A stretch of 64,000 nucleotides of DNA from the NCBI GenBank assembly GCA_947500055.1, contig CANMQO010000002.1:564181-628180 (forward strand). Direction: 5' to 3'. Shown here piece after piece: positions 1 through 64,000 of this stretch; positions within the stretch are counted from its first letter, which is position 1, and every line of letters starts with the position of its first letter. The DNA comes from an uncultured Rhodobacteraceae bacterium (lineage in GTDB: Bacteria > Pseudomonadota > Alphaproteobacteria > Rhodobacterales > Rhodobacteraceae). A model generated the notes under the pieces. The model searched no databases. It saw only the letters and a list, made by a program, of their open reading frames with translations, and had not been told where the DNA came from. The position numbers were made by a program, and so were the translations under genes.

Positions 1-789
1 CGAAAGGGTGTTTTGAAGGACGGATTGCAGATTGATCTGGATACGCCCGCCTACCGGTATCTGCCGGAAGCAGCCCCGCTCAGTGATCCGCGAAAAAGCC
101 GGATCACAGTTGGGCATCTTTTGTCGATGACCTCTGGCATAATTGGTGAGGACCATGGGCTGTTTGGCCTGCCAACAAACCCGGATAGTGGGCCGCTGGA
201 GCACGCCTTTGGCCATTGCGCCAATCGCTATGGACGCAGTGCTGCCACGCTGTCAGCTGAGCCGGGAACCCATTGGGAATATAGTGACCCGGCGTTTGCG
301 CATCTATCGGTCCTGTTTTCGCGACTTGCGGGCATGGAGATGGGCGCATTTATTCAACAGCGCATTTTTGCCCCGATCGGTATTGAGCACGCAAGCCTTA
401 GTGTTGTTGGCGGCGCTGGACATGTCGGTCCGCACACATGTGGCCACGTTGGGTTGGTGATATCCGCCCGTGATCTTGCCCGTTTCGGCTTGCTGGTCAG
501 CCGCAATGGTCGTTGGGGCGACGCGCAGATCATCCCGCAGTGGTGGTGCGAACTTGCGACCCAACCGTCCCAAACCCTTAACCCGGAATATGGCTATTCC
601 TGGTGGGTCAACACAACCGGAACGCATTGGCCGAAGCTGCCACGCGACACATTTGCCATGCAGGGTCACAACACCAATAAATGTTATGTCATTCCATCAC
701 TGGATTTAGTCGTCGTGAAAGTAGGTTCCGGTCCGACGCGGTGGAACGAGGGCGATTTCATCTACGGCATCGTCGATTGTTTGCGATGA
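1..789 (+). CDS. serine hydrolase / beta-lactamase-family protein, C-terminal part (5' end outside window)
   Basis: ORF track 13..789. The frame stays open back to nt 1 and the listed first codon is TTG, so the N-terminus lies upstream. Motifs HLLSMTSGI, WEYSDPAFAHL and GYSWWVN resemble the class C beta-lactamase-like / serine hydrolase family. The catalytic SxxK is not in the window. Confidence 0.7.
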   Translation, partial: RKGVLKDGLQIDLDTPAYRYLPEAAPLSDPRKSRITVGHLLSMTSGIIGEDHGLFGLPTNPDSGPLEHAFGHCANRYGRSAATLSAEPGTHWEYSDPAFAHLSVLFSRLAGMEMGAFIQQRIFAPIGIEHASLSVVGGAGHVGPHTCGHVGLVISARDLARFGLLVSRNGRWGDAQIIPQWWCELATQPSQTLNPEYGYSWWVNTTGTHWPKLPRDTFAMQGHNTNKCYVIPSLDLVVVKVGSGPTRWNEGDFIYGIVDCLR

Positions 790-853
790 TACAAAGTGAC
801 AGCAACTTGTGCCTTTACGAGGGGGTGGCTTGGACCCCAAAGCGCATAATTGA

Positions 854-1732
854 TCAAAGCCTGCTCCACTCCGCGTCGTCCATGGCATAGCGCGCGTATC
901 TGAAGTCCCGCATTCGCATGATGCCGTGCTGGTCCACCTCAAGCAAGATAAAGTAGAGAGGGCGCGTGTCGGGGCTGTTCCGGTCAAATGCAAGGATCGC
1001 GGGCCGTCCTTCCAAAAGACCGGGAACCATGTGCCAATCGGTTCGCCTGGCATAATTCTCGTAATAGCCAGAGACCAGTTCTTTGCCTTCGCGGGTCTCA
1101 ACGGACACCAATTCCAGATGCACTTCGGCGCTCAACATGTCGCGAATTCGATCAAAGTCATGTGCATTGAAGAGGTCGGCATAAAGGCGCAGCAGCTTTG
1201 ACTGCCGATCGGTCAATGTGTTTGTGGTCTTTGGTGTGATCTCTCTGGCCTTGGCAAGTTCCAAACGACCGCGATGAAGGGCAGATTTGACAGATGAAAC
1301 GCTGCTGTCCGTCAACTCGGCCACCTCCGCAGCCGAGTACCCTAATACATCGCGCAGGATCACCGTGCTGCGCTGTTTTGGCGAAAGTGAGAGATAAGGC
1401 GTCAGCGCCTCGGGCAGCTCGTCTGATGGCGCGGCTTGTTCCGTTGGTGGTAAACTGATCAGGTGCTGTTTCATTGCGACCTCCCTTTTTCGCGCGCGGA
1501 ACATGTTGAGGGCGGTGTTATGTGCAATGCGGAACAGCCATGCACGCAAGTTGTCCACTTCTGTACCATTTTGCAGTGCAATGGCGGCCGACATAAGCGC
1601 ATCTTGCAACAGATCCTCACCATCGATGACCGAGCCTGTCATCCGGGCAAGATAGCGATGCAACTCCCCGCGCAAGACGGGGAGCGCTGCTGTAAACGCC
1701 TCAAGAGCGTAGGATTCGCTGCTTTGTTTCAT
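854..1732 (-). CDS. ECF-type RNA polymerase sigma-70 family factor with NTF2/SnoaL-like C-terminal extension (SigJ/ECF41-like architecture)
   Basis: 292 aa. Region 2 (DLLQDALMSAAIAL, RAWLFRIAHNTALNMFRARKRE) and region 4 HTH (RSTVILRDVLGYSAAEVAELTDSSVSSVKSALHRGRLEL) are followed by about 120 extra residues. The start codon abuts the stop of the upstream SDR gene (1732/1733). Confidence 0.85.
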   Translation of the reverse strand: MKQSSESYALEAFTAALPVLRGELHRYLARMTGSVIDGEDLLQDALMSAAIALQNGTEVDNLRAWLFRIAHNTALNMFRARKREVAMKQHLISLPPTEQAAPSDELPEALTPYLSLSPKQRSTVILRDVLGYSAAEVAELTDSSVSSVKSALHRGRLELAKAREITPKTTNTLTDRQSKLLRLYADLFNAHDFDRIRDMLSAEVHLELVSVETREGKELVSGYYENYARRTDWHMVPGLLEGRPAILAFDRNSPDTRPLYFILLEVDQHGIMRMRDFRYARYAMDDAEWSRL

Positions 1733-2476
1733 TCAGGTCATTTGCTCCATTGCGCTGCCGGTCACGCCCCATGCGCCCGGCGCATACCCGGCTGTTGGAT
1801 CGACAAGCTCAATCATACGGTCTGCCAGCAATTCCGGGGTCAGCTGGGCATCCCATTGTCCCATGAATGCATCCTGTGAAACACCCTGCGCCGCCGCATA
1901 GGCGTTCGATGCGATGTCTGCGGTTTGCGTTCCGGCGATGAACTGTTTGGGGTAAACAGTGAAACATCGCAGTTCCAGCCCCAACCTGTCTGACTCGCGT
2001 GCCGTGTAATTGGTCAGGTAATGCTGCATGCGCTTGGCACCGGCGTATCCGCCAGAGAGCATCGAGCCACTTATGGCCGCCCCGCTGGATACGGTTACAA
2101 TCGTGCCTTTTGGCGCCATGGGCATTTCGACGGCGGCCTTGAGAAAATCAAACGTCGTCTTCGTGTCCGAATTCCAAGTCGCGCTGAAACTTTCCCAATC
2201 CTGTTCCTGAAAACTGCTCATCTTGGGGGTGATGCCCCCGGCCAACACAAGTAGGTCGGGGTTAATCTGTTTCATCAGTTCATTTGCGATCCCCGAAGCG
2301 CCATCGCCGACGTGGATCGATATGTTGGCGTGTTTCGCACCCAGCTTTTCAACATCGCCTGCAGTTCGTGCGACGGCTGTTACATTTGTTCCACCATCGG
2401 CCAGTTTGAGTGCAAGGGCATGTCCGGTTCCACGTCCTGCGCCAATGATGAGTGCGTTCTGAAAATGAATTGCCAT
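1733..2476 (-). CDS. short-chain dehydrogenase/reductase (SDR) family oxidoreductase
   Basis: 247 aa. N-terminal Rossmann motif ALIIGAGRGTGHALALKLADGG and SDR-like length. Co-directional with and abutting the ECF sigma gene. Confidence 0.85.
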   Translation of the reverse strand: MAIHFQNALIIGAGRGTGHALALKLADGGTNVTAVARTAGDVEKLGAKHANISIHVGDGASGIANELMKQINPDLLVLAGGITPKMSSFQEQDWESFSATWNSDTKTTFDFLKAAVEMPMAPKGTIVTVSSGAAISGSMLSGGYAGAKRMQHYLTNYTARESDRLGLELRCFTVYPKQFIAGTQTADIASNAYAAAQGVSQDAFMGQWDAQLTPELLADRMIELVDPTAGYAPGAWGVTGSAMEQMT

Positions 2477-2612
2477 GTGTCCGTTCCTTTTGTTTCTATT
2501 GGTAAGACACCGCAGCCCATCAAAAGGGTTCGCAATGTTCCTGAACAGATGCAGTTTCCCGACAAGTTTCGGCTCTGGACTTTCCTGCGCGGGGGACGTC
2601 AGAATTGTCGCT

Positions 2613-3389
2613 ATGAAGCAAAAGCCGGTCCAAACCTATTCCGCCCCAGCACTGGAGAAGGGACTTGATATAATCGAGTTGCTTTCGGAACAGGATGTTG
2701 GCCTGACCCAATCGGAGATTGCCCGCGCGCTGGGCCGGTCCGTCGGAGAGATTTTTCGCATGTTGATGGTCTTGCAGGATCGGGGATATGTGTCCCAGGA
2801 TCCGCTATCTGATCGCTACATACTGACCACATTCATTTTCGAAATTGCGCATCGTATCCCAATCGTCGGTCGTCTGACCGCCGCTGCCGCGCCGCTGATG
2901 CGGGATCTGACGCACAGCATCAACCAGTCGGTACATTTGACCATCCTGAGCGACAACGCGGTGTTGGTCGTCGGGCAGGCAAATTCGCCTGGAAATAACA
3001 TTATGTCGGTTCGCCTTGGTGCAAAGATCGATCTTTGGCGGGCCTCATCAGGCCGCGTGATCGTAGCCCATTTGCTGGATCAGGATGTCACGCGATTGAT
3101 GCAAGATGTGCCGGTCCCCGCCGAAACCCCGGAAAGTCAAATACGGGCCGAACTGGCAGGCATTCGTGAAACCGGGTTTGAGGTACGTGACAGTTTTGTC
3201 GTCAAGGGCGTGGTGAATATATCAGCCCCGATTATTGATCATTCGGGCCACGCCATTGCTGCGCTGACGATCCCGCATATCGAACGTTTCGATGACAAGA
3301 CCACGTTTGACCAATGCAAAACCGCGCTGGTTGCAACGGCCGCCCGCCTGAGCAAAAGCCTGGGTGGGCCACCATCCGACGTTAGCTGA
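2613..3389 (+). CDS. IclR family transcriptional regulator
   Basis: ORF 2475..3389, with internal ATG at 2613 (MKQKPVQTYSAPALEKGLDIIELL...) chosen as start. wHTH LTQSEIARALGRSVGEIFRMLMVLQDRGYV plus an IclR effector domain. The upstream 46 codons look non-coding. Confidence 0.85.
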   Translation: MKQKPVQTYSAPALEKGLDIIELLSEQDVGLTQSEIARALGRSVGEIFRMLMVLQDRGYVSQDPLSDRYILTTFIFEIAHRIPIVGRLTAAAAPLMRDLTHSINQSVHLTILSDNAVLVVGQANSPGNNIMSVRLGAKIDLWRASSGRVIVAHLLDQDVTRLMQDVPVPAETPESQIRAELAGIRETGFEVRDSFVVKGVVNISAPIIDHSGHAIAALTIPHIERFDDKTTFDQCKTALVATAARLSKSLGGPPSDVS

Positions 3390-4446
3390 GATCGAGCGGC
3401 GTGCCGGGGGTTTTCATGCTGTCAAAACAGGCTTCGACCAATGCCATCGTCTGATACGCGTCTTCGATCCCGGCAAAAAGGTGATCGTCTTCGCCAGCGT
3501 CAAATCGCTGGACATTGCGCATGGTGCCCATGAAGCTTTCGATGAACCAGCTGCCTTCGAGGGGGATTTGCTCCCAATCCCCGCCATTTTTGCAAAACCA
3601 CAATTCGTCCCCTTCGCCATTGGGGTAGTCGAAACAGACCCCAAGTTTCACCATCATCACACCATCTGTGCCTTCCAGACGGAACCAGGCGGACTGAAAC
3701 TTCCGACCGGCTTGATGGTTGTGGTTGATCGACATCGCACCGCGCAACGTGTCGCCATAATCCAGAATCACCGAGGTGCGGGTTTGCGCAAAATCCGCCG
3801 CGCGCGGGTCGCGCATTGATCGGGCGAAGACGCCCTTTGGATTGCCCGCAAGCGCACGAATTGTGTCGAGGTAATGTATCGAATGAACGGCAATCTCGAC
3901 CCGCTCCATCGGGATCAGGAAGGGAAACAGTGTCCAGGGCGTAAAGATGTTCAGGTGTACCTCAATCTCGAGCAGTTCACCGATCAGCGCCTGTTCAATT
4001 GCGGCGCGCGCCGCCATCATCATCGGTGAAAAGCGGAGTTGGAAGTTGACCGCAGCCTTGAACCCCTTGTCGCGGCAGATCCGGCGAATTGCACGAGCTT
4101 GTTCCAGGTCCGCGCCCATCGGTTTCTGGATCAGCATGGCCGCACCATCTGGCAAATCATGGAGGATGCCCGCGATGGCTTGCGGTGGTACGGCAATGTC
4201 ATAAATCACACTGGTTCCGTTGGCCTTGGCCGCAGCGTCAACGCTGTCATAGATGTTTGCGATCTGATAATCCTGCGCCAGGCTTTTTGCCCGTTCGCCA
4301 TCCAGATCGGTCACGCCCGAGACGGTCAGCCCAGCCTTGGCATAGGCTGGCATATGGGCATCACGAACAATGCCACCCGCGCCGATAATCACAATCGGTT
4401 TGGGGGCCGAAGGGGCGGGCCAGCTTTGTTGAAGGTCGGTGATCAT
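3382..4446 (-). CDS. Gfo/Idh/MocA family oxidoreductase
   Basis: ORF 3382..4488. The ATG at 4446 (MITDLQQ...) directly follows the stop of the upstream MaoC gene. Rossmann motif [18 protein letters not shown] and family-typical length. Confidence 0.85.
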
Positions 4447-4895
4447 TTTGATGGCTCCTTCATTTCGACAAGCAGGATATGTTCGCAATACATGACTGTG
4501 CTGCCGTCCTGTTTCTTAGTCTCGGTAATCTCGACCACTTTGCCAAATCCTTTGCGTTTGGGATCGGGGGTCATCTCACCGATGGTCACGATGGTATGGA
4601 TCGTATCACCGATATGCACGGGCGTGGGAAATCGCAGCCTTTCATACCCGTAGGTGAATGCGCGCGGGTTGATCTGCGTTGCGGTCAGCCCGACGCCGAT
4701 TGCAAAGGTCATTGTGCCATGGGCGATGCGCTGTCCGAAGGCCTGGCTGGCGCACCATTCGGCATTCATGTGGTGCGGAAAGAAGTCACCGGTATGGCCA
4801 GCATGTACGACAATGTCCGTCTCCGTGATCGTGCGGCCCAAGGTTTTGCGCATCGCACCCGGCTCGTAATCCTCAAAGAATTGAACTTTTTCCAT
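4443..4895 (-). CDS. MaoC family (hotdog-fold) dehydratase
   Basis: 150 aa. FEDYEPG...[25 protein letters not shown] is typical of MaoC-like enoyl-CoA hydratase/dehydratase. Confidence 0.85.
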
Positions 4896-4964
4896 GCCTT
4901 ATCCTCCATTTGGCCTTCCTTACATTTCATATATACAAAATGATTTGACATATGAAAAGTATGG

Positions 4965-5540
4965 ATGCTACGACTCTTAAATCAGCTCAACTGGGGGTGC
5001 GCGCTGTTGGCACAGATTGGTACTCATAAACGCGGGCTGCCGGGGCTGCCCGATGAGCACGCCGACGTCCCTGTCTGGAATGCCGAGAACTGGTATTTTG
5101 AAGACTTTGAAGTTGGCGACAAAATCCGGTCGATCCGGCGCACGATTTCCGAAGGGGAATCGATGCTATTCAACAGCCTCGTGATGGATCACCACCCCTA
5201 TGTCAGCGATCAGGAATTCGCCGCCGAGGAGGGTGTCTTTGGCAGGCGGCTGGTGGCGGGGGCGATGGTGTTTTCCTACGGGTTGGGGCTTGTGGCAACG
5301 AACTGTCTGAACTCGTTCTCATACGGCTATGACCGTCTGCGGTTCATAAAACCGGTGTTCATCGGCGATACGATCTACACGATCCGTGAGAACCTCTCGA
5401 AAGAGCCCAAGGACGCGAAGATGGGCAAGGTTCGGGTCAGCTACTCTGTCTACAAGGGCGAAGGGGAACTGGCGCTTTATTGCGAACACCTGATGACGGC
5501 GTTCTATCGCGATCCGCCGGAGGCGCGCGATGACAGCTAA
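4965..5540 (+). CDS. MaoC-like (hotdog-fold) dehydratase; start codon uncertain
   Basis: 191 aa. [43 protein letters not shown] is a MaoC signature. The first ~45 aa are not family-like, so the true start may be further downstream. Confidence 0.7.
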
Positions 5541-6669
5541 GGTCACATTGCGTGGGATGACATGGGATCACAGCCGGGGCGTGGACCCGATGCTTGCGAC
5601 CTCCGCCCAATTCGCAAGGGACAATCCCGGGGTCGAGATTATCTGGGAGAAGCGATCCCTTCAGGCCTTTGCTGACCGGCCTATCGGCGAGATGGCAGCG
5701 CAGTATGACCTTATGGTCATTGACCACCCACATGTGGGTGAGGTTGCCGGGTCAGGGCAGTTGGTTGCGTTTGATACTCTGGGGCGCCCCGATGATCTAA
5801 CAAAACTTGAAGCCCAATCAGTGGGCGCGTCGCATTCATCCTATGAATTTGATGGCCACCAGTGGGGGCTGGCGATTGATGCGGCAACGCCTGTTGCGTC
5901 GTTTCGGCCTGACCTTCTGGAGGCGGCCCCGTCACGCTGGGACGCGGTTATGACCCTTGCAAGAGCGGGGAAAGTCGCGCTTGCCCTGATCCCGATCAAC
6001 ACGCTGATGACATTCTTTGGATTGGCCCGGAATCAAGGTTTTGCCGTGGCAGAGGACCCCGAAAGATTGATGAACCGGGCCGAGGCGGTGGTGACGTTGG
6101 AAATGATGGTTGAATTGGCGGCTGCGGTTGATCCACGCTGTTTGACGCTGGACCCGATTGGCGTGCTGGAATGGATGGGTCGTACGGCGGACGCACCGGC
6201 CTACTGCCCGTTTGGCTACGGCTACACCAACTATAGCCGCGATGGTTATTGCCGGTTCCCGCTCGTCTTTGCTGATGCCCCCGGTGTGGGTAACAACGGC
6301 CCAGGTGGCACGGTTATCGGTGGGACAGGTATCGCAATTTCAAGCCAGTGCAAACATATCGACCTGGCCGCCGATTATGCGTTCTGGATCGCCGGTGATG
6401 CCTGCCAGACGGGCCTGTTTTTTGAAAGCGGCGGCCAGCCCGGCAATGCCGCAGCTTGGGAAGCCGACAGCACCAATGCAGCGACACGCGACTTTTTCCG
6501 CAACACCCGCAAGACGCTGGAAACATCATGGCTGCGTCCCAGATACGACGGCTACATGGGTTTTCAGGATCGCGGGGGCGATATCCTGCATGCCTGCTTG
6601 CGTGGTCAGGCGACGATTGCGCAAACCCTTGATACGCTTGATGCCGCCTATCGCGAGAGCCGGGCATGA
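5530..6669 (+). CDS. solute-binding-protein-fold protein without signal peptide (cytoplasmic SBP-like)
   Basis: 379 aa. N-terminus [22 protein letters not shown]...[14 protein letters not shown] resembles a family-1 extracellular solute-binding protein but has no hydrophobic leader. Overlaps both neighbours (5530/5540 and 6666/6669). Confidence 0.65.
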
Positions 6670-7850
6670 AGGTCTTGCCGCAGTCCGAACGCCCGCTGGA
6701 TGGGCTGGTTGTGGTGGATTTCAGCCAGTTTCTGTCAGGGCCGCTTTGCGGACTGAAGCTCGCTGATCTTGGTGCACGGGTGATCAAGGTCGAACGCCCC
6801 GGCGTTGGGGATCTTTGTCGTAGCCTGTACCTGTCGGACACCGACATTGATGGCGCAAATTCGCTGTTTCACGCAATCAATCGCAACAAGGAAAGCATAA
6901 CGGCAGATCTGCGAAACGAGGATGATCGTGCCGCTTTGGTGGCATTGATCAAGACCGCTGATGTCGTGATCCAGAACTTCCGTCCCGGCGTGATCGAGCG
7001 GCAGGGGTTCGGGTACGAAGATGTCAAAGCCATCAATTCGCGGATCGTCTATGGCAGCATCTCTGGCTACGGAGAGGACGGCCCGTGGAAGGATTTGCCG
7101 GGGCAGGATTTGCTGGCGCAGGCCCGGTCGGGGCTGTTGTGGCTGACCGGTAATGCTGATGATGCGCCGATGCCCATGGGATTGGCGGTGGCCGATATGC
7201 TGGCGGGCAATGCGCTGGCACAGGGTATTCTTGCGGCCTTGGTTGGTCGTGGCATTCACGGGCGGGGCGCGCTGATCCAGACCAGTCTTTTGGAAGCGAT
7301 GATCGACTTTCAGTTCGAAGTTTTATCCACCCATTTGAATGACGGTCAGCGCCTGCCGGAACGCAGTGGCGTGAACGGCGCCCATGCATATCTGGGCGCC
7401 CCTTACGGGGTTTATCAGACCAAGGACAGCTATCTGGCATTGGCAATGACGCCGTCGCTTGAGGTTCTCGCTAACCTGTTGGGTGTCGCGGGGCTTGAGC
7501 GTTACTACGATGATCCGGCAGCGATGATGACGGAGCGTGACGCGATCAAAACAATCTTTGCAGCCCAACTGGTTACGCAGACAACGGCCGATTGGCTGGC
7601 GGTCCTGCAACCGGCGGATATCTGGTGTTCGGAAGTGCTCAACTGGTCGCAGATGCGCGCCACGGATGCCTACCAGAGGCTTGATCTGGAACAGACGATT
7701 TTGCGGAACGGCACGGTGCGGCTTGAGACATTGCGCGCGCCGATCCGTGTGAATGGAGCGACGCTGAAATCTGCGCGCGCAGCACCCGCACTTGGTCAGG
7801 ATACGGCACGTGTGCTGACCCCCAAAAGGCCGCAAAACGCGGCGCAATGA
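6666..7850 (+). CDS. CaiB/BaiF family III CoA-transferase
   Basis: 394 aa. PLDGLVVVDFSQFLSGPLCGLKLADLGARVIKVERPGVGD is the classic family III CoA-transferase N-terminus. Confidence 0.85.
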   Translation: MKVLPQSERPLDGLVVVDFSQFLSGPLCGLKLADLGARVIKVERPGVGDLCRSLYLSDTDIDGANSLFHAINRNKESITADLRNEDDRAALVALIKTADVVIQNFRPGVIERQGFGYEDVKAINSRIVYGSISGYGEDGPWKDLPGQDLLAQARSGLLWLTGNADDAPMPMGLAVADMLAGNALAQGILAALVGRGIHGRGALIQTSLLEAMIDFQFEVLSTHLNDGQRLPERSGVNGAHAYLGAPYGVYQTKDSYLALAMTPSLEVLANLLGVAGLERYYDDPAAMMTERDAIKTIFAAQLVTQTTADWLAVLQPADIWCSEVLNWSQMRATDAYQRLDLEQTILRNGTVRLETLRAPIRVNGATLKSARAAPALGQDTARVLTPKRPQNAAQ

Positions 7851-7876
7851 CGGTCACATATCCGAGGGAGGACACA

Positions 7877-9208
7877 ATGACCAAAATGACATTCAGAAAG
7901 CTACTCGCCGCGACAGCGCTGACGGGCATCACGGCCACGGCTGTGGTGGCGGAGGAAGTGGATTACGGCAAATTCGACGGCTACACCTTGCGTGTAAAGC
8001 TGATCGGTGGCGCCCAATATGAGCCGCTTTATGCCCGCATCGCAGAGTGGGAAGCGATGACTGGCGCAACCGTTGATGTGCTGTCACGCAAGAACCATTT
8101 TGAACTGGATCGCGAGATCAAGCAGGATATTGCGGCTGGCACATTGGATTGGTGCGTGGGGTCAAACCATACCAGCTTTGCCCCGCAATATGGGTCCATC
8201 TACATCGACCTGAATGGGGTGATTGCAGATGCCACATTGGCCGAATTTCAGGCGCTTGCGCTGGAAAACTCCACCGTGGACGGGCGTCTGGTGCAGTTGC
8301 CGCGTCATTCGGACATCTCGAACCTTTACTATATCAAGTCACTGTTCGAGGACGCCGATAATCAGGCCAAGTTCGAGGCTGAATATGGCTATGCCCTGAC
8401 CCCCCCGGAAACCTGGGATCAGGTCAAGGATCAGGCGATGTTCTTTGCCGACGCGCCAACATTCTATGGCACACAGTTTGTCGGTAAGGACGAAGCCATC
8501 ACAGGGCGCTTTTATGAGCTGCTTGTCGCGAATGGTGGTGCCCTGTTTGACGAAGACTGGAACCCCACCTTCAATTCCGAGGCAGGCGTTGAGGCGGTCA
8601 ACTTCTTCAAGGATCTCTATGAAGCGCAGGCTGTTCCAGCCGGTTCGTTGAACTATCTTTGGGATGATACCGGACTTGGCTTTGCCTCTGGCACCGTTGC
8701 GATCAACCTTGATTGGGCCGGTTGGGCGTCTTTCTTCAATGATCCGGAAAATTCAAAAATTGCCGGTGATATCGGCCTTGTCCGAGCGCCAAAAGGATCT
8801 GCTGGCATTCGCACCGGCTGGTCGGGCAGTCACTCGTTTTCGATCACCGAATCCTGCGACAATACTGACGCCGCTGCGTCTTTCGTGACATTCCTGACAA
8901 GCCACGAAAGCCAGATGGTTGAGGCGACAGCAGGATTGCTGCCGACCCGGGCTGCTGTTTGGGATGATGCCAAGGCGCAGTTTACGGCTGATGGCAACGA
9001 CTTCCTTGTCGAGGTTTTCGAAACCTACGCGGTTTCAATGGCCGAGGATGCGTTTACACCACCGCTGATCACCCCTTGGATCGAGGTTTCGAACGAAATC
9101 TGGCCACAGCTTCAGGCGGCAATTCTGGGTGAAAAGACACCGCAAGAGGCGCTTGATGAAGCCGCAGACGCTGCGCGGATTGTCATGGAAGACGCCGGTT
9201 ACCTCTAA
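7877..9208 (+). CDS. sugar ABC transporter substrate-binding protein (CUT1-type)
   Basis: ORF 7847..9208. ATG at 7877 is preceded by GAGGGAGGA. Signal peptide MTKMTFRKLLAATALTGITATAVVA, with SBP family-1-like length and sequence. Confidence 0.85.
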   Translation: MTKMTFRKLLAATALTGITATAVVAEEVDYGKFDGYTLRVKLIGGAQYEPLYARIAEWEAMTGATVDVLSRKNHFELDREIKQDIAAGTLDWCVGSNHTSFAPQYGSIYIDLNGVIADATLAEFQALALENSTVDGRLVQLPRHSDISNLYYIKSLFEDADNQAKFEAEYGYALTPPETWDQVKDQAMFFADAPTFYGTQFVGKDEAITGRFYELLVANGGALFDEDWNPTFNSEAGVEAVNFFKDLYEAQAVPAGSLNYLWDDTGLGFASGTVAINLDWAGWASFFNDPENSKIAGDIGLVRAPKGSAGIRTGWSGSHSFSITESCDNTDAAASFVTFLTSHESQMVEATAGLLPTRAAVWDDAKAQFTADGNDFLVEVFETYAVSMAEDAFTPPLITPWIEVSNEIWPQLQAAILGEKTPQEALDEAADAARIVMEDAGYL

Positions 9209-9283
9209 GACCTCCCTGAACTGGCGCGGGCGGGCGATTGCCCGCGCCATTTTTTCGAAACGTTATCCGAAGGCAGCCGCGTT

Positions 9284-10201
9284 ATGGCCAACAAGCGTCC
9301 CCCGTTTTGGCAACGGGAACAATACACACCGTTTCTGTTGCTGCTTCCCGCAGTTTTGACGCTGTTGTTTGTGGTGCTGTTGCCGCTGCTTTTCTCGCTT
9401 TACACGAGCTTTACCGGTTACCGCCTGATCCGCCCCGAAAGCCTGTGGCAATGGGTCGGTCTGCGCAACTACAAACGCATATTCGCGGATGGCGATTTCT
9501 GGGTAGCCTTTGGCCGCACGATTATTTTCCTGACCATTGCGCTGAACCTTGAATTTCTATTGGGACTGGGCATCGCGCTGCTGATCAACAAGATCACGTG
9601 GGGCCAGCGCACCCTTCGCACGATCATGATGTTTCCGATGATGTTTTCCCCGATCCTGGTCGGCTATCAGTTCAAGTTTGTCTTTAACGACAACATTGGC
9701 ATCCTGAATAATGCGCTTCAGGCGTTGGGGCTGAGTGACGGGGCGATCCCCTGGCTGGTGGACAAATATCTGGCCAATTTCTCGATCATTTTTGCCGAAG
9801 TGTGGATGAGCACATCTGTCTTTGCGATTCTGTTGCTCGCTGGGTTGTTCGCCATGCCGCGTGATCCGCTCGAGGCGGCCAAAGTTGACGGGTGTAATCC
9901 CTGGCAGGTTTTCCGACACATCACGCTGCCATTCCTGATGCCCTTTGTCTTTATCGCCATGACAATCCGAAGTCTTGATGTCGCACGCGCCTATGACATC
10001 GTGGACGTGATGACAGGCGGCGGCCCCGCTGGCCGGACCGAGCTGTTGTGGACGATGATTGCACGGGTTGGATACGACAACGCGCGGATGGGGCAGGCCA
10101 ATGCGATGGCCTATGTGTCGATCCTGCTGTCCATCGCCTTTACCTACTATTTCTTTACCAAGCTGCTCGCAGCCCGAAAATACATGGGGGGTGCAGAGTG
10201 A
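9284..10201 (+). CDS. sugar ABC transporter permease
   Basis: 305 aa with multiple TM segments. EAA-loop-like LEAAKVDGCNPWQVFRHITLP. Confidence 0.9.
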   Translation: MANKRPPFWQREQYTPFLLLLPAVLTLLFVVLLPLLFSLYTSFTGYRLIRPESLWQWVGLRNYKRIFADGDFWVAFGRTIIFLTIALNLEFLLGLGIALLINKITWGQRTLRTIMMFPMMFSPILVGYQFKFVFNDNIGILNNALQALGLSDGAIPWLVDKYLANFSIIFAEVWMSTSVFAILLLAGLFAMPRDPLEAAKVDGCNPWQVFRHITLPFLMPFVFIAMTIRSLDVARAYDIVDVMTGGGPAGRTELLWTMIARVGYDNARMGQANAMAYVSILLSIAFTYYFFTKLLAARKYMGGAE

Positions 10202-11058
10202 TGAACCGATCGTTGCGCAAGCAAGTCGGAGCGGTGGCAACCTGGCTGCTGACTTTTCTGCTGATGGTAATCATTTGTGTGCCGGGGCTTTGGGTCGTAC
10301 TCACTGCATTCCGCCCAAATGGTGAGGTGCTGGCCAAGCCGCCAGTCTGGATTCCCGAAAACCCCAGCCTGAACAATTTTGCCAAGATCTTTGGCTATGG
10401 CGCAGATCAGGTTGCAATCCCTGTGCCGGCCTATTTCGCCAATTCACTTATCATTGCACTGACAAGCACCGTAATTGCACTGCTGATTGGTATGTCCGGT
10501 GGATATGCCTTTGCCCGCTATCGGTTCCGGTTCAAGAACGGGCTGTTTCTGGGGCTTATGCTATCGCGGACGGTGCCGGGGATCGCATTGTCATTGCCGA
10601 TCTTCATGATCTGGAGCCGGATCGGTTTGATTGATGCCAAGATGGGCCTGATCATTGTTTATGTTGCCATGAATGTGCCGTTCACGATCTGGCTGATCGA
10701 CGGCTTCTTCAGACAAATTCCCAAGGAGATGTCAGAAGCTGCACAGGTCGACGGTTGCACTCGTTGGCAAGCATTCTGGAAGATCGAATTTCCGCTGGCC
10801 AAGTCGGGCATTGCGAGCGCGGGCATCTTTGCCTTCCTCACCTCATGGAACGAATACGCGCTGGCGTCCAACCTGACCCGATCCACCGACAGCAAGACAT
10901 TGCCGGTCGGCCTAATGGATTTCACCGCGCAATTTACTATCGACTGGGCGGGCATGTCGGCGATGGCGGTGATCATTATCATCCCGGCGCTGATCCTGAC
11001 GTTCCTTGTGCAAAAACACCTCATCGCGGGCCTGACATTCGGCGGGGTCAAAGGATAA
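10201..11058 (+). CDS. sugar ABC transporter permease
   Basis: ORF 10048..11058. ATG at 10201 overlaps the previous stop (TGATG). MNRSLRKQVGAVATWLLTFLLMV..., EAA loop SEAAQVDGCTRWQAFWKIEFP. Confidence 0.9.
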   Translation: MNRSLRKQVGAVATWLLTFLLMVIICVPGLWVVLTAFRPNGEVLAKPPVWIPENPSLNNFAKIFGYGADQVAIPVPAYFANSLIIALTSTVIALLIGMSGGYAFARYRFRFKNGLFLGLMLSRTVPGIALSLPIFMIWSRIGLIDAKMGLIIVYVAMNVPFTIWLIDGFFRQIPKEMSEAAQVDGCTRWQAFWKIEFPLAKSGIASAGIFAFLTSWNEYALASNLTRSTDSKTLPVGLMDFTAQFTIDWAGMSAMAVIIIIPALILTFLVQKHLIAGLTFGGVKG

Positions 11059-11061
11059 GAT

Positions 11062-12156
11062 ATGGCAGAGATCACCCTGAACAACGTTATCAAGCGCTAT
11101 GGCAAGACCGAGGTCGTGCATGGCATCAACCTTGATATTGCACACAACGAATTTGTGGTTCTGGTCGGCCCGTCAGGTTGCGGGAAATCGACCACATTGC
11201 GGATGATTGCCGGGCTTGAAGACATCTCTGACGGGGCGATCTCGATCGGGTCGGATGTGGTGAACGATCTACCGCCGCGCAAGCGCAATATCTCGATGGT
11301 GTTCCAGAACTATGCGCTTTACCCGCATATGTCGGTGCGCGAGAATCTGGGGTTTGGCCTGAAGATTGCCAAACATGATGATGCTGTTGTCACTGAGCGG
11401 GTGAATGAAGCGGCCGAGATATTGGGCCTTGATGAACTGCTGGAACGCACCCCTGCAGAGCTGTCGGGTGGCCAACGCCAAAGGGTCGCCATGGGCCGCG
11501 CCATCGTGCGCCATCCGCAGGCATTCCTTTTTGATGAACCGTTGTCCAATCTTGATGCCAAGCTGCGGGTCCAGATGCGCACCGAAATCAAGAAACTGCA
11601 CCAGAAGGTCAAGACAACGGTTGTCTACGTCACCCATGATCAGGTCGAGGCCATGACACTGGCCGACCGGATTGTGGTGATGAAGGATGGGTATATCGAA
11701 CAGGTTGGCACCCCGATGGATGTGTTTAACCACCCGGTGAATACGTTTGTTGCCAGTTTCATCGGTTCCCCCCCGATGAACCTGTTACCCGCCGTGATCA
11801 AGGGCGGGCAGGTCGTGTTTGTGGATGGGAAATCGCTGCCGGTTCCGGCGCGACTGGCGGCGTGTGTGACGGAGGGGCAGGAGGTTATCTTTGGCTTGCG
11901 CCCCGATGATCTGACACCCGTGGGGCATGGCATCGCCGAAAGTGGTGACAGCGCCCGCATGACCCTGGATGTGGTCCTGTCTGAGCCACTGGGAACCGAA
12001 ACGATCCTTTATACGAGTATCGCAGGGCAGGAAGCGCAGGGCAAAATGTTTGGCCCACGAAATGTAACACCGGGGGAGACCCTTGAATTCGATATCGCCA
12101 TGGACAAGGCGCATTTGTTCGATGCGGCCTCAGGCAGATCGGTCAGGGTTGATTGA
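11062..12156 (+). CDS. ABC transporter ATP-binding protein (MalK/UgpC-like)
   Basis: 364 aa. Walker A GPSGCGKST, signature LSGGQRQRV, Walker B FLFDEPLSNLD, and a C-terminal regulatory (TOBE-like) domain. Confidence 0.95.
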   Translation: MAEITLNNVIKRYGKTEVVHGINLDIAHNEFVVLVGPSGCGKSTTLRMIAGLEDISDGAISIGSDVVNDLPPRKRNISMVFQNYALYPHMSVRENLGFGLKIAKHDDAVVTERVNEAAEILGLDELLERTPAELSGGQRQRVAMGRAIVRHPQAFLFDEPLSNLDAKLRVQMRTEIKKLHQKVKTTVVYVTHDQVEAMTLADRIVVMKDGYIEQVGTPMDVFNHPVNTFVASFIGSPPMNLLPAVIKGGQVVFVDGKSLPVPARLAACVTEGQEVIFGLRPDDLTPVGHGIAESGDSARMTLDVVLSEPLGTETILYTSIAGQEAQGKMFGPRNVTPGETLEFDIAMDKAHLFDAASGRSVRVD

Positions 12157-13268
12157 TGGCACAGATTGTCAAAGCAGAGGTGCTGATGGTCGACCTTGTT
12201 CCCAAGGTGACCCGCACTGATGCGATCCAGTCTTTTGTGTCGCAAGAGACCCCAATCGTGCGTTTGACAGATGCTGACGGGCAGGTCGGAACAGGGTATT
12301 GCTACACCATCGGGTCAGGTGGCCCCGCGATCATCAGCTTGCTGCGCGAGACCCTCTTGCCGCTTGTGATCGGGCGTGACGCCGAAGAGATAGAAGGGAT
12401 TTGGCGCGATCTTCTGATGGCGACCCATGCGACGGCCGTCGGTCCGATCACGTCGCTTTCGCTTGCTGCAATCGATATCGCCCTTTGGGATTTGCGTTGC
12501 CTGCGGGCAAATCAACCGCTTTGGCGGATGGCGGGAGGGGCAAAGCCGTCGGTTCCGATGTATTCAACCGAAGGCGGCTGGCTGCATATTGCAACGGATG
12601 ATTTGGTTGCAGACGCGATTGAGATGAAGAAACAGGGGTTTGCAGGATCCAAGATCAAGATCGGGATGCCCACATTATCTGCCGACCGTGCGCGGCTGCG
12701 GGCAGTGCGGGATGCGGTTGGCGATGATTACCGGATTCTTGTCGACGCCAATCAGTCCTTCACATTGGCCGAGGCCCGGCGGCGGGCGGATATGTTGGCC
12801 GAATATGATATTGGCTGGTTCGAAGAGCCGATGCCTGCAGATGATGTGGGCGCGCATGTTCAGCTGACGGCCCAGTCGCGGGTGCCGATCGCTGTGGGCG
12901 AGAGCATGTATTCCTTGTCGCAGTTCAAGGATTATCTGGCATTGGGCGGATGCACGATTGTTCAGGCGGATGTTGCCCGGGTGGGAGGCATCACACCGTG
13001 GTTGAAGATCGCGCACCTGGCAGAGGCGTTCAATGTTGCCGTCTGCCCGCATTTCCTGATGGAACTGCATGTCAGTCTGACATGCGCAGTCCCGAATGCG
13101 CCAATGCTCGAATACATCCCGCAGCTTGACGACATCACGACGTCGCGGCTCGATATCCGCGATGGCAATGCGCATGCGCCAAACACGGCAGGTCTGGGCA
13201 TTGCATGGGACTGGGACGCAATCAACGCGCGGGCTGTCGACGGCCTTAGCGCGACGGTCGGAGGATAA
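12153..13268 (+). CDS. mandelate racemase/muconate lactonizing enzyme family (enolase superfamily) sugar-acid dehydratase
   Basis: 371 aa. Capping domain plus TIM barrel (KIKIG..., VDANQSF, WFEEP, AVGES). Overlaps the upstream ATPase stop (ATGA). Confidence 0.85.
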   Translation: MMAQIVKAEVLMVDLVPKVTRTDAIQSFVSQETPIVRLTDADGQVGTGYCYTIGSGGPAIISLLRETLLPLVIGRDAEEIEGIWRDLLMATHATAVGPITSLSLAAIDIALWDLRCLRANQPLWRMAGGAKPSVPMYSTEGGWLHIATDDLVADAIEMKKQGFAGSKIKIGMPTLSADRARLRAVRDAVGDDYRILVDANQSFTLAEARRRADMLAEYDIGWFEEPMPADDVGAHVQLTAQSRVPIAVGESMYSLSQFKDYLALGGCTIVQADVARVGGITPWLKIAHLAEAFNVAVCPHFLMELHVSLTCAVPNAPMLEYIPQLDDITTSRLDIRDGNAHAPNTAGLGIAWDWDAINARAVDGLSATVGG

Positions 13269-13271
13269 CAT

Positions 13272-13601
13272 ATGGAACGCATGGGCATGGTGATTGGGAT
13301 AAAACCCGCTGATATCCCCGAATATAAACGCCTGCATGCGGATACATGGCCCGAGATATTGGCCGGTATCACCGCCTGCAATATCCGCAACTACTCGATC
13401 TTTCTGCGCGAGCCGGAGAACTTGTTGTTTGGTTATTGGGAGTATCACGGCACGGATTTTGCCGCAGATGCGGCAAAGATGGCTGCAGATCCAAAAACAC
13501 AGGAGTGGTGGGAAATCTGCATGCCAAAGCAGGTGCCGCTTGAAAGCCGCGCCGAAGGTGAGTGGTGGGCGATGATGGAAGAGGTTTTCCACCATGACTG
13601 A
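13272..13601 (+). CDS. L-rhamnose mutarotase family protein (deoxyhexose mutarotase)
   Basis: 109 aa. MGMVIGIKPADIPEYKRLHADTWPEILAGITACNIRNYSIFL...WWEICMP is characteristic of the RhaM/YiiL family. Confidence 0.8.
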   Translation: MERMGMVIGIKPADIPEYKRLHADTWPEILAGITACNIRNYSIFLREPENLLFGYWEYHGTDFAADAAKMAADPKTQEWWEICMPKQVPLESRAEGEWWAMMEEVFHHD

Positions 13602-14244
13602 CAACCGTTTGCCACAACTCCAAGGGTGCTATACCGGCGTCATTCATGATGTGATGCGGGCAATGGGGCGCAAGAACTTTACGTTGCCCCCCAGCATAAC
13701 GCCGCTGCAACCGGAGATGACATTATGTGGCCCGGCCTGGACAGTTGAGGGCCATGTCGATGAAACCGCTGACCCGCATGAAACGCTGCTGGCCTGGACG
13801 GGCCTGTTGTCCAAAGCAAAACCCGGCCATATCTGGACCGCCCAGCCGCATACGCATCAGATCGCCCAGATGGGCGAGCTGTCTGCCGAAACACTGCATG
13901 GCAAAGGCGTGTTAGGCTGCGTTTTGGATGGCGGATTGCGCGACGCGAATTTCATCCTCGACCTTGGGTTTCCCTGTTGGCGCACGCACCATACGCCACG
14001 CGATATCGTCGGTTTCTGGCTGCCTAAATCAACGGATATCGATATCATGATCGGTGACGTATTGATCCGGCCTGGAGATTGGTTGCATGGCGACCGCGAT
14101 GGGATGGTCTGCATTCCCATTGAGATTCTGGAAGACGTGATCGACCAATCGTTGACGGCGATGCAAACAGAAAACAAGGTGCGAACAGCCATTTTGGCGG
14201 GCACCGACCCGCAGGATGCCTATCTGAAATACGGAAAGTTCTGA
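13594..14244 (+). CDS. RraA family protein (class II aldolase/decarboxylase-like)
   Basis: 216 aa. GELSAETLHGKGVLGCVLDGGLRDANFILDLGFPCW matches the RraA/HMG-aldolase family core. Confidence 0.8.
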   Translation: MTDNRLPQLQGCYTGVIHDVMRAMGRKNFTLPPSITPLQPEMTLCGPAWTVEGHVDETADPHETLLAWTGLLSKAKPGHIWTAQPHTHQIAQMGELSAETLHGKGVLGCVLDGGLRDANFILDLGFPCWRTHHTPRDIVGFWLPKSTDIDIMIGDVLIRPGDWLHGDRDGMVCIPIEILEDVIDQSLTAMQTENKVRTAILAGTDPQDAYLKYGKF

Positions 14245-14247
14245 TTA

Positions 14248-14556
14248 ATGGCTGACACTGACACCCGCCTGATCATCCTTGCCCAGACTGACACGGTTGC
14301 TGTGGCCCGTTGTGCGATGCATGCGGGTGAAAAGGTACTGATTGACGATGTGTCTGTCATCCTCGCGCAATCCGTGACCATGGGGCACAAGCTGGCCCGT
14401 AGGGCAATGCAAACCGGCGACAAAGTGTTGAAATACGGGGTGTCCATTGGATCGGCCACAAGACCAATCGCTGTGGGCGATCATGTCCATTTGCATAATA
14501 TGAAAAGTGACTACACGCCGACCTACGCCCTGACCGAAGATGGGAAATTGGCATGA
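14248..14556 (+). CDS. UxaA family hydrolyase, small (SAF-domain) subunit
   Basis: 102 aa. SAF-like DTVAVARCAMHAGEKV...MGHKLARRAMQTGDKVLKYGVSIGSATRPIAVGDHVHLHNM. Overlaps the next gene by 4 nt. Confidence 0.8.
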   Translation: MADTDTRLIILAQTDTVAVARCAMHAGEKVLIDDVSVILAQSVTMGHKLARRAMQTGDKVLKYGVSIGSATRPIAVGDHVHLHNMKSDYTPTYALTEDGKLA

Positions 14557-15743
14557 CAATGCAAGGCTATCAACGGGACGACGGACGCAAGGGAATTCGC
14601 AATCACGTGGCTGTCGCATATCTGGTGGAATGTGCCCACCACGTCGCCCGCGAGATCGCGATGGTTGATCGTGAGCAGGCGCATGTCATTGGTTTCCCAG
14701 GCTGTTTTCCGAACCCCTATGCGCAAAAGATGATGGAGCGCCTTTGCACCCACCCCAATGTCGGTGCTGTCCTTCTGGTGTCGCTGGGCTGCGAAAGCTT
14801 TAACCGTGTGCAATTGGAAAACACGGTGCGCGCCAGTGGACGCCCAGTTGAGACATTGGTGATCCAGAAAACTGGTGGAACCCGAAGCGCCATCGCCAAA
14901 GGGCGGGCGTTTGTGCAGCAGGCAGTAGCCGATTTGGCGCAGACGCCACGTGTTCCGCTGGAACTATCCGATCTTGTAGTTGGCACGGTCTGCGGTGGGT
15001 CTGATGGCACCAGCGGCATTTCAGGCAACCCGGCAACGGGTCGCGCCTTTGACAAACTGGTTGCGGCCGGGGCCGCTTGCATCTTTGAGGAAACGGGCGA
15101 GTTGATCGGTTGTGAAAACATCATGGCGGACCGCGCCGCTACGCCGGACTTGGCAGTCGAATTGCGTGCCTCCGTTGAAAAGGCGGCGCGATATTATGCC
15201 GAGCTGGGTTTTGGCAGTTTCGCCTCTGGCAACGCTGACGGAGGGTTGTCCACCATCGAGGAAAAATCGATGGGTGCTTATGCCAAATCTGGTTCCTCAC
15301 CGATTTCCGGCCTGATCAAGCCGGGGGACATTCCGCCGAAGGGTGGGCTTTATTTGATGGACGTGGTGCCGGATGGACCGGTGCGGTTTGGATTTCCCAA
15401 CATCTCAGACAATGCCGAAATTGTTGAGATGATGGCCTCGGGGGCGCATATGACGATCTTTGTGACGGGGCGCGGGTCAGTTGTTGGATCAGCGCTTGCG
15501 CCGGTGATCAAAGTCGCAGCCAATCCCGAAATGTATGAAAGATTGCACGAGGATATGGATATCAATGCGGGCCGTATCATGACGGGTGACGCAGGGCTGG
15601 ATACGATCGGAGAGGAGATTTTCGCGGCGGTTCAGCAGGTTGCTGCTGGCCAACCCACCAAGTCGGAAGATCTGGGTCACCAGGAATTTATTCTGACCTA
15701 CAAAAGCTTTGACCCCATCGGGCCGGCCTGCCTGCCGGTCTAA
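14553..15743 (+). CDS. UxaA family hydrolyase, large subunit (altronate-dehydratase-like)
   Basis: 396 aa. GYQRDDGRKGIRNHVAVAYLVECAHHVAREI and LVSLGCESF are typical of the UxaA C-terminal domain. Confidence 0.85.
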   Translation: MTMQGYQRDDGRKGIRNHVAVAYLVECAHHVAREIAMVDREQAHVIGFPGCFPNPYAQKMMERLCTHPNVGAVLLVSLGCESFNRVQLENTVRASGRPVETLVIQKTGGTRSAIAKGRAFVQQAVADLAQTPRVPLELSDLVVGTVCGGSDGTSGISGNPATGRAFDKLVAAGAACIFEETGELIGCENIMADRAATPDLAVELRASVEKAARYYAELGFGSFASGNADGGLSTIEEKSMGAYAKSGSSPISGLIKPGDIPPKGGLYLMDVVPDGPVRFGFPNISDNAEIVEMMASGAHMTIFVTGRGSVVGSALAPVIKVAANPEMYERLHEDMDINAGRIMTGDAGLDTIGEEIFAAVQQVAAGQPTKSEDLGHQEFILTYKSFDPIGPACLPV

Positions 15744-15756
15744 CAAAGGACGAATT

Positions 15757-16494
15757 ATGGGACGATTGACCAAGAAAACCTGTTTAGTGACTGCCGCGGC
15801 CCAGGGCATCGGGCGCGCATCGGCCTTAGCAATGAGGGCCGAAGGCGCGGATGTGATCGCGACCGACATCAACGAAACCGCATTGGCTGAACTTGCCGAA
15901 ATGGGGCTGGAGACCTTGAAACTTGATGTGATGGATCCGGCATCAATCAAGTCGGCAGTCGCCCAGGCAGGCAAGGTTGATGTGCTGTTCAACTGCGCTG
16001 GATTTGTCGCCAACGGCACGATTCTGGATTGCGATGAAGATCAATGGGCGTTTTCCAACGACCTGAACGTGACGGCGATGTACCGGATGTGCCGGGCATT
16101 TCTGCCAGGTATGCTGGAGCGCGGCGGCGGGTCGATTATCAACATGTCGTCGGTGGCGTCATCGGTGATCGCTGCCCCGAACCGTTTCGTCTATGGGACG
16201 ACAAAGGCTGCGGTGATTGGCATGACCAAGGCCATAGCTGCGGATTTCATCACCCAAGGTATAAGGTGCAATGCGATCTGCCCTGGGACGGTTGAGAGCC
16301 CCTCGCTTGAGCAACGCTTGCGTGACACCGGCGATTATGACGCTGCCCGTGAAGCGTTCATTGCGCGGCAACCAATTGGCCGGATCGGCAAGGCATCGGA
16401 AATTGCGGCACTTGCTGTCTATCTGGCATCTGACGAAAGCGCGTATACGACTGGGCATGCCCATGTGATCGATGGCGGTTGGGCGAATATATAG
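15757..16494 (+). CDS. SDR family oxidoreductase (2-keto-3-deoxy-sugar-acid dehydrogenase-like, BDH2/DHRS6-type)
   Basis: ORF 15709..16494, ATG at 15757. CLVTAAAQGIGRASA, NMSSVAS, YGTTKAAVIGMTK. Confidence 0.85.
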   Translation: MGRLTKKTCLVTAAAQGIGRASALAMRAEGADVIATDINETALAELAEMGLETLKLDVMDPASIKSAVAQAGKVDVLFNCAGFVANGTILDCDEDQWAFSNDLNVTAMYRMCRAFLPGMLERGGGSIINMSSVASSVIAAPNRFVYGTTKAAVIGMTKAIAADFITQGIRCNAICPGTVESPSLEQRLRDTGDYDAAREAFIARQPIGRIGKASEIAALAVYLASDESAYTTGHAHVIDGGWANI

Positions 16495-16504
16495 GGAAAA
16501 GACC

Positions 16505-17353
16505 ATGAAGTTACTTCGTTTTGGCGCTGATGGGGCCGAGAAACCGGGCCTTCTTGATGATGACGGGCAGATCCGCGACCTGTCGGGCATTGTCGATGAT
16601 ATCGCAGGTGCGACGCTGTCGGATGCGGGGCTTGCGAAAATCGCGGCGATCGACCCATCAACATTGCCTGTTGTGCCCGGTGATACGCGCCTTGGTCCAT
16701 GCGTTGCCGGTACGGGAAAATTCATTTGCATCGGTCTGAACTACGCCGACCACGCCGCCGAAAGCGGGCTTGATGTCCCGCCGGAACCGGTGATGTTCAT
16801 GAAAGCGACCAGTGCCATTTGTGGTCCCACCGATCCCATCATCATCCCACGCGGGTCCGAGAAAACCGATTGGGAGGTTGAACTGGCGGTGGTTATTGGC
16901 CGTCGCGCCAAATATGTCAGCGAAGAAGACGCGCTGGATTATGTGGCGGGCTATGCCGTCACAAATGATGTCTCTGAGCGCGCGTTTCAGATTGAACGGG
17001 CAGGTCAATGGACCAAGGGAAAAAGCTGCGACAATTATGGCCAGATCGGCCCCTGGTTGGTGACCCGCGACGAAGTGGCGGACCCGCAAAATCTGGCCAT
17101 GTGGCTGACCGTCAATGGCAAGAAGATGCAGGACGGATCAACCAGCACAATGGTTTACGGCGTTGCGCATCTGGTCAGTTACCTCAGCCAATTCATGTCT
17201 TTGCTGCCGGGTGACATCATCTCGACCGGGACACCGCCGGGGGTGGGCATGGGGCAGAAGCCACAGCAATATCTGCGTCCCGGCGATGTTGTTGAACTGG
17301 GAATCGAAGGTTTGGGCCAGCAGAAGCAAACGGCAATTGCAGATCCTGAATAG
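16505..17353 (+). CDS. fumarylacetoacetate hydrolase (FAH) family protein
   Basis: ORF 16472..17353, ATG at 16505. MKLLRFG...KFICIGLNYADHAAE...WEVELAVVIG...GDIISTGTPPGVG. Confidence 0.9.
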   Translation: MKLLRFGADGAEKPGLLDDDGQIRDLSGIVDDIAGATLSDAGLAKIAAIDPSTLPVVPGDTRLGPCVAGTGKFICIGLNYADHAAESGLDVPPEPVMFMKATSAICGPTDPIIIPRGSEKTDWEVELAVVIGRRAKYVSEEDALDYVAGYAVTNDVSERAFQIERAGQWTKGKSCDNYGQIGPWLVTRDEVADPQNLAMWLTVNGKKMQDGSTSTMVYGVAHLVSYLSQFMSLLPGDIISTGTPPGVGMGQKPQQYLRPGDVVELGIEGLGQQKQTAIADPE

Positions 17354-17364
17354 GAGGGACCACC

Positions 17365-18213
17365 ATGGTCAGACTGATCGACACACACCAGCACCTCGTC
17401 CATCCGGATGTTGCCGGTTACAGTTGGACCGATGGCATCCCACCTCTGGCAAACAAGGCCTTTGACCTTGACCGCTATGCCGATTTGACCGCCGGAGAGG
17501 ACGTTATTGGCACCGTTTTCATGGAAACGGGTGTCGACGACGCGGATTACAGGGCCGAAACACGGTTCGTGGCGGATCTGGCCAGAAAAAAGGATAGCGG
17601 CATCCTTGGTTTGATTGCGTCCTGCCGACCGGAAGATGACGACGGATTTTCGGAATGGCTGGATGAATGTGATGACCTCGGGGTCGTTGGATATCGACGC
17701 ATTTTGCATGTGATGCCCGATGCGCTGTCAACGACTGCCACGTTTCGCAGAAACCTGCGGGCATTGGGCGACCGGGGTAAGCCGTTCGATTTATGTATGC
17801 TGCCCAAACAATTGGGCCTGGGCGCGGAACTGGCGCGGGCATGTGACAACACCACAATCGTGCTGAACCATTGCGGTGTGCCGGACATTGCCAGCGGGGG
17901 GCTTGATCCGTGGCGGGCGGATGTTGCCACGCTTGCGGCACTGCCGAACGTCCATTGCAAGCTATCGGGTCTGCTGGCCTATTGCGCGCCGGGTAATGCC
18001 ACCCAAGAGGCGATCCAACCCTATGTCGATCATGTGCTTGAGGTCTTTGGCCCCGCACGTCTGATCTGGGGCAGTGATTGGCCGGTGGTGGAACTGGCCA
18101 ACGGCTTGCCCGACTGGCTATCGGTAACGCAGTCTTTGCTTGCCGCCCTTTCGGTAGATGAGGCTGAAAGCATCGGGCATGGCAACGCGCGAAAGCTCTT
18201 CGGTCTGTCTTAG
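17365..18213 (+). CDS. amidohydrolase-2 family protein (sugar lactonase-like)
   Basis: 282 aa. IDTHQHL metal-binding N-terminus, NHCG, GSDWPV; resembles L-fucono/rhamnono-lactonase-type amidohydrolases. Confidence 0.85.
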   Translation: MVRLIDTHQHLVHPDVAGYSWTDGIPPLANKAFDLDRYADLTAGEDVIGTVFMETGVDDADYRAETRFVADLARKKDSGILGLIASCRPEDDDGFSEWLDECDDLGVVGYRRILHVMPDALSTTATFRRNLRALGDRGKPFDLCMLPKQLGLGAELARACDNTTIVLNHCGVPDIASGGLDPWRADVATLAALPNVHCKLSGLLAYCAPGNATQEAIQPYVDHVLEVFGPARLIWGSDWPVVELANGLPDWLSVTQSLLAALSVDEAESIGHGNARKLFGLS

Positions 18214-18256
18214 CTTTTTTGCGGGCTTCAAACGAATTGTGCCAGTGATCAATACG

Positions 18257-18847
18257 TTACGGCTTCAGTCCATTCATAAGATACTTGTGGAGAGACGCCG
18301 TAGAGCGATCCATTCGCAGATTTTTTGAGAGGCTCCGCAGGCCGTGCCCCTCCAGTGCGTCCAGGATTGTGCATGCGACGGCGCGTTCGTCGTCATAGGA
18401 CCTGAACACGCCTGATGTTGCACCCGCCTTGAGGCAATCCGCAATCGCGCCAATCAATTGACCGCGGTCTTTGCCAAAAATCGCGGCGATGTTTGGGTTT
18501 CGCAATGCTTCCGTCAGGATTTCAACACCCAGCAGGGCGTTCTCGGGCCGCGATGCGTATGCGGTGTATTCCACGATGAATTGTTCCAATGCCGCGCACG
18601 GATCGGCGGGTTCTGAAAGATCTGCCACAAAACCCGACAGCTCCCTTCCGTCAATTTCAGCAATAAACGCGAGCACGGCTTCCTTGCCTTTGAAGTGATT
18701 GTAGAGGTTTCCGAGGCTGATCCCGGCCTGCTTGGCGATGTCCCTGACCCCCGTCTGATGGTAACCGCGATCCAAGAAACACGTGATTGCTGCATGCAGG
18801 ATTTCGATCTTGCGGGGGTGCACGGGCTTTTCTGTTTTGGGTGGCAA
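18257..18847 (-). CDS. TetR/AcrR family transcriptional regulator
   Basis: 196 aa. N-terminal HTH ILHAAITCFLDRGYHQTGVRDIAKQAGISLGNLYNHFKGKEAV. Confidence 0.9.
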   Translation of the reverse strand: MPPKTEKPVHPRKIEILHAAITCFLDRGYHQTGVRDIAKQAGISLGNLYNHFKGKEAVLAFIAEIDGRELSGFVADLSEPADPCAALEQFIVEYTAYASRPENALLGVEILTEALRNPNIAAIFGKDRGQLIGAIADCLKAGATSGVFRSYDDERAVACTILDALEGHGLRSLSKNLRMDRSTASLHKYLMNGLKP

Positions 18848-18876
18848 CTTGACACTCCATGCGTTGAAACATAATT

Positions 18877-18896
18877 ATGAACGGTCGTTCGTTCAT
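18877..18896. promoter_or_regulatory. candidate TetR operator (inverted repeat ATGAACG-N6-CGTTCAT)
   Basis: ATGAACGGTCGTTCGTTCAT lies 30 nt upstream of the TetR start, in the TetR / hydroxylase divergent intergenic region. 7-bp perfect arms. Confidence 0.3.
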
Positions 18897-19077
18897 ATCA
18901 TGAATGAGTCTGTATTGAAAGGATTTATCGTGGCGTTTCTCAATCACGGGTGTCTACCAATTCTCGAAAAGGGTCTTAGTGAAACCCCGAATGCGCAGCT
19001 TGGTTCGCCCCTCCTGTCCCTCAAACGACGAGCAGCGCATCGGTGTGTAGTACCAGCCCCAAGCGCGAGCACGGGGC

Positions 19078-19995
19078 GTGCAAATGTCAATTGAAGAACT
19101 CGTTTCACTATTCGACGCGCATCAGATCATGATGATCGTCGCGACCCTTTTTGTGGTCAATATGGCAATTACCGGTTTCGAAATCATGTTGGATCTTGTC
19201 ACCAAAAAGGAACGACGCTGGAAGGATACGCTTGCCAATTGCGTGATCTTCATCGCGCATCAGGTTCTCCGAAGGACCACGTTTGCATCGTTGGGGTTTG
19301 TTGCCCTCCTTCCGTTCTACTACCTGACGCCACTATCCATTCCGATGACGGCATGGACCTGGCTTCTGGCGCTTCTGGCCGCAGATTTCACTTACTATTG
19401 GATGCACCGGCTAGAACATGAACACCGCATTCTTTGGGCTAGCCATAGTGTGCATCACAGTTCCGAAGACTATAATCTTACTGTCGGTTTCAGGCTAAGT
19501 GTGGTGGAGGGGCTCTTTGAATGGGCCTTTCTTATTCCCATGATCGTCGTCGGTTTCAACCCGTTTCAGGCGCTGGTCGCCCTGATCCTTGTGGCACAGT
19601 ACCAACATTGGGTTCACACGGAACGCGTGGATCGGCTTGGATGGCTTGATGAGGTCTTTAACACCCCGTCAGTTCACCGGGTCCATCACGGATCAAATGC
19701 GCAATATTTGGACAAGAACTATGGCGGAATCCTGATGATCTGGGACAAGCTGTTTGGGACGTTTGAGCGCGAGGGCGAAGAAGTCACTTATGGGCTGACC
19801 CGCAACATCCATACCAACAACCCAATCAAGATCACCTTTGTCGAGTTCGCCAATATCTGGCGCGATGTCAGGAAATGTCGAACCCTGAGTGACCGCTTGC
19901 GGATCATCTTTGGCGGGTTGTCCTGGCGTCCCGCATATCTCCGAACCCTGTCGGACACAACGACAGCCGATACCCTTTCAAAGCACTCGAAGTAG
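19078..19995 (+). CDS. fatty acid hydroxylase / sterol desaturase family membrane protein
   Basis: 305 aa. His boxes HRLEHEH, HSVHHSSEDYN and HRVHH, plus several TM segments. The start may be the ATG at 19084. Confidence 0.8.
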   Translation: MQMSIEELVSLFDAHQIMMIVATLFVVNMAITGFEIMLDLVTKKERRWKDTLANCVIFIAHQVLRRTTFASLGFVALLPFYYLTPLSIPMTAWTWLLALLAADFTYYWMHRLEHEHRILWASHSVHHSSEDYNLTVGFRLSVVEGLFEWAFLIPMIVVGFNPFQALVALILVAQYQHWVHTERVDRLGWLDEVFNTPSVHRVHHGSNAQYLDKNYGGILMIWDKLFGTFEREGEEVTYGLTRNIHTNNPIKITFVEFANIWRDVRKCRTLSDRLRIIFGGLSWRPAYLRTLSDTTTADTLSKHSK

Positions 19996-20006
19996 GAGCA
20001 CCTGAC

Positions 20007-21062
20007 GTGACGGCACGGGCTTTAGAATACCGTCGATTGGAGGGGCTCGATCTGGCGCGCTACTTCGCATTTTTTGGCATGGTCATCGTCAACTTCAAAA
20101 TCGTTATGGGGGCCGAAGATGGCACGGGGTTGCTCAACGGCTTGACGGTTGCCCTGGAGGGCCGTGCCGCCGCGACTTTTGTTGTTTTGGCGGGAATCGG
20201 GCTGGGTTTGGCTGGGCTTAAAGGAATGGATCAGACGATTGCCGTCACTGTTAAGCGCGCAATCTTTCTGCTGATGCTTGGCTTGCTCAACATGACAATT
20301 TTCGATGCAGATATCCTGCACTATTACGCCTTCTACTTTCTGTTTGGTGTGCTGCTGTTGCCGCTATCCAACCGTGCCCTGCTTGGTATTCTCGTCGGTT
20401 TGAACGTCGCTTTCACGATTATGGTCCTGACGCTGGACTACGATGCGGGTTGGAATTGGGAAAGCTACACCTATGCGGATTTTTGGACACCGGTCGGTTT
20501 CTTGCGCAATCTTTTCTTCAACGGATGGCACCCTGTCATCCCCTGGCTGGGGTTCCTGCTGTTTGGCATCATCCTAAGCCGCACCCCACTGTCCGACCGG
20601 TCCACGCAGGTCAAACTTGTCGTGGGTGGCCTTGCGGCCATTGCGATCGCCGAGTTATCAAGTTTCCTGCTCGTGGCGCCATTATCTCAAATTGATCCTG
20701 AGCTCGCGATGTTGGTGACGACTGCGCCAGTGCCTCCCATGCCGCTCTATATGCTTGCGGGGATCGGGGCATCAAGTATCGTTGTCGGGCTTTGCCTCAT
20801 GATCGAAGGCCGCCTTCGTGATATGGGTGTTCTGCGGGTTTTGTTGCCCGCCGGGCGGCAGACCTTGACCCTGTATATCGCGCATATCGTCATCGGGATG
20901 GGCACGCTGGAAGCGCTCGACATGCTGGGTGGGCAGACCGTTTCCAAAGCGATAGGTGCCGCACTGCTGTTTTGTTTTGTGGCGACGGTCTATGCGATGA
21001 TCTGGGCGCGCTGGTTCAAGCGGGGGCCGATAGAGGCGGCGATGCGCAAATTGGCCGGATGA
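20007..21062 (+). CDS. DUF418/DUF1624-like polytopic membrane protein
   Basis: 351 aa with GTG start. RLEGLDLARYFAFFGMVIVN, about 9-10 TM segments; YeiB-like. Confidence 0.65.
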   Translation: MTARALEYRRLEGLDLARYFAFFGMVIVNFKIVMGAEDGTGLLNGLTVALEGRAAATFVVLAGIGLGLAGLKGMDQTIAVTVKRAIFLLMLGLLNMTIFDADILHYYAFYFLFGVLLLPLSNRALLGILVGLNVAFTIMVLTLDYDAGWNWESYTYADFWTPVGFLRNLFFNGWHPVIPWLGFLLFGIILSRTPLSDRSTQVKLVVGGLAAIAIAELSSFLLVAPLSQIDPELAMLVTTAPVPPMPLYMLAGIGASSIVVGLCLMIEGRLRDMGVLRVLLPAGRQTLTLYIAHIVIGMGTLEALDMLGGQTVSKAIGAALLFCFVATVYAMIWARWFKRGPIEAAMRKLAG

Positions 21063-21063
21063 C

Positions 21064-21094
21064 CATTTATTGTCACCAACCAGGACAATAAATG
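21064..21094 (+). terminator. perfect 11-bp stem hairpin (CATTTATTGTC-N9-GACAATAAATG), terminator or operator
   Basis: Starts 2 nt after the DUF418 stop codon. The stem is AT-rich and is followed by CCCTTTGGTGTT. It lies at the left border of the T6SS locus. Confidence 0.35.
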
Positions 21095-21226
21095 CCCTTT
21101 GGTGTTCTGGGTTTGCAGCAGTCAGCAATCCGATTTTCCTGACGCGGCATAAAACCATGCTTGACGCCTGCGGTTCAACTGCTGAAACTCTGCATCAGTC
21201 CCTGCTATTTTGAATTTTGGTCTTTT

Positions 21227-21823
21227 ATGCCCCCAGATGACGCCCCGCCACATGATGAGGAAAAGACCCGCCCACCTGCTGTGGCGACCCGATATGACAG
21301 TTTGGCAGCACTTTATCAGGCGATACCGCAACTGGCTGAGGTGACCCAGCAGCGCCCACGCCCCGACGAAGATGCGTTGGACTATCTCATGCGCCTGCGC
21401 CAATCCACGACCCCGGAAGAGGCCATTACAGTGACCGCTTTTGCGATACAGCCAAAGCTGGCGATCTGGTGGGGTCACGAATGTCTGCGCAATATGCCCG
21501 ATGCGCTGACCCCTCTGGACCGCCAGATGATGGAGTTGGTGGCGTCATGGATTGGCCGCCCGGATACCGCATTGCGCCATCATGTGATGCGTGAGGCACT
21601 TTTTGCCTCGGCCAAGTCCCCGGGTGTCCATCTGGCACTGGCGGTCGGGTGGTCGGGTGGATCAATCGCCCCCAATGATCCTGCCCCGGTCCATCCCAGC
21701 CGGGCCCCGCGCGCGATCAACACGTCGATCCTGTCCTGTCTCGCCCGTGCTGATCTGTCCCGCCGCCCGATTTTTCTGGCCCGCTTCATCGACATGGCGG
21801 AATCGCTTTTCAAGGTTTATTAG
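21227..21823 (+). CDS. hypothetical protein, first gene of T6SS block A
   Basis: ORF 21161..21823, ATG at 21227 (MPPDDAPPHDEEKTRPP...). Coding-like composition, 36-nt gap to tagH, same strand. I recognise no family. Confidence 0.5.
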   Translation: MPPDDAPPHDEEKTRPPAVATRYDSLAALYQAIPQLAEVTQQRPRPDEDALDYLMRLRQSTTPEEAITVTAFAIQPKLAIWWGHECLRNMPDALTPLDRQMMELVASWIGRPDTALRHHVMREALFASAKSPGVHLALAVGWSGGSIAPNDPAPVHPSRAPRAINTSILSCLARADLSRRPIFLARFIDMAESLFKVY

Positions 21824-21859
21824 CGGGCTGAAGATTTCACTAAATAGGTACGACGCTGC

Positions 21860-23107
21860 ATGACCCTGACATTGCGGATCGAGAATTATGACAGTCTGCC
21901 GGATGGCGGGCCGACCTCGGCCACAGTTGTGGACAAGGGGCTGACCGTGGGGCGGTCGGCAACGGCAGATTGGACGCTGCCTGACCCGCAGCGCCATATC
22001 TCGGGCCAGCATTTTGAGATCATCTATCGCGATAATGCCTACTTTCTGAAAGATCTGTCGACCAACGGCGTGTTTCTGGATGGTCAGCGCCATCGGATCG
22101 AGGGCGAGTATCTGGTGCAACAGGGTGATCGATTTCAGGTTGGTCACTATTTTATCGTTGTGCAATTGGGTAGAGCTGCAGCCCCCGGCGCCCCTGCACC
22201 TGCTGCATTCCCATCGCCGCCGCCCGCCTTTGATGATAGCGACCCGTGGGCTGTTGATTCAGCGCCTGCTTCGCCGATTGATGTGAACCCACGCCCGGAT
22301 CCGCGGGCGTTTGAGGATTTCGCGAGCGACTTTATCGTGAACCCGGTGCCCCCACCAGCTGCGCCAGCACCCGCCCCCGCCGCCGCACCCGTACCCCCGG
22401 CAGCGCCATCACCCTTTGGTGGATCAGATTCGCCCTTTGGCGACGGACCGACACCGGCCACACCAGCCCCGACCCCTGCACCGCAACCCAGTGTTCCTGC
22501 GCCACCGCACGCGACCGCCGCACCTGACAACGGCTCGGCTGTGCTGGCCGCCTTTTGCGAAGGCGCAGGGCTTCCACCACCGCCACCTGGCACAGCGGTC
22601 GATAGCACGGCGCTTGCCCGCGAATTGGGCCGCACCATGCAACGGGCTGCCGCAGAACTGATGGCTTTGCTGCAGGATCGCGCAGCTGCCAAGCAGTTTA
22701 CGCGGGGTGGTGAACGCACAATGATGGGGGCCGCGAACAACAACCCGCTGAAGTTTCTGCCAGATCCTGCACAGGCGCTGGAGGTGATGTTTCTGCAACC
22801 GCGTGATGGGTTCATGGCCGGGGGTGAGGGCATGACGGCTGCGCTGAAAGACGTCAAAACCCACCAAATGGCGGTGTTTGCTGCAATCCAGCCTGCGTTG
22901 ATCAAGTTGTTGGAGGACCTGTCACCCGAAGCGATTGAAGAGGCCACGGGCGCTGGTTTGCTGGCGGGTGGTCGCCGCAAATCATGGGACGAATTCGTCA
23001 AACGTTGGGACGCGAAGGCGGCAAATACCGAAAACGGCATGCTTGATGTGTTTCTGCGCCATTTCGCCGAAAGCTATGCTGCGGCTGTCGCAGCTTCGCG
23101 GGAGTAA
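21860..23107 (+). CDS. tagH: type VI secretion system-associated FHA domain protein TagH
   Basis: 415 aa. N-terminal FHA domain (GRSATADWTLPD...ISGQHFEI...LKDLSTNGVFLDG), a Pro/Ala-rich linker and a TagH-type C-terminal domain. Confidence 0.9.
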   Translation: MTLTLRIENYDSLPDGGPTSATVVDKGLTVGRSATADWTLPDPQRHISGQHFEIIYRDNAYFLKDLSTNGVFLDGQRHRIEGEYLVQQGDRFQVGHYFIVVQLGRAAAPGAPAPAAFPSPPPAFDDSDPWAVDSAPASPIDVNPRPDPRAFEDFASDFIVNPVPPPAAPAPAPAAAPVPPAAPSPFGGSDSPFGDGPTPATPAPTPAPQPSVPAPPHATAAPDNGSAVLAAFCEGAGLPPPPPGTAVDSTALARELGRTMQRAAAELMALLQDRAAAKQFTRGGERTMMGAANNNPLKFLPDPAQALEVMFLQPRDGFMAGGEGMTAALKDVKTHQMAVFAAIQPALIKLLEDLSPEAIEEATGAGLLAGGRRKSWDEFVKRWDAKAANTENGMLDVFLRHFAESYAAAVAASRE

Positions 23108-23223
23108 GGGTCTGGAATCCCTTGCTTGACCGTCGCCCGCCCCTGGGTCACCCTGATTGACGTAAGTATTTGGTTTGTATTTGTATCGGTTATCAGATTG
23201 TTGCCCGCCGCGAAGGAAATGTC

Positions 23224-24579
23224 ATGAGTTTTGACTGGCTCACCGCCCCTGTGTCAGAGGATGCCCCTTGCGGCCCTGATCTGGAAGCTACGGACGAGCC
23301 CGCATTCGTCGATTACTACTATGAAGCCGAGAGCCGTATGCCGGAGCGCTATTTTGTGCCCGGCATCAAAGGCCCGGATGATGATTTTACGCCCGGCACG
23401 TTGTTTGATCCCAAATCGATTCCGCATGCCGCCGAGAAAAAGACCATCACCGCCCTGCTGAAACGCAGTCGTGACGTCCGCCTTTTGTCTTTACTGGCCC
23501 GGATGATGATCCTTGCGGGTCGTTTACCAGATTTTGCCGACGCGCTTGAAGGTCTTGCGTTGGTGATGGAGGAATTTCCGACCGACGTGCATCCGCTGGA
23601 TGCGTCCGAACGTCGTGGCGCGATTGACGAGCTAGGCGGGTCCAGCACGGTGTTGCTGCCGCTGCAACATGCCAATTTGGCCGGTGCTGGAGAGGTTTCG
23701 CTGCGTCGCTACACGGTTGCCAATGGCGGCGCGGAGCCGCGCGAGGGCGAGGTCGGACTGAGCAGTGGCGCGATGCTGACCGAACTGGCCGCGCCGGGTA
23801 ATCGCCAGGCGGTCGAGGCGTCCCATGCCGCCCTGTCCAAGGCCGCTGATGCGCTGGCCCGGATCACATCGGCCTGTTTGCGCCTTGATGCCCCGTTCAC
23901 CCCGGCTGTGTCCCAGACCCAAAGCGTCATTGCGGATGTCCAGAAACTGATCAATGACGGTCGCGGTGATCTGGCCCCATGGTCGGCGGACGGGGCTGCA
24001 ACCCCTGCTGCTGATACGCCAACCGAGCCGTCCCCGGATGCCGACAATGCCAGCGTTCCAGATGCGGCCGCCCCAGCGGCCCAACCCGTCGCGGCACCCG
24101 TTCCAAGCACCAGCGTTCCCAATCGCGCTGCGGCCTTGCAAATCCTGACGACGCTGGAGTCCTATCTGGCCACGCATGAGCCTGCTGCCCCGTCGCTGTT
24201 GCTGATCACGCAGGCACGGCTGCTGGTCGGTCGCCCGCTGGTTGAGGCGATTGAGACGCTGATGCCTGAACAGGCCAATCAAACCAAGATGACATTTGGG
24301 GGCGATAGCGGATTCGTGTTATATATGGATCGGCTGAAGATGTTGGCCGGTGAAGGCGCCGGGCAGGCCAGTCCGGATGTTGACGCCGACCCCGGCCCAC
24401 CGCCGTTGATTGAAAACCGGGGTAATGTTGCCCCACTGATCAGTGCCGTCGAGGAGTATTTTCGTGTGCGCGAACCGGCCAGTCCGATCCCGGTCCTGCT
24501 GTTCAAGGCGCGGACCTATCTGGACAAGGATTTCGCGGCGATTGTCGCAGATTTGCTGCCGCCTGCAAACCCTGTGTGA
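23224..24579 (+). CDS. tssA: type VI secretion protein TssA (ImpA N-terminal domain)
   Basis: ORF 23170..24579, ATG at 23224. MSFDWLTAPVSEDAPCGPDLEATDEPAFVDYYYEAE is the ImpA_N signature. Confidence 0.85.
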   Translation: MSFDWLTAPVSEDAPCGPDLEATDEPAFVDYYYEAESRMPERYFVPGIKGPDDDFTPGTLFDPKSIPHAAEKKTITALLKRSRDVRLLSLLARMMILAGRLPDFADALEGLALVMEEFPTDVHPLDASERRGAIDELGGSSTVLLPLQHANLAGAGEVSLRRYTVANGGAEPREGEVGLSSGAMLTELAAPGNRQAVEASHAALSKAADALARITSACLRLDAPFTPAVSQTQSVIADVQKLINDGRGDLAPWSADGAATPAADTPTEPSPDADNASVPDAAAPAAQPVAAPVPSTSVPNRAAALQILTTLESYLATHEPAAPSLLLITQARLLVGRPLVEAIETLMPEQANQTKMTFGGDSGFVLYMDRLKMLAGEGAGQASPDVDADPGPPPLIENRGNVAPLISAVEEYFRVREPASPIPVLLFKARTYLDKDFAAIVADLLPPANPV

Positions 24580-24680
24580 TTGGACACATACAACCGCAGT
24601 TTGCATGTGTTAAGCTGTGAATAACGTTGACTTCATTGGGAAGACAAAGTTTCATGACGCCTATGTTGAGGAGAGATTAA

Positions 24681-25202
24681 ATGCCATCAGATTCCGCCAC
24701 TGGATTTATCAAACGCAATCGCCCGCCTCGGGTGAATATTTCGTACGCTGATCCATACGATAGCGAGAAGATGGTCGAACTGCCCTTTGTCATGGGTGTG
24801 CTGTCTGATTTGTCGGGGAATGCCTCTAAGGTTGAAAAGCCTGCGCTGGCCGAACGCAACTTTACCGATGTGACGTCAGCGACGCTGGATGACTATATGG
24901 CGAGTGTTTCGCCGGGCCTGTCTTTTGCCGTTGATAACAAGCTGGATCCGGACAGCGGAACGAAGCTAGGTGTGAACCTTGAATTTTCATCGATGGATGA
25001 TTTTGGCCCCGCACAAGTGGCCCGTCAGGTGCCTGCGTTGGCGAAGCTGTTGGAGGCCCGCGAGCAACTGGCGAATCTGTCACGCTACATGAATGGCAAA
25101 TCAAAGGCGCAGGATCACCTAAAGGCGCTGCTGGAAGACCCGGAACTGATGGCAGCACTGGCAGAGGCCAACAAAGCCGAAGACGACGAGAGCGCAGAAT
25201 AA
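24681..25202 (+). CDS. tssB: T6SS contractile sheath small subunit TssB (VipA)
   Basis: 173 aa. RPPRVNISYADPYDSEKMVELPFVMGVLSDLSG is characteristic of TssB. Confidence 0.95.
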   Translation: MPSDSATGFIKRNRPPRVNISYADPYDSEKMVELPFVMGVLSDLSGNASKVEKPALAERNFTDVTSATLDDYMASVSPGLSFAVDNKLDPDSGTKLGVNLEFSSMDDFGPAQVARQVPALAKLLEAREQLANLSRYMNGKSKAQDHLKALLEDPELMAALAEANKAEDDESAE

Positions 25203-25259
25203 TAACCCGCGACGCGCCGGTTGTGGCGCAGATCGCGGACCGCATAGGGAAGAAGTAAT

Positions 25260-26753
25260 ATGGCAGACGAAGCGCAACAGCAGGACGCCCAAGTTCAGGA
25301 GGGTCTGAGCGAGCTTGACGAGTTTTCCGATATCCTCAAGCAGACCATCAAACCACGGACCGAGGAAGCCGCCAAAGAGGTCGACAACGCAGTGGTGACC
25401 CTTGTCCGCGAGGCGTTGAATGATCAGACGGTCATTTCCGAAGATATCATCGACACGATCGGCGCGATGCTGGCCAAGATCGACAAGAAGCTGACCGATC
25501 AGGTGAACCAGATCATTCACGCCAAGGAATTCCAGGAACTGGAAAGCAGCTGGCGCGGTCTGGCCTATACGGTCAATAACTCCGAGACTGATAGTTCCCT
25601 GCGGGTGAACGTCATGAACGTGTCCAAGGGCGAGCTGAAGAGCGAGCTGCGCCGCTATCCCGGTGCCAAATGGGACAAGAGCCCGCTCTTCACCAAGATC
25701 TACGAACAGGAATTCGGCACCATGGGCGGTAAGCCCTTTGGCGCGTTGATTGGCGACTATTACTTTGACCATTCCAGCGGCGATGTCGGCCTGCTGCGCG
25801 ACATGTCAAAGATCGCGGCAACGGCGCATGCACCCTTCATCTCTTCCGCTGCGCCGGCATTGCTTGGCATGGATAACTGGACAGAGATGCCAAACCCCGC
25901 TGATCTGTCCGAAATTTTTGACACCCCTGACTACGCCGCATGGAACAGCCTGCGCGACAGCGAGAATTCCCGCTACCTGGCGCTGACATTGCCACGTGCC
26001 TTGTCCCGCGAACCATATACTCAGGATGGCACAGCCGTTGTCGAGGAATTTGATTTCATCGAAGAAACAGACGGCCACGAGGGCAATCAATACGCCTGGA
26101 TGAACGCCGCACACGCGATGGCCGCCAATATCAACCGTGCCCATAAGGAACATGGCTGGACCGTGAAAATTCGCGGCGTCCAGTCCGGTGGCGAGGTGAT
26201 CAACCTGCCGACCCATACCTTTGATACCGGCGATGGCTCTAAGGACATGAAAATCCCGACCGAAGTGTCGATCACCGATCGTCGCGAAGGTGAGTTGAGC
26301 AAGGCAGGCCTGATTGGCCTGATCCATCGCAAACATACCGACAAGGCCGCATTTATTGGCGCCCAGTCACTGTATCGCCCCAAGAAATACACTGACGATC
26401 TGGCGACTGCGTCTGACAACATGTCCTCGCGCATCCCATATATTTTTGCTGTCTCGCGTTTCAGCCACTACCTGAAATGCATGGTGCGTGATAAGATCGG
26501 CCAAAGCCCTGATCGCATCCAGCTTGAGAAAGATCTGCAGACCTGGATCAATAAATATGTCTCTGCAAACCCCGAAAGCGCCACTGAGAAAGAGAAGGCG
26601 AAGAAGCCTCTCGCTGGTGCAACCGTGCAGGTCATAGAAGATGAGGAAAACCCCGGCTACTATATGGGTAAGTTTTTCCTCAAACCGCACTTCCAGATGG
26701 AAGGCATGGATATCGGCATGAGCCTGGTATCCAAGCTGCCTAGCGGCAAATGA
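25260..26753 (+). CDS. tssC: T6SS contractile sheath large subunit TssC (VipB)
   Basis: 497 aa. FQELESSWRGLAYTV, PFGALIGDYYF, APFISSAAP, and a TssC-type C-terminus. Confidence 0.95.
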   Translation: MADEAQQQDAQVQEGLSELDEFSDILKQTIKPRTEEAAKEVDNAVVTLVREALNDQTVISEDIIDTIGAMLAKIDKKLTDQVNQIIHAKEFQELESSWRGLAYTVNNSETDSSLRVNVMNVSKGELKSELRRYPGAKWDKSPLFTKIYEQEFGTMGGKPFGALIGDYYFDHSSGDVGLLRDMSKIAATAHAPFISSAAPALLGMDNWTEMPNPADLSEIFDTPDYAAWNSLRDSENSRYLALTLPRALSREPYTQDGTAVVEEFDFIEETDGHEGNQYAWMNAAHAMAANINRAHKEHGWTVKIRGVQSGGEVINLPTHTFDTGDGSKDMKIPTEVSITDRREGELSKAGLIGLIHRKHTDKAAFIGAQSLYRPKKYTDDLATASDNMSSRIPYIFAVSRFSHYLKCMVRDKIGQSPDRIQLEKDLQTWINKYVSANPESATEKEKAKKPLAGATVQVIEDEENPGYYMGKFFLKPHFQMEGMDIGMSLVSKLPSGK

Positions 26754-26819
26754 CGACCCCTCCCCCCACCAACACGTTAGCGCATTTCATCACGCTGGCG
26801 GCCAAAACGGAGTAAGATA

Positions 26820-27317
26820 ATGGCTGTTGATATTTTTCTGAAACTTGCAAACAACATCAAAGGCGAGTCCCAAGACGCCACACATATGGACGAGATTGAC
26901 GTCCTGGCATGGAACTGGGGTTTGTCCCAGTCCGGCACGACGCATATCGGGTCCGGCGGTGGTGGCGGTAAGGTCAACGTTCAGGATATTTCCCTGACCA
27001 AATATGTTGATCTGGCGTCCAACGACCTGATCAAGCGCTGCACAACCGGCGAGCATATCGAGAATGGCGAACTGATCGTGCGCAAATCGGGTGGTGCTGC
27101 CCCGGTTGAATACTTCCGTATCAAGATGGAAAATATCATGATCACATCCTACGCCACGGGCGGTTCCAAGGATGGTCTGGATCGTATTCAGGAGAATCTG
27201 ACACTGAACTTCCGCAAGTTCGAAATCGCCTACACCTTGCAGGAAGCATCCGGTGCGGCCGGTGCTGAATCCCTTGCTGGTTGGGATGTTGCCAAGAACG
27301 AAGAGTGGAGCTCTTAA
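26820..27317 (+). CDS. hcp: T6SS tube protein Hcp (TssD)
   Basis: 165 aa. MAVDIFLKLANNIKGESQDATHMDEIDVLAWNWGLSQSG... is a typical Hcp1-family N-terminus. GGAG RBS upstream. Confidence 0.95.
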   Translation: MAVDIFLKLANNIKGESQDATHMDEIDVLAWNWGLSQSGTTHIGSGGGGGKVNVQDISLTKYVDLASNDLIKRCTTGEHIENGELIVRKSGGAAPVEYFRIKMENIMITSYATGGSKDGLDRIQENLTLNFRKFEIAYTLQEASGAAGAESLAGWDVAKNEEWSS

Positions 27318-27353
27318 TCGGCCATTTGCCGATGAAATCGCAAAACGACAATT

Positions 27354-27382
27354 TTCGGGGCCGCAGGGCCCCGAATTTCCTT
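27354..27382 (+). terminator. Rho-independent terminator/attenuator downstream of hcp
   Basis: TTCGGGGCC-GCAG-GGCCCCGAA: 9-bp perfect GC-rich stem, 4-nt loop, followed by TTTCCTT. It lies 37 nt after the hcp stop and 32 nt before tssE. Confidence 0.55.
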
Positions 27383-27413
27383 GAGATGCCGCAGGCTTGT
27401 CTAGCTGACCATC

Positions 27414-28004
27414 ATGAATACCGACCCGTCACATCGCAAAGCCACCACTGGCCGTTCCGACCCGAAGGACCGCCGCCAGATTTCGCTGATGCATGTGTTC
27501 CGCGCCGCCCGCGCCAGTGGTGACGCGGGCAAGGATGAGGCCAATTATCAGGATGGCGCCCGGGAGATGACGGCCCGCAGTCAGGAACGCCGTATCGGCA
27601 CCGACGAGGCCACATTGCGCGCCCATCTGACCGCCGATCTGGCCAGCCTGATGAACACAATCAATCTGGACGCTATCGTCCCCCTTGACGATGCCCCATA
27701 TGTTTCGAAATCCGTGATCAATTACGGTTTCGGCGATATGAGCGAGATGTCCAATTCCGCCCATGCCGGTCGTCAGATCGCTGCGTTGATCCGCGACACG
27801 TTGATTGAACATGAACCACGGCTGATCGCCGACACGATCGAGATCAGACTAAACCGTGATGAACAAGAGGCCACCCAGCGCCTGAGCTTTGATGTCTCCG
27901 CCGAGATGGTGGCCACCCCGGTTGATGTCCCGCTCGATTTCGTGGCCGAGGTTGATATGGGCGCGGGCAAAATCCAGATGACCCGCCTGCGGGTGCAGAC
28001 ATGA
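27414..28004 (+). CDS. tssE: T6SS baseplate protein TssE (gp25-like)
   Basis: 196 aa. GPW/gp25-like core LRAHLTADLASLMNTINLD...YGFGDMSEM...IRDTLIEHEPRL. About 60 extra aa at the N-terminus. 4-nt overlap with tssF. Confidence 0.85.
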   Translation: MNTDPSHRKATTGRSDPKDRRQISLMHVFRAARASGDAGKDEANYQDGAREMTARSQERRIGTDEATLRAHLTADLASLMNTINLDAIVPLDDAPYVSKSVINYGFGDMSEMSNSAHAGRQIAALIRDTLIEHEPRLIADTIEIRLNRDEQEATQRLSFDVSAEMVATPVDVPLDFVAEVDMGAGKIQMTRLRVQT

Positions 28005-29941
28005 AAAAGGCCTTTCGCGACGCCTATAACAAGGAACTGGCGCTGCTTTACGAACGCTCGCGCGAGTTTGCCACAGATTACCCTGGAATCGCGGACCGCC
28101 TGGGCGGTCTGATAAAGGAAAACCTCGATCCGGCCGTCGCCGGCTTGCTGGAAGGCACGGCCTTTATGGCCGCCCGCGTCCAGCTGAAAATGGAAGAAGA
28201 GTTTCGCACCTTCTCATCCGAGTTGCTGCATCAGATCTTTCCCGATGCCCTGACCCCGACCCCCAGCGTGATGCTGGCGCAGGCCAATCCGCCCTATGAC
28301 AATAAGGACCTTATCGAAGGCCTGCATTTTGCGGGCGGCGATTATCTGGATGCCCGTTTTGTTGATTCTGATCAGCGCGTATCCTGCCGGTTCTCGCTTT
28401 GCGGCCCGCTATCCGTATGGCCACTGAAAGTGTCCAAAGCCGTCTATCACGCCAGTCCGGCCCCGTTTCTGGCCGCTGGCGAAACCGAGGTGGCCCCCGG
28501 TACCAAAGGTGGTTTGCAACTGACAATCCAGCGGCCCCTATCAGCCAACAGTGAAAAAGGTGGTGGCCCGCTTGCGGAAGTGGCGGTTGACAGCTTGCCT
28601 GTTTATCTGGTCGCCGACTTGCCCGACGCTGTCGCCCTGTACGAACAGATTTTCTGCGACCTCAAACGTGCTTCCTTGCGATATCTGGACAAGAATGGCG
28701 ACCCGGTTTTCATCCGCCTTAACCCTGCCAGTATCGAACAGGTTGGCTTTGACGAGGGGTCCAACCTGTTTCCCCATGATGGCCGCTTGTTCAACGGGTT
28801 TGCTGGTTTGCGTGAGTTCTTCGTCTTTCCGCGCAAGTTGCTGGGTTTCCGCCTGACGGGCCTGCAACAGCATTTGCCACGCATTACCGGTTCGGAAGTC
28901 CAGCTGATGCTGGAATTCGGCAGAGCCAACAAGAACCTGGCCGCCCGCATCAGTGAAACAGCGTTTGCCCTGAACTGCGCCCCCGCCGTCAACTTGTTTG
29001 AGGAAAGCGCAAGCCAGATCCGCCTTGATGACAAGCGCACCGAATTTGTGGTGACCCCAGACAGCAGTCCGCTGACCCATTACGAGATCTACAACATCGT
29101 TTCCGTGCACGCCCACTACCCCGGTGTGCAGGACAAGGTGCGGGTCAATCCGCTTTATGCTGTGCCCAAAGGCGGCGCAAAGCCGCGTCAGGCGCTTTAT
29201 TATACCAGTCGCCAGAAACCCCGCCGCCCTACCGAAAAGGAGCGCCGCTTTGGTGCGCGCCAACGCTATGTCGGGACGGAGACATTCATTTCGATCTATG
29301 AACCCCCCGAACAGGACGGCGAGGCCCGTGCCCAGCGTTTGCAGGTCCGCACCCGCTGCTCGAACCGCCATCTGCCGGAATACCTGCCAATCGCGGAAAG
29401 CCGCGATGATTTCCATATGTGTGATGATGTCAGCGTCAGCCTTGGCTGTGTTGCAGGCCCCACACCGCCCCGCGCGCCGATGAATGAACTTGAGGCGAAA
29501 TCGCCCCATCGCAGCACAGCGGGCGATAACTACTGGCGGTTGATCAGTTATCTGTCGCTAAGCCATTTCAGTCTTGAGGGCGACAATAATGGAGACAGTG
29601 CCGCAGACGCGCTGCGCGAGTTGCTGTCCCTTTTCGCCGACCTGTCCGATGTGGTGACAGAGGCGCAGCTGCAAGGAATCAAATCGGTCACAACCCGTCC
29701 TATTGTCCGATCAGTGCAGCGCGGTGATGGTTATCACCCCGCCCGCGGGCTGGAGGTGCAGATCCTGCTGGATGAGGCCGCGTTTGAAGGGTCTGGGATC
29801 ATCCTGCTGGGGTCGGCATTGGATCGGTTTCTCGCGGAATACGCTGCCGTCAACAGCTTTACCCAGACGGTGATCCTGTCTACTGACAGGGGTGAGGTGG
29901 CCAAGTTCCCACCCCGCACCGGCACCGGACCGCTGCTATGA
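28001..29941 (+). CDS. tssF: T6SS baseplate protein TssF
   Basis: 646 aa. FRDAYNKELALLYERSREFATDYPGIADRLGG is the TssF/ImpG N-terminal signature. Confidence 0.95.
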   Translation: MKKAFRDAYNKELALLYERSREFATDYPGIADRLGGLIKENLDPAVAGLLEGTAFMAARVQLKMEEEFRTFSSELLHQIFPDALTPTPSVMLAQANPPYDNKDLIEGLHFAGGDYLDARFVDSDQRVSCRFSLCGPLSVWPLKVSKAVYHASPAPFLAAGETEVAPGTKGGLQLTIQRPLSANSEKGGGPLAEVAVDSLPVYLVADLPDAVALYEQIFCDLKRASLRYLDKNGDPVFIRLNPASIEQVGFDEGSNLFPHDGRLFNGFAGLREFFVFPRKLLGFRLTGLQQHLPRITGSEVQLMLEFGRANKNLAARISETAFALNCAPAVNLFEESASQIRLDDKRTEFVVTPDSSPLTHYEIYNIVSVHAHYPGVQDKVRVNPLYAVPKGGAKPRQALYYTSRQKPRRPTEKERRFGARQRYVGTETFISIYEPPEQDGEARAQRLQVRTRCSNRHLPEYLPIAESRDDFHMCDDVSVSLGCVAGPTPPRAPMNELEAKSPHRSTAGDNYWRLISYLSLSHFSLEGDNNGDSAADALRELLSLFADLSDVVTEAQLQGIKSVTTRPIVRSVQRGDGYHPARGLEVQILLDEAAFEGSGIILLGSALDRFLAEYAAVNSFTQTVILSTDRGEVAKFPPRTGTGPLL

Positions 29942-30915
29942 CAGGGCAGGAACAACGCCCGGTTGGCTATCTGGCCTTGCTTCGCAAACTGGAACGCGAC
30001 GCAGATGGCAAGCCACGCATTGGCCGAAACACGACGATGGCCGAAGAGGTGGCGACGATTGGGCAGGACCCATTCCTGGCCTTTCCCGGCAGCGATATGT
30101 CCGATATCCGCCGTGACAAGGCGGGCCGCCCTGATCTGCGCAACCAGATCATTGGCTTTTTCGGCCCGCATGGTGCCCTGCCCCTGAACACCACCGAGGA
30201 AGTCCTGCGCTGGGCCAAAAGCGGTGATCTGGCCTTTGTCCGCTTCACCGACCTTTTCGCGACCCGTTTCCAACAGCTGTTCTTTCGGGCCTGGTCGGAT
30301 GCGCGGGCGATTGCCCAATTTGACCATGCCGATGATGACCGGTTTGCCCATTATGTCGCCGCCCTGATCGGGATTGCGACCCCAGCATGGGCAGAACGTG
30401 GTGAGATACCTGATGCAAACAGGCTCTCCATGGCGTCATTGGGGATTGGACGGATCAAAAGCCCGGTAAAGCTGCAACAGATGCTGCGTTATGATTTGGG
30501 GGCGGCCATCAGCATTGATGAACATGTGCCAACATGGATCGAATTCGAGGCAGACAGCCTGAGCCAGCTTGGCCAGCAGGGTAGCACGCTGGGTCGCGAT
30601 TGTTTCCTGGGATCGCGGGCACAAACCATCAATGAAAAGATCACGATCCGGGTGCTTGCCCACACCCTGGCCGAATATCGCGATTTTCTACCGGGCGGTG
30701 CCGCGCATACCCGTATGCTGGATATCGTCAACGGCTATCTTGGCCGTAGTTTCGAAGTTGCGGTCGCGCTTTCGCTGCCCGCTGACGCCTTTACCCCTGC
30801 CGTTGTCGGTAAATCGGCGGAGTTGGGCTGGATGGCCACGCTGGCGCCCGAACCACCCCCCCCACCGGGCACATTTCTGCCCGGGGCCACCTACACATTA
30901 AGCGCCGCCGCCTAG
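29938..30915 (+). CDS. tssG: T6SS baseplate protein TssG
   Basis: 325 aa. Overlaps tssF by 4 nt. ImpH/TssG-like (LRKLERDA...PRIGRN..., GFFGPHGALP). Confidence 0.9.
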   Translation: MTGQEQRPVGYLALLRKLERDADGKPRIGRNTTMAEEVATIGQDPFLAFPGSDMSDIRRDKAGRPDLRNQIIGFFGPHGALPLNTTEEVLRWAKSGDLAFVRFTDLFATRFQQLFFRAWSDARAIAQFDHADDDRFAHYVAALIGIATPAWAERGEIPDANRLSMASLGIGRIKSPVKLQQMLRYDLGAAISIDEHVPTWIEFEADSLSQLGQQGSTLGRDCFLGSRAQTINEKITIRVLAHTLAEYRDFLPGGAAHTRMLDIVNGYLGRSFEVAVALSLPADAFTPAVVGKSAELGWMATLAPEPPPPPGTFLPGATYTLSAAA

Positions 30916-30943
30916 GCGGATTTCATTTCAAGAGGGCTATGCC

Positions 30944-33670
30944 ATGGCTGAGATCAATATCGAGAAATATGCAGGCAAGATGAACCGCCTTGGCTATGAC
31001 GCCTTTCTGAAGGCGATGCGTCAGGCCCGGTCCGAGAAGAACCGCAATGTCGGCACACCCCAATTCCTGTTTCATCTGGTGTCGGATCAGAATTCCGACA
31101 TCTCTTGCACATTGCGTGAATTGGGTCTGGACCGCGGTCGTGTCCTGAAAGACTTGATCGCTGCCATCGACAAGCTGGATAAGAATGTCACCGAAACCCC
31201 CGGCATTTCCGAAGGCCTCTCCGATACGCTGAACCACGCCTGGACCTATGCCACCTTGTTCTTCTCCGAGGTGCAGATCAGGTCTGGCCATGTTCTGCTG
31301 GCGATGTTGAACGACAAGAACCTGCATCGCGAAATGACCCGCGCCAGCGCGATTTTCAACGATGTTTCCGTTGATCAGCTGGGCAAGGAATCCCGTTCGC
31401 TGTGGAAAGACAGCGATGAGGAAGAGATGCGCCCGATGGATGGGTCCGGTTTGCAGGCTGGCGATGCCGCAAACGGTGCCCCTGCCTCAAGCGGGTCCAC
31501 CGCGCTGGCCCGGTTCAGCGTCGATATGACCGCCGATGCCGAGGGCGGCAAGATGGACCGCGTCGTGGGTCGCGATGATGAAATTCGCCAGATCATCGAC
31601 ATTCTGCTGCGCCGCCGCCAGAACAACCCGATCCTGACCGGTGAGGCGGGCGTGGGCAAAACCGCCGTGGTCGAAGGATTTGCGCAGCGGTTGGCCGATA
31701 GCGAGGTGCCGCCGAAATTGCAGGGCACCCGCCTGCATATGCTGGATATTCAGGCCATGCAGGCCGGTGCGTCGATGAAGGGCGAGTTCGAACAGCGCCT
31801 GAAGTCGCTGATTGACGAGGTCCAGGCATCGCCCACCCCGATCATCCTGTTCATTGATGAGGCACATACCCTGATCGGTGCAGGCGGTGCGCAGGGTACC
31901 GGCGATGCCGCGAACCTGCTGAAACCCGCCCTTGCACGGGGGACATTGCGCACGATCGGCGCCACCACCTTTGCCGAATATCGCAACTATTTCGAGAAAG
32001 ATCCGGCCCTGACCCGCCGTTTCCAGCCGGTGAATGTGGACGAGCCTGATAATGATCGCTGCGCCTATATGCTGCGCGGGATCCTTGGCCCGATGGAGGC
32101 GCATCACAATGTCCGTATCTCGGACGAGGCGATTGTGGCAGCGGTGAACCTGTCGGCCCGCTATATCCCCGCGCGGCAATTACCTGACAAGGCCGTGTCG
32201 TTGCTGGATACCGCCTGCGCGCGGGTGGCGGTGTCGCAGGCCAGCGTGCCCGCCCGGATCGGTGATTTGCAGGCGGCGATTGCGGCGTTGGAGACGGAAA
32301 TTGCGAGCAAAACCGCCCAGCGTGATTTGGGTGAAGAGAATGAAGAACGGTTGGCTGAAGCCGAGGAAGACTTGAAAGAGCGGCGTGAAGAGCTGGCCAG
32401 TTTCGAGGTCAAGTTCGAGGCCGAAAAGAAGGTTGTCGATGACATCCTTGCCTTGCGTCACGAGTTGGCCAAGGCGGAAACCGGCGTTGATGATGCGGCG
32501 GAACCCGGTGATGTAGGCGATGCCCGGACCGAGGAAGAGATTAAGGAAGCCGAGGCCGAAGAGACCGACCCGCCCCGCGACCCCGACACGATCCGCGGCG
32601 AAATGCTGGCATTGATGGCGACGCTGGATGCGACCGATGCCGATGACCGGATGGTTTATGCCCATGTGGACGAACAGGCGGTCGCCTCCGTTATCTCCGA
32701 TTGGACAGGCATTCCAGCGGGGCGAATGGTTGTGGACGAGTTGGAGCAGATCCTGAATCTGTCGGATCACCTGTCCGAACGGGTCATCGGGCAGGATCAC
32801 GGGCTGAAAATGATCGCCAAGCGGATCGAAACCAGCCGGGCAGGGCTGTCAAACCCCAACAAACCGATTGGGGTGTTCATGCTCTGTGGGCCGTCCGGTG
32901 TCGGGAAAACCGAAACCGCGCTGGCACTGGCTGAAAGCCTTTATGGCGGCGAACAAAACATCATCACGATCAACATGTCCGAATTCCAAGAGGCGCATTC
33001 CGTATCGCTGCTGAAAGGGGCGCCTCCGGGCTATGTTGGCTATGGCGAAGGCGGGCGTCTGACCGAAGCCGTGCGGCGCAAGCCATATTCCGTCGTGCTG
33101 CTGGACGAGGTGGAAAAGGCGCATCCGGACATTCACGAGCTTTTCTTTCAGGTCTTTGACAAGGGGATCATGGAAGATGGCAACGGGCGGCCCATCAATT
33201 TCAAGAACTGCCTGATCCTGCTCACCTCAAACGTGGGCACGGACGTGATCATGGAGATGGGCGAAGGGGGTGAGGTCATCCCGGATATGGATGAGCTCAA
33301 CACCGCAATGAAACCGTTTCTGCTGGAGTTCTTCCCACCCGCGCTGATGGGGCGGATCGTGACGATCCCGTACTTCCCATTGGGCAAAGAGGTGCTGGGC
33401 GGCATTACCAAACTGAAGCTGGGGTCGGTCGCCAAGCGGCTGCGGGACTCACATGGCGCCAAGATGGTCTATGGCGATGACGTGCTGGATCATATCGTAG
33501 AGCAATGCCGCGACCCCGATAGTGGGGGACGGATGATCGACAACATCATCACCAATTCCATCCTGCCCGACCTGTCGCGGCAAGTGCTGAGCCGGATGGT
33601 GTCAGGTGAGGAAATGAAAGAGGTCAGTATCGTGATGAAAGACGGCGCAATCACCTATGATTTCGCATGA
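30944..33670 (+). CDS. clpV: T6SS AAA+ ATPase ClpV (TssH)
   Basis: 908 aa. Clp N-domain, two Walker A motifs ([13 protein letters not shown]; [11 protein letters not shown]) and a coiled-coil middle domain. Confidence 0.95.
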
Positions 33671-33683
33671 CAGAAGCCACAAC

Positions 33684-33709
33684 GTAAGATGGGTTTAAAC
33701 CCATCTTAC
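33684..33709. terminator. bidirectional hairpin between convergent clpV and lysR (GTAAGATGGGT-TTAA-ACCCATCTTAC)
   Basis: Perfect 11-bp stem with a 4-nt loop, 14 nt after the clpV stop. It overlaps the LysR stop codon. There is no clear U-tract. Confidence 0.4.
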
Positions 33710-34578
33710 CCGCTCTGCGCCAGTAGCCAGTTCTTGAAGATCTCCGCCCGTGCCGACAGATCACCGGGTCTGTGCACGATGTAATAACCCAACCCTTCGC
33801 GCTGATCGCGCATCACGGCGACAAGTTTTCCGCTTGCGATGTCATCCGCCACCAGTGCCGAGGATACAACCGATACCCCGCCGCCTGCGCGCACTGCGGA
33901 TAGTAACATGCTAAGCGTTGCGACCTCGTTCATCTGACAGCAATCCATGTCCATCCCAAGCGCGGTCACCCATCTACGGGTCTCTCTGTGCACCGCCTCG
34001 AAAATCCATGGCAGGTCCTGCACATCCGCGATGCTTTCGGCGATCCGCCCTTTCAGAAGTGATGGTGCCGCCACGATGGTGAAATCGGCGGCGACAAGCT
34101 GCGTGGCTTCGACGCCCGCCCAGTCCCCATTGCCATACCTGATCGCCATGTCAAAACCGTCGCGTCGCAGATCGACCAGATCCATACTGGGTGAGATCGA
34201 GATTTGTTCACCCGGATAAGCCGCCCAGAAACCTGCCAGCCGTGGCATCAACCAGTTTTCGGCAAAGCTTGGTGTCACGCTGATGGTAATCGGTCGGTTG
34301 GCGGCGTCCGCGGCCACCTGGCGCACCCCTTCGGTGATCATCCCAAACCCATCGCTGAGCGCTGCTGCCAGTTGCCGCCCCGCATCTGTCAGCGCCATGC
34401 CCCGTCCAGCGCGGACCAGAAGGGATGTGTTCAATTCCGCCTCGATCCCGCGCACATGCTGGGCGACGGCCGCGTGTGTGACGTTCAACTCGCGCGCTGC
34501 CTTGCTGAAATTGCCGTGCCGCGCTGCGGCTTCAAATGCACGTAGTGCTGCAAGGGAGGGGATATCACGCCAGTCCAT
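33706..34578 (-). CDS. LysR family transcriptional regulator
   Basis: ORF 33706..34590 (TTG). ATG at 34578 gives MDWRDIPSLAALRAFEAAARHGNFSKAARELNVTHAAVAQHV (LTTR HTH) plus a substrate-binding domain. Confidence 0.9.
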   Translation of the reverse strand: MDWRDIPSLAALRAFEAAARHGNFSKAARELNVTHAAVAQHVRGIEAELNTSLLVRAGRGMALTDAGRQLAAALSDGFGMITEGVRQVAADAANRPITISVTPSFAENWLMPRLAGFWAAYPGEQISISPSMDLVDLRRDGFDMAIRYGNGDWAGVEATQLVAADFTIVAAPSLLKGRIAESIADVQDLPWIFEAVHRETRRWVTALGMDMDCCQMNEVATLSMLLSAVRAGGGVSVVSSALVADDIASGKLVAVMRDQREGLGYYIVHRPGDLSARAEIFKNWLLAQSG

Positions 34579-34631
34579 ATGTAAGTTCAACTAATATATT
34601 GAAAATCATACGAAGTCGCTTCTTCTGAAAA

Positions 34632-34652
34632 ATATGCCTATCTCTCTCATAT
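34632..34652. promoter_or_regulatory. LTTR-box-like dyad ATATG-N11-CATAT
   Basis: Lies in the 95-nt divergent region between lysR and the 54-aa ORF. It fits the generic T-N11-A LysR motif. Confidence 0.3.
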
Positions 34653-34673
34653 CAAATTCAGAAAGGAAAAGCC

Positions 34674-34838
34674 ATGCTTACAATATTAGCTGATGTGCTG
34701 AAAACAGCCACTCGTCGTAATGATTGGGATGCCCCGGATCATTGGAGCGGTCACCCGGCCCGCAAAACACGTGCACAGTTGGAGCGTGAGGCAGAGCTGC
34801 GCCGTCAGCGTCTTTACCGCGACGCATGGATGTGGTGA
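34674..34838 (+). CDS. hypothetical small protein (54 aa), below the ORF-track cutoff
   Basis: Hand-translated: MLTILADVLKTATRRNDWDAPDHWSGHPARKTRAQLEREAELRRQRLYRDAWMW. AGGAAA lies 6-8 nt upstream of the ATG. It is divergent from lysR and fills the gap up to the stop of the convergent M23 gene. Confidence 0.35.
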   Translation: MLTILADVLKTATRRNDWDAPDHWSGHPARKTRAQLEREAELRRQRLYRDAWMW

Positions 34839-37142
34839 TCAGCCATTATCGGCCAGCAACCTGTCAATTGCGGCGATATAGGCCCGAACCTCTGCTGACA
34901 TGGCGGGCGGTGGCGGGGCGCTGACCCCGCCGCCTGCACCGCGCATCTTGCGCTGCGCCCATGCTTTGAGATCGGCAATCGTGTAGTTTCGCAGAAATGG
35001 GTTGGCGCCGACGACGCCAGCCCCCATCACCGCCAGAACCGTCTGATCATCGTCAGAGGACAGCACACGATGCGCCCCGGCCGGCCCCAGGAAATGCGAC
35101 AGGTATAGCCGCCCGGCATCAACCCTGTGCCCACGTGCGCGCAGGAAGTTTTCGTTTTCGCGGGCCAGATTCTGTACCATCTCGCGCGATAGGGTTGGAT
35201 CAACCCGAAGCGCCAACAGCTCTGCCCGCGACATGGTGCCAGCCAGATCAGGCCGATAATCCCGCATCATGCGCAGCCATGTGCTTTCGATGAATTGGCC
35301 CAGCCCGGTCGCGGTGGATAGCGGGTTCTTGGCGTTGGCGTTACCCGCACTTTCAACCTTGATGATCTGATCGGTCAGGGCTGCAACCGCGGATGAGGCC
35401 CCGGCCACCCCGCCATTGCCCAGCGAGAAGGGATCAATCGGTGCGCCGTTCTTGCGGAACTCAAAATGCAGATGCGGTCCGGTCGACCGCCCCGTTGTGC
35501 CCACATAGCCAATCACATCGCCCGCCTGCACCTGTTTGCCCACGATAGCAATTGGTGCGAAGCCGTCCATATGCGCATAGCGTGACTGCAGCCCGTCGGC
35601 GTGGTCGATGTAAACGACGTTACCATAGCCGCCACCATTACCCACAACCGCAAAGGTTCCGTCCCGCGCCGCAAGAATAGGTGTCCCGGTGGGTGCTGCC
35701 CAATCAACGCCGCCATGCAGGCGCACCGCTTTCAAGATGGGGTGAAAGCGGGGGCCATAAGGTGATGACAGCGTTCCATTCACCGGTGTGACAAAGGCCG
35801 CCGCACTGCCGGCGCCCAGCAATCCACGTTGATTGTAGCATCCAAAGCCGGACTCGTTTCCGCCCTTGACTGCGACATAGCAGGGCATGTTCCCCGACGG
35901 TCCGTTGATCCCCGCATAAGCGATCTGCCCCGGCCCATCGCCGCGACCCGTGACATAGAGCAGGGTTACCTTGTCGCCGGGGGCTGCCACGGCCTCAAGA
36001 TCATAGGATTGCGACAGCATCACGATAAGCTCACCCACCAGATTGGTGGGAACGCCGCTACGAATTGCGGCACTGTAGACAGCATCAAGCAGGCGGTAAT
36101 CCTGCACAACCGTGTCAAAGCCCTGGTCGGGGGCCACCAGCGCGGTGAGGTCGGCATTGATCCATGGATTACTGCCCAAGACATAGCCTGCGAAGCCGCG
36201 CCGCGCGAGTGTGCCGACATATCCGCCCGGTCCATAGATGGCCACCTGCAGCGGAGTCGGGGCGTCATCAATTACCCGGTATCGGACCGCCACGATCGTG
36301 TCGGCGGGCAGCCCATCTTCGCCAATAACTTCCGCAAGATCGGGCAGTTTGTCCCGGGCGGTTTCGTCGATCTGCTTGGCAAGCACCTCTGCAAAACCAT
36401 TGTCGGTCAAGAAGGATTGCAAGGATCCCGCCCTGATCAATCGCACCACCAGATCAGTTGAGACATCATGCCGTTCCCCTTCCCTACGGACAAAGGCGAT
36501 GGAGGTGGTGTTCTGGATTTGGGTATCAACATAGCTGATCGCGGTCGCGTTGCCCTCACCAACTGCGTCGCCCCAACTATTGTCATCATCGGTAACGGTG
36601 ATTGTTTCGCCTTCGCCCAAAGGGACGGCAGGTGTTGGCAGGCTGGGTGTTTGGACCAGTGACTGCCCGCGCTGCGCCTGAAAGAAAGCAAAATCCTCTC
36701 GGCTGGAGGGCAGGGCAGTCATCAGGCGGTTTTCCCGCACAACCAGATCTTCGACCAACAGGGTAAAACGGCCGGGTGCCGGTGCTCCGAACCGCGCGGG
36801 GTCAAGTGTTGCTGGCCCAGCCAACATGCGCTTTCCGTCAGTGCCCCCGTTGTCGAACCGTAGAATCATCGGATCGCCGGGGATGTCGGCAAAAGGGGTC
36901 GCCAGCCGGACGGCGGGTGTGGCGGTTTCTGTTTCGATCTGTGTGATTTGAGTATCGTCTTCCGGATCGGTCACCGGTGTTTGGTTTCCGGTAAGAACCT
37001 GCACAATCAGGAAAATGAGACCAACCAGAGCGGTCATCGCTGCAATCCCGCCACCCACTATCAAACCGGTTCTGATGTGACGCTGTCGTCTGCGTTTCTG
37101 CGCGGCTAACTGCGATTGGCGAAACTGTGGGTCGACGTCCAT
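34839..37142 (-). CDS. membrane-anchored bifunctional peptidoglycan hydrolase: M23 metallopeptidase + SLT-like lytic transglycosylase domain
   Basis: ORF 34839..37262, ATG at 37142 (MDVDPQ...) just after the upstream stop. TM LIVGGGIAAMTALVGLIFLIV. M23 motifs HGGVDW, YAHMD and GPHLHFEF (about nt 35457-35789). C-terminal IIKVESAGNANAKNPLSTATGLGQFIESTW is transglycosylase-like (about nt 34977-35369). Confidence 0.85.
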   Translation of the reverse strand: MDVDPQFRQSQLAAQKRRRQRHIRTGLIVGGGIAAMTALVGLIFLIVQVLTGNQTPVTDPEDDTQITQIETETATPAVRLATPFADIPGDPMILRFDNGGTDGKRMLAGPATLDPARFGAPAPGRFTLLVEDLVVRENRLMTALPSSREDFAFFQAQRGQSLVQTPSLPTPAVPLGEGETITVTDDDNSWGDAVGEGNATAISYVDTQIQNTTSIAFVRREGERHDVSTDLVVRLIRAGSLQSFLTDNGFAEVLAKQIDETARDKLPDLAEVIGEDGLPADTIVAVRYRVIDDAPTPLQVAIYGPGGYVGTLARRGFAGYVLGSNPWINADLTALVAPDQGFDTVVQDYRLLDAVYSAAIRSGVPTNLVGELIVMLSQSYDLEAVAAPGDKVTLLYVTGRGDGPGQIAYAGINGPSGNMPCYVAVKGGNESGFGCYNQRGLLGAGSAAAFVTPVNGTLSSPYGPRFHPILKAVRLHGGVDWAAPTGTPILAARDGTFAVVGNGGGYGNVVYIDHADGLQSRYAHMDGFAPIAIVGKQVQAGDVIGYVGTTGRSTGPHLHFEFRKNGAPIDPFSLGNGGVAGASSAVAALTDQIIKVESAGNANAKNPLSTATGLGQFIESTWLRMMRDYRPDLAGTMSRAELLALRVDPTLSREMVQNLARENENFLRARGHRVDAGRLYLSHFLGPAGAHRVLSSDDDQTVLAVMGAGVVGANPFLRNYTIADLKAWAQRKMRGAGGGVSAPPPPAMSAEVRAYIAAIDRLLADNG

Positions 37143-37155
37143 AATGCCCCGGCGC

Positions 37156-38736
37156 TTAACGGAAAATACCGGTGCTGGTATTGCGGTTAATCGTCCGGGA
37201 AGGTGGAGCCGTTGGCGTGGGGGCCGGTGCTGGTGCGGGGGCCGCACGTGGTGTGCTGGCACGTGGCGTTGTTGTTTGACGCGGTGTTGATGCGCGCGGT
37301 GCAGGCGCCGCCCTTACAACTGCTGGGCAGGTGACATCATCACGAAGCATGATCTGGCGAAAGATCGCGATGTCGGGATCCTGTGATGGGGCGGCGCTGT
37401 CAATTTGTTCGAAGTATCGTCCGACGGCCCCGCGCGACCCCGGCCCCCAAGACCCGTCGATACCTGCATTATAACAATTCATGCGAGCCAGCTCGGTTTG
37501 CAATGCGATGACAAGTTCAACCGGTGGCGGATCAAAAGCGCCGGTTTCCACAAGCGTGGCAAAAAGCTCCGGGTCGCGGTCACGTAGACTGCGCCGCCCG
37601 TCCAGATCAGAATATTCGATGGCGGCACCTGATACGGGACCTGTGGGGGCGGCGGCAATTGGAAAACTTGCGTCCGTCGGCGCGATGACACCAACGATGA
37701 TCGATGGGCGGGGCAACCCCCCCGCGCCGGGCACAGGACGAGCCTGTGTGGCAGAGGCTGGGATCGGCACCGCGCCCTGTGGTGCGAGGCGGACACCGCT
37801 GGACACGCGTGGCGCGGCTGATGCGATGGGCGCAAGTCGTGCACCACCTGTACTGACTGGCTTGACGGGTGACGTCAGGACCACCGTTTCATTGGTGACG
37901 ATCCGGTTCATGGATTGTGGCGCGGGCTTATCTGACCGGTCGATAGCAATACCCGCAGCCGCCCACAGCGCCAACATCTGCTCCTGCGCTTCAGGCGACA
38001 GATTGTCGAGCATGTCATAGTCAGCTGCAGTCAGCCGCATCCCAGTGTCGACATTCCGAAAGACGAATGGTGCCGCCAATGTCGTTTCAGTCTTGATATC
38101 CGTGTCGGCAAATAATGCATCTGTTCCCAAGCCGGGCAGCAAAAGACGCTCAAGCATCACATCCGTCACTGATGCGTCTGTACCTGTGCAGGCACTGCCT
38201 GCGGTAACAGGGGATGCAACAAATAGCTGATCCGTTGCTGGTAGTGGGCCAAGGCCCGCGAACGATGGGTTGTCGCCGTCCGCGACCGGATTCTCTGAAA
38301 TTTCACCATGGCAGATGTCCAGAAATATTGCTGTCATATCGCGGCTGCCTGTACCAGCGCGGGCCAGCGCATCGCCCAAGTTGATTGCGCCAGTATCGAC
38401 CATCTGCAGAAGGGTTTGCTCTCCTTCGACCAAAGACCTGCCGGCGTAGTAGATCACAACCGAACCAGATTCCTGTTTCAATGCATCCAGCGCTTGACCA
38501 AGTTCATCGATCTTTGGGTTTTCTAGCCGTTTGACGGTGTAGCCCAACCCGAACAGTGCTTCAGACACATCCTCCGCCCCTTTGCGCAGGGCAATCTGTG
38601 GGCTGTCGTCATATGCGAAATTGGCAATGATCAGCGCCCGATCAGCAGACGCACCGCTACATGTCACCACGCTGCATAGCAGGGCGGCCAATCTAAGTAC
38701 GGATTTACGGATCAGGAACATCCGAGGTTCAAACAT
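37156..38736 (-). CDS. secreted caspase-like (peptidase C14) domain protein with peptidoglycan-binding-like domain; catalytic His apparently replaced
   Basis: 526 aa with a signal peptide (LRLAALLCSVVTCSGASA). C14-like ALIIANFAYDD...VVIYYAGRS...AIFLDICHGE. PG_binding_1-like LQTELARMNCYNAGIDGSWGPGSRGAVGRYFEQ. Pro/Ala/Thr-rich tail. Confidence 0.7.
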   Translation of the reverse strand: MFEPRMFLIRKSVLRLAALLCSVVTCSGASADRALIIANFAYDDSPQIALRKGAEDVSEALFGLGYTVKRLENPKIDELGQALDALKQESGSVVIYYAGRSLVEGEQTLLQMVDTGAINLGDALARAGTGSRDMTAIFLDICHGEISENPVADGDNPSFAGLGPLPATDQLFVASPVTAGSACTGTDASVTDVMLERLLLPGLGTDALFADTDIKTETTLAAPFVFRNVDTGMRLTAADYDMLDNLSPEAQEQMLALWAAAGIAIDRSDKPAPQSMNRIVTNETVVLTSPVKPVSTGGARLAPIASAAPRVSSGVRLAPQGAVPIPASATQARPVPGAGGLPRPSIIVGVIAPTDASFPIAAAPTGPVSGAAIEYSDLDGRRSLRDRDPELFATLVETGAFDPPPVELVIALQTELARMNCYNAGIDGSWGPGSRGAVGRYFEQIDSAAPSQDPDIAIFRQIMLRDDVTCPAVVRAAPAPRASTPRQTTTPRASTPRAAPAPAPAPTPTAPPSRTINRNTSTGIFR

Positions 38737-38780
38737 GTTGCGTCAATTGTAGACAAGATAGCTGATCCCCCGGCGCCGCG

Positions 38781-39209
38781 CTACGGTGGTGGGGCCAAAA
38801 ACAGGGTCCAGCGTTCAGTTTCAAGGGTATCGACCTCAAGAAACAGCGCCTCAAGATGCCCGCGCAACAGGCAACCGGTTTCGCCGCGGATCACAAAGCG
38901 GTTCGGCGCCAGACATAATGGCTTTGTGCCTTGCAGAATTTCCTTTCCAAACACGTCTTGGGCAAAAACATAGATAAAACGTGCTTGCAATTCGTCACGA
39001 ATAACGTTCGCACATTGGTTTGGGCCAATCGTCCACCAGCCACGGGTGACAAAGGCGTCTTCTTCATATTGGCCGATGGCCACATTCACAACGTCAAACG
39101 ATTGATTGCAAACGGCAAATTCTGCCCATGCCGCAGTTGGAAAAGCCGCAACACCAACCAGACCGGTAAGGCGAAATAAACGCAATATATTGGAAATTGG
39201 GGCACGCAC
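38781..39209 (-). CDS. DUF1036 domain-containing secreted protein
   Basis: 142 aa with GTG start and a signal peptide ending AAWA. FAVCNQSFDVVNVAIGQYEEDAFVTRGWWTIGPNQC... matches the alphaproteobacterial DUF1036 pattern. Confidence 0.7.
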   Translation of the reverse strand: MRAPISNILRLFRLTGLVGVAAFPTAAWAEFAVCNQSFDVVNVAIGQYEEDAFVTRGWWTIGPNQCANVIRDELQARFIYVFAQDVFGKEILQGTKPLCLAPNRFVIRGETGCLLRGHLEALFLEVDTLETERWTLFLAPPP

Positions 39210-39223
39210 AGTGTGACATTACC

Positions 39224-39233
39224 GACAATTGTC
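39224..39233. promoter_or_regulatory. perfect 10-bp palindrome GACAATTGTC in divergent promoter region
   Basis: Lies between the DUF1036 operon (-) and the exbB operon (+), in an AT-rich 133-nt intergenic region. Confidence 0.2.
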
Positions 39234-39342
39234 CTGGTTTTGAACACGGTTTGGTTGGTAATGAGCCGAAATTTACTGCTCTTAAGCGGTTGTTCTGCTA
39301 TACTTATCGTCGTTGGGGCCAAGGAAAAGGAGGATTGTCGCA

Positions 39343-39651
39343 ATGGCACATCCTTTGAACGCAAAGATAGCGGGCGTTGTGTTTGCCTGTGTAACAAGTG
39401 TTTTTCCTATCATGGGGTACGCGCAAACGCTTGATGCGGCGCCCTCCGGCTCTTTCACATTTGGGAATCTTGGTGCTGCCGAGGCCGAAGCGCTGCCACT
39501 GGAAATGGCGCCCGAATCACAGATTGCAGCGCCCCGAACGGCGCGCGTTGTATCGGAAGCATCACCGCTTGCTTTGCCAAATCAGATCCAGACATCGCAG
39601 GTAAGGCGACAGATGATCCGTGACACTTGGGCAATCGGCGTCTTTCGCTAA
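39343..39651 (+). CDS. hypothetical small secreted protein (102 aa)
   Basis: ORF 39313..39651. ATG at 39343 is preceded by AAGGAGGA. Leader MAHPLNAKIAGVVFACVTSVFPIMGYA. Ends ...RDTWAIGVFR. Confidence 0.5.
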   Translation: MAHPLNAKIAGVVFACVTSVFPIMGYAQTLDAAPSGSFTFGNLGAAEAEALPLEMAPESQIAAPRTARVVSEASPLALPNQIQTSQVRRQMIRDTWAIGVFR

Positions 39652-39755
39652 AGGCGTATTGACAGCTGTGGGTTGATGCGGCCCAATCCCTCTCATCTAT
39701 ACTTGCATAGACGGGTGTTATCCTGTCATGCCACTGAACAGATTTGAGGGACGAC

Positions 39756-40199
39756 ATGCCATTGAAAAAATTTGCTTCATGCGTAACTGCGGTTGCAGTC
39801 AGCCTGACCATGGGTGCAATGCCCGCGCTGGCACAGGACGCCACCCCTAGCTTTTCGTTGGATTTGAATAATGTGGCTGACACCGAACAGGGCGGGTGCC
39901 GCCTGACTTATGTTGCGGCAAACGGGACCGGTCAGGCGTTGAACGCCGTATCTTATCAGGTGGCTGTATTTGACGCCCAAGGCATTGTCACGGACCTGCT
40001 TGTGCTGGAATTTGGTGCGCTGATTGAAGGCAAGACCAAGGTGGTCCAGTTTGATCTGGGTGGGCGTGGCTGCGTTGATATTTCCCGTATCACCGTAAAT
40101 GAGGTCGCGGAATGCACGCTGGCGGACGGAACGGTTGGCGACTTTTGTCTGACCGGGTTAGAGACCGCATCACGTAGCGCCATCCAGTTTGGCATCTAA
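39756..40199 (+). CDS. hypothetical secreted protein (147 aa, 4 Cys)
   Basis: ORF 39744..40199, ATG at 39756. Signal peptide MPLKKFASCVTAVAVSLTMGAMPALA. Sits immediately upstream of exbB. Confidence 0.55.
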   Translation: MPLKKFASCVTAVAVSLTMGAMPALAQDATPSFSLDLNNVADTEQGGCRLTYVAANGTGQALNAVSYQVAVFDAQGIVTDLLVLEFGALIEGKTKVVQFDLGGRGCVDISRITVNEVAECTLADGTVGDFCLTGLETASRSAIQFGI

Positions 40200-40237
40200 C
40201 CTATCCGCCATAATTTTCGTTTCATAAGGGAATTTGC

Positions 40238-40876
40238 ATGAACGCCCCGGACCTTTCCGCCCTGAATGCCCCAACCATCGCGGTTTTTGTGGCACTTGCT
40301 GTCATGTCGGTCCTTGCTGTGACGGTCTCTTTCTTCAAAACCTTTCAGTTTGCCCGCATGGGCGTTGGCAAGGTCGGCGCTGCTGAGGCGATCCTGAATG
40401 ACTGGTTGGGTGGTCGCGCCGAAAAGGCGTTGCATGACGCAACTCAGCGCAAGTCTGTTTTGGCGCGCGTCTTGCAGGCTGTGTTCACCGGGCTGCGCGC
40501 ACGCCCCGATGATCAGGGATTTGCCGAAGAATTGGGGCGGCAGACCGCGATTGTCGAACTGTCGGCCATGACCAGCCGGATGCGCCTATTGGAAACGGTC
40601 GTGCAAGCCGCCCCTATGCTGGGCCTTTTGGGAACGGTGATCGGGATGATCGACGCGTTCAGCACATTGGCAAGCGCAGAGGGCGCTGTTGATCCTGCAT
40701 TGCTGGCAGGTGGCATCTGGACCGCCCTGACAACGACCGCAGCCGGGTTGGCGATTGCGCTGGTCACCTTCTTTGTCGCCACTTGGCTGGAAGGCCGAAT
40801 TGAAACCGAACGGCAATCTATCGAGGCGTTGATCTCTGCCGCGATCAATGGCCGTGTCGACGCAAAAACCGGCTGA
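40238..40876 (+). CDS. exbB: MotA/TolQ/ExbB proton-channel family protein
   Basis: 212 aa with 3 TM segments. APMLGLLGTVIGMIDAF and GGIWTALTTTAAGLAIAL are family signatures. Confidence 0.9.
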   Translation: MNAPDLSALNAPTIAVFVALAVMSVLAVTVSFFKTFQFARMGVGKVGAAEAILNDWLGGRAEKALHDATQRKSVLARVLQAVFTGLRARPDDQGFAEELGRQTAIVELSAMTSRMRLLETVVQAAPMLGLLGTVIGMIDAFSTLASAEGAVDPALLAGGIWTALTTTAAGLAIALVTFFVATWLEGRIETERQSIEALISAAINGRVDAKTG

Positions 40877-41352
40877 TGTCCGAAACCGCCAAAGCATATA
40901 CCTCGCGCGAGCATCCGGTGATGCAGCGCCGGTCGGCGGCCCGGTATCGCTTTGCGTTGACACCGCTGGCGGATGCGATGTTTCAGCTTTTGATCTTTTT
41001 TATGCTGACATCCAGTCTGACCCCATATTCGCTGCTGACGATCCGCAGCGGAGCGGAGCCGGGCACGACCGCCAGTGACCCCGACGCCGCCCCCGCTGAT
41101 CAGGACGTGATCATCGGCGAAAACGCCCGCGTCTGGTCAGTGGAACAAGGGCAGGTTGTGATCAACAACACTGCCTATCAGCCATCCGATCTGCCTGCAT
41201 TGGCGGCGGTCGTCAGTCAGGATATCGCGGCAGAGGTCATCCTGCTCATGGCAAGCTCTGCTGAGGTGCAGGATCTGACATCGGTTCTGGAAGCCTTGAC
41301 CAGCGCCGGTGTCACTGCGGTGAAAATCGCCAAGACGGATGGTGAGACATGA
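40876..41352 (+). CDS. exbD: ExbD/TolR family biopolymer transport protein
   Basis: 158 aa. TGATG overlap with exbB. LTPLADAMFQLLIFFML is a TM segment with the conserved Asp. Confidence 0.8.
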   Translation: MSETAKAYTSREHPVMQRRSAARYRFALTPLADAMFQLLIFFMLTSSLTPYSLLTIRSGAEPGTTASDPDAAPADQDVIIGENARVWSVEQGQVVINNTAYQPSDLPALAAVVSQDIAAEVILLMASSAEVQDLTSVLEALTSAGVTAVKIAKTDGET

Positions 41353-41753
41353 TCCGCGCATTGCCCAAACGCAAATCGGCCGTTGGCATGGATGTGTCAC
41401 TGGCGATTGTGAATATTGTTCTTTTGCTGATCTTCTTCTTTCTGGCCACCGGGCAACTGCTGAACCCGCCGACCCAAGGGGTCGAAATTTCCGAAACCAC
41501 CGAATTGCCGCTGGATCAGCTGCCAGCACCTATCCTGATCGTTCGTGACGACGGTGATTGGGAGCTAAATGATCGTTCGGTGAACTCCGATATTTTCGGT
41601 GCAGCCCTTGCAGAGCTTGAGGCGCCATTTACCCTGCATGTTCTGATCGGAAGGGACGCCCCGGCCACAAGCCTTCTGGACATTCTCGACCGTCCGGAAC
41701 TGACGGAGGTAGAGATCAAACTGGTCACCCTGCGCAGGCCTGCGCGCCGATGA
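41349..41753 (+). CDS. exbD: ExbD/TolR family biopolymer transport protein (second copy)
   Basis: 134 aa with ATGA overlap. GMDVSLAIVNIVLLLIFFFL is a TM segment with Asp, followed by an ExbD-like periplasmic domain. Confidence 0.8.
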   Translation: MIRALPKRKSAVGMDVSLAIVNIVLLLIFFFLATGQLLNPPTQGVEISETTELPLDQLPAPILIVRDDGDWELNDRSVNSDIFGAALAELEAPFTLHVLIGRDAPATSLLDILDRPELTEVEIKLVTLRRPARR

Positions 41754-43000
41754 TTTTTGGTGACCATAGGCAACGCAGCCTGCATTGGGCCGAAGCCTTT
41801 GGGGCGTCGGCTGTCGTGCATTTGGGCGCCGCAATCCTGATGTTTGATCTGCTGGAGGGGCTGATCACATTCGCCCCAGAGACAGTGCCGGAACCAGAGA
41901 TTGAGATCATCACAATTTTGGACGATGATTTCTTGGCCGCGCCGGATCTTCCGGAAACCAATGATCCGCTCACTGAGACACCGACCGAGGGCGAAACCCC
42001 CGACCCTGATCCGGCACCTGATATTGCAGAGAATCCCTCACCACCCGAGGACGTTCCAGAACCGGCAGATCCTCCAGAAGAGCTTGAACCGGTCCCGGCA
42101 GAGATCGCTGACCTGGAACCAGAGCGACTTGCCCCTGTTGCCCCCGATAACGGGCTAGTCGCAATCACGCCGCAACCGATCAGCCCGTTGCGCCCCGAGG
42201 ATGGAACCGCCATTCCCGTAGCACCAGTTGCATCCGGTACCTTGTCAGGGACGACGCTGTCGGCAACTCCCGTTACCCGCCTGCAGCCCACGCAAGCAAC
42301 GACGATCACGCCATTGCAGACCCTACCCAATCCGGTTCCAACACCAGCCACCGCGCAGGCACCGACGCCGGACGGCCAGACCGCCGGTGGTGCCGTCAGC
42401 GAATTGATCGCGCGGATCCGGGGGCGCCTGGCTGATCCCTGTCTTCTGGCGATCCCTCAACAGTCAGGTGATGGTGTGCCGGAATTGGTGTTGATGGGAT
42501 CAAATGAGGCAGAGATGCAGGGCTTCGCGGCTGCGGTGCTGGCTGATCTTGTCCCACAGCCCACGGAACGTCGTATCCTGATTGATGCCCGTCAATGTGC
42601 CGCCTTGAACTTCGCCCGGGAAAACCGATTTTACCCGGCATTTCGACTGTCGGTCAGCCTTGATCAGGCCGTTATCGCAAGCGGGGCCAATCTGACTGGC
42701 GCCATTGGCAACACGGCGGGGCGCTATATCTCGCTGCTTTTGGTGGATGATAACGGCGTCGTTCAAGATGTCGGCAATTACCTGTCTTTCACCGGTAGCG
42801 CCGCCCGTTTTGATGTCACCTTGACCCGCGATGGCAATACCCGCGACACCAGCCAAACGCTTGTTGCCCTCGCCACCGCAACCCGCCCGGCCACGCTGAA
42901 CGCGCAAAATGGTCAATTGGCGGCAGATTTCTTTGCGGCATTGCGGGCAGAGTTGGGGCCGGACACGCCACTGGTTCTTGTCCCTTTTGATGTGCGCTAG
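41750..43000 (+). CDS. TonB-like energy-transducer anchor with non-canonical C-terminal domain (PpkA-periplasmic-domain paralogue)
   Basis: 416 aa with ATGA overlap with exbD2. The N-terminal anchor FGASAVVHLGAAILMF carries the TonB SxxxH motif. Pro/Glu/Asp-rich spacer (about aa 45-215). The C-terminal ~200 aa lacks TonB_C-like sequence and aligns to the PpkA C-terminus (see findings). Confidence 0.7.
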   Translation: MIFGDHRQRSLHWAEAFGASAVVHLGAAILMFDLLEGLITFAPETVPEPEIEIITILDDDFLAAPDLPETNDPLTETPTEGETPDPDPAPDIAENPSPPEDVPEPADPPEELEPVPAEIADLEPERLAPVAPDNGLVAITPQPISPLRPEDGTAIPVAPVASGTLSGTTLSATPVTRLQPTQATTITPLQTLPNPVPTPATAQAPTPDGQTAGGAVSELIARIRGRLADPCLLAIPQQSGDGVPELVLMGSNEAEMQGFAAAVLADLVPQPTERRILIDARQCAALNFARENRFYPAFRLSVSLDQAVIASGANLTGAIGNTAGRYISLLLVDDNGVVQDVGNYLSFTGSAARFDVTLTRDGNTRDTSQTLVALATATRPATLNAQNGQLAADFFAALRAELGPDTPLVLVPFDVR

Positions 43001-44949
43001 GGGCGCAGATCAAAGCCTGCAATTGCCAGTCCCGCTTTGGTATCACCGCGCCCGGTGATTTCCGCCTCAATCAGTGGCAGTAAGGTCACCGCGCTGGTTC
43101 CATCAGCAGACGCCGCAGCAGCGATCAGCGGGCTATCTGACGAAAGCGCGATCAGAAGCTGGGGTGTTTCGCCGGCGCCTTCCTCTGCTGACAGACCAAA
43201 GCTGAATGTGGCACTGCCATCGCCTTGTTCGGTCAACCGGCCTGTCAGGTTATAGACCCCGCCCTTGTCCGATACCCAGGCGAGCCAAGTCGGTCGCCCG
43301 CGTCGATCGCTCAGGCGTCCAACAGTTGTGCCGCCACTTTGCATCAGTGCCGTATCCAGCGTCAGAACCGGTGGTGCCGCGTCAGGATTACGCAAAGCCT
43401 CGGCCAATGCCAGTGCGGGACATTGTTCGGTTGTGATCCGGTGTTCCGAAAGTGTCGGACGCACATTGAATGTATCGTCATAAGTGTCGAGCAGCTGATC
43501 GAATACGCCCTGGATCGATGAGAACGCTGCGATTGTGCCGCTATTTGGTCCCGCTTGCAGGCGTGTAACGTAGACGCAGGGTTCGTCGGACCATGCCGCC
43601 AGAAAACCCTCTCGTGTACTGCTCCATGGGTCGTCTGAACTGTCTGTCGCGGTTGGTAAGGTGGGTTCCAATACGGCGGGTCTTGGCGTTCCGATCAGCC
43701 CTTGTTGCCATGCAAAGAAGCCACCTATCCCGGCAAAGACGAGCAGCACGAACAGCCAGCGCAGTGCGCCGCCGTTACGCGGTGCGGGAGTTGGGGCAGG
43801 GGTTGGGAGATCCAGCCCGGTCGTCTGGCCGAATGGTGACCCCGACATCGAATCCGCGGGCGGATTAGGCGATGGAGCGCTGCGTCCGGGTGGCTGACGC
43901 AAGCCGGGTACCGCCGCGCTGACTGGCGCTGCGTTCTGTCTCGAAACTTGCCCCGGATCATCAAGCATCGCAATCACAGCCGCCATGCTCGCCGGCCGAT
44001 CCACCGGATCAGGTTCCAACATATGCATCAGAAGGGGGCGCAGCGCAGCATCGATATCAGACAGATCAGGCACCTCGCGGCGCGCATTCACGGCCTCTAC
44101 GATCGAACTGCCCATATCCAGCGGTTTGCCCCGCAAGGCGGCGGCCATCAACAGCCCCAGCCCATAGATATCGGTTCTTGGTCCGATCTCTCCGCCGAAA
44201 TGCCCCAGTTGTTCAGGCGAGATATATTTGAACTTGCCCGCCAACTGGCCGTGCAGGGTGTTTTCCGTCATCTCGGCTGATTTGGCGATGCCGAAGTCGA
44301 TCAGCACAGCATTATCAACCGACCCGTCGCGCAGCATCACATTGTCAGGTGATAGATCGCGGTGGATGACGTCCATCCCATGCGCGCGCTCCAACCCGGT
44401 GGCAACCCGCCGCATCAGCCCTGTCGCCTGTGGCAGGGTCAAGGGTGCAACATCGCGGATATGGTCAGACAGGGCGATGCCTTCGATGAACTCCATGATC
44501 AGGCAGAACCTGTCCAGATCGGCATCGCGCACAAAGTTGTAATACCGCACGATGGCTTGGTCCGACAATTGGCACAACACCTTGGCTTCGCGCATGAAAA
44601 GGGCGGCGACCTTTTCATCATGGGCCAGTGATTGCAGCACGATCTTGATGGCCACCGCATCGCCGGTAAAGACATTCTCGCCCCGGAACACCTCGCCCAT
44701 GCCGCCTGCGTTGATCAGTTCCTTGATCTCGTAATTGTTGTTGATCAACGTGCCAATCGGCACTGGCACAGCGGCGTTATCGGTCGGCAGCGGGGCCGCG
44801 TCTGGCATGGGGGCTGCGGGTGGGACCGGCGGCGTGGTGATGCGCGTCGGCTCTTCGGGCTGCGGTGCGATTTCTGTGCGGTCGTCGACCGGCGGAGCAA
44901 TCTGGGTCTTGTCGTCATCGCCGGGTGGATTGGTGGGGTCGTTTGTCAT
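42997..44949 (-). CDS. ppkA: T6SS-associated Hanks-type Ser/Thr protein kinase PpkA
   Basis: 650 aa. G-loop GGMGEVF, VAIKIV, HRDLSPDNVM, DFGIAK, SPEQ. Single TM WLFVLLVFAGIGGFFAW and a ~230-aa periplasmic C-terminal domain. Last gene of the tssK-tssL-tssM-tagF-pppA-ppkA operon. Confidence 0.9.
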   Translation of the reverse strand: MTNDPTNPPGDDDKTQIAPPVDDRTEIAPQPEEPTRITTPPVPPAAPMPDAAPLPTDNAAVPVPIGTLINNNYEIKELINAGGMGEVFRGENVFTGDAVAIKIVLQSLAHDEKVAALFMREAKVLCQLSDQAIVRYYNFVRDADLDRFCLIMEFIEGIALSDHIRDVAPLTLPQATGLMRRVATGLERAHGMDVIHRDLSPDNVMLRDGSVDNAVLIDFGIAKSAEMTENTLHGQLAGKFKYISPEQLGHFGGEIGPRTDIYGLGLLMAAALRGKPLDMGSSIVEAVNARREVPDLSDIDAALRPLLMHMLEPDPVDRPASMAAVIAMLDDPGQVSRQNAAPVSAAVPGLRQPPGRSAPSPNPPADSMSGSPFGQTTGLDLPTPAPTPAPRNGGALRWLFVLLVFAGIGGFFAWQQGLIGTPRPAVLEPTLPTATDSSDDPWSSTREGFLAAWSDEPCVYVTRLQAGPNSGTIAAFSSIQGVFDQLLDTYDDTFNVRPTLSEHRITTEQCPALALAEALRNPDAAPPVLTLDTALMQSGGTTVGRLSDRRGRPTWLAWVSDKGGVYNLTGRLTEQGDGSATFSFGLSAEEGAGETPQLLIALSSDSPLIAAAASADGTSAVTLLPLIEAEITGRGDTKAGLAIAGFDLRP

Positions 44950-44958
44950 ATCGCGGCC

Positions 44959-45732
44959 CTACTCGAAATCGACCGCGGGCGCGACAAATGATGTTGCCGA
45001 ACAGCGGACGACGACCGTTGTTACATTGTCTTTCGCCCCCCGAGCCAGTGTTTGCCGGATCAATCCATCGCAGATCGCCTGCGGCGGCTGACTTGATTGC
45101 AATGCCTGCTGAATGTCAGCATCGCTGCAATGCTCGGTCAGCCCGTCTGAGCAGAGCAGGAACATGTCGCCTTCGACCAATGCCCCGTCAATGACGTCGC
45201 ACCGGGGTGCTTCGGTCACACCGATGGCGCGGGTGATGACGTTTTTGCGTGGCCAGTTTTCCGCCTCTGTGGCTGAAATCAAACCCGCTTCGAACAGTTC
45301 ACGTACCTCGGTGTGATCCTTGGTCAGCTGGGTCAGCGCCCCGTCACGCAGCAGGTAAATGCGGCTGTCGCCTGACCAGATGCAGATATAGCGATCCTCG
45401 AATGTCAGCAGCGCCACCAGAGTGGCACCTACGGTGCCGCCACCAAGGGTGACGGCATGTTGCCTGATCCGGTCATGCGCGCGGCCCAGCCGTTCCATGA
45501 ACCGCGCCTGCAAATCCTCGGGTGAGCTGCCATAGCCGACAGATGCAAGCTCTGCCACGATAGTCTGGCTGGCGAAATCGCCCGCGTCATGCCCGCCCAT
45601 CCCATCAGCAACAACCCAGACCCCGAATCCCGGCTTGGTCAGGTAGCTATCTTCGTTATGGGCGCGGACCATGCCCGTGTCAGTGGCGGCCCCCGTTTCA
45701 ATGTCGAAATACTCGGTCTGCACCTGGGTCAT
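44959..45732 (-). CDS. pppA: PP2C-family Ser/Thr phosphatase PppA
   Basis: ORF 44959..45909. ATG at 45732 (MTQVQTEYFDIETGAATDTGMVRAHNEDS) abuts the tagF stop. VVADGMGGHDAG, LLCSDGL, AKDNVTTVVV. Confidence 0.9.
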   Translation of the reverse strand: MTQVQTEYFDIETGAATDTGMVRAHNEDSYLTKPGFGVWVVADGMGGHDAGDFASQTIVAELASVGYGSSPEDLQARFMERLGRAHDRIRQHAVTLGGGTVGATLVALLTFEDRYICIWSGDSRIYLLRDGALTQLTKDHTEVRELFEAGLISATEAENWPRKNVITRAIGVTEAPRCDVIDGALVEGDMFLLCSDGLTEHCSDADIQQALQSSQPPQAICDGLIRQTLARGAKDNVTTVVVRCSATSFVAPAVDFE

Positions 45733-46445
45733 TGCATCGCAGCCTCGTTTTCCGGGGCGGTGAAGGCCGCACCCATCATCCACGCGAAAGCTGCAGCACC
45801 GGGCAAGCCGTTGGTGACATAAAGCGCGGACCCAACCGGATCGGTGCGCCAGAGATAAGTGCGCGTGGCCTGCGCTCTGGCCACATCGGCAGCAGCCACA
45901 TCGGACCAAAGCCGGATCACATTGTCATCAGGCCGGGATGCCCAGAAATCCGTGGCCGGTAGCGGATCCGCCGCCGAAAGCCCCGGCAGTATCGCATCGG
46001 CAAAACGTGCGGCCATGGCGCGCGCATCGTCGTCGCCCCGCGCATAACCGTTCAGAAATCCGTCAATCGCGTCATAGAATCGCTGATCAGGGTCTGTTGG
46101 TGGTGGTGCGATTGCGGCCCCTTCTATACCTGCCAGCAGGGGAAAGCGGCGACCCACCTTGTCGCGCGCGGCTGCCATCATCCCGGAAAACCCGCGCCCG
46201 TCCGGCGTCAGAGCCGGACCAATCCAGATCCGCATCACGGGGGCATTGTCATAATGCGCCTCCCACGCATCGGCGACACCGTCGCGCAGTGCAGGCAACA
46301 TCTGGTTTAGCCAGCGTTCAATGCAATCAGACAGCGATTGCGACAGGCCCGCAGTGATGAAATCGCCAAAGGCGGGATGCTTACCGTAAAATCCGGCCGC
46401 AATCTGGCTATGTTGCATCGATTGGTTCACGGGGTCAGTCCACAC
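45729..46445 (-). CDS. tagF: T6SS-associated protein TagF (ImpM/DUF2094)
   Basis: 238 aa. GFYGKHPAFGDFI is the TagF N-terminal signature. GTG at 46445 overlaps the tssM stop; an alternative ATG is at 46418. Confidence 0.8.
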   Translation of the reverse strand: MWTDPVNQSMQHSQIAAGFYGKHPAFGDFITAGLSQSLSDCIERWLNQMLPALRDGVADAWEAHYDNAPVMRIWIGPALTPDGRGFSGMMAAARDKVGRRFPLLAGIEGAAIAPPPTDPDQRFYDAIDGFLNGYARGDDDARAMAARFADAILPGLSAADPLPATDFWASRPDDNVIRLWSDVAAADVARAQATRTYLWRTDPVGSALYVTNGLPGAAAFAWMMGAAFTAPENEAAMQ

Positions 46446-49400
46446 TTTGTGGGCAGCTGAAATTCGTCAGTTCGGGCATCGTAAACGGGTTGAAATTGGA
46501 CGCGAATGTCATGTCAAACCGCACCGCACGCCCGGCGAAAATATGTGTCAGTCGTACCCCATTGCCGAGATCGCGGGGCGTCTGCCCGGACCGAATGAAA
46601 TCGACGATGGCCCATTGCCCGCCGCTCCATTGCCGGGGTCGGACAGAGGTTTCGAACCGCGAATCCGTGTTCATTTCGACCACATTGCCCGTGCCTGGCC
46701 AAGTGATGGATTGCGAGGTTCCATCCTTGATCAATTCGATCTTTTCATCGTTCACGCTGATCGTCACATTGACCAGGTCGCCGGGCAGATCATCAGGCGA
46801 GAAAGTGATCGCGACCTCTGGCTGACGTTCACCGCTGGGGAAGAACGCGCGCTGGATTTTGTCAGCCCGTTCAAACTGCAACAGCATATTGGTGGATAGA
46901 CGCCCGGCCAGTGGGCTGCCCGAACGCACCCGGAAACCGTCATTCGTCTTGTCCACATGGCGGCTCAGATAGGTGTCATAATAGGTCTGCATCGTTCCGG
47001 CCGGCCCAAAAAACCGGCTGAAATCCTGCACTGAGACATGCCGCGCACTACCCAGATCAAACGGGTAGTAGCCATCGATGCTTTGCCGGCATTCAAAAGC
47101 GACTGTGTTGCCCATTTCGCGATTCATCTCGCCAATATCGGCGTCGGTCGCTTCGGCCTCAAAATCGCTTTTGACATCGTTTAGGAACCGGCCAATTGGT
47201 CCCGGCAGGTTTGAGTTATAGCGGGTCAGATCATTCAGCAGACCCGGCAGCAACTGCCCTTCGACGCCGCCGGGTGCTTGTACGGCCAAGCGGCGGTTTT
47301 GTTGGATCTTTTCCATCGTTGTAAGGATCACGTCAATTGGGCGACCGGCGGCCCCTTGTTCCACCGCGCGATGCCACAGCTCAAACCGGTCCTCGATCCG
47401 CTCCGCCTCGCGCCTCGGCCCGCCTTCGCCGCCGCCAACACGTTGCTGGTTCTTGGCGCTGTTGCTGGCCGCCTCAAGCAAGATCCGCTGCAGCCCGCCA
47501 GAGGTTTGTTTGAAACGCTGGAACATCTGCCCGCCCACGTCTGCACCAATATCGCCGGACGCCATCGCGGTCGGATCGAGGCTTTCCAATTCGTCAAGAA
47601 AGCTGGTCATCTTGGTTTCACGCACCACCGCATTTGCCAACCGCACGATGGGGGAGGCAAATTGCGACGAAGCCGTACCAAGGGCGGTGTAATTGGGGGC
47701 ATCACCGGCCATGTTATTGACCTGCACCCTATCCAGCATAGCCATCCACTCGGTTTCGAAATCGCGCGCATATTGCAGTTGTAATGCCTGTTCGAGCCCT
47801 GCCAACTGATTGTCGTAGTTAACCGCATTGGCCTGATCACCCAGCACCCATTTGTCGTTTTCCAGCACTTCCCCGACCTCAAGCACCTGATCGAGAAAGA
47901 AGAACCAATACCCGTCAAACGTATAAAGCGCTGGCACGCTGAGTTCCGTAAAGTCGCTGCCGTCATTGGTGGCGAACACGATGGGGCCTTCGGGGTGCAA
48001 CTCGTCCGCCAGATTGAAATCGGGCAGGGCCGATTGCCGGGCCTTGTCGCGAATGATCGCGTAAGCCTGATCAACCAACGACATCTGCACGATGGCGCTG
48101 CGCGACAGGGTGATTGCCGCGTCATCGACAGGAATGTTGATATTCTTGGTGTCGTCCAGTTCCAGCATATTGGCCAGATGCTGTTTCAGTGCGTCGCCGG
48201 TTGCCTGATTGCCAAGCCCTGCATAGGCGTCGTCCCAAATGGTGCCGAACCACGCTTTGATCGCATCATCATCCGGGCGCGGCCCAAGACCGGCCAGCAG
48301 CATATAGACCTTCAATGCGCGGTAAATCTCGGCCGGGTCGCCTTGTTCACGTAAGGTGGGCAACCGCTGTTCGAGATCAAGGATCAGCCGTGGCCGCAAC
48401 ATCTGCTCCAACGCATCCCCGTAAGACGCCTGACCGGCTGTGTTGATCCGTGCCAATTGGCGCAGCCCGAAACCGTTCCAGGTTGTTTCCTCGACGATCG
48501 TCCCGTCATTCAGCGTGACCTCTTGCATCTGGTCCAGATAGGGCAGGACGGACACAACATCAGAGTTATCAACTTCTGTCCGGTTCAGTTCCGTCTGGGC
48601 GGCGTTGGCATATTCAAAGGCCTGCTGTTCAACCGTATCGACGTAATTCTTGTTCTGCCAAAAGCTGAAGCCAAGCCCGGCCAGCAGCGCGGCGGTGCCC
48701 AGCCCGATGGTGGACAAGCCCAATATGCGCAGAATACGGGCGCGGCGGACCGCGCGGGCGTCATGGCCCACCCAGTCACGTTCTTCGAAGATCACGCGTC
48801 GCAACACATCATGCAGAAAAAAGCTTTTGCCCTGACCTGACATGAACGATGGGGCAAAGGCTCCAGGCGCCTGATCGTTACGCGACATGGCCCCAAGGAC
48901 CTGATCAATCGGCGTGCCTTCTTGCGTGCCGGAGGTAAAATAGAACCCCCGCAGGATCGCGTTGGATTTATAGCGGGTGGGTTCAAAGATACGGCGCAGG
49001 AAATCGCTGACATTGTCGCGCAGGAGCGCCATCTGGCCCGGCAGGCCAAAGATCGCGACGCGGCTGATCCCGTCGGGTTCTTCAGTCAGCCGGTCGATCA
49101 ATTCATCCGAAAGGCGCGATACCAGTTGATCAAATTCCGCAGGAACCTGTTCGTGGGTCTGAGTCTTCCGATCCTTCGTCTGGAATGTCACACCCCATAC
49201 GGATTTGCGCCGGTTCAGGCTGAAACTGCTGAAATATTCGCGAAAGCCTGAGATCAGATCACATTTCGTGAACAGCACATAGACCGGAAAATCGATGCGC
49301 AGTTTTTCATGCACCTCGCCCAGACGGGCGCGCACAATCTCGGAATGCTGGGCCAGCTGTTCGGGTGTGGCGTTCATCATATCCTCGACCGAGAAGGCCA

Positions 49401-50043
49401 GGATCACGCCGTTAATCGGCTGTTTGGGTCGCGACTTTTTCAGCAGGTCAAGGAAGGACTGCCAACTGCTTTCATCCGCTGTCTTGTCACTGTCCTGCGT
49501 GGTGTAGCGGCCAGCCGTGTCTATCAGGATCGCATCTTCGGCAAACCACCAGTCGCAATAGCGTGTGCCGCCAAAGCCCGACACAACGCCGGCGTCATCA
49601 GCATTGGACAGTGGGAATTCGATGCCGGAATTGCGCAGGGCGGTGGTTTTCCCCGCCCCCGGTGGGCCAATGATCACATACCATGGCAGATCGTAAAGAT
49701 AGGATGCGCCACCCGATTTTTTCAATGTGGCAAGCGCATCGTTCATCCGCTCGGCCAGAACTGTGCCGTCGCCGGTAGGTTTGGTTGGGGTAAGCGCCTC
49801 TTCGATATCACGCGCGGCGGCTCGGCGTTTGCGCCAACCAAGAAACTGGAAAAGCAGGATCAGCCCGACGATCAAACCGATCAGGGTGGCCCGCAGCCAG
49901 ATCGTGGACATGATCGCGATGCCCGTCATCGGGAAGCCGATCCAGATCGCAACAATGACGCAGAGAATGCCAAGGATAATCGCCGGGATGCGCATCCATG
50001 GACGCCAGCGCAGGAAACGGAACATGATGCGGAAAATGTTCAA
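46435..50043 (-). CDS. tssM: T6SS membrane complex protein TssM (IcmF)
   Basis: 1202 aa. N-terminal TM segments, Walker A GPPGAGKTT, and IcmF-related central and C-terminal domains. 4-nt overlap with tssL. Confidence 0.95.
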   Translation of the reverse strand: MNIFRIMFRFLRWRPWMRIPAIILGILCVIVAIWIGFPMTGIAIMSTIWLRATLIGLIVGLILLFQFLGWRKRRAAARDIEEALTPTKPTGDGTVLAERMNDALATLKKSGGASYLYDLPWYVIIGPPGAGKTTALRNSGIEFPLSNADDAGVVSGFGGTRYCDWWFAEDAILIDTAGRYTTQDSDKTADESSWQSFLDLLKKSRPKQPINGVILAFSVEDMMNATPEQLAQHSEIVRARLGEVHEKLRIDFPVYVLFTKCDLISGFREYFSSFSLNRRKSVWGVTFQTKDRKTQTHEQVPAEFDQLVSRLSDELIDRLTEEPDGISRVAIFGLPGQMALLRDNVSDFLRRIFEPTRYKSNAILRGFYFTSGTQEGTPIDQVLGAMSRNDQAPGAFAPSFMSGQGKSFFLHDVLRRVIFEERDWVGHDARAVRRARILRILGLSTIGLGTAALLAGLGFSFWQNKNYVDTVEQQAFEYANAAQTELNRTEVDNSDVVSVLPYLDQMQEVTLNDGTIVEETTWNGFGLRQLARINTAGQASYGDALEQMLRPRLILDLEQRLPTLREQGDPAEIYRALKVYMLLAGLGPRPDDDAIKAWFGTIWDDAYAGLGNQATGDALKQHLANMLELDDTKNINIPVDDAAITLSRSAIVQMSLVDQAYAIIRDKARQSALPDFNLADELHPEGPIVFATNDGSDFTELSVPALYTFDGYWFFFLDQVLEVGEVLENDKWVLGDQANAVNYDNQLAGLEQALQLQYARDFETEWMAMLDRVQVNNMAGDAPNYTALGTASSQFASPIVRLANAVVRETKMTSFLDELESLDPTAMASGDIGADVGGQMFQRFKQTSGGLQRILLEAASNSAKNQQRVGGGEGGPRREAERIEDRFELWHRAVEQGAAGRPIDVILTTMEKIQQNRRLAVQAPGGVEGQLLPGLLNDLTRYNSNLPGPIGRFLNDVKSDFEAEATDADIGEMNREMGNTVAFECRQSIDGYYPFDLGSARHVSVQDFSRFFGPAGTMQTYYDTYLSRHVDKTNDGFRVRSGSPLAGRLSTNMLLQFERADKIQRAFFPSGERQPEVAITFSPDDLPGDLVNVTISVNDEKIELIKDGTSQSITWPGTGNVVEMNTDSRFETSVRPRQWSGGQWAIVDFIRSGQTPRDLGNGVRLTHIFAGRAVRFDMTFASNFNPFTMPELTNFSCPQSVD

Positions 50044-51650
50044 AAGGTCCCCTCCCGGGCCAGCATGATTTCAACCCGACGGTTTTGTGCCTTGCCTTCG
50101 GTGGTTTCATTGCTTGCGATGGGCTGTGTTTCGCCCTTACCATCGACGGTGACACGATCGGCCGATGCCCCGCATCCAGGGCCTTCTGCCGGAACGGGCA
50201 CGTCAATCGCTTGCCCGTTTGCATCGACCATGGTGACGGCGACGGTGTTGCATGCGGGTGCGGCTAGCCCGTCGCGCAGGATTGTGGCCACGGATTCAGC
50301 GCGGGCGATGGATAGCTCGGTATTCGTCTTGTACCGCCCCCGCCCCGAAAGCGGGTCACTATCCGTATGGCCAACAACGCGGATTGGCCCCGGCTCGCTG
50401 TTCAGGATGCGCGTAATCTCGGGCGCGACTTCCTGAAAAGCGGGGGAAAGTTCGGTGCTGCCACGGTTGAACAGCAGGGCGTTGCCGACACGGATAAAGA
50501 TGAAATCGCCCTGAATTCCGACCTCAACCGATCCGTTGGCGATCAGGTCTGCCAACCCGTCCCTGATCCGGTCCAACTGGGTCTGATCCGGTTCAGGTCG
50601 CGGGAATGGCTCAATCTCGAAATTGCGGATCAGGGTGATCTGGCTGACATTCTGGTGCAGACCGGTCAGGTCGGCGGCGACGGCATTGCCGTCCCGGTTC
50701 AGCAAAGTCGACAAGGTCGCAAAGGTGCCGACGATCAATGCACCGGCCACAGCGGCGTAGATCCACAGGGGTAGACCGCCAAACTTGCGCCGCCCACCCA
50801 GCGGCACGCCCGCCCAATTGACTGAGATATCTTCGTCAGGACGAGGTTTGACCCGGCGCAGTGTTTCATAAATCGCCGACCGGATGCGGGACAGTTCAAC
50901 TGCGCCGTTGGGGGCTGTTCGATACTGCCCCTCGAACCCTAATGACAGGCAGGTCAACATCAGTTCCAGCAGATTGAAGCGTTGGGCGGGGGCCTGCATC
51001 GCCTTTTCCGCCTCCTGAAAGAAACCGACCCCGGAATCGCGGCGTTGGAAGAACCGGGCGACCATCGAATATTGAATCCAGACGCCCCGGTCCGCACCCG
51101 GCAGGTTCTGGACGATATCATCGGCTGTGCCCGACAGCGCGTATTTCGCAACCTGCGCCTCATGCGGATCTGCACCGGCGGCGACGGCGTTCGCCTCGAA
51201 GGCGGTCAGTTCGCGAGTCACATGTTCCATCAGGGGCTGCGCCTGCATTTCGACCATGCCTGTACGCAAGCGGCCAAACAGGATCAGCAGATTAGCGGCC
51301 GCGGCCAGCAACGGATTGCTTGGCCCACCTTTGCCCAGACCCTTGGCGCGCAACGCTTCCTGCAAGGAAATGCGGGGCGTCTGCAGTGGTGCGGCCTGCG
51401 GTTGGTCGCTGGGGATCTCAGGAAAGAAGCTGTCACTTGGTGCGTGGGGCCGCCCCATGTCGCCGCCCGGTTGCGGGGCCGCACCGCCCAGCCATGTATT
51501 GCCGCTCGGTGGGGCCGGACGTGGCGGGGCAGGCGCTGGCGGCGGCACCGCGCCACCGATCACCGTCCGGTCGCCACTATCCGGTACCGTGGGTTTGGCA
51601 CCCGGCAGGGGGCCACCAAACACCGTCTTGTCGTCGTCATCATCCGACAT
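50040..51650 (-). CDS. tssL: T6SS membrane complex protein TssL (DotU) fused to C-terminal OmpA/MotB peptidoglycan-binding domain
   Basis: ORF 50040..51674. ATG at 51650 forms a TGATG overlap with the tssK stop. Disordered Pro-rich N-terminus, DotU core (NPLLAAAANLL...LELMLTCLSLGFEGQYR), one TM, and an OmpA-like end (VVGHTDSDP...NRRVEI). Confidence 0.9.
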   Translation of the reverse strand: MSDDDDDKTVFGGPLPGAKPTVPDSGDRTVIGGAVPPPAPAPPRPAPPSGNTWLGGAAPQPGGDMGRPHAPSDSFFPEIPSDQPQAAPLQTPRISLQEALRAKGLGKGGPSNPLLAAAANLLILFGRLRTGMVEMQAQPLMEHVTRELTAFEANAVAAGADPHEAQVAKYALSGTADDIVQNLPGADRGVWIQYSMVARFFQRRDSGVGFFQEAEKAMQAPAQRFNLLELMLTCLSLGFEGQYRTAPNGAVELSRIRSAIYETLRRVKPRPDEDISVNWAGVPLGGRRKFGGLPLWIYAAVAGALIVGTFATLSTLLNRDGNAVAADLTGLHQNVSQITLIRNFEIEPFPRPEPDQTQLDRIRDGLADLIANGSVEVGIQGDFIFIRVGNALLFNRGSTELSPAFQEVAPEITRILNSEPGPIRVVGHTDSDPLSGRGRYKTNTELSIARAESVATILRDGLAAPACNTVAVTMVDANGQAIDVPVPAEGPGCGASADRVTVDGKGETQPIASNETTEGKAQNRRVEIMLAREGTF

Positions 51651-52981
51651 CAGGCTTTCTCCGGTATCGCCCAAAGTTCCAGCTTCAGTTCCGGCCAGTC
51701 ACCGGCGAAATGCATCCCGATTGCGGGAGCCATGGAAAATTCCTGCCAAAGCGGGGTCTTCTTATCCAACAGGAAATAGACATTGCTGGATACCACTCTG
51801 ATCTGTCGTGGCGGATTAGGCAAATGCATCAGGCTGATACCGGGCAGGTTGTTCTTGACGATCTCGGACATGCGGGTGTTTGGGCCAACCTTGCACAGTT
51901 CCGGGAATTGCTGTTGCACTTGGGTCAGTGGCTTGCCGGTTTCGACCTCGATCACGAATGTCGCGTCGCGGAACAGGTTGCGGTCTGCCACTTCGGCAAG
52001 GAAAGAGTTCTGCCGCACCTGACGCAGGTCAAGCCGCACCGCCCGGCCTACATCACGGCTGAGAAGACGCTGAATATCCTGCACGACGGGCGTGAAGGTC
52101 GCTTTCAGATCGCCGTGATCATAGGCTTTGTATTCCGGGGCCATCCGCTCACCATTGTCGAATGTGGATAATTCGCCCGCGAACCCGATCAGCCGTTCAT
52201 AGAGCCGTTCGGGATGCACCGCGCGTCCATGACCCAGATGGCGCAAAACGCCGATTTCACGATTCAGCGTCATCAGCATCAGGTAGTCGGTGGCCTGCAT
52301 GCCGCCCCCCGATGACGGGTCAGAGGCATAGCGGGCGAGGCTGCCCAGTTTTGCTTCGATCCAGCCGATCACCCGGCTCAGATAGCCTTCGATCACCGGA
52401 TGCACCGCCAGAATGAGCGCTGGCGGCGGCACCGTATCATCAAGCGAGATGACGCCGTCGCGGACCTCGTTGATCCGGGCCAGACGCAGACATTGGTAGC
52501 CGGGCTTCGCGGATTTGCGGATATCCAGTTCCAGACGCGGAATCGCAGTTTCAATCTGATGTTCGATCCGCGATGCGCTGGCATTGTCGGCCACGGTGTT
52601 CGATGACAGCACGTAACGAGTGGTTGCCGCGTCGGGGCCAAGACCAACATCCTGCCCGTTCTGGCTCTGGTCCGGCAGGGTCAGCCAGAGATACAGGTTC
52701 TTGGCATCCTCAGGCACATCGACGGGCAATGGCAGTTCGCCGGCATTGGGGGCGTCAAAGGGGGTGCCGTCAGGCATAATCCCAACCACGCTGCGCAGCC
52801 CCAGCCGGCCCTGCTGGGCCAGATCACGGTCGATTGTCATTTCGGACAGACCCCAGGGGTAGGGCGTCATCACATCGGTGCGGGCCTGGATCAGCTTTTC
52901 AAGGTAGCGGTCGCTTTGCTGCAAATGCTGGGGTTGCAGAAACAGGCCTTCTTTCCAAGCAACTTTGCTAAACCAAGACAT
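51650..52981 (-). CDS. tssK: T6SS baseplate protein TssK
   Basis: 443 aa. MSWFSKVAWKEGLFLQPQHLQQSDRY is the canonical TssK N-terminus. Confidence 0.95.
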   Translation of the reverse strand: MSWFSKVAWKEGLFLQPQHLQQSDRYLEKLIQARTDVMTPYPWGLSEMTIDRDLAQQGRLGLRSVVGIMPDGTPFDAPNAGELPLPVDVPEDAKNLYLWLTLPDQSQNGQDVGLGPDAATTRYVLSSNTVADNASASRIEHQIETAIPRLELDIRKSAKPGYQCLRLARINEVRDGVISLDDTVPPPALILAVHPVIEGYLSRVIGWIEAKLGSLARYASDPSSGGGMQATDYLMLMTLNREIGVLRHLGHGRAVHPERLYERLIGFAGELSTFDNGERMAPEYKAYDHGDLKATFTPVVQDIQRLLSRDVGRAVRLDLRQVRQNSFLAEVADRNLFRDATFVIEVETGKPLTQVQQQFPELCKVGPNTRMSEIVKNNLPGISLMHLPNPPRQIRVVSSNVYFLLDKKTPLWQEFSMAPAIGMHFAGDWPELKLELWAIPEKA

Positions 52982-53041
52982 GACAATCCAATCAATTCAG
53001 TAGTGCAAGCAGAAGTTGTCCCCTGCCCGGTAAGTCTGAAA

Positions 53042-53063
53042 CCTTGACCCGGCAGGGTCAAGG
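53042..53063 (-). terminator. hairpin terminator downstream of the autotransporter gene (CCTTGACCC-GGCA-GGGTCAAGG)
   Basis: Perfect 9-bp GC-rich stem with a 4-nt loop, 18 nt after the autotransporter stop. On the transcribed (minus) strand it is followed by TTTCAG. It separates the autotransporter from tssK. Confidence 0.45.
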
Positions 53064-53080
53064 CAGGAACGGGTGGCAAT

Positions 53081-56000
53081 CTAGAATTGAATACGCAGCT
53101 GGCCGGTCACTCCCCAGCTGTCCAACTGGTCACTTGACCGTAAATCACCCCGTATACTTGCGCTAATCTGCTTGGCACCTGCGGGGGCGCCAACAGGCAG
53201 GATGCGCAGGTAGTTGAGTCCGGCGCTCAGTTCCGCGTAGCCGCCCAGGTTTTCCCCAATAACGCTACGCGGATCCTGCCCGGTATCAGTGCGCGGGGTA
53301 AACACCGACGTTGGCGCATCCGCAAAGTCATTGTAATAGGTCGCTGTCACAAACTGGTTCAAGGCGGATGACCCGTCTGCACCGAAACTGGTGCGTGATA
53401 TCGTTCCGCCGACAAACAAAGTTTCGGATGTGAAATCCTCTACCTGGACCGAACTTGAGTCATTAAAGGTGATCAGATCGGTGCTCACAGTCGTATAGGC
53501 AAAACCAGCCGTCGGAACAAAGGACACGTTGCTTTCACCAAAGGGGATTGCATAGCTGACCGACCCGCTGAATGTTGACGCCTCGCTGCTGAAATCAGTC
53601 TCGTTCAGCCCTAGACCAGACGATCCACCAACGCCCACGTTGTCAGCGACAAATTCGGTTTGTTCGACCCGATACTGCAGGTCGATAGCAAATCGATCAT
53701 ATGCACCGGTCAGATAAACCCCACCGTATTTCTGGTCGAAATCAACCGTTGTGACGCTTGTCAGATCATCCCCGACGATCAGATTACCTGATCCGTCACC
53801 AACCAACCCAAAGACCGGCTGTTCAGTCGATCCCATGTTCAAACCGGCGATGCCACCGACCGAGATGTCCCAACCATCGAAATAACCATTGAAACAGGCC
53901 AGATCACCGCCGACTTGAAAGCCGTTATATGTTGCCGAAATCTCTCCATCAAAGCTGAGGCCGTTTTCGCTCAACTCGGTCACACGACCGCTTGAATCCG
54001 CCTCCCCGGCAATCCCCCGCGCCCAAGTGCCCGGCCCACAGGGATCCGGATCGTCATAGGCGAGCCCGCTGACAAAAGGACTGGATGGGCGGTTGATGAC
54101 CGAACCGATCAGTGACTGGGTCAGAACAATCGACCCCGCCAACGCCCCGATACCGGGGTTGAGTGCATCCGTGATATAGACGTCGCCAATATCGCTCGGA
54201 TCAGCGCTATCTGTGATCTGGTTTTCGACATAGATGATCGCCTCGCCCTGATCAGGCAATCCTCTGAGATCGACATCAAAGTCGTTGGCCTCGGTTCCAT
54301 CCACATCAAGCACAAGAACATCTTCATTCTGCCGCCCATTGGTGGCCAGCAAATTGAAATCCAAGGTCACGGTCCCGGTGACCGGTCCGTTCACCCGCAC
54401 CATATCGCTGCCGGTCTCACCGGCAGCAATGTCGTCATCATCGGACAAGTTAATGTCCAGAAGAAATCTGCTGTCACCGCTAAGTCCGCCATCAATCTGG
54501 ACAACGTCGTTGATCAGTGGCGCGTTGGTCGACACGTCAACAAGCCCATCATTTCGCAGATTGCCGCCAAATGTCAGGGCACCGCTCTGCAGCATCACGG
54601 TCCCGCTATTGTCGACATTTCCACCAATGACACCATCGTCAAAGTTGATACGTCCAGCATTGTCCAGATCGCCGTTCATGGTTCCCGCAAGGTTCACAAT
54701 GCCGCCGGACCGGTTAACCAGCCCGCTTGCGGTCGAAAATGTCGACCCGTCCACGATATCAAGGACGCCGCCACTTTGGTTTGTCATGGCATTGGAGAGC
54801 GACAGGTTGCTGCCGCTGGCCAGATCAAAGGCACCGCTATTGGTGACAAAGCCGGACACGCTTGATGCCCCGGTAAAGTTGGCCGTAGATGAGTTGTTCA
54901 GCGTGCCATTCAACACACCGCCGGTCAGTTCCAACGTTCCGCCGCTTTGGTTCCGCACATTGCCGACAAGTGTCCCGTCAATGTTCAGTGCTGCGTTGGA
55001 CCTGTTTGTGACAAGCCCGCCGAACGTGGCGGAAACATCGACATTCAACTCGGCCCCTGTGCCGGTGTTCAGTGTTGTTCCCTGAACAATGCCGAATGAA
55101 TCAACAGTCCCGCCATTGTTTTCAAGTGCCCCATTCAAGGTACCCAGCAAAAGCAAGTCGCCGTCTGTCTCGTTGTCGATACTGCCGGTCAGGGTCGCAG
55201 TGCCGGCAATCTCGGTCATGCCATTTGTGTTGGTAATATTGCCGGTCGCACTGTTATTGACCTGAATAGTGCCACCGTTATTTGTCACACCGTCGTTGAA
55301 TGTGCCCCCATCGACAGTGAAATCACCGCTGGTGACGGTCGAAGCGCCGGTGATTTGACCGCCAGATTGCAAGGTAAAGTTACCCGCGCCCGACACAGCA
55401 ACACCATCCTGGATCAGGCCAGAACTGCTTGCCAGTCCGCCATTGATGGCCAGCCCGTCCCGTATGGTCCCGGCATTGGTTGCCGTCCCGCCAGTGACCG
55501 AAACAGCACCGTCGACCAGATTGCTGTTGGAAAACGTGCTGGCCTGAACCAAGACGGTTCCATTAACCCTTCCGGCGTTGGTGATGGTGCCGGTGTCTGC
55601 GCCTCCGCTATTTGTGCTGGTGACGTTACCATTGACGATGCCCGACGCGCCGATAGCGACAATTCCGTCATCGCCTGTCAGTGCACCGCTGCTAATTGTG
55701 ATCGTGCCATCGACATTGGTTTGGCCGCCACTGGCCAGAATACCCTGACCAAATGTGCCACCCAACGCGTCCAGCGTGCCACCGGTGACAGAGGCCAGGC
55801 CAGTTGCACCGCCACCTGCGTTCACGGTTGTCATACCACCGACCACATCAACGGTGCCGTTGACTGTCCCACTGATTATGGTGTCGCCGGAATTGTTCGT
55901 GACATCACCCGTCAGGGTCCGCCCTGCATTGATTGTGACGATGCCGCCCGGTTCGACGGGCGCAGTTGTACCATTGGTGATGTCAGCGGTTGTATCCACG

Positions 56001-59000
56001 GCCACGGTAAATGTGCTGGTCGGACCAATTCCGTCATCCGTCACGATGATCCCGCCGCCAAAGCTACCGCCATTGGCGATCAGGTTGCCGTTGCGCACGC
56101 GGCTTGTGCCGGTAACGCTGCCGCCCACATTATTCGACACTGTGCCGCCATTCATCACAATGGCCTCGCCCCCACCGCCGGTGACGGCTCCGTTATTCTG
56201 GAAAACGCCACCTTCGGATGTCAGCGTACCGTTCAAGGTGCCATTGTTTTCAGCCTCTTGCGTTGATGTGGTCGTCATGGTGACGTCGCCGGTCAGTACA
56301 GCGCCACCAGCGATTGTCAGATCGGTGCCTTCGACGCTGATATCACCACCAACCGCCCCGCCGATATTGATGTCGCCCGCAGTGCCGGTGATCAGCCCTT
56401 CGAATTCGCCGCCGTTCGCTTGTAAGACCCCGCCGGTCACCGATGTTGTGCCCTGCACGTCGCTATTGGCTGTCGTGGTGAAAGTCCCATCGGTCAGGAC
56501 AACCGCATTCGCATTGGCCCCGGCGCCTGTGATGACACCATCGCTGGTCATCGTGCCGCCATTGATAAAGATGTCGCCATTCACCCGACCGCCCGTTTCG
56601 ATTTCGGACGCACCGGTATTCTGGGTCAGATCGCCGGTCATATTGCCGCCACCGGCAACAGTGACACTGCCCCCGTTATTGACAACGTCACCGGTTGTGG
56701 CGCCATCAATGGTCACCTGCCCATCCGCGCTGGCGGTGATCCCGCTGGCGAAAGTACCACCAGAGGCGGTCAAGGTTGTGCCTGCACCGGATACGGTAAC
56801 AGCGCCGGTCACCCCGTCTGCTCCGGCCGTGTCGGCATTCTGTGTGAAGCTGCCACCGGTCAGATCGAGCGTTCCGACGATATGACCGGAAGAGCTCAGT
56901 GTTCCGCTTTGGTGGGTGACATCGTCGGTCAGGTCAACGTTCTGGGAAATGGTGATATCCGATCCCATGTTGACCAGATCAAACCCGGCAAAGCTGCTAT
57001 CGGCGGTGACGTTGATATTGCCCCCCATGGCCGTCAGCGCCGTGAATGTGCCACCCGCAACCTCAACCGTGCCGTTGCCATCAACGGTCACATTGTCCAG
57101 CACCGATCCGGCATTGCGCAGCGTGCCTTCGGTGACGCTCAACCCACCTGCACCGGTGTGATCCAGCGTGCCGCCATCCACATTCGTCAGCCCGCCATTC
57201 TGGACCAATTCGGTCGTCAGCGTGGCACCGGTATCGATGGTGATCGTGCCGTCATTGATCTGCGTCTGGGTGACGCTTGCGGTCTGATCAACATCAAACG
57301 CCCCGCCATCGACCAGGACATTGCCCCCAAAGCTGCCGCCATTGGCAGTGATCGTGCCGCCGGTATTGGCCGTCACCAGGCCGGTCAGGTTCCCGCCTGA
57401 ATTATTGCTGACCTCGCCACCGCCCGAGATCGTGATATCACTGCCGATCAGACCGGCATTTTCAATCACACCGCCAGTGACATCCACGCCGTCCGCATCA
57501 ACCAGTTGCGATCCCGTGTTCAGCGTGGTGACACCGCCATCCTGCACCAGATCCGTGGTCAATGTCTGACCAGCGGCCACATCAACTACACCGCTATTGA
57601 CCGTGGTTTGGCTGACACTGACGCTGGTATCGACATCAAAGATACCGCCATCGACTGTCACCGTTCCATTCAGTGTGCCGCCCGCGGATTGCAGAACACC
57701 ATCATCGCCATCCACACCGTCGCCATCGCCTTGCAGTATGACATTGCCTGCGATGGTGCCCGTCGGGTCATTGCGGACCGAACCACCATCGGAAATGGTG
57801 ACCGCATCATCGATCAGCCCGTCGTTTTCGACGGTGCCGCCGGAAATCTCTACCGTGCCATCAGTATCGTCTAGCGTGCTGCCCGCCCCGATCACGGTGT
57901 TGCCACTAGTTTGGCTGAAATCTGTAGTAAGGGTTTGTGACGGATCAATTGTGACGGTGCCACCGTTATTGGTGACATTGTCGGCTGTTGTGACCGCATT
58001 GACGTTCAGGTCGCCGTCAAAGATGACGACATCTCCGAAGGTGCCGCTATCTGCATCGACCGTACCACCAGCATTGGTTCCGTCATCGGTGCCAATCTGA
58101 ACAGCGCCGGTGATATCGCTGCCCGACGAATTGACAAGCGTGCCGCCATTCACCAGCACATCACCATCAATGATACCGGTTGGCGTCCCGCTGGCATCTC
58201 CGTTATTCAACGTGCCACCGGTCACAGTTACCTGACCGTCAATCGTGCCATTGTTATTGGTTGTCCCGGATTCGTTATCAACGGCGCCGGTCAGCGTATC
58301 CCCATCCTCAACCGTCAGGGTGCCTCCATTATTTGTCACATCACCGGTTGTGTCCGCCTGAATGGTCAGTGCGCCCGCCGTCATGGTGACACCGCCGTCA
58401 AAGCTGCCGCCCTGCCCAAAGGCATTGCCGCCGGTAATCGTCGTCAAGCCGCCAACAGAGCCTGAGACATTGTTGAATGTGCCATTGTTCAGCGTCACCG
58501 TGCCAAGCACTGATCCGCCATTGTCGATCGTTAACGTGCCGTCGCCAGCTATGCCTGTGCCGACGATAACAGCATCACCTGCTGCGGTTGATCCGTTGAT
58601 CGTCAGTCCGCCGGATTGCAACTGATAGGTGGCGGATGTCCCGCCATCGCCATCGTCATTTGTAGCATTCAGGATCAATGTCCCATCACCGCCGCCGCCG
58701 TTGATTGTGACAGTGCCACCATTGGCCAATGCCGCATCGAAAGTGGCATCCCCGGTCACGATTTCGATGCTCATGCTGCCGGTAACAGCGATCACATTAT
58801 CTGTGTCGCCGCCATTGCCGATTGTGAAACCGCCAGAGTCAAAGGTCATCGCCGCAGGTGCAACGGTTTCGCCCAGATCAATTGTCGCCGTACTGCCACC
58901 TAGATCCTGGAATGTAACTGTGTCGCCATCATTGAAGCGTGTGTTGGCGTCATTGTTATCCGGAGCGCCAAATTCAGGATCGGCCTGGTCCTGCCAATTC

Positions 59001-59206
59001 TGATTGCTGCCACCGCCCTCTTCCCAGACACCGCCTCCGTTTTGAAGGCCGTTCACCCCAGCTTCACTATCCCAGGTCAGATCATCGGCAGACGCCATGT
59101 GTGGGGTTGTTGCGCTTATAAGTGCCGAGATTCCGACAATAGCGGTGGTATTCAAAAGCCCAGACCGCAGCGCCCAAGAACGCCTCTTACCAATACATAG
59201 CGTCAT
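53081..59206 (-). CDS. very large classical (type Va) autotransporter: signal peptide, Gly/Thr/Asn/Asp-rich beta-helical repeat passenger, C-terminal beta-barrel
   Basis: ORF 53081..59236, ATG at 59206 likely (MTLCIGKRRSWALRSGLLNTTAIVGISALISATTPHMASA). About 1700 aa of degenerate G-G-T/N-x-T repeats. The last ~280 aa are barrel-like (alternating pattern) and end GQLRIQF. Confidence 0.85.
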   Translation of the reverse strand: MTLCIGKRRSWALRSGLLNTTAIVGISALISATTPHMASADDLTWDSEAGVNGLQNGGGVWEEGGGSNQNWQDQADPEFGAPDNNDANTRFNDGDTVTFQDLGGSTATIDLGETVAPAAMTFDSGGFTIGNGGDTDNVIAVTGSMSIEIVTGDATFDAALANGGTVTINGGGGDGTLILNATNDDGDGGTSATYQLQSGGLTINGSTAAGDAVIVGTGIAGDGTLTIDNGGSVLGTVTLNNGTFNNVSGSVGGLTTITGGNAFGQGGSFDGGVTMTAGALTIQADTTGDVTNNGGTLTVEDGDTLTGAVDNESGTTNNNGTIDGQVTVTGGTLNNGDASGTPTGIIDGDVLVNGGTLVNSSGSDITGAVQIGTDDGTNAGGTVDADSGTFGDVVIFDGDLNVNAVTTADNVTNNGGTVTIDPSQTLTTDFSQTSGNTVIGAGSTLDDTDGTVEISGGTVENDGLIDDAVTISDGGSVRNDPTGTIAGNVILQGDGDGVDGDDGVLQSAGGTLNGTVTVDGGIFDVDTSVSVSQTTVNSGVVDVAAGQTLTTDLVQDGGVTTLNTGSQLVDADGVDVTGGVIENAGLIGSDITISGGGEVSNNSGGNLTGLVTANTGGTITANGGSFGGNVLVDGGAFDVDQTASVTQTQINDGTITIDTGATLTTELVQNGGLTNVDGGTLDHTGAGGLSVTEGTLRNAGSVLDNVTVDGNGTVEVAGGTFTALTAMGGNINVTADSSFAGFDLVNMGSDITISQNVDLTDDVTHQSGTLSSSGHIVGTLDLTGGSFTQNADTAGADGVTGAVTVSGAGTTLTASGGTFASGITASADGQVTIDGATTGDVVNNGGSVTVAGGGNMTGDLTQNTGASEIETGGRVNGDIFINGGTMTSDGVITGAGANANAVVLTDGTFTTTANSDVQGTTSVTGGVLQANGGEFEGLITGTAGDINIGGAVGGDISVEGTDLTIAGGAVLTGDVTMTTTSTQEAENNGTLNGTLTSEGGVFQNNGAVTGGGGEAIVMNGGTVSNNVGGSVTGTSRVRNGNLIANGGSFGGGIIVTDDGIGPTSTFTVAVDTTADITNGTTAPVEPGGIVTINAGRTLTGDVTNNSGDTIISGTVNGTVDVVGGMTTVNAGGGATGLASVTGGTLDALGGTFGQGILASGGQTNVDGTITISSGALTGDDGIVAIGASGIVNGNVTSTNSGGADTGTITNAGRVNGTVLVQASTFSNSNLVDGAVSVTGGTATNAGTIRDGLAINGGLASSSGLIQDGVAVSGAGNFTLQSGGQITGASTVTSGDFTVDGGTFNDGVTNNGGTIQVNNSATGNITNTNGMTEIAGTATLTGSIDNETDGDLLLLGTLNGALENNGGTVDSFGIVQGTTLNTGTGAELNVDVSATFGGLVTNRSNAALNIDGTLVGNVRNQSGGTLELTGGVLNGTLNNSSTANFTGASSVSGFVTNSGAFDLASGSNLSLSNAMTNQSGGVLDIVDGSTFSTASGLVNRSGGIVNLAGTMNGDLDNAGRINFDDGVIGGNVDNSGTVMLQSGALTFGGNLRNDGLVDVSTNAPLINDVVQIDGGLSGDSRFLLDINLSDDDDIAAGETGSDMVRVNGPVTGTVTLDFNLLATNGRQNEDVLVLDVDGTEANDFDVDLRGLPDQGEAIIYVENQITDSADPSDIGDVYITDALNPGIGALAGSIVLTQSLIGSVINRPSSPFVSGLAYDDPDPCGPGTWARGIAGEADSSGRVTELSENGLSFDGEISATYNGFQVGGDLACFNGYFDGWDISVGGIAGLNMGSTEQPVFGLVGDGSGNLIVGDDLTSVTTVDFDQKYGGVYLTGAYDRFAIDLQYRVEQTEFVADNVGVGGSSGLGLNETDFSSEASTFSGSVSYAIPFGESNVSFVPTAGFAYTTVSTDLITFNDSSSVQVEDFTSETLFVGGTISRTSFGADGSSALNQFVTATYYNDFADAPTSVFTPRTDTGQDPRSVIGENLGGYAELSAGLNYLRILPVGAPAGAKQISASIRGDLRSSDQLDSWGVTGQLRIQF
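57032..57958 (-). repeat. three tandem ~114-123-aa higher-order repeats inside the autotransporter passenger
   Basis: Units begin TVTIDPSQTLTTDF..., VVDVAAGQTLTTDL... and TITIDTGATLTTEL... (about aa 427, 550 and 664 of the 2051-aa ORF). Each contains ...GG.(V/L)(E/R)N.G...(T/V)(I/V)S/DG.G... Confidence 0.5.
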
Positions 59207-59431
59207 AAAAATCCTCAGAACCACAAAATGGAACACATCTTAGGTCATAGTTTAACGAATTGTTAATGATTTCACAGTGACTTCCGGCACATTCAGAAAT
59301 AAATTCTAACCCGTTGCACAGTCGAATTAGTCAAATAAATTTAGCGGGTTAGCGTAGGTCAGTGATTTCCTGAAAACGCATTTATTCCATATCGGCAACA
59401 ACCATCGGTTGAGGTTCGATATCTTGGGAAT

Positions 59432-61351
59432 CTAGGAGGCTTTATGCGCATCCATCTGGGTGACGCCCAATACCTCCAACACTTTTGTTTCGATGTGGGA
59501 TGCGCTGAGGCCGGCTGTTTCGTACATCGCCGCAGGGCTGGCCTGATCGATGAAGATATCGGGCAAGACCATGGACCGGAATTTCAAACCCTGGTCAAAA
59601 ACCCCCTGCTCCGACAGCATCTGCGCGACGTGGCTACCAAAGCCGCCAACCGCACCCTCTTCGATGGTGATCAGCGCGTCATGATCGGCAGCCAGGGTCA
59701 GTATCATCTCTTGATCAAGCGGCTTGGCAAAGCGGGCATCGGCTACGGTCGGCGTGATGCCCTTCGCCTGCAACGCCTCGCAGGCGCGCATCACCTCTTG
59801 CAGACGGGTGCCGAAAGACAGGATCGCGACACGTGCGCCTTTCTGGATTATCCGCCCTTTGCCGATTTCCAGTGTCTGAGGATCGTCGGGCATTTCGACA
59901 CCCACACCTTCGCCACGCGGGAAACGGAATGCAATCGGGCCGTCATCATGCGCGGCTGCGGTGGCCACCATGCGGACCAGCTCCGCTTCATCTGCAGCAG
60001 CCATCACCACAAAACCCGGCAAGTTCGCGAGATAACCAATATCAAACGACCCTGCATGGGTCGCGCCATCCGCACCAACAAGGCCCGCCCGGTCAATCGC
60101 GAAGCGGACCGGCAGGCGCTGGATCGCCACATCATGCACGACCTGATCATAGCCGCGTTGCAGGAATGTCGAATATAGCGCGCAGAAGGGGCGCATCCCA
60201 CCTGCCGCCAACCCCGCGCTAAAGGTCACTGCATGCTGTTCGGCGATACCAACATCAAAGCAGCGGCTGGCATAGCGTTCCATGAATTTCGACAGGCCGG
60301 TGCCATCGGGCATCGCCGCGGTCACCGCACAGATGCGCGGATCGGCGGCTGCGTGTTTCAGCAGGCTTTCGGCAAAGACGGATGTATAGGATGGCGCATT
60401 GCTGGGCGCCTTTTTCTGTTCGCCGGTGACAACATCAAACTTGGCGGTTGCATGGCCCTTGTCACTTGCGGCCTCTGCCGGGGCGTACCCCTTGCCTTTC
60501 CTGGTTACCGCATGGATGAGGATCGGCCCATCGGCGCGGTCCTTCACCGTCCGCAACACCGACAAAAGCTGTTCCATGTCGTGCCCATCAATGGGCCCCA
60601 GATAAGAGAACCCCAGCTCTTCAAACAAAGTACCGCCAACGGTCATATGCTTCAGCATATCCTTGGCGCGTTTGGCCCCTTCGCGGAACGGCTCCGGCAG
60701 CAGCGATACGGCCCCTTTGGCGGCCGCCTTAAACTCCTGAAATGGCTCGCCGGCGTAAAGGCGCGACAGGTAGGACGACATCGCGCCGGTCGGCGGCGCA
60801 ATCGACATCTCATTGTCATTCAGGATCACGATCAACCGCTTGCCCAGATGGCCTGCATTGTTCATCGCCTCGTAGGCCATGCCCGCCGACATCGCTCCGT
60901 CACCGATCACGGCAATCGCATCGCCCCCTTCGCCACCCAGATCGCGGGCGACAGCAAAGCCCAGCGCTGCGGAAATCGAGGTGCTGGAATGCGCGGCACC
61001 GAAAGGATCATAGGGGCTTTCGGACCGTTTGGTAAAACCGCTCAGCCCGCCTTCCATCCGCAGAGTGCGAATCCGGTCGCGCCGACCAGTCAGGATCTTG
61101 TGGGGGTAGCATTGGTGCGACACGTCCCAGATGATCTTGTCTCGCGGCGCATCAAAAACGGCATGCAATGCAACTGTCATTTCGACCACGCCCAGCCCAG
61201 CGCCCAGATGGCCACCGGTTACCGATACCGCTGCAATGGTTTCCGCCCGCAGCTCATCCGCCAATTGCCGCAATTCTGCATCCGACATGGTTTTCATGTC
61301 GTCGGGCGTATTCACCCGGTCAAGAACGGGGGTGTGGGGCTGGTCTGACAT
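59432..61351 (-). CDS. dxs: 1-deoxy-D-xylulose-5-phosphate synthase
   Basis: 639 aa. [28 protein letters not shown], ThDP motif [18 protein letters not shown], and transketolase-like C-terminal domains. Confidence 0.95.
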
Positions 61352-61361
61352 GGCGACCCTT

Positions 61362-62282
61362 TCAATGCGTCCGCGCGATTACAAAGCGGGCGGCTTCTTT
61401 TAACGTCTTGGCGTCTTCACCGTAAGGAGATAGCGCATCACAAGCCTCTTGTACCAGCTCTGCGGCGCGACGTTTCGCCCCATCCAGCCCCAAAAGCGAA
61501 ACAAACGTTGCCTTTCCGGCAGTAGCATCCTTACCAACGGCCTTGCCAACTGTTGTCGCATCGCCTTCGACATCGAGAACATCATCGGCGATCTGGAAAG
61601 CCAGCCCAAGCGCTTCTCCATAAATCGAAAGGGGGCCACGTTCGGCCTCTGCAATGCGGGCACCAGCAAGAGCGGACCACTGGATCAGCGCGCCGGTCTT
61701 GCGTGCCTGAAGGGCGGTGATTTCGTCCAATGTCAGGGGGGTGTCCGTGATTTCTGCAGCAATGTCAGCGGCTTGGCCACCGACCATGCCGCGCACACCC
61801 GACGCATTGGACAATGTCATCACAAGACTCAACTTGGCGCGCGGTGGGCATTCGGTCTGGACCAGCAATTCAAAGGCCAGTGCCTGCAATGCGTCGCCGG
61901 TCAGTACGGCAGTCGCCTCATCCCATTTGACATGGACGGTCGGCTGGCCACGCCGCAGAGCATCATCATCCATGCAAGGCAGGTCATCATGGACCAGTGA
62001 ATAGGCATGCAGGCATTCGATCGCTGCCGCAGCACCCGCAGCAGCAGCCGGGTTGATGCCATGTAATCGGGCTGTTTCCAGCACCAGGAACGCGCGCAGT
62101 GCCTTGCCGCCCGCTACAGCATATTTCATCGCGTCGACGACCGGGCCATCGGCCCCCGCAAGGGCAAACCCGATCCGTGCCTCGGCCACTTCAGCGGCGT
62201 AGCTCAGCGATTCCTTGAACGAGCGACGGGCGAGGCCCTTGACCATTGGCACCCGGAATGGTGGGGTCTTGCCGTCAGCCAT
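61362..62282 (-). CDS. ispA: polyprenyl (farnesyl/geranylgeranyl) diphosphate synthase
   Basis: ORF 61362..62336. ATG at 62282 (MADGKTPP...) overlaps the xseB stop by 8 nt; an alternative ATG is at 62246. [21 protein letters not shown] and [13 protein letters not shown]. Confidence 0.85.
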
Positions 62283-62508
62283 CCAGTGGCGCCGTCCCTT
62301 TTGGTTCACCACCCTCGCCCAAGGTGATCTTGGCAACCTTTTCTTCGGCTTCCTTCAGCTTGGCCTCGCAACGGGCTTTGAGGGCCGCGCCCCGTTCATA
62401 TAGCGCGATGCTTTCATCCAGCGCGACATCGCCGCGTTCCAATTGCCCAACGACCGTTTCAAGTTCCTTGATCGCATCTTCAAAGCTCATCTGATCTACA
62501 TCGCTCAT
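62275..62508 (-). CDS. xseB: exodeoxyribonuclease VII small subunit
   Basis: 77 aa. SFEDAIKELETVVGQLERGDVALDESIALYERGAALKARCEAKL is the XseB signature. Confidence 0.9.
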   Translation of the reverse strand: MSDVDQMSFEDAIKELETVVGQLERGDVALDESIALYERGAALKARCEAKLKEAEEKVAKITLGEGGEPKGTAPLDG

Positions 62509-63428
62509 CGGCCGCGTTCCTCCAGTATCCTGACATGGGCAGCAGCAGATGCGCCCAGCGCGGGCAAGTCATAGCCGCCTTCAAGGCTTGATACCACCCG
62601 GCCATCACAGTGTTTTTCAGCCAAATCGCATAAGCGCCTCGTCACCCAGGCGAAATCTTCGGTCTCCAATGCCATGCCAGCCAATGGATCAGCCGCATGT
62701 GCATCAAATCCGGCGGAAATGATCAGAAGTTGCGGACAAAACGCATCGACACGCGGCAGTACAAGCCGCTCCATCGCATCGCGAAAACCTTCGGAACCGG
62801 TCCCATCCGGCAGGGGGACATTCAGGACGTTATCGACACCAACTTCATGGGCTGCACCCGTGCCCGGATAAAGCGGCGATTGATGGGTGGAACAAAACAG
62901 AATGCGCGGATCATCCTCGATCAGGTCCTGTGTGCCATTGCCATGATGCACGTCGAAATCCACAATTGCGACCCGATCCAGCCCGTGATGCTCCAACGCA
63001 TGTTTGGCCCCGACCACCACATTGCCGAAAAAGCAAAAACCCATGGCGGTCTGCCGTTCCGCGTGATGACCCGGGGGGCGGATGGCTGCAAATGCATTTG
63101 TGGCTTCGCCACCCATCACAATATCAACGGCGCGGATGACGCCGCCTGCCGCGCGATAGGCCGCCGTCAATGTGCCCGCTGACATATGTGTATCAGCATC
63201 CAGCGAGCGCCAGCCCTCGGTTGGGGCTGCCGCATGAATAGCGTCGACATGGGCCTTTGGATGGACGCGCAACAAATCATCCTCCGCAGCCATGGGCGCC
63301 TTAACGCGAAGCAGATCAAACTCCTTCAACGCGCCAAGAACAGCATCTAACCGGGCCACCTGCTCCGGATGGCCGGGCGGTGTGACGTGATCAAGGCAGT
63401 CATCATGGGAAATCAAGGCTGTAGTCAT
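62505..63428 (-). CDS. histone deacetylase-family (HDAC/AcuC-like) amidohydrolase
   Basis: ORF 62505..63455, ATG at 63428 (MTTALISHDDCLDH). RPPGHHAE, DFDVHHGNGTQ, EGGY. Confidence 0.85.
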   Translation of the reverse strand: MTTALISHDDCLDHVTPPGHPEQVARLDAVLGALKEFDLLRVKAPMAAEDDLLRVHPKAHVDAIHAAAPTEGWRSLDADTHMSAGTLTAAYRAAGGVIRAVDIVMGGEATNAFAAIRPPGHHAERQTAMGFCFFGNVVVGAKHALEHHGLDRVAIVDFDVHHGNGTQDLIEDDPRILFCSTHQSPLYPGTGAAHEVGVDNVLNVPLPDGTGSEGFRDAMERLVLPRVDAFCPQLLIISAGFDAHAADPLAGMALETEDFAWVTRRLCDLAEKHCDGRVVSSLEGGYDLPALGASAAAHVRILEERGR

Positions 63429-63650
63429 GTTGTCAGAGAACCCATTTTCAATCATGAGTACAACAGGGATATTGCAAAAAAGACCTTATGCCTCGGTTAC
63501 AACTTTGATGCGTTCACCCGACGCAAACACAAGCCCTCCCACTAGGCCAAGATCGTGGTAGGGTCAGACTACGCGCGCCGATCGCTTCGCCGGGTGTATG
63601 ATTTTCTGGTCGACGACCTGAAGCGGTAGGCTGAAGGGGATACGGTCCCG

Positions 63651-64000
63651 CTATGTCCTGCTAAAGGAACCCACGACCTCGACATGTGGCGACCAGCGAA
63701 ACTGATCCACCACCCGCACCCAGTTCATGGCGAAGCCTGCATCGATCAATGTGGTCGAATCGCGTGCGAAAGTGACAGGGTTGCAGGACACCATGGCTAT
63801 GGTGCCGATATCCGATTGTGCCAGCGTTGCGATCTGTGCCTCTGCCCCGGCGCGAGGTGGGTCGATTACTGCGGCGTCAAACTGCGCCAGCTCATCCGGT
63901 TCAAGCGGTCGCCGGAACAAGTCCCGTGTTTCAGTGGTCACCTTGCGCAGCTGGTGCCCGGCCCGCCATCCGCGGTCGAGCGCATCCAACATATCACCAC
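63651..64000 (-). CDS. class I SAM-dependent RNA (uracil-5-)-methyltransferase (TrmA/RumA-like), C-terminal part; 5' end outside window
   Basis: ORF 63651..63992, frame open to the window edge. FDAAVIDPPRAGA and VSCNPVTFARD are characteristic of RumA/TrmA-type methyltransferases. Confidence 0.7.
   Translation of the reverse strand, partial: GDMLDALDRGWRAGHQLRKVTTETRDLFRRPLEPDELAQFDAAVIDPPRAGAEAQIATLAQSDIGTIAMVSCNPVTFARDSTTLIDAGFAMNWVRVVDQFRWSPHVEVVGSFSRT

Follow-up and report, generated by a model that had tools for sequence, protein, structure and literature searches.

A TonB-like arm bearing a paralogue of the PpkA periplasmic domain: a possible novel input for the T6SS kinase switch

The periplasmic inputs to the kinase PpkA vary from lineage to lineage, and the locus described here, which bears on how T6SSs choose when and where to fire, raises the question of what a dedicated ExbB/ExbD motor might be doing next to such a kinase. 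The window (the whole stretch of 64,000 nucleotides that was analysed, from an uncultured Rhodobacteraceae bacterium) contains a Rhodobacterales-type T6SS cluster with its own exbB-exbD-exbD'-tonB-like operon, which is preceded by orf151. The four operon genes are translationally coupled: the start of the first exbD overlaps the exbB stop, and ATGA overlaps flank exbD' on both sides. The tonB-like gene in turn meets ppkA, with the two stop codons overlapping within the CTAG at 42997-43000. An initial annotation had proposed that the periplasmic domain of PpkA is duplicated at the C-terminus of the TonB-like protein, and that the motor might signal to the kinase through this domain. All features are listed in Table 1.

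Table 1. Features of the motor operon, ppkA and their neighbours (positions in the window)
Feature	Position	Strand	Remark
M23 peptidase, caspase-domain protein and DUF1036 protein (accessory genes)	34839..39209	-	other side of the block
orf151, small exported protein, directly upstream of exbB	39744..40199	+	signal peptide, 4 conserved Cys
ExbB/TolQ/MotA-family proton channel subunit	40238..40876	+	PF01618, E=3.7e-26
ExbD paralogue 1, TM Asp D33 kept	40876..41352	+	PF02472, E=5e-12
ExbD paralogue 2, Asn for TM Asp	41349..41753	+	PF02472, E=5.7e-5
TonB-like protein, 416 aa	41750..43000	+	ORF; no Pfam/NCBIfam match
TonB-like TM anchor, W13/S20/H24	41786-41821	+	
TonB-like Pro/Thr/Ala/Glu-rich spacer, aa 41-212	41870-42385	+	
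TonB-like C-terminal Cys-x51-Cys domain, aa 213-416	42386-42997	+	
TonB-like Cys codons (C231, C283)	42440-42442 and 42596-42598	+	
PpkA-type Ser/Thr kinase, 650 aa	42997..44949	-	PF00069, E=1e-36
PpkA kinase domain, aa 73-323	43981-44733	-	
PpkA TM segment, about aa 396-416	43702-43764	-	
PpkA periplasmic Cys-x51-Cys domain, aa 440-650	43000-43632	-	
PpkA Cys codons (C458, C510)	43576-43578 and 43420-43422	-	
PppA, PP2C phosphatase	44959..45909	-	PF00481, E=2e-13
TagF	45729..46445	-	PF09867, E=7e-22
tssM, tssL, tssK	46435..52981	-	

The homology of the two proteins spans the whole length of the domain. That their last ~200 aa align end to end, as had been read by eye, was borne out by BLASTP of the full TonB-like protein against full PpkA (E=1e-7, 30% identity over 112 aa) and by the HMM-HMM comparison suggested at the time, for which hhalign on two small family alignments gave a probability of 99.05% and E=2e-18 over 192 aligned columns. 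In both proteins 51 residues separate the paired Cys (C231/C283 and C458/C510), and the TGT codons at 42440 and 42596 had been placed correctly. For the 97 residues past the second Cys, where about 22 identities had been estimated, the ungapped count is exactly 22; shuffled controls (n=5000) averaged 7.7 +/- 2.6 and reached 20 at most. A one-residue shift noticed in this region corresponds to an indel of one residue, located by BLAST and MAFFT ~66 residues past the second Cys, and the F-D-[VL]-R ends are FDVR in the TonB-like protein and FDLRP, with one Pro more, in PpkA. Chance or compositional likeness is ruled out by BLASTP, hhalign and shuffling. AlphaFold models of the two domains (pLDDT 91.1 for the TonB-like protein and 91.3 for PpkA) have a common order of elements, H-E-E-H-E-H, a beta-sandwich and then H-H-E. 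We conclude that the domains are true homologues with one predicted fold.

Both window proteins are anchored in the membrane with periplasmic parts that end in this domain, and both are encoded in a T6SS locus. The models predict ~200 aa made up of an alpha/beta N-terminal part and an Ig-like beta-sandwich core, with two Cys. The Cys-x51-Cys pattern first seen in these two proteins is a property of their orthologues as well: both Cys were kept in 135 of the 136 domains examined, usually at a spacing of 51 residues, and the count per domain was exactly two, which fits a periplasmic disulfide. Pfam, NCBIfam and PADLOC held no family match for the domain, a PDB sequence search gave no match below E of about 1, and Foldseek searches of the PDB with both models returned generic Ig-like sandwiches only (TM-score <=0.39). 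As far as sequence comparison goes, the domain is a family matched by no existing model, and its definition is provisional.

The term 'duplicated' holds in the sense of ancient paralogy, with an identity of about 20% between the TonB-like and kinase clades. It fails in the sense of a recent copy: pairs from the same genome (20.3% identical) were no closer than pairs from different genomes (20.5%), which rules out recent duplication or gene conversion. Only 10 columns, comprising the two Cys, a Gln, Gly and hydrophobic residues, are conserved across both clades, and in the alignments these look like core positions. A further 26 positions are conserved specifically in the TonB-like clade and 15 in the kinase clade, and the two sets do not coincide; the polar motifs differ as well, with DDNGVVQD conserved in the TonB-like clade only. 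The earlier suggestion that both domains bind the same ligand is weakened by these counts. They bear equally on the reading that the arm and the kinase compete for, or hand over, a common third partner or ligand, such as an orf151-like periplasmic protein or an envelope component. The single fold, the strict co-occurrence of the two domain types and the conservation of an exported protein at the operon head would all suit such a partner, but with so few common columns, apparently core positions, and with clade-specific positions that fail to coincide, we think it distinctly unlikely. As for orf151 itself, it opens the conserved block and precedes exbB in nearly all loci. Its Cys and motifs are conserved among 70 distinct homologues, and searches of Pfam, NCBIfam and PADLOC gave no convincing match, the far-sub-threshold ones being MadM (16.9 bits, cut-off 24.8) and floc_PepA (15.4, cut-off 80).

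The TonB-like protein has a single N-terminal TM anchor with S-x3-H. Its SAVVH motif (S20, H24) had been recognised as a TonB-type anchor, and this agrees with the homologues: all 77 have the His, 76 have the Trp and 71 have Ser at -4. Of the 172 residues in the spacer, described initially as Pro/Glu-rich, 38 are Pro, 23 are Thr, 20 are Ala and 18 are Glu. TonB_C (PF03544) is absent, as had been stated, and the Pfam and NCBIfam searches found no match anywhere in the protein. Its sequence thus describes a putative TonB/TolA-type arm, consisting of an anchor, a periplasm-spanning spacer and a PpkA-paralogous domain where TonB_C would be. On the stator side, ExbD paralogue 2 scored 23.6 bits with PF02472, slightly under the 25.4-bit cut-off. 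In the column that we take to be equivalent to D25, placed with E. coli reference sequences, paralogue 1 has Asp in 76/76 homologues, and paralogue 2 has Asn in 71/76 and Ser in 5/76 but never Asp.

The operon resembles the Ton system in its ExbB/ExbD families, its single-pass S-x3-H anchor, its Pro-rich spacer and its arrangement as one operon. Unlike the Ton system, it has a ~200-aa Cys-x51-Cys domain instead of TonB_C and two ExbD paralogues with the TM Asp in only one, and it lies within a T6SS cluster whose scanned ORFs gave no match to TonB-dependent receptor families. With TolQ-TolR-TolA it has in common the order stator, stator, arm and the principle that a C-terminal domain unlike that of TonB, joined to a TonB-like anchor, determines the target. 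However, TolA domains II and III are lacking here, no tolB or pal is nearby, and the spacer is Pro-rich whereas the Tol arm is a long helix.

We examined 80 loci, fetched from 105 matching Rhodobacterales genomes. In every locus with enough flank, the exbB-exbD-exbD'-tonB-like block was found inside a T6SS cluster, and it stays within such clusters through several rearrangements across genera and plasmids. All kinase-bearing ORFs in these clusters carry the kinase-type domain (52 fetched loci and the window), also in Paracoccus, where the kinase lies at the cluster's far end. Among 72,556 plasmids, those holding the TonB-like-type domain and those holding the kinase-type domain were the identical 16, with co-occurrence even where the genes are 10-40 kb apart. 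The tonB-like and ppkA genes travel together in the loci and plasmids examined, and the pairing extends to over a hundred species. Within their T6SS clusters, many of which are on plasmids, the Rhodobacterales (an order mostly of marine and soil bacteria) carry a dedicated motor of Ton/Tol-like type. Two metagenome scans for kinase and TonB-like co-occurrence, seeded with the kinase-type domain, produced no confirmed locus. The gene downstream of the kinase at one locus (L002) was checked as a TonB-like candidate and is not TonB-like. It could still be argued that an ordinary nutrient-uptake Ton system came to lie in the cluster by chance, with the domain as a shuffling relic and no functional link, and the Pfam matches of ExbB and ExbD are indeed generic. 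The missing TonB_C, the scanned cluster ORFs free of any TonB-dependent receptor family, the constant place of the block through rearrangements and the 16/16 plasmid co-occurrence make this highly improbable.

The kinase is of PpkA type: its Ser/Thr kinase domain is followed by a single TM segment and a C-terminal periplasmic domain, and the cluster also encodes PppA, TagF and an Fha-type protein (FHA and T6SS_FHA_C). The true start of PppA is probably downstream of the listed TTG. In Pseudomonas aeruginosa, PpkA has a von Willebrand A domain. The H1-T6SS of that species (TagQRST-PpkA-PppA-Fha1, TagF) likewise has a membrane kinase with a periplasmic C-terminal domain and encodes its PP2C phosphatase, FHA protein and TagF in the cluster. 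Unlike there, the periplasmic domain described here has no Pfam match and no detected von Willebrand A domain, and the kinase adjoins a motor-coupled paralogue of its own sensor domain. The absence of TagQRST noted initially was also observed by us, in that no TagQ/R/S/T family was matched by the cluster ORFs scanned (21 to 59 kb). The alphaproteobacterial T6SS of Agrobacterium tumefaciens also combines PpkA with PppA, TagF and Fha, and its TssL is extended at the N-terminus by a stretch that carries the phosphorylated Thr (PMC3953482); the window TssL, with DotU and OmpA domains, has a 120-aa extension ahead of its DotU domain. An ExbB/ExbD/TonB-like operon is not described for the Agrobacterium T6SS. 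Cluster-encoded envelope proteins that act on the periplasmic domain of PpkA are known from Serratia (RtkS; PMC6082577) and Acidovorax (TssW; PMC12607579), so that there is precedent for lineage-specific proteins with this target (PMC12607579, PMC13584744). These and TagR of Pseudomonas set the activation or position of the T6SS via PpkA, but no coupling to a PMF motor is reported for any of them, and we found no description of one as a paralogue of the periplasmic domain of PpkA itself. The initial annotation knew of no T6SS signalling module of the present kind, nor did we find one described in the literature that we searched on T6SSs in connection with ExbB/ExbD/TonB/TolQ, Rhodobacterales or plasmids.

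Altogether, we infer a functional link between motor and kinase, and consider signalling to PpkA via the paired paralogous domains the most likely mechanism, with a probability of roughly 40%. ExbB and a heterodimer of ExbD (Asp) and ExbD' (Asn) would assemble into a stator that uses the PMF to move the TonB-like arm, whose tip domain would form a pseudo-homodimer with its PpkA paralogue. PpkA clustering and autophosphorylation could then be controlled by the motor's state (PMF or envelope contact), as could, through phosphorylation of TssL/Fha countered by PppA and TagF, the assembly of the T6SS. In this lineage the motor would do what TagQRST/TagR do for Pseudomonas, RtkS for Serratia and TssW for Acidovorax. 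We favour this mechanism because the domains are homologous, with a common fold and a conserved Cys pair, and because the operon combines a TonB-type anchor, four-gene coupling and an Asp kept in 76/76 ExbD1 homologues. Also in its favour are the location of the block inside T6SS clusters, the domain on every kinase in those clusters, the co-occurrence on 16 plasmids and the envelope proteins that act on the PpkA periplasmic domain in other T6SSs. A third architecture of the family would fit homotypic pairing in particular: a membrane-anchored protein with 3-5 tandem copies of the domain lies beside T6SS Ser/Thr kinases, directly adjoining them in the metagenome gene order tssM-tagF-PP2C-kinase-multi-copy protein-kinase, and if the domain works by such pairing, a multivalent array would be expected beside kinases. 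The more specific claim, that a PMF motor is wired directly into T6SS post-translational control with tip-PpkA pairing as the gate for clustering and firing, is rather doubtful. If the motor and PpkA are coupled, T6SS activation would be tied to the proton-motive force or to mechanical envelope contact, and ExbB/ExbD would have a new output beyond nutrient import, outer-membrane maintenance and gliding. Should the pairing itself be true, a Hanks-type kinase would receive mechanical or energetic input, and the Ton/Tol-like transducers would gain a third functional class.

Some observations argue against signalling by pairing. The mirror-tree correlation of the TonB-like and PpkA domains (r 0.78, partial 0.28) was no higher than the cluster background, whereas the control pair, PpkA kinase and PppA, stood out (0.88, partial 0.70), in a method that is confounded by differences in evolutionary rate. 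About 25 aa link the PpkA domain to the membrane, and the TonB-like domain is carried on a ~170-aa spacer, lengths that suit reaching the outer membrane and not an inner-membrane neighbour. The different polar motifs of the two clades also disfavour the signalling mechanism. Alternatively, the motor would perform envelope work and not signalling, energising an outer-membrane or peptidoglycan step (opening, anchoring or remodelling) together with the M23 peptidase, the caspase-domain protein, DUF1036, orf151 and a giant autotransporter-like protein, the common domain being a docking module through which both arm and kinase would join one membrane complex. A long Pro-rich spacer would suit spanning the periplasm, and the mirror-tree analysis gave no co-evolution signal specific to the two domains. 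The exported and peptidoglycan-active proteins that adjoin the operon are conserved; the M23 peptidase, caspase-domain and DUF1036 genes keep their position in most loci, and the caspase-domain protein carries a peptidoglycan-binding-like tail. The giant neighbour has PATR repeats and is annotated in Rhodovulum as an autotransporter beta-barrel protein, and the TssJ family was unmatched among the cluster ORFs scanned. These neighbours fit envelope remodelling equally well. Envelope work leaves unexplained, however, why the tip is a paralogue of the kinase sensor domain and why multi-copy versions lie beside kinases, and the differing conserved surfaces of the clades argue against docking at one site. 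We regard it as a tentative and somewhat unlikely alternative.

Signalling through the paired domains, like its alternatives, is directly testable in the cultivable Paracoccus aminophilus, Sagittula stellata and Rhodovulum sulfidophilum. Even without coupling, the locus adds a T6SS accessory module that is missing from a 2026 review of such factors, and a sizeable domain family outside existing models, with about 1,256 clusters at 50% identity (E<=1e-3). It also exposes the RefSeq name of the tonB-like gene, 'serine/threonine protein kinase', as an annotation error.

The initial annotation had claimed that the periplasmic domain of the T6SS kinase PpkA is duplicated as the C-terminus of the neighbouring TonB-like protein, and the reading frames, Cys positions and Cys spacing behind this claim were all found as described. 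The stop codons of the two genes overlap inside the palindrome CTAG (42997-43000), and the Cys pairs are C231/C283 in the 416-aa protein (TGT codons at 42440 and 42596) and C458/C510 in the 650-aa protein, with 51 residues inside each pair. Over the 97 residues past the second Cys, the approximately 22 identities counted by eye proved to be exactly 22 without gaps, which is above the maximum of 20 reached in 5000 composition-preserving shuffles (7.7 +/- 2.6). Full-length comparison with BLASTP gave E=1e-7 (30% identity over 112 aa). When two six-sequence alignments, built with five close homologues of each C-terminal region from a 5.8-billion-protein database, were compared with hhalign, 192 columns (nearly the whole domain) were aligned with a probability of 99.05% and E=2e-18. 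AlphaFold2 models of the domains were both confident (pLDDT 91.1 and pTM 0.88; pLDDT 91.3 and pTM 0.87) and had the same order of elements: helix, two strands, helix, strand, helix, seven to eight strands, two helices and a last strand.

Features of the T6SS cluster (21161-59236, about 21.1-59.2 kb) in the window
Feature	Position	Strand	Remark
LysR regulator	33706-34590	-	inside T6SS cluster
M23 peptidase (807 aa), caspase-domain protein (526 aa), DUF1036 protein	34839-39209	-	accessory trio adjoining operon
orf112	39313-39651	+	small exported protein upstream of exbB
orf151	39744-40199	+	small exported protein upstream of exbB; signal peptide, four conserved Cys, conserved motifs
ExbD1	40876-41352	+	exbD
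ExbD2	41349-41753	+	exbD'
TonB-like protein	41750-43000	+	416 aa
PpkA	42997-44949	-	650 aa
PP2C phosphatase, TagF, TssM, TssL (DotU + OmpA), TssK	after ppkA	-	same strand as ppkA
Giant ORF	53081-59236	-	2051 aa; adjoins tssK
DUF6931, Fha, TssA, TssB, TssC, Hcp, TssE, TssF, TssG, ClpV			other arm of cluster

The 650-aa protein is the PpkA of a complete T6SS cluster, because it combines a Hanks-type kinase domain (aa 73-323; PF00069, E=1e-36), one hydrophobic segment (~aa 396-416) and the shared domain, and because T6SS genes are found in both arms of the cluster. TssL carries a 120-aa N-terminal extension in addition to its OmpA domain. The 416-aa protein had zero Pfam or NCBIfam matches. It is encoded by the final gene of a translationally coupled exbB-exbD-exbD'-tonB-like operon, whose genes overlap by 1 nt (TGATG) at the first junction and through ATGA at the next two. 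W13, S20 and H24 lie in its N-terminal hydrophobic segment (His in 77/77 homologues, Ser in 71/77, Trp in 76/77), and S20 and H24 form an S-x3-H motif (SAVVH), which is the TonB/TolA anchor signature. A Pro/Thr/Ala/Glu-rich spacer of 172 residues separates this anchor from the shared domain. Since the anchor, the Pro-rich spacer and the ExbBD linkage are shared with TonB whereas a TonB_C domain is lacking, the protein is TonB-like in design and outside the TonB family. In an alignment with E. coli reference sequences, ExbD1 had the transmembrane Asp in 76/76 homologues, whereas ExbD2 had Asn (71/76) or Ser (5/76) and never Asp (0/76) at that column. This asymmetry implies a putative ExbD heterodimer in which only one site can be protonated.

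We found both Cys in 135/136 of the domains surveyed (82 TonB-like-type and 54 kinase-type), and 135 domains contained exactly two Cys; the spacing was 51 in 52/54 kinase-type domains and in 50/81 TonB-like-type domains, where it ranged from 50 to 55. The two clades had mean internal identities of 43% (TonB-like) and 40% (kinase), against 20.5% for comparisons across clades. Domain pairs from the same genome (20.3%) were no closer than pairs from different genomes, so the duplication is ancient and shows no sign of gene conversion. The domains are paralogues, and the duplication claimed initially is right only in this sense of an old event. When 1.84 billion representative proteins were scanned in full by HMMER with a mixed profile, 1,256 clusters passed E<=1e-3 and 1,077 of them also E<=1e-10. 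The domain matched no existing family: its search against PDB sequences gave nothing below E ~1, and Foldseek searches of the PDB with both models returned only generic Ig-like sandwiches (among them ICAM, PD-1, titin, LAIR-1 and a Legionella DUF4785 protein; TM-score <=0.39, ~125-150 alignment columns). The domain thus consists of an Ig-like core and additional alpha/beta elements, and no solved structure corresponds to it as a whole.

The pairing of the two genes extends well beyond this strain. In a GTDB scan with one genome per species, the TonB-like-type domain occurred in 105 genomes, and we fetched 80 loci, nearly all from Rhodobacterales (genera include Loktanella, Yoonia, Marivivens, Jannaschia, Paracoccus, Rhodobacter, Tabrizicola, Tateyamaria, Aestuariibius and Primorskyibacter; the nearest loci show 90-91% identity to the window protein). 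By tblastn synteny, the order DUF1036(-) then orf151-exbB-exbD-exbD'-tonB-like(+) was present in every locus with enough flank, always within a T6SS cluster, and mostly ppkA and the tonB-like gene are convergent, as in the window. Gene order differs in some loci: the tonB-like gene of Paracoccus is followed by clpV, and its ppkA, at the opposite end of the cluster, retains the domain; the Leisingera pair is separated by ~39 kb of a single plasmid. In 52 fetched loci and in the window, the domain is carried both by a TonB-like gene and by an ORF with a kinase; the ORFs of two additional kinase copies are cut or split. One of these, on a metagenomic contig (L002, 1703-3684), is called as two ORFs that share 13 nt, one with the kinase (386 aa) and one with the TM and the domain (277 aa), through a frameshift or a genuine split; the next gene is not TonB-like and by eye looks like a chaperone. 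Among the 72,556 plasmids of PLSDB, each domain type was found in 16 records, with identical accessions. The trio of M23, caspase-domain and DUF1036 genes keeps its position in most related clusters, orf151 heads the operon in nearly all loci, and orf112 is conserved in the closest relatives only; neither small protein had a convincing family match.

When 156 proteins were assigned to the better-scoring profile, 132 fell to the TonB-like type and 24 to the kinase type, the latter including three with tandem copies (P0011, P0012 and P0013 from JGI 3300047160; 3-5 copies with Pro-rich linkers between them). P0011 (1,874 aa) has an N-terminal hydrophobic segment and five copies, each with C-x51-C, in a metagenomic T6SS locus ordered tssM-tagF-PP2C-kinase(619 aa)-P0011-kinase(557 aa); P0012, with three copies, precedes a kinase of 559 aa. 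The association of the domain with T6SS Ser/Thr kinases thus takes three architectural forms.

Our main, tentative reading (probability about 40%) is that the domain at the tip of the TonB-like arm would pair with the paralogous domain of PpkA and so link motor to kinase; if the domain does pair with its own copies, multivalent arrays adjoining kinases would be expected. The strict co-occurrence, the paralogy itself and the multi-copy neighbours of kinases count for a functional link with PpkA signalling. So does the precedent of the cluster-encoded envelope proteins TagR, RtkS and TssW, which in other lineages act on the PpkA periplasmic domain (PMC12607579; PMC13584744). The unequal tethers, ~25 aa from the TM in the kinase and a ~170-aa spacer in the TonB-like protein, are against such a link or neutral, and we regard the absence of any functional link between motor and kinase as very improbable. 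Mirror-tree analysis of 36 loci gave r=0.78 for the two domains (partial r 0.28 once the TssM/TssL/TagF background is taken out), which does not exceed the values of other pairs; the best partner of the TonB-like domain was ExbB (0.85/0.45), while the control pair of PpkA kinase domain and PppA stood out (0.88/0.70). Because rate differences confound the method, we read this as no support for motor-kinase coupling rather than as refutation. The DUF1036 protein gave unusually high correlations, 0.81 (partial 0.66) for the PpkA kinase domain and 0.77 (partial 0.57) for PppA, which may reflect no more than similarly slow evolution.

The earlier option that both domains bind the same ligand was weakened. 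No more than 10 columns reach >=90% conservation in both clades (both Cys, the Gln preceding the second one, Gly, and Leu/Phe/Ala), and they are outnumbered by 26 columns conserved in the TonB-like clade only (including a DDNGVVQD motif and several Arg/Asp) and 15 in the kinase clade only, which argues against one ligand at one equivalent site. That both domains share a third partner such as orf151 seems unlikely. Second in rank, and somewhat less likely than the main reading, is envelope work by the motor, in which the shared domain would serve for docking. The adjoining M23 peptidase, caspase-domain and DUF1036 genes fit this explanation, as do the lack of a TssJ family match among the large cluster ORFs scanned (21161-59236) and the giant protein, whose Rhodovulum counterpart is annotated as an autotransporter. 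These ORFs gave no match to the VgrG or PAAR families either. This giant protein, without a Pfam or NCBIfam match, could speculatively be an outer-membrane partner of the TonB-like arm. Its homologues occupy the same position in other Rhodobacterales T6SS clusters, and that of Rhodovulum sulfidophilum (2214 aa) is named an autotransporter outer-membrane beta-barrel protein and contains PATR repeats. The C-terminus of the caspase-domain protein resembles, by eye, a peptidoglycan-binding motif.

In line with the initial statement that no T6SS signalling module of this kind was known, full-text literature searches for T6SS with ExbB, ExbD, TonB or TolQ, and with Rhodobacterales or plasmids, found nothing relevant. 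The words ExbB, TonB, TolQ, MotA and 'proton motive' are absent from a 2026 review of T6SS accessory factors, and a 2026 plasmid T6SS survey, which lists 14 Rhodobacteraceae systems, makes no mention of the module. Its parent kinds, Ton/Tol-like transducers and T6SS control by threonine phosphorylation, are already known, and we rate the coupling as a proposal. Annotation pipelines call the tonB-like gene 'hypothetical protein', but on a plasmid of Leisingera sp. S132 (L086, 8386-9609; WP_260019038.1) RefSeq names it 'serine/threonine protein kinase' despite its having no kinase domain. The feature beneath the domain match in Rhodovulum sulfidophilum AP014801.1 bears the same name, which fits the shared C-terminal domain only.
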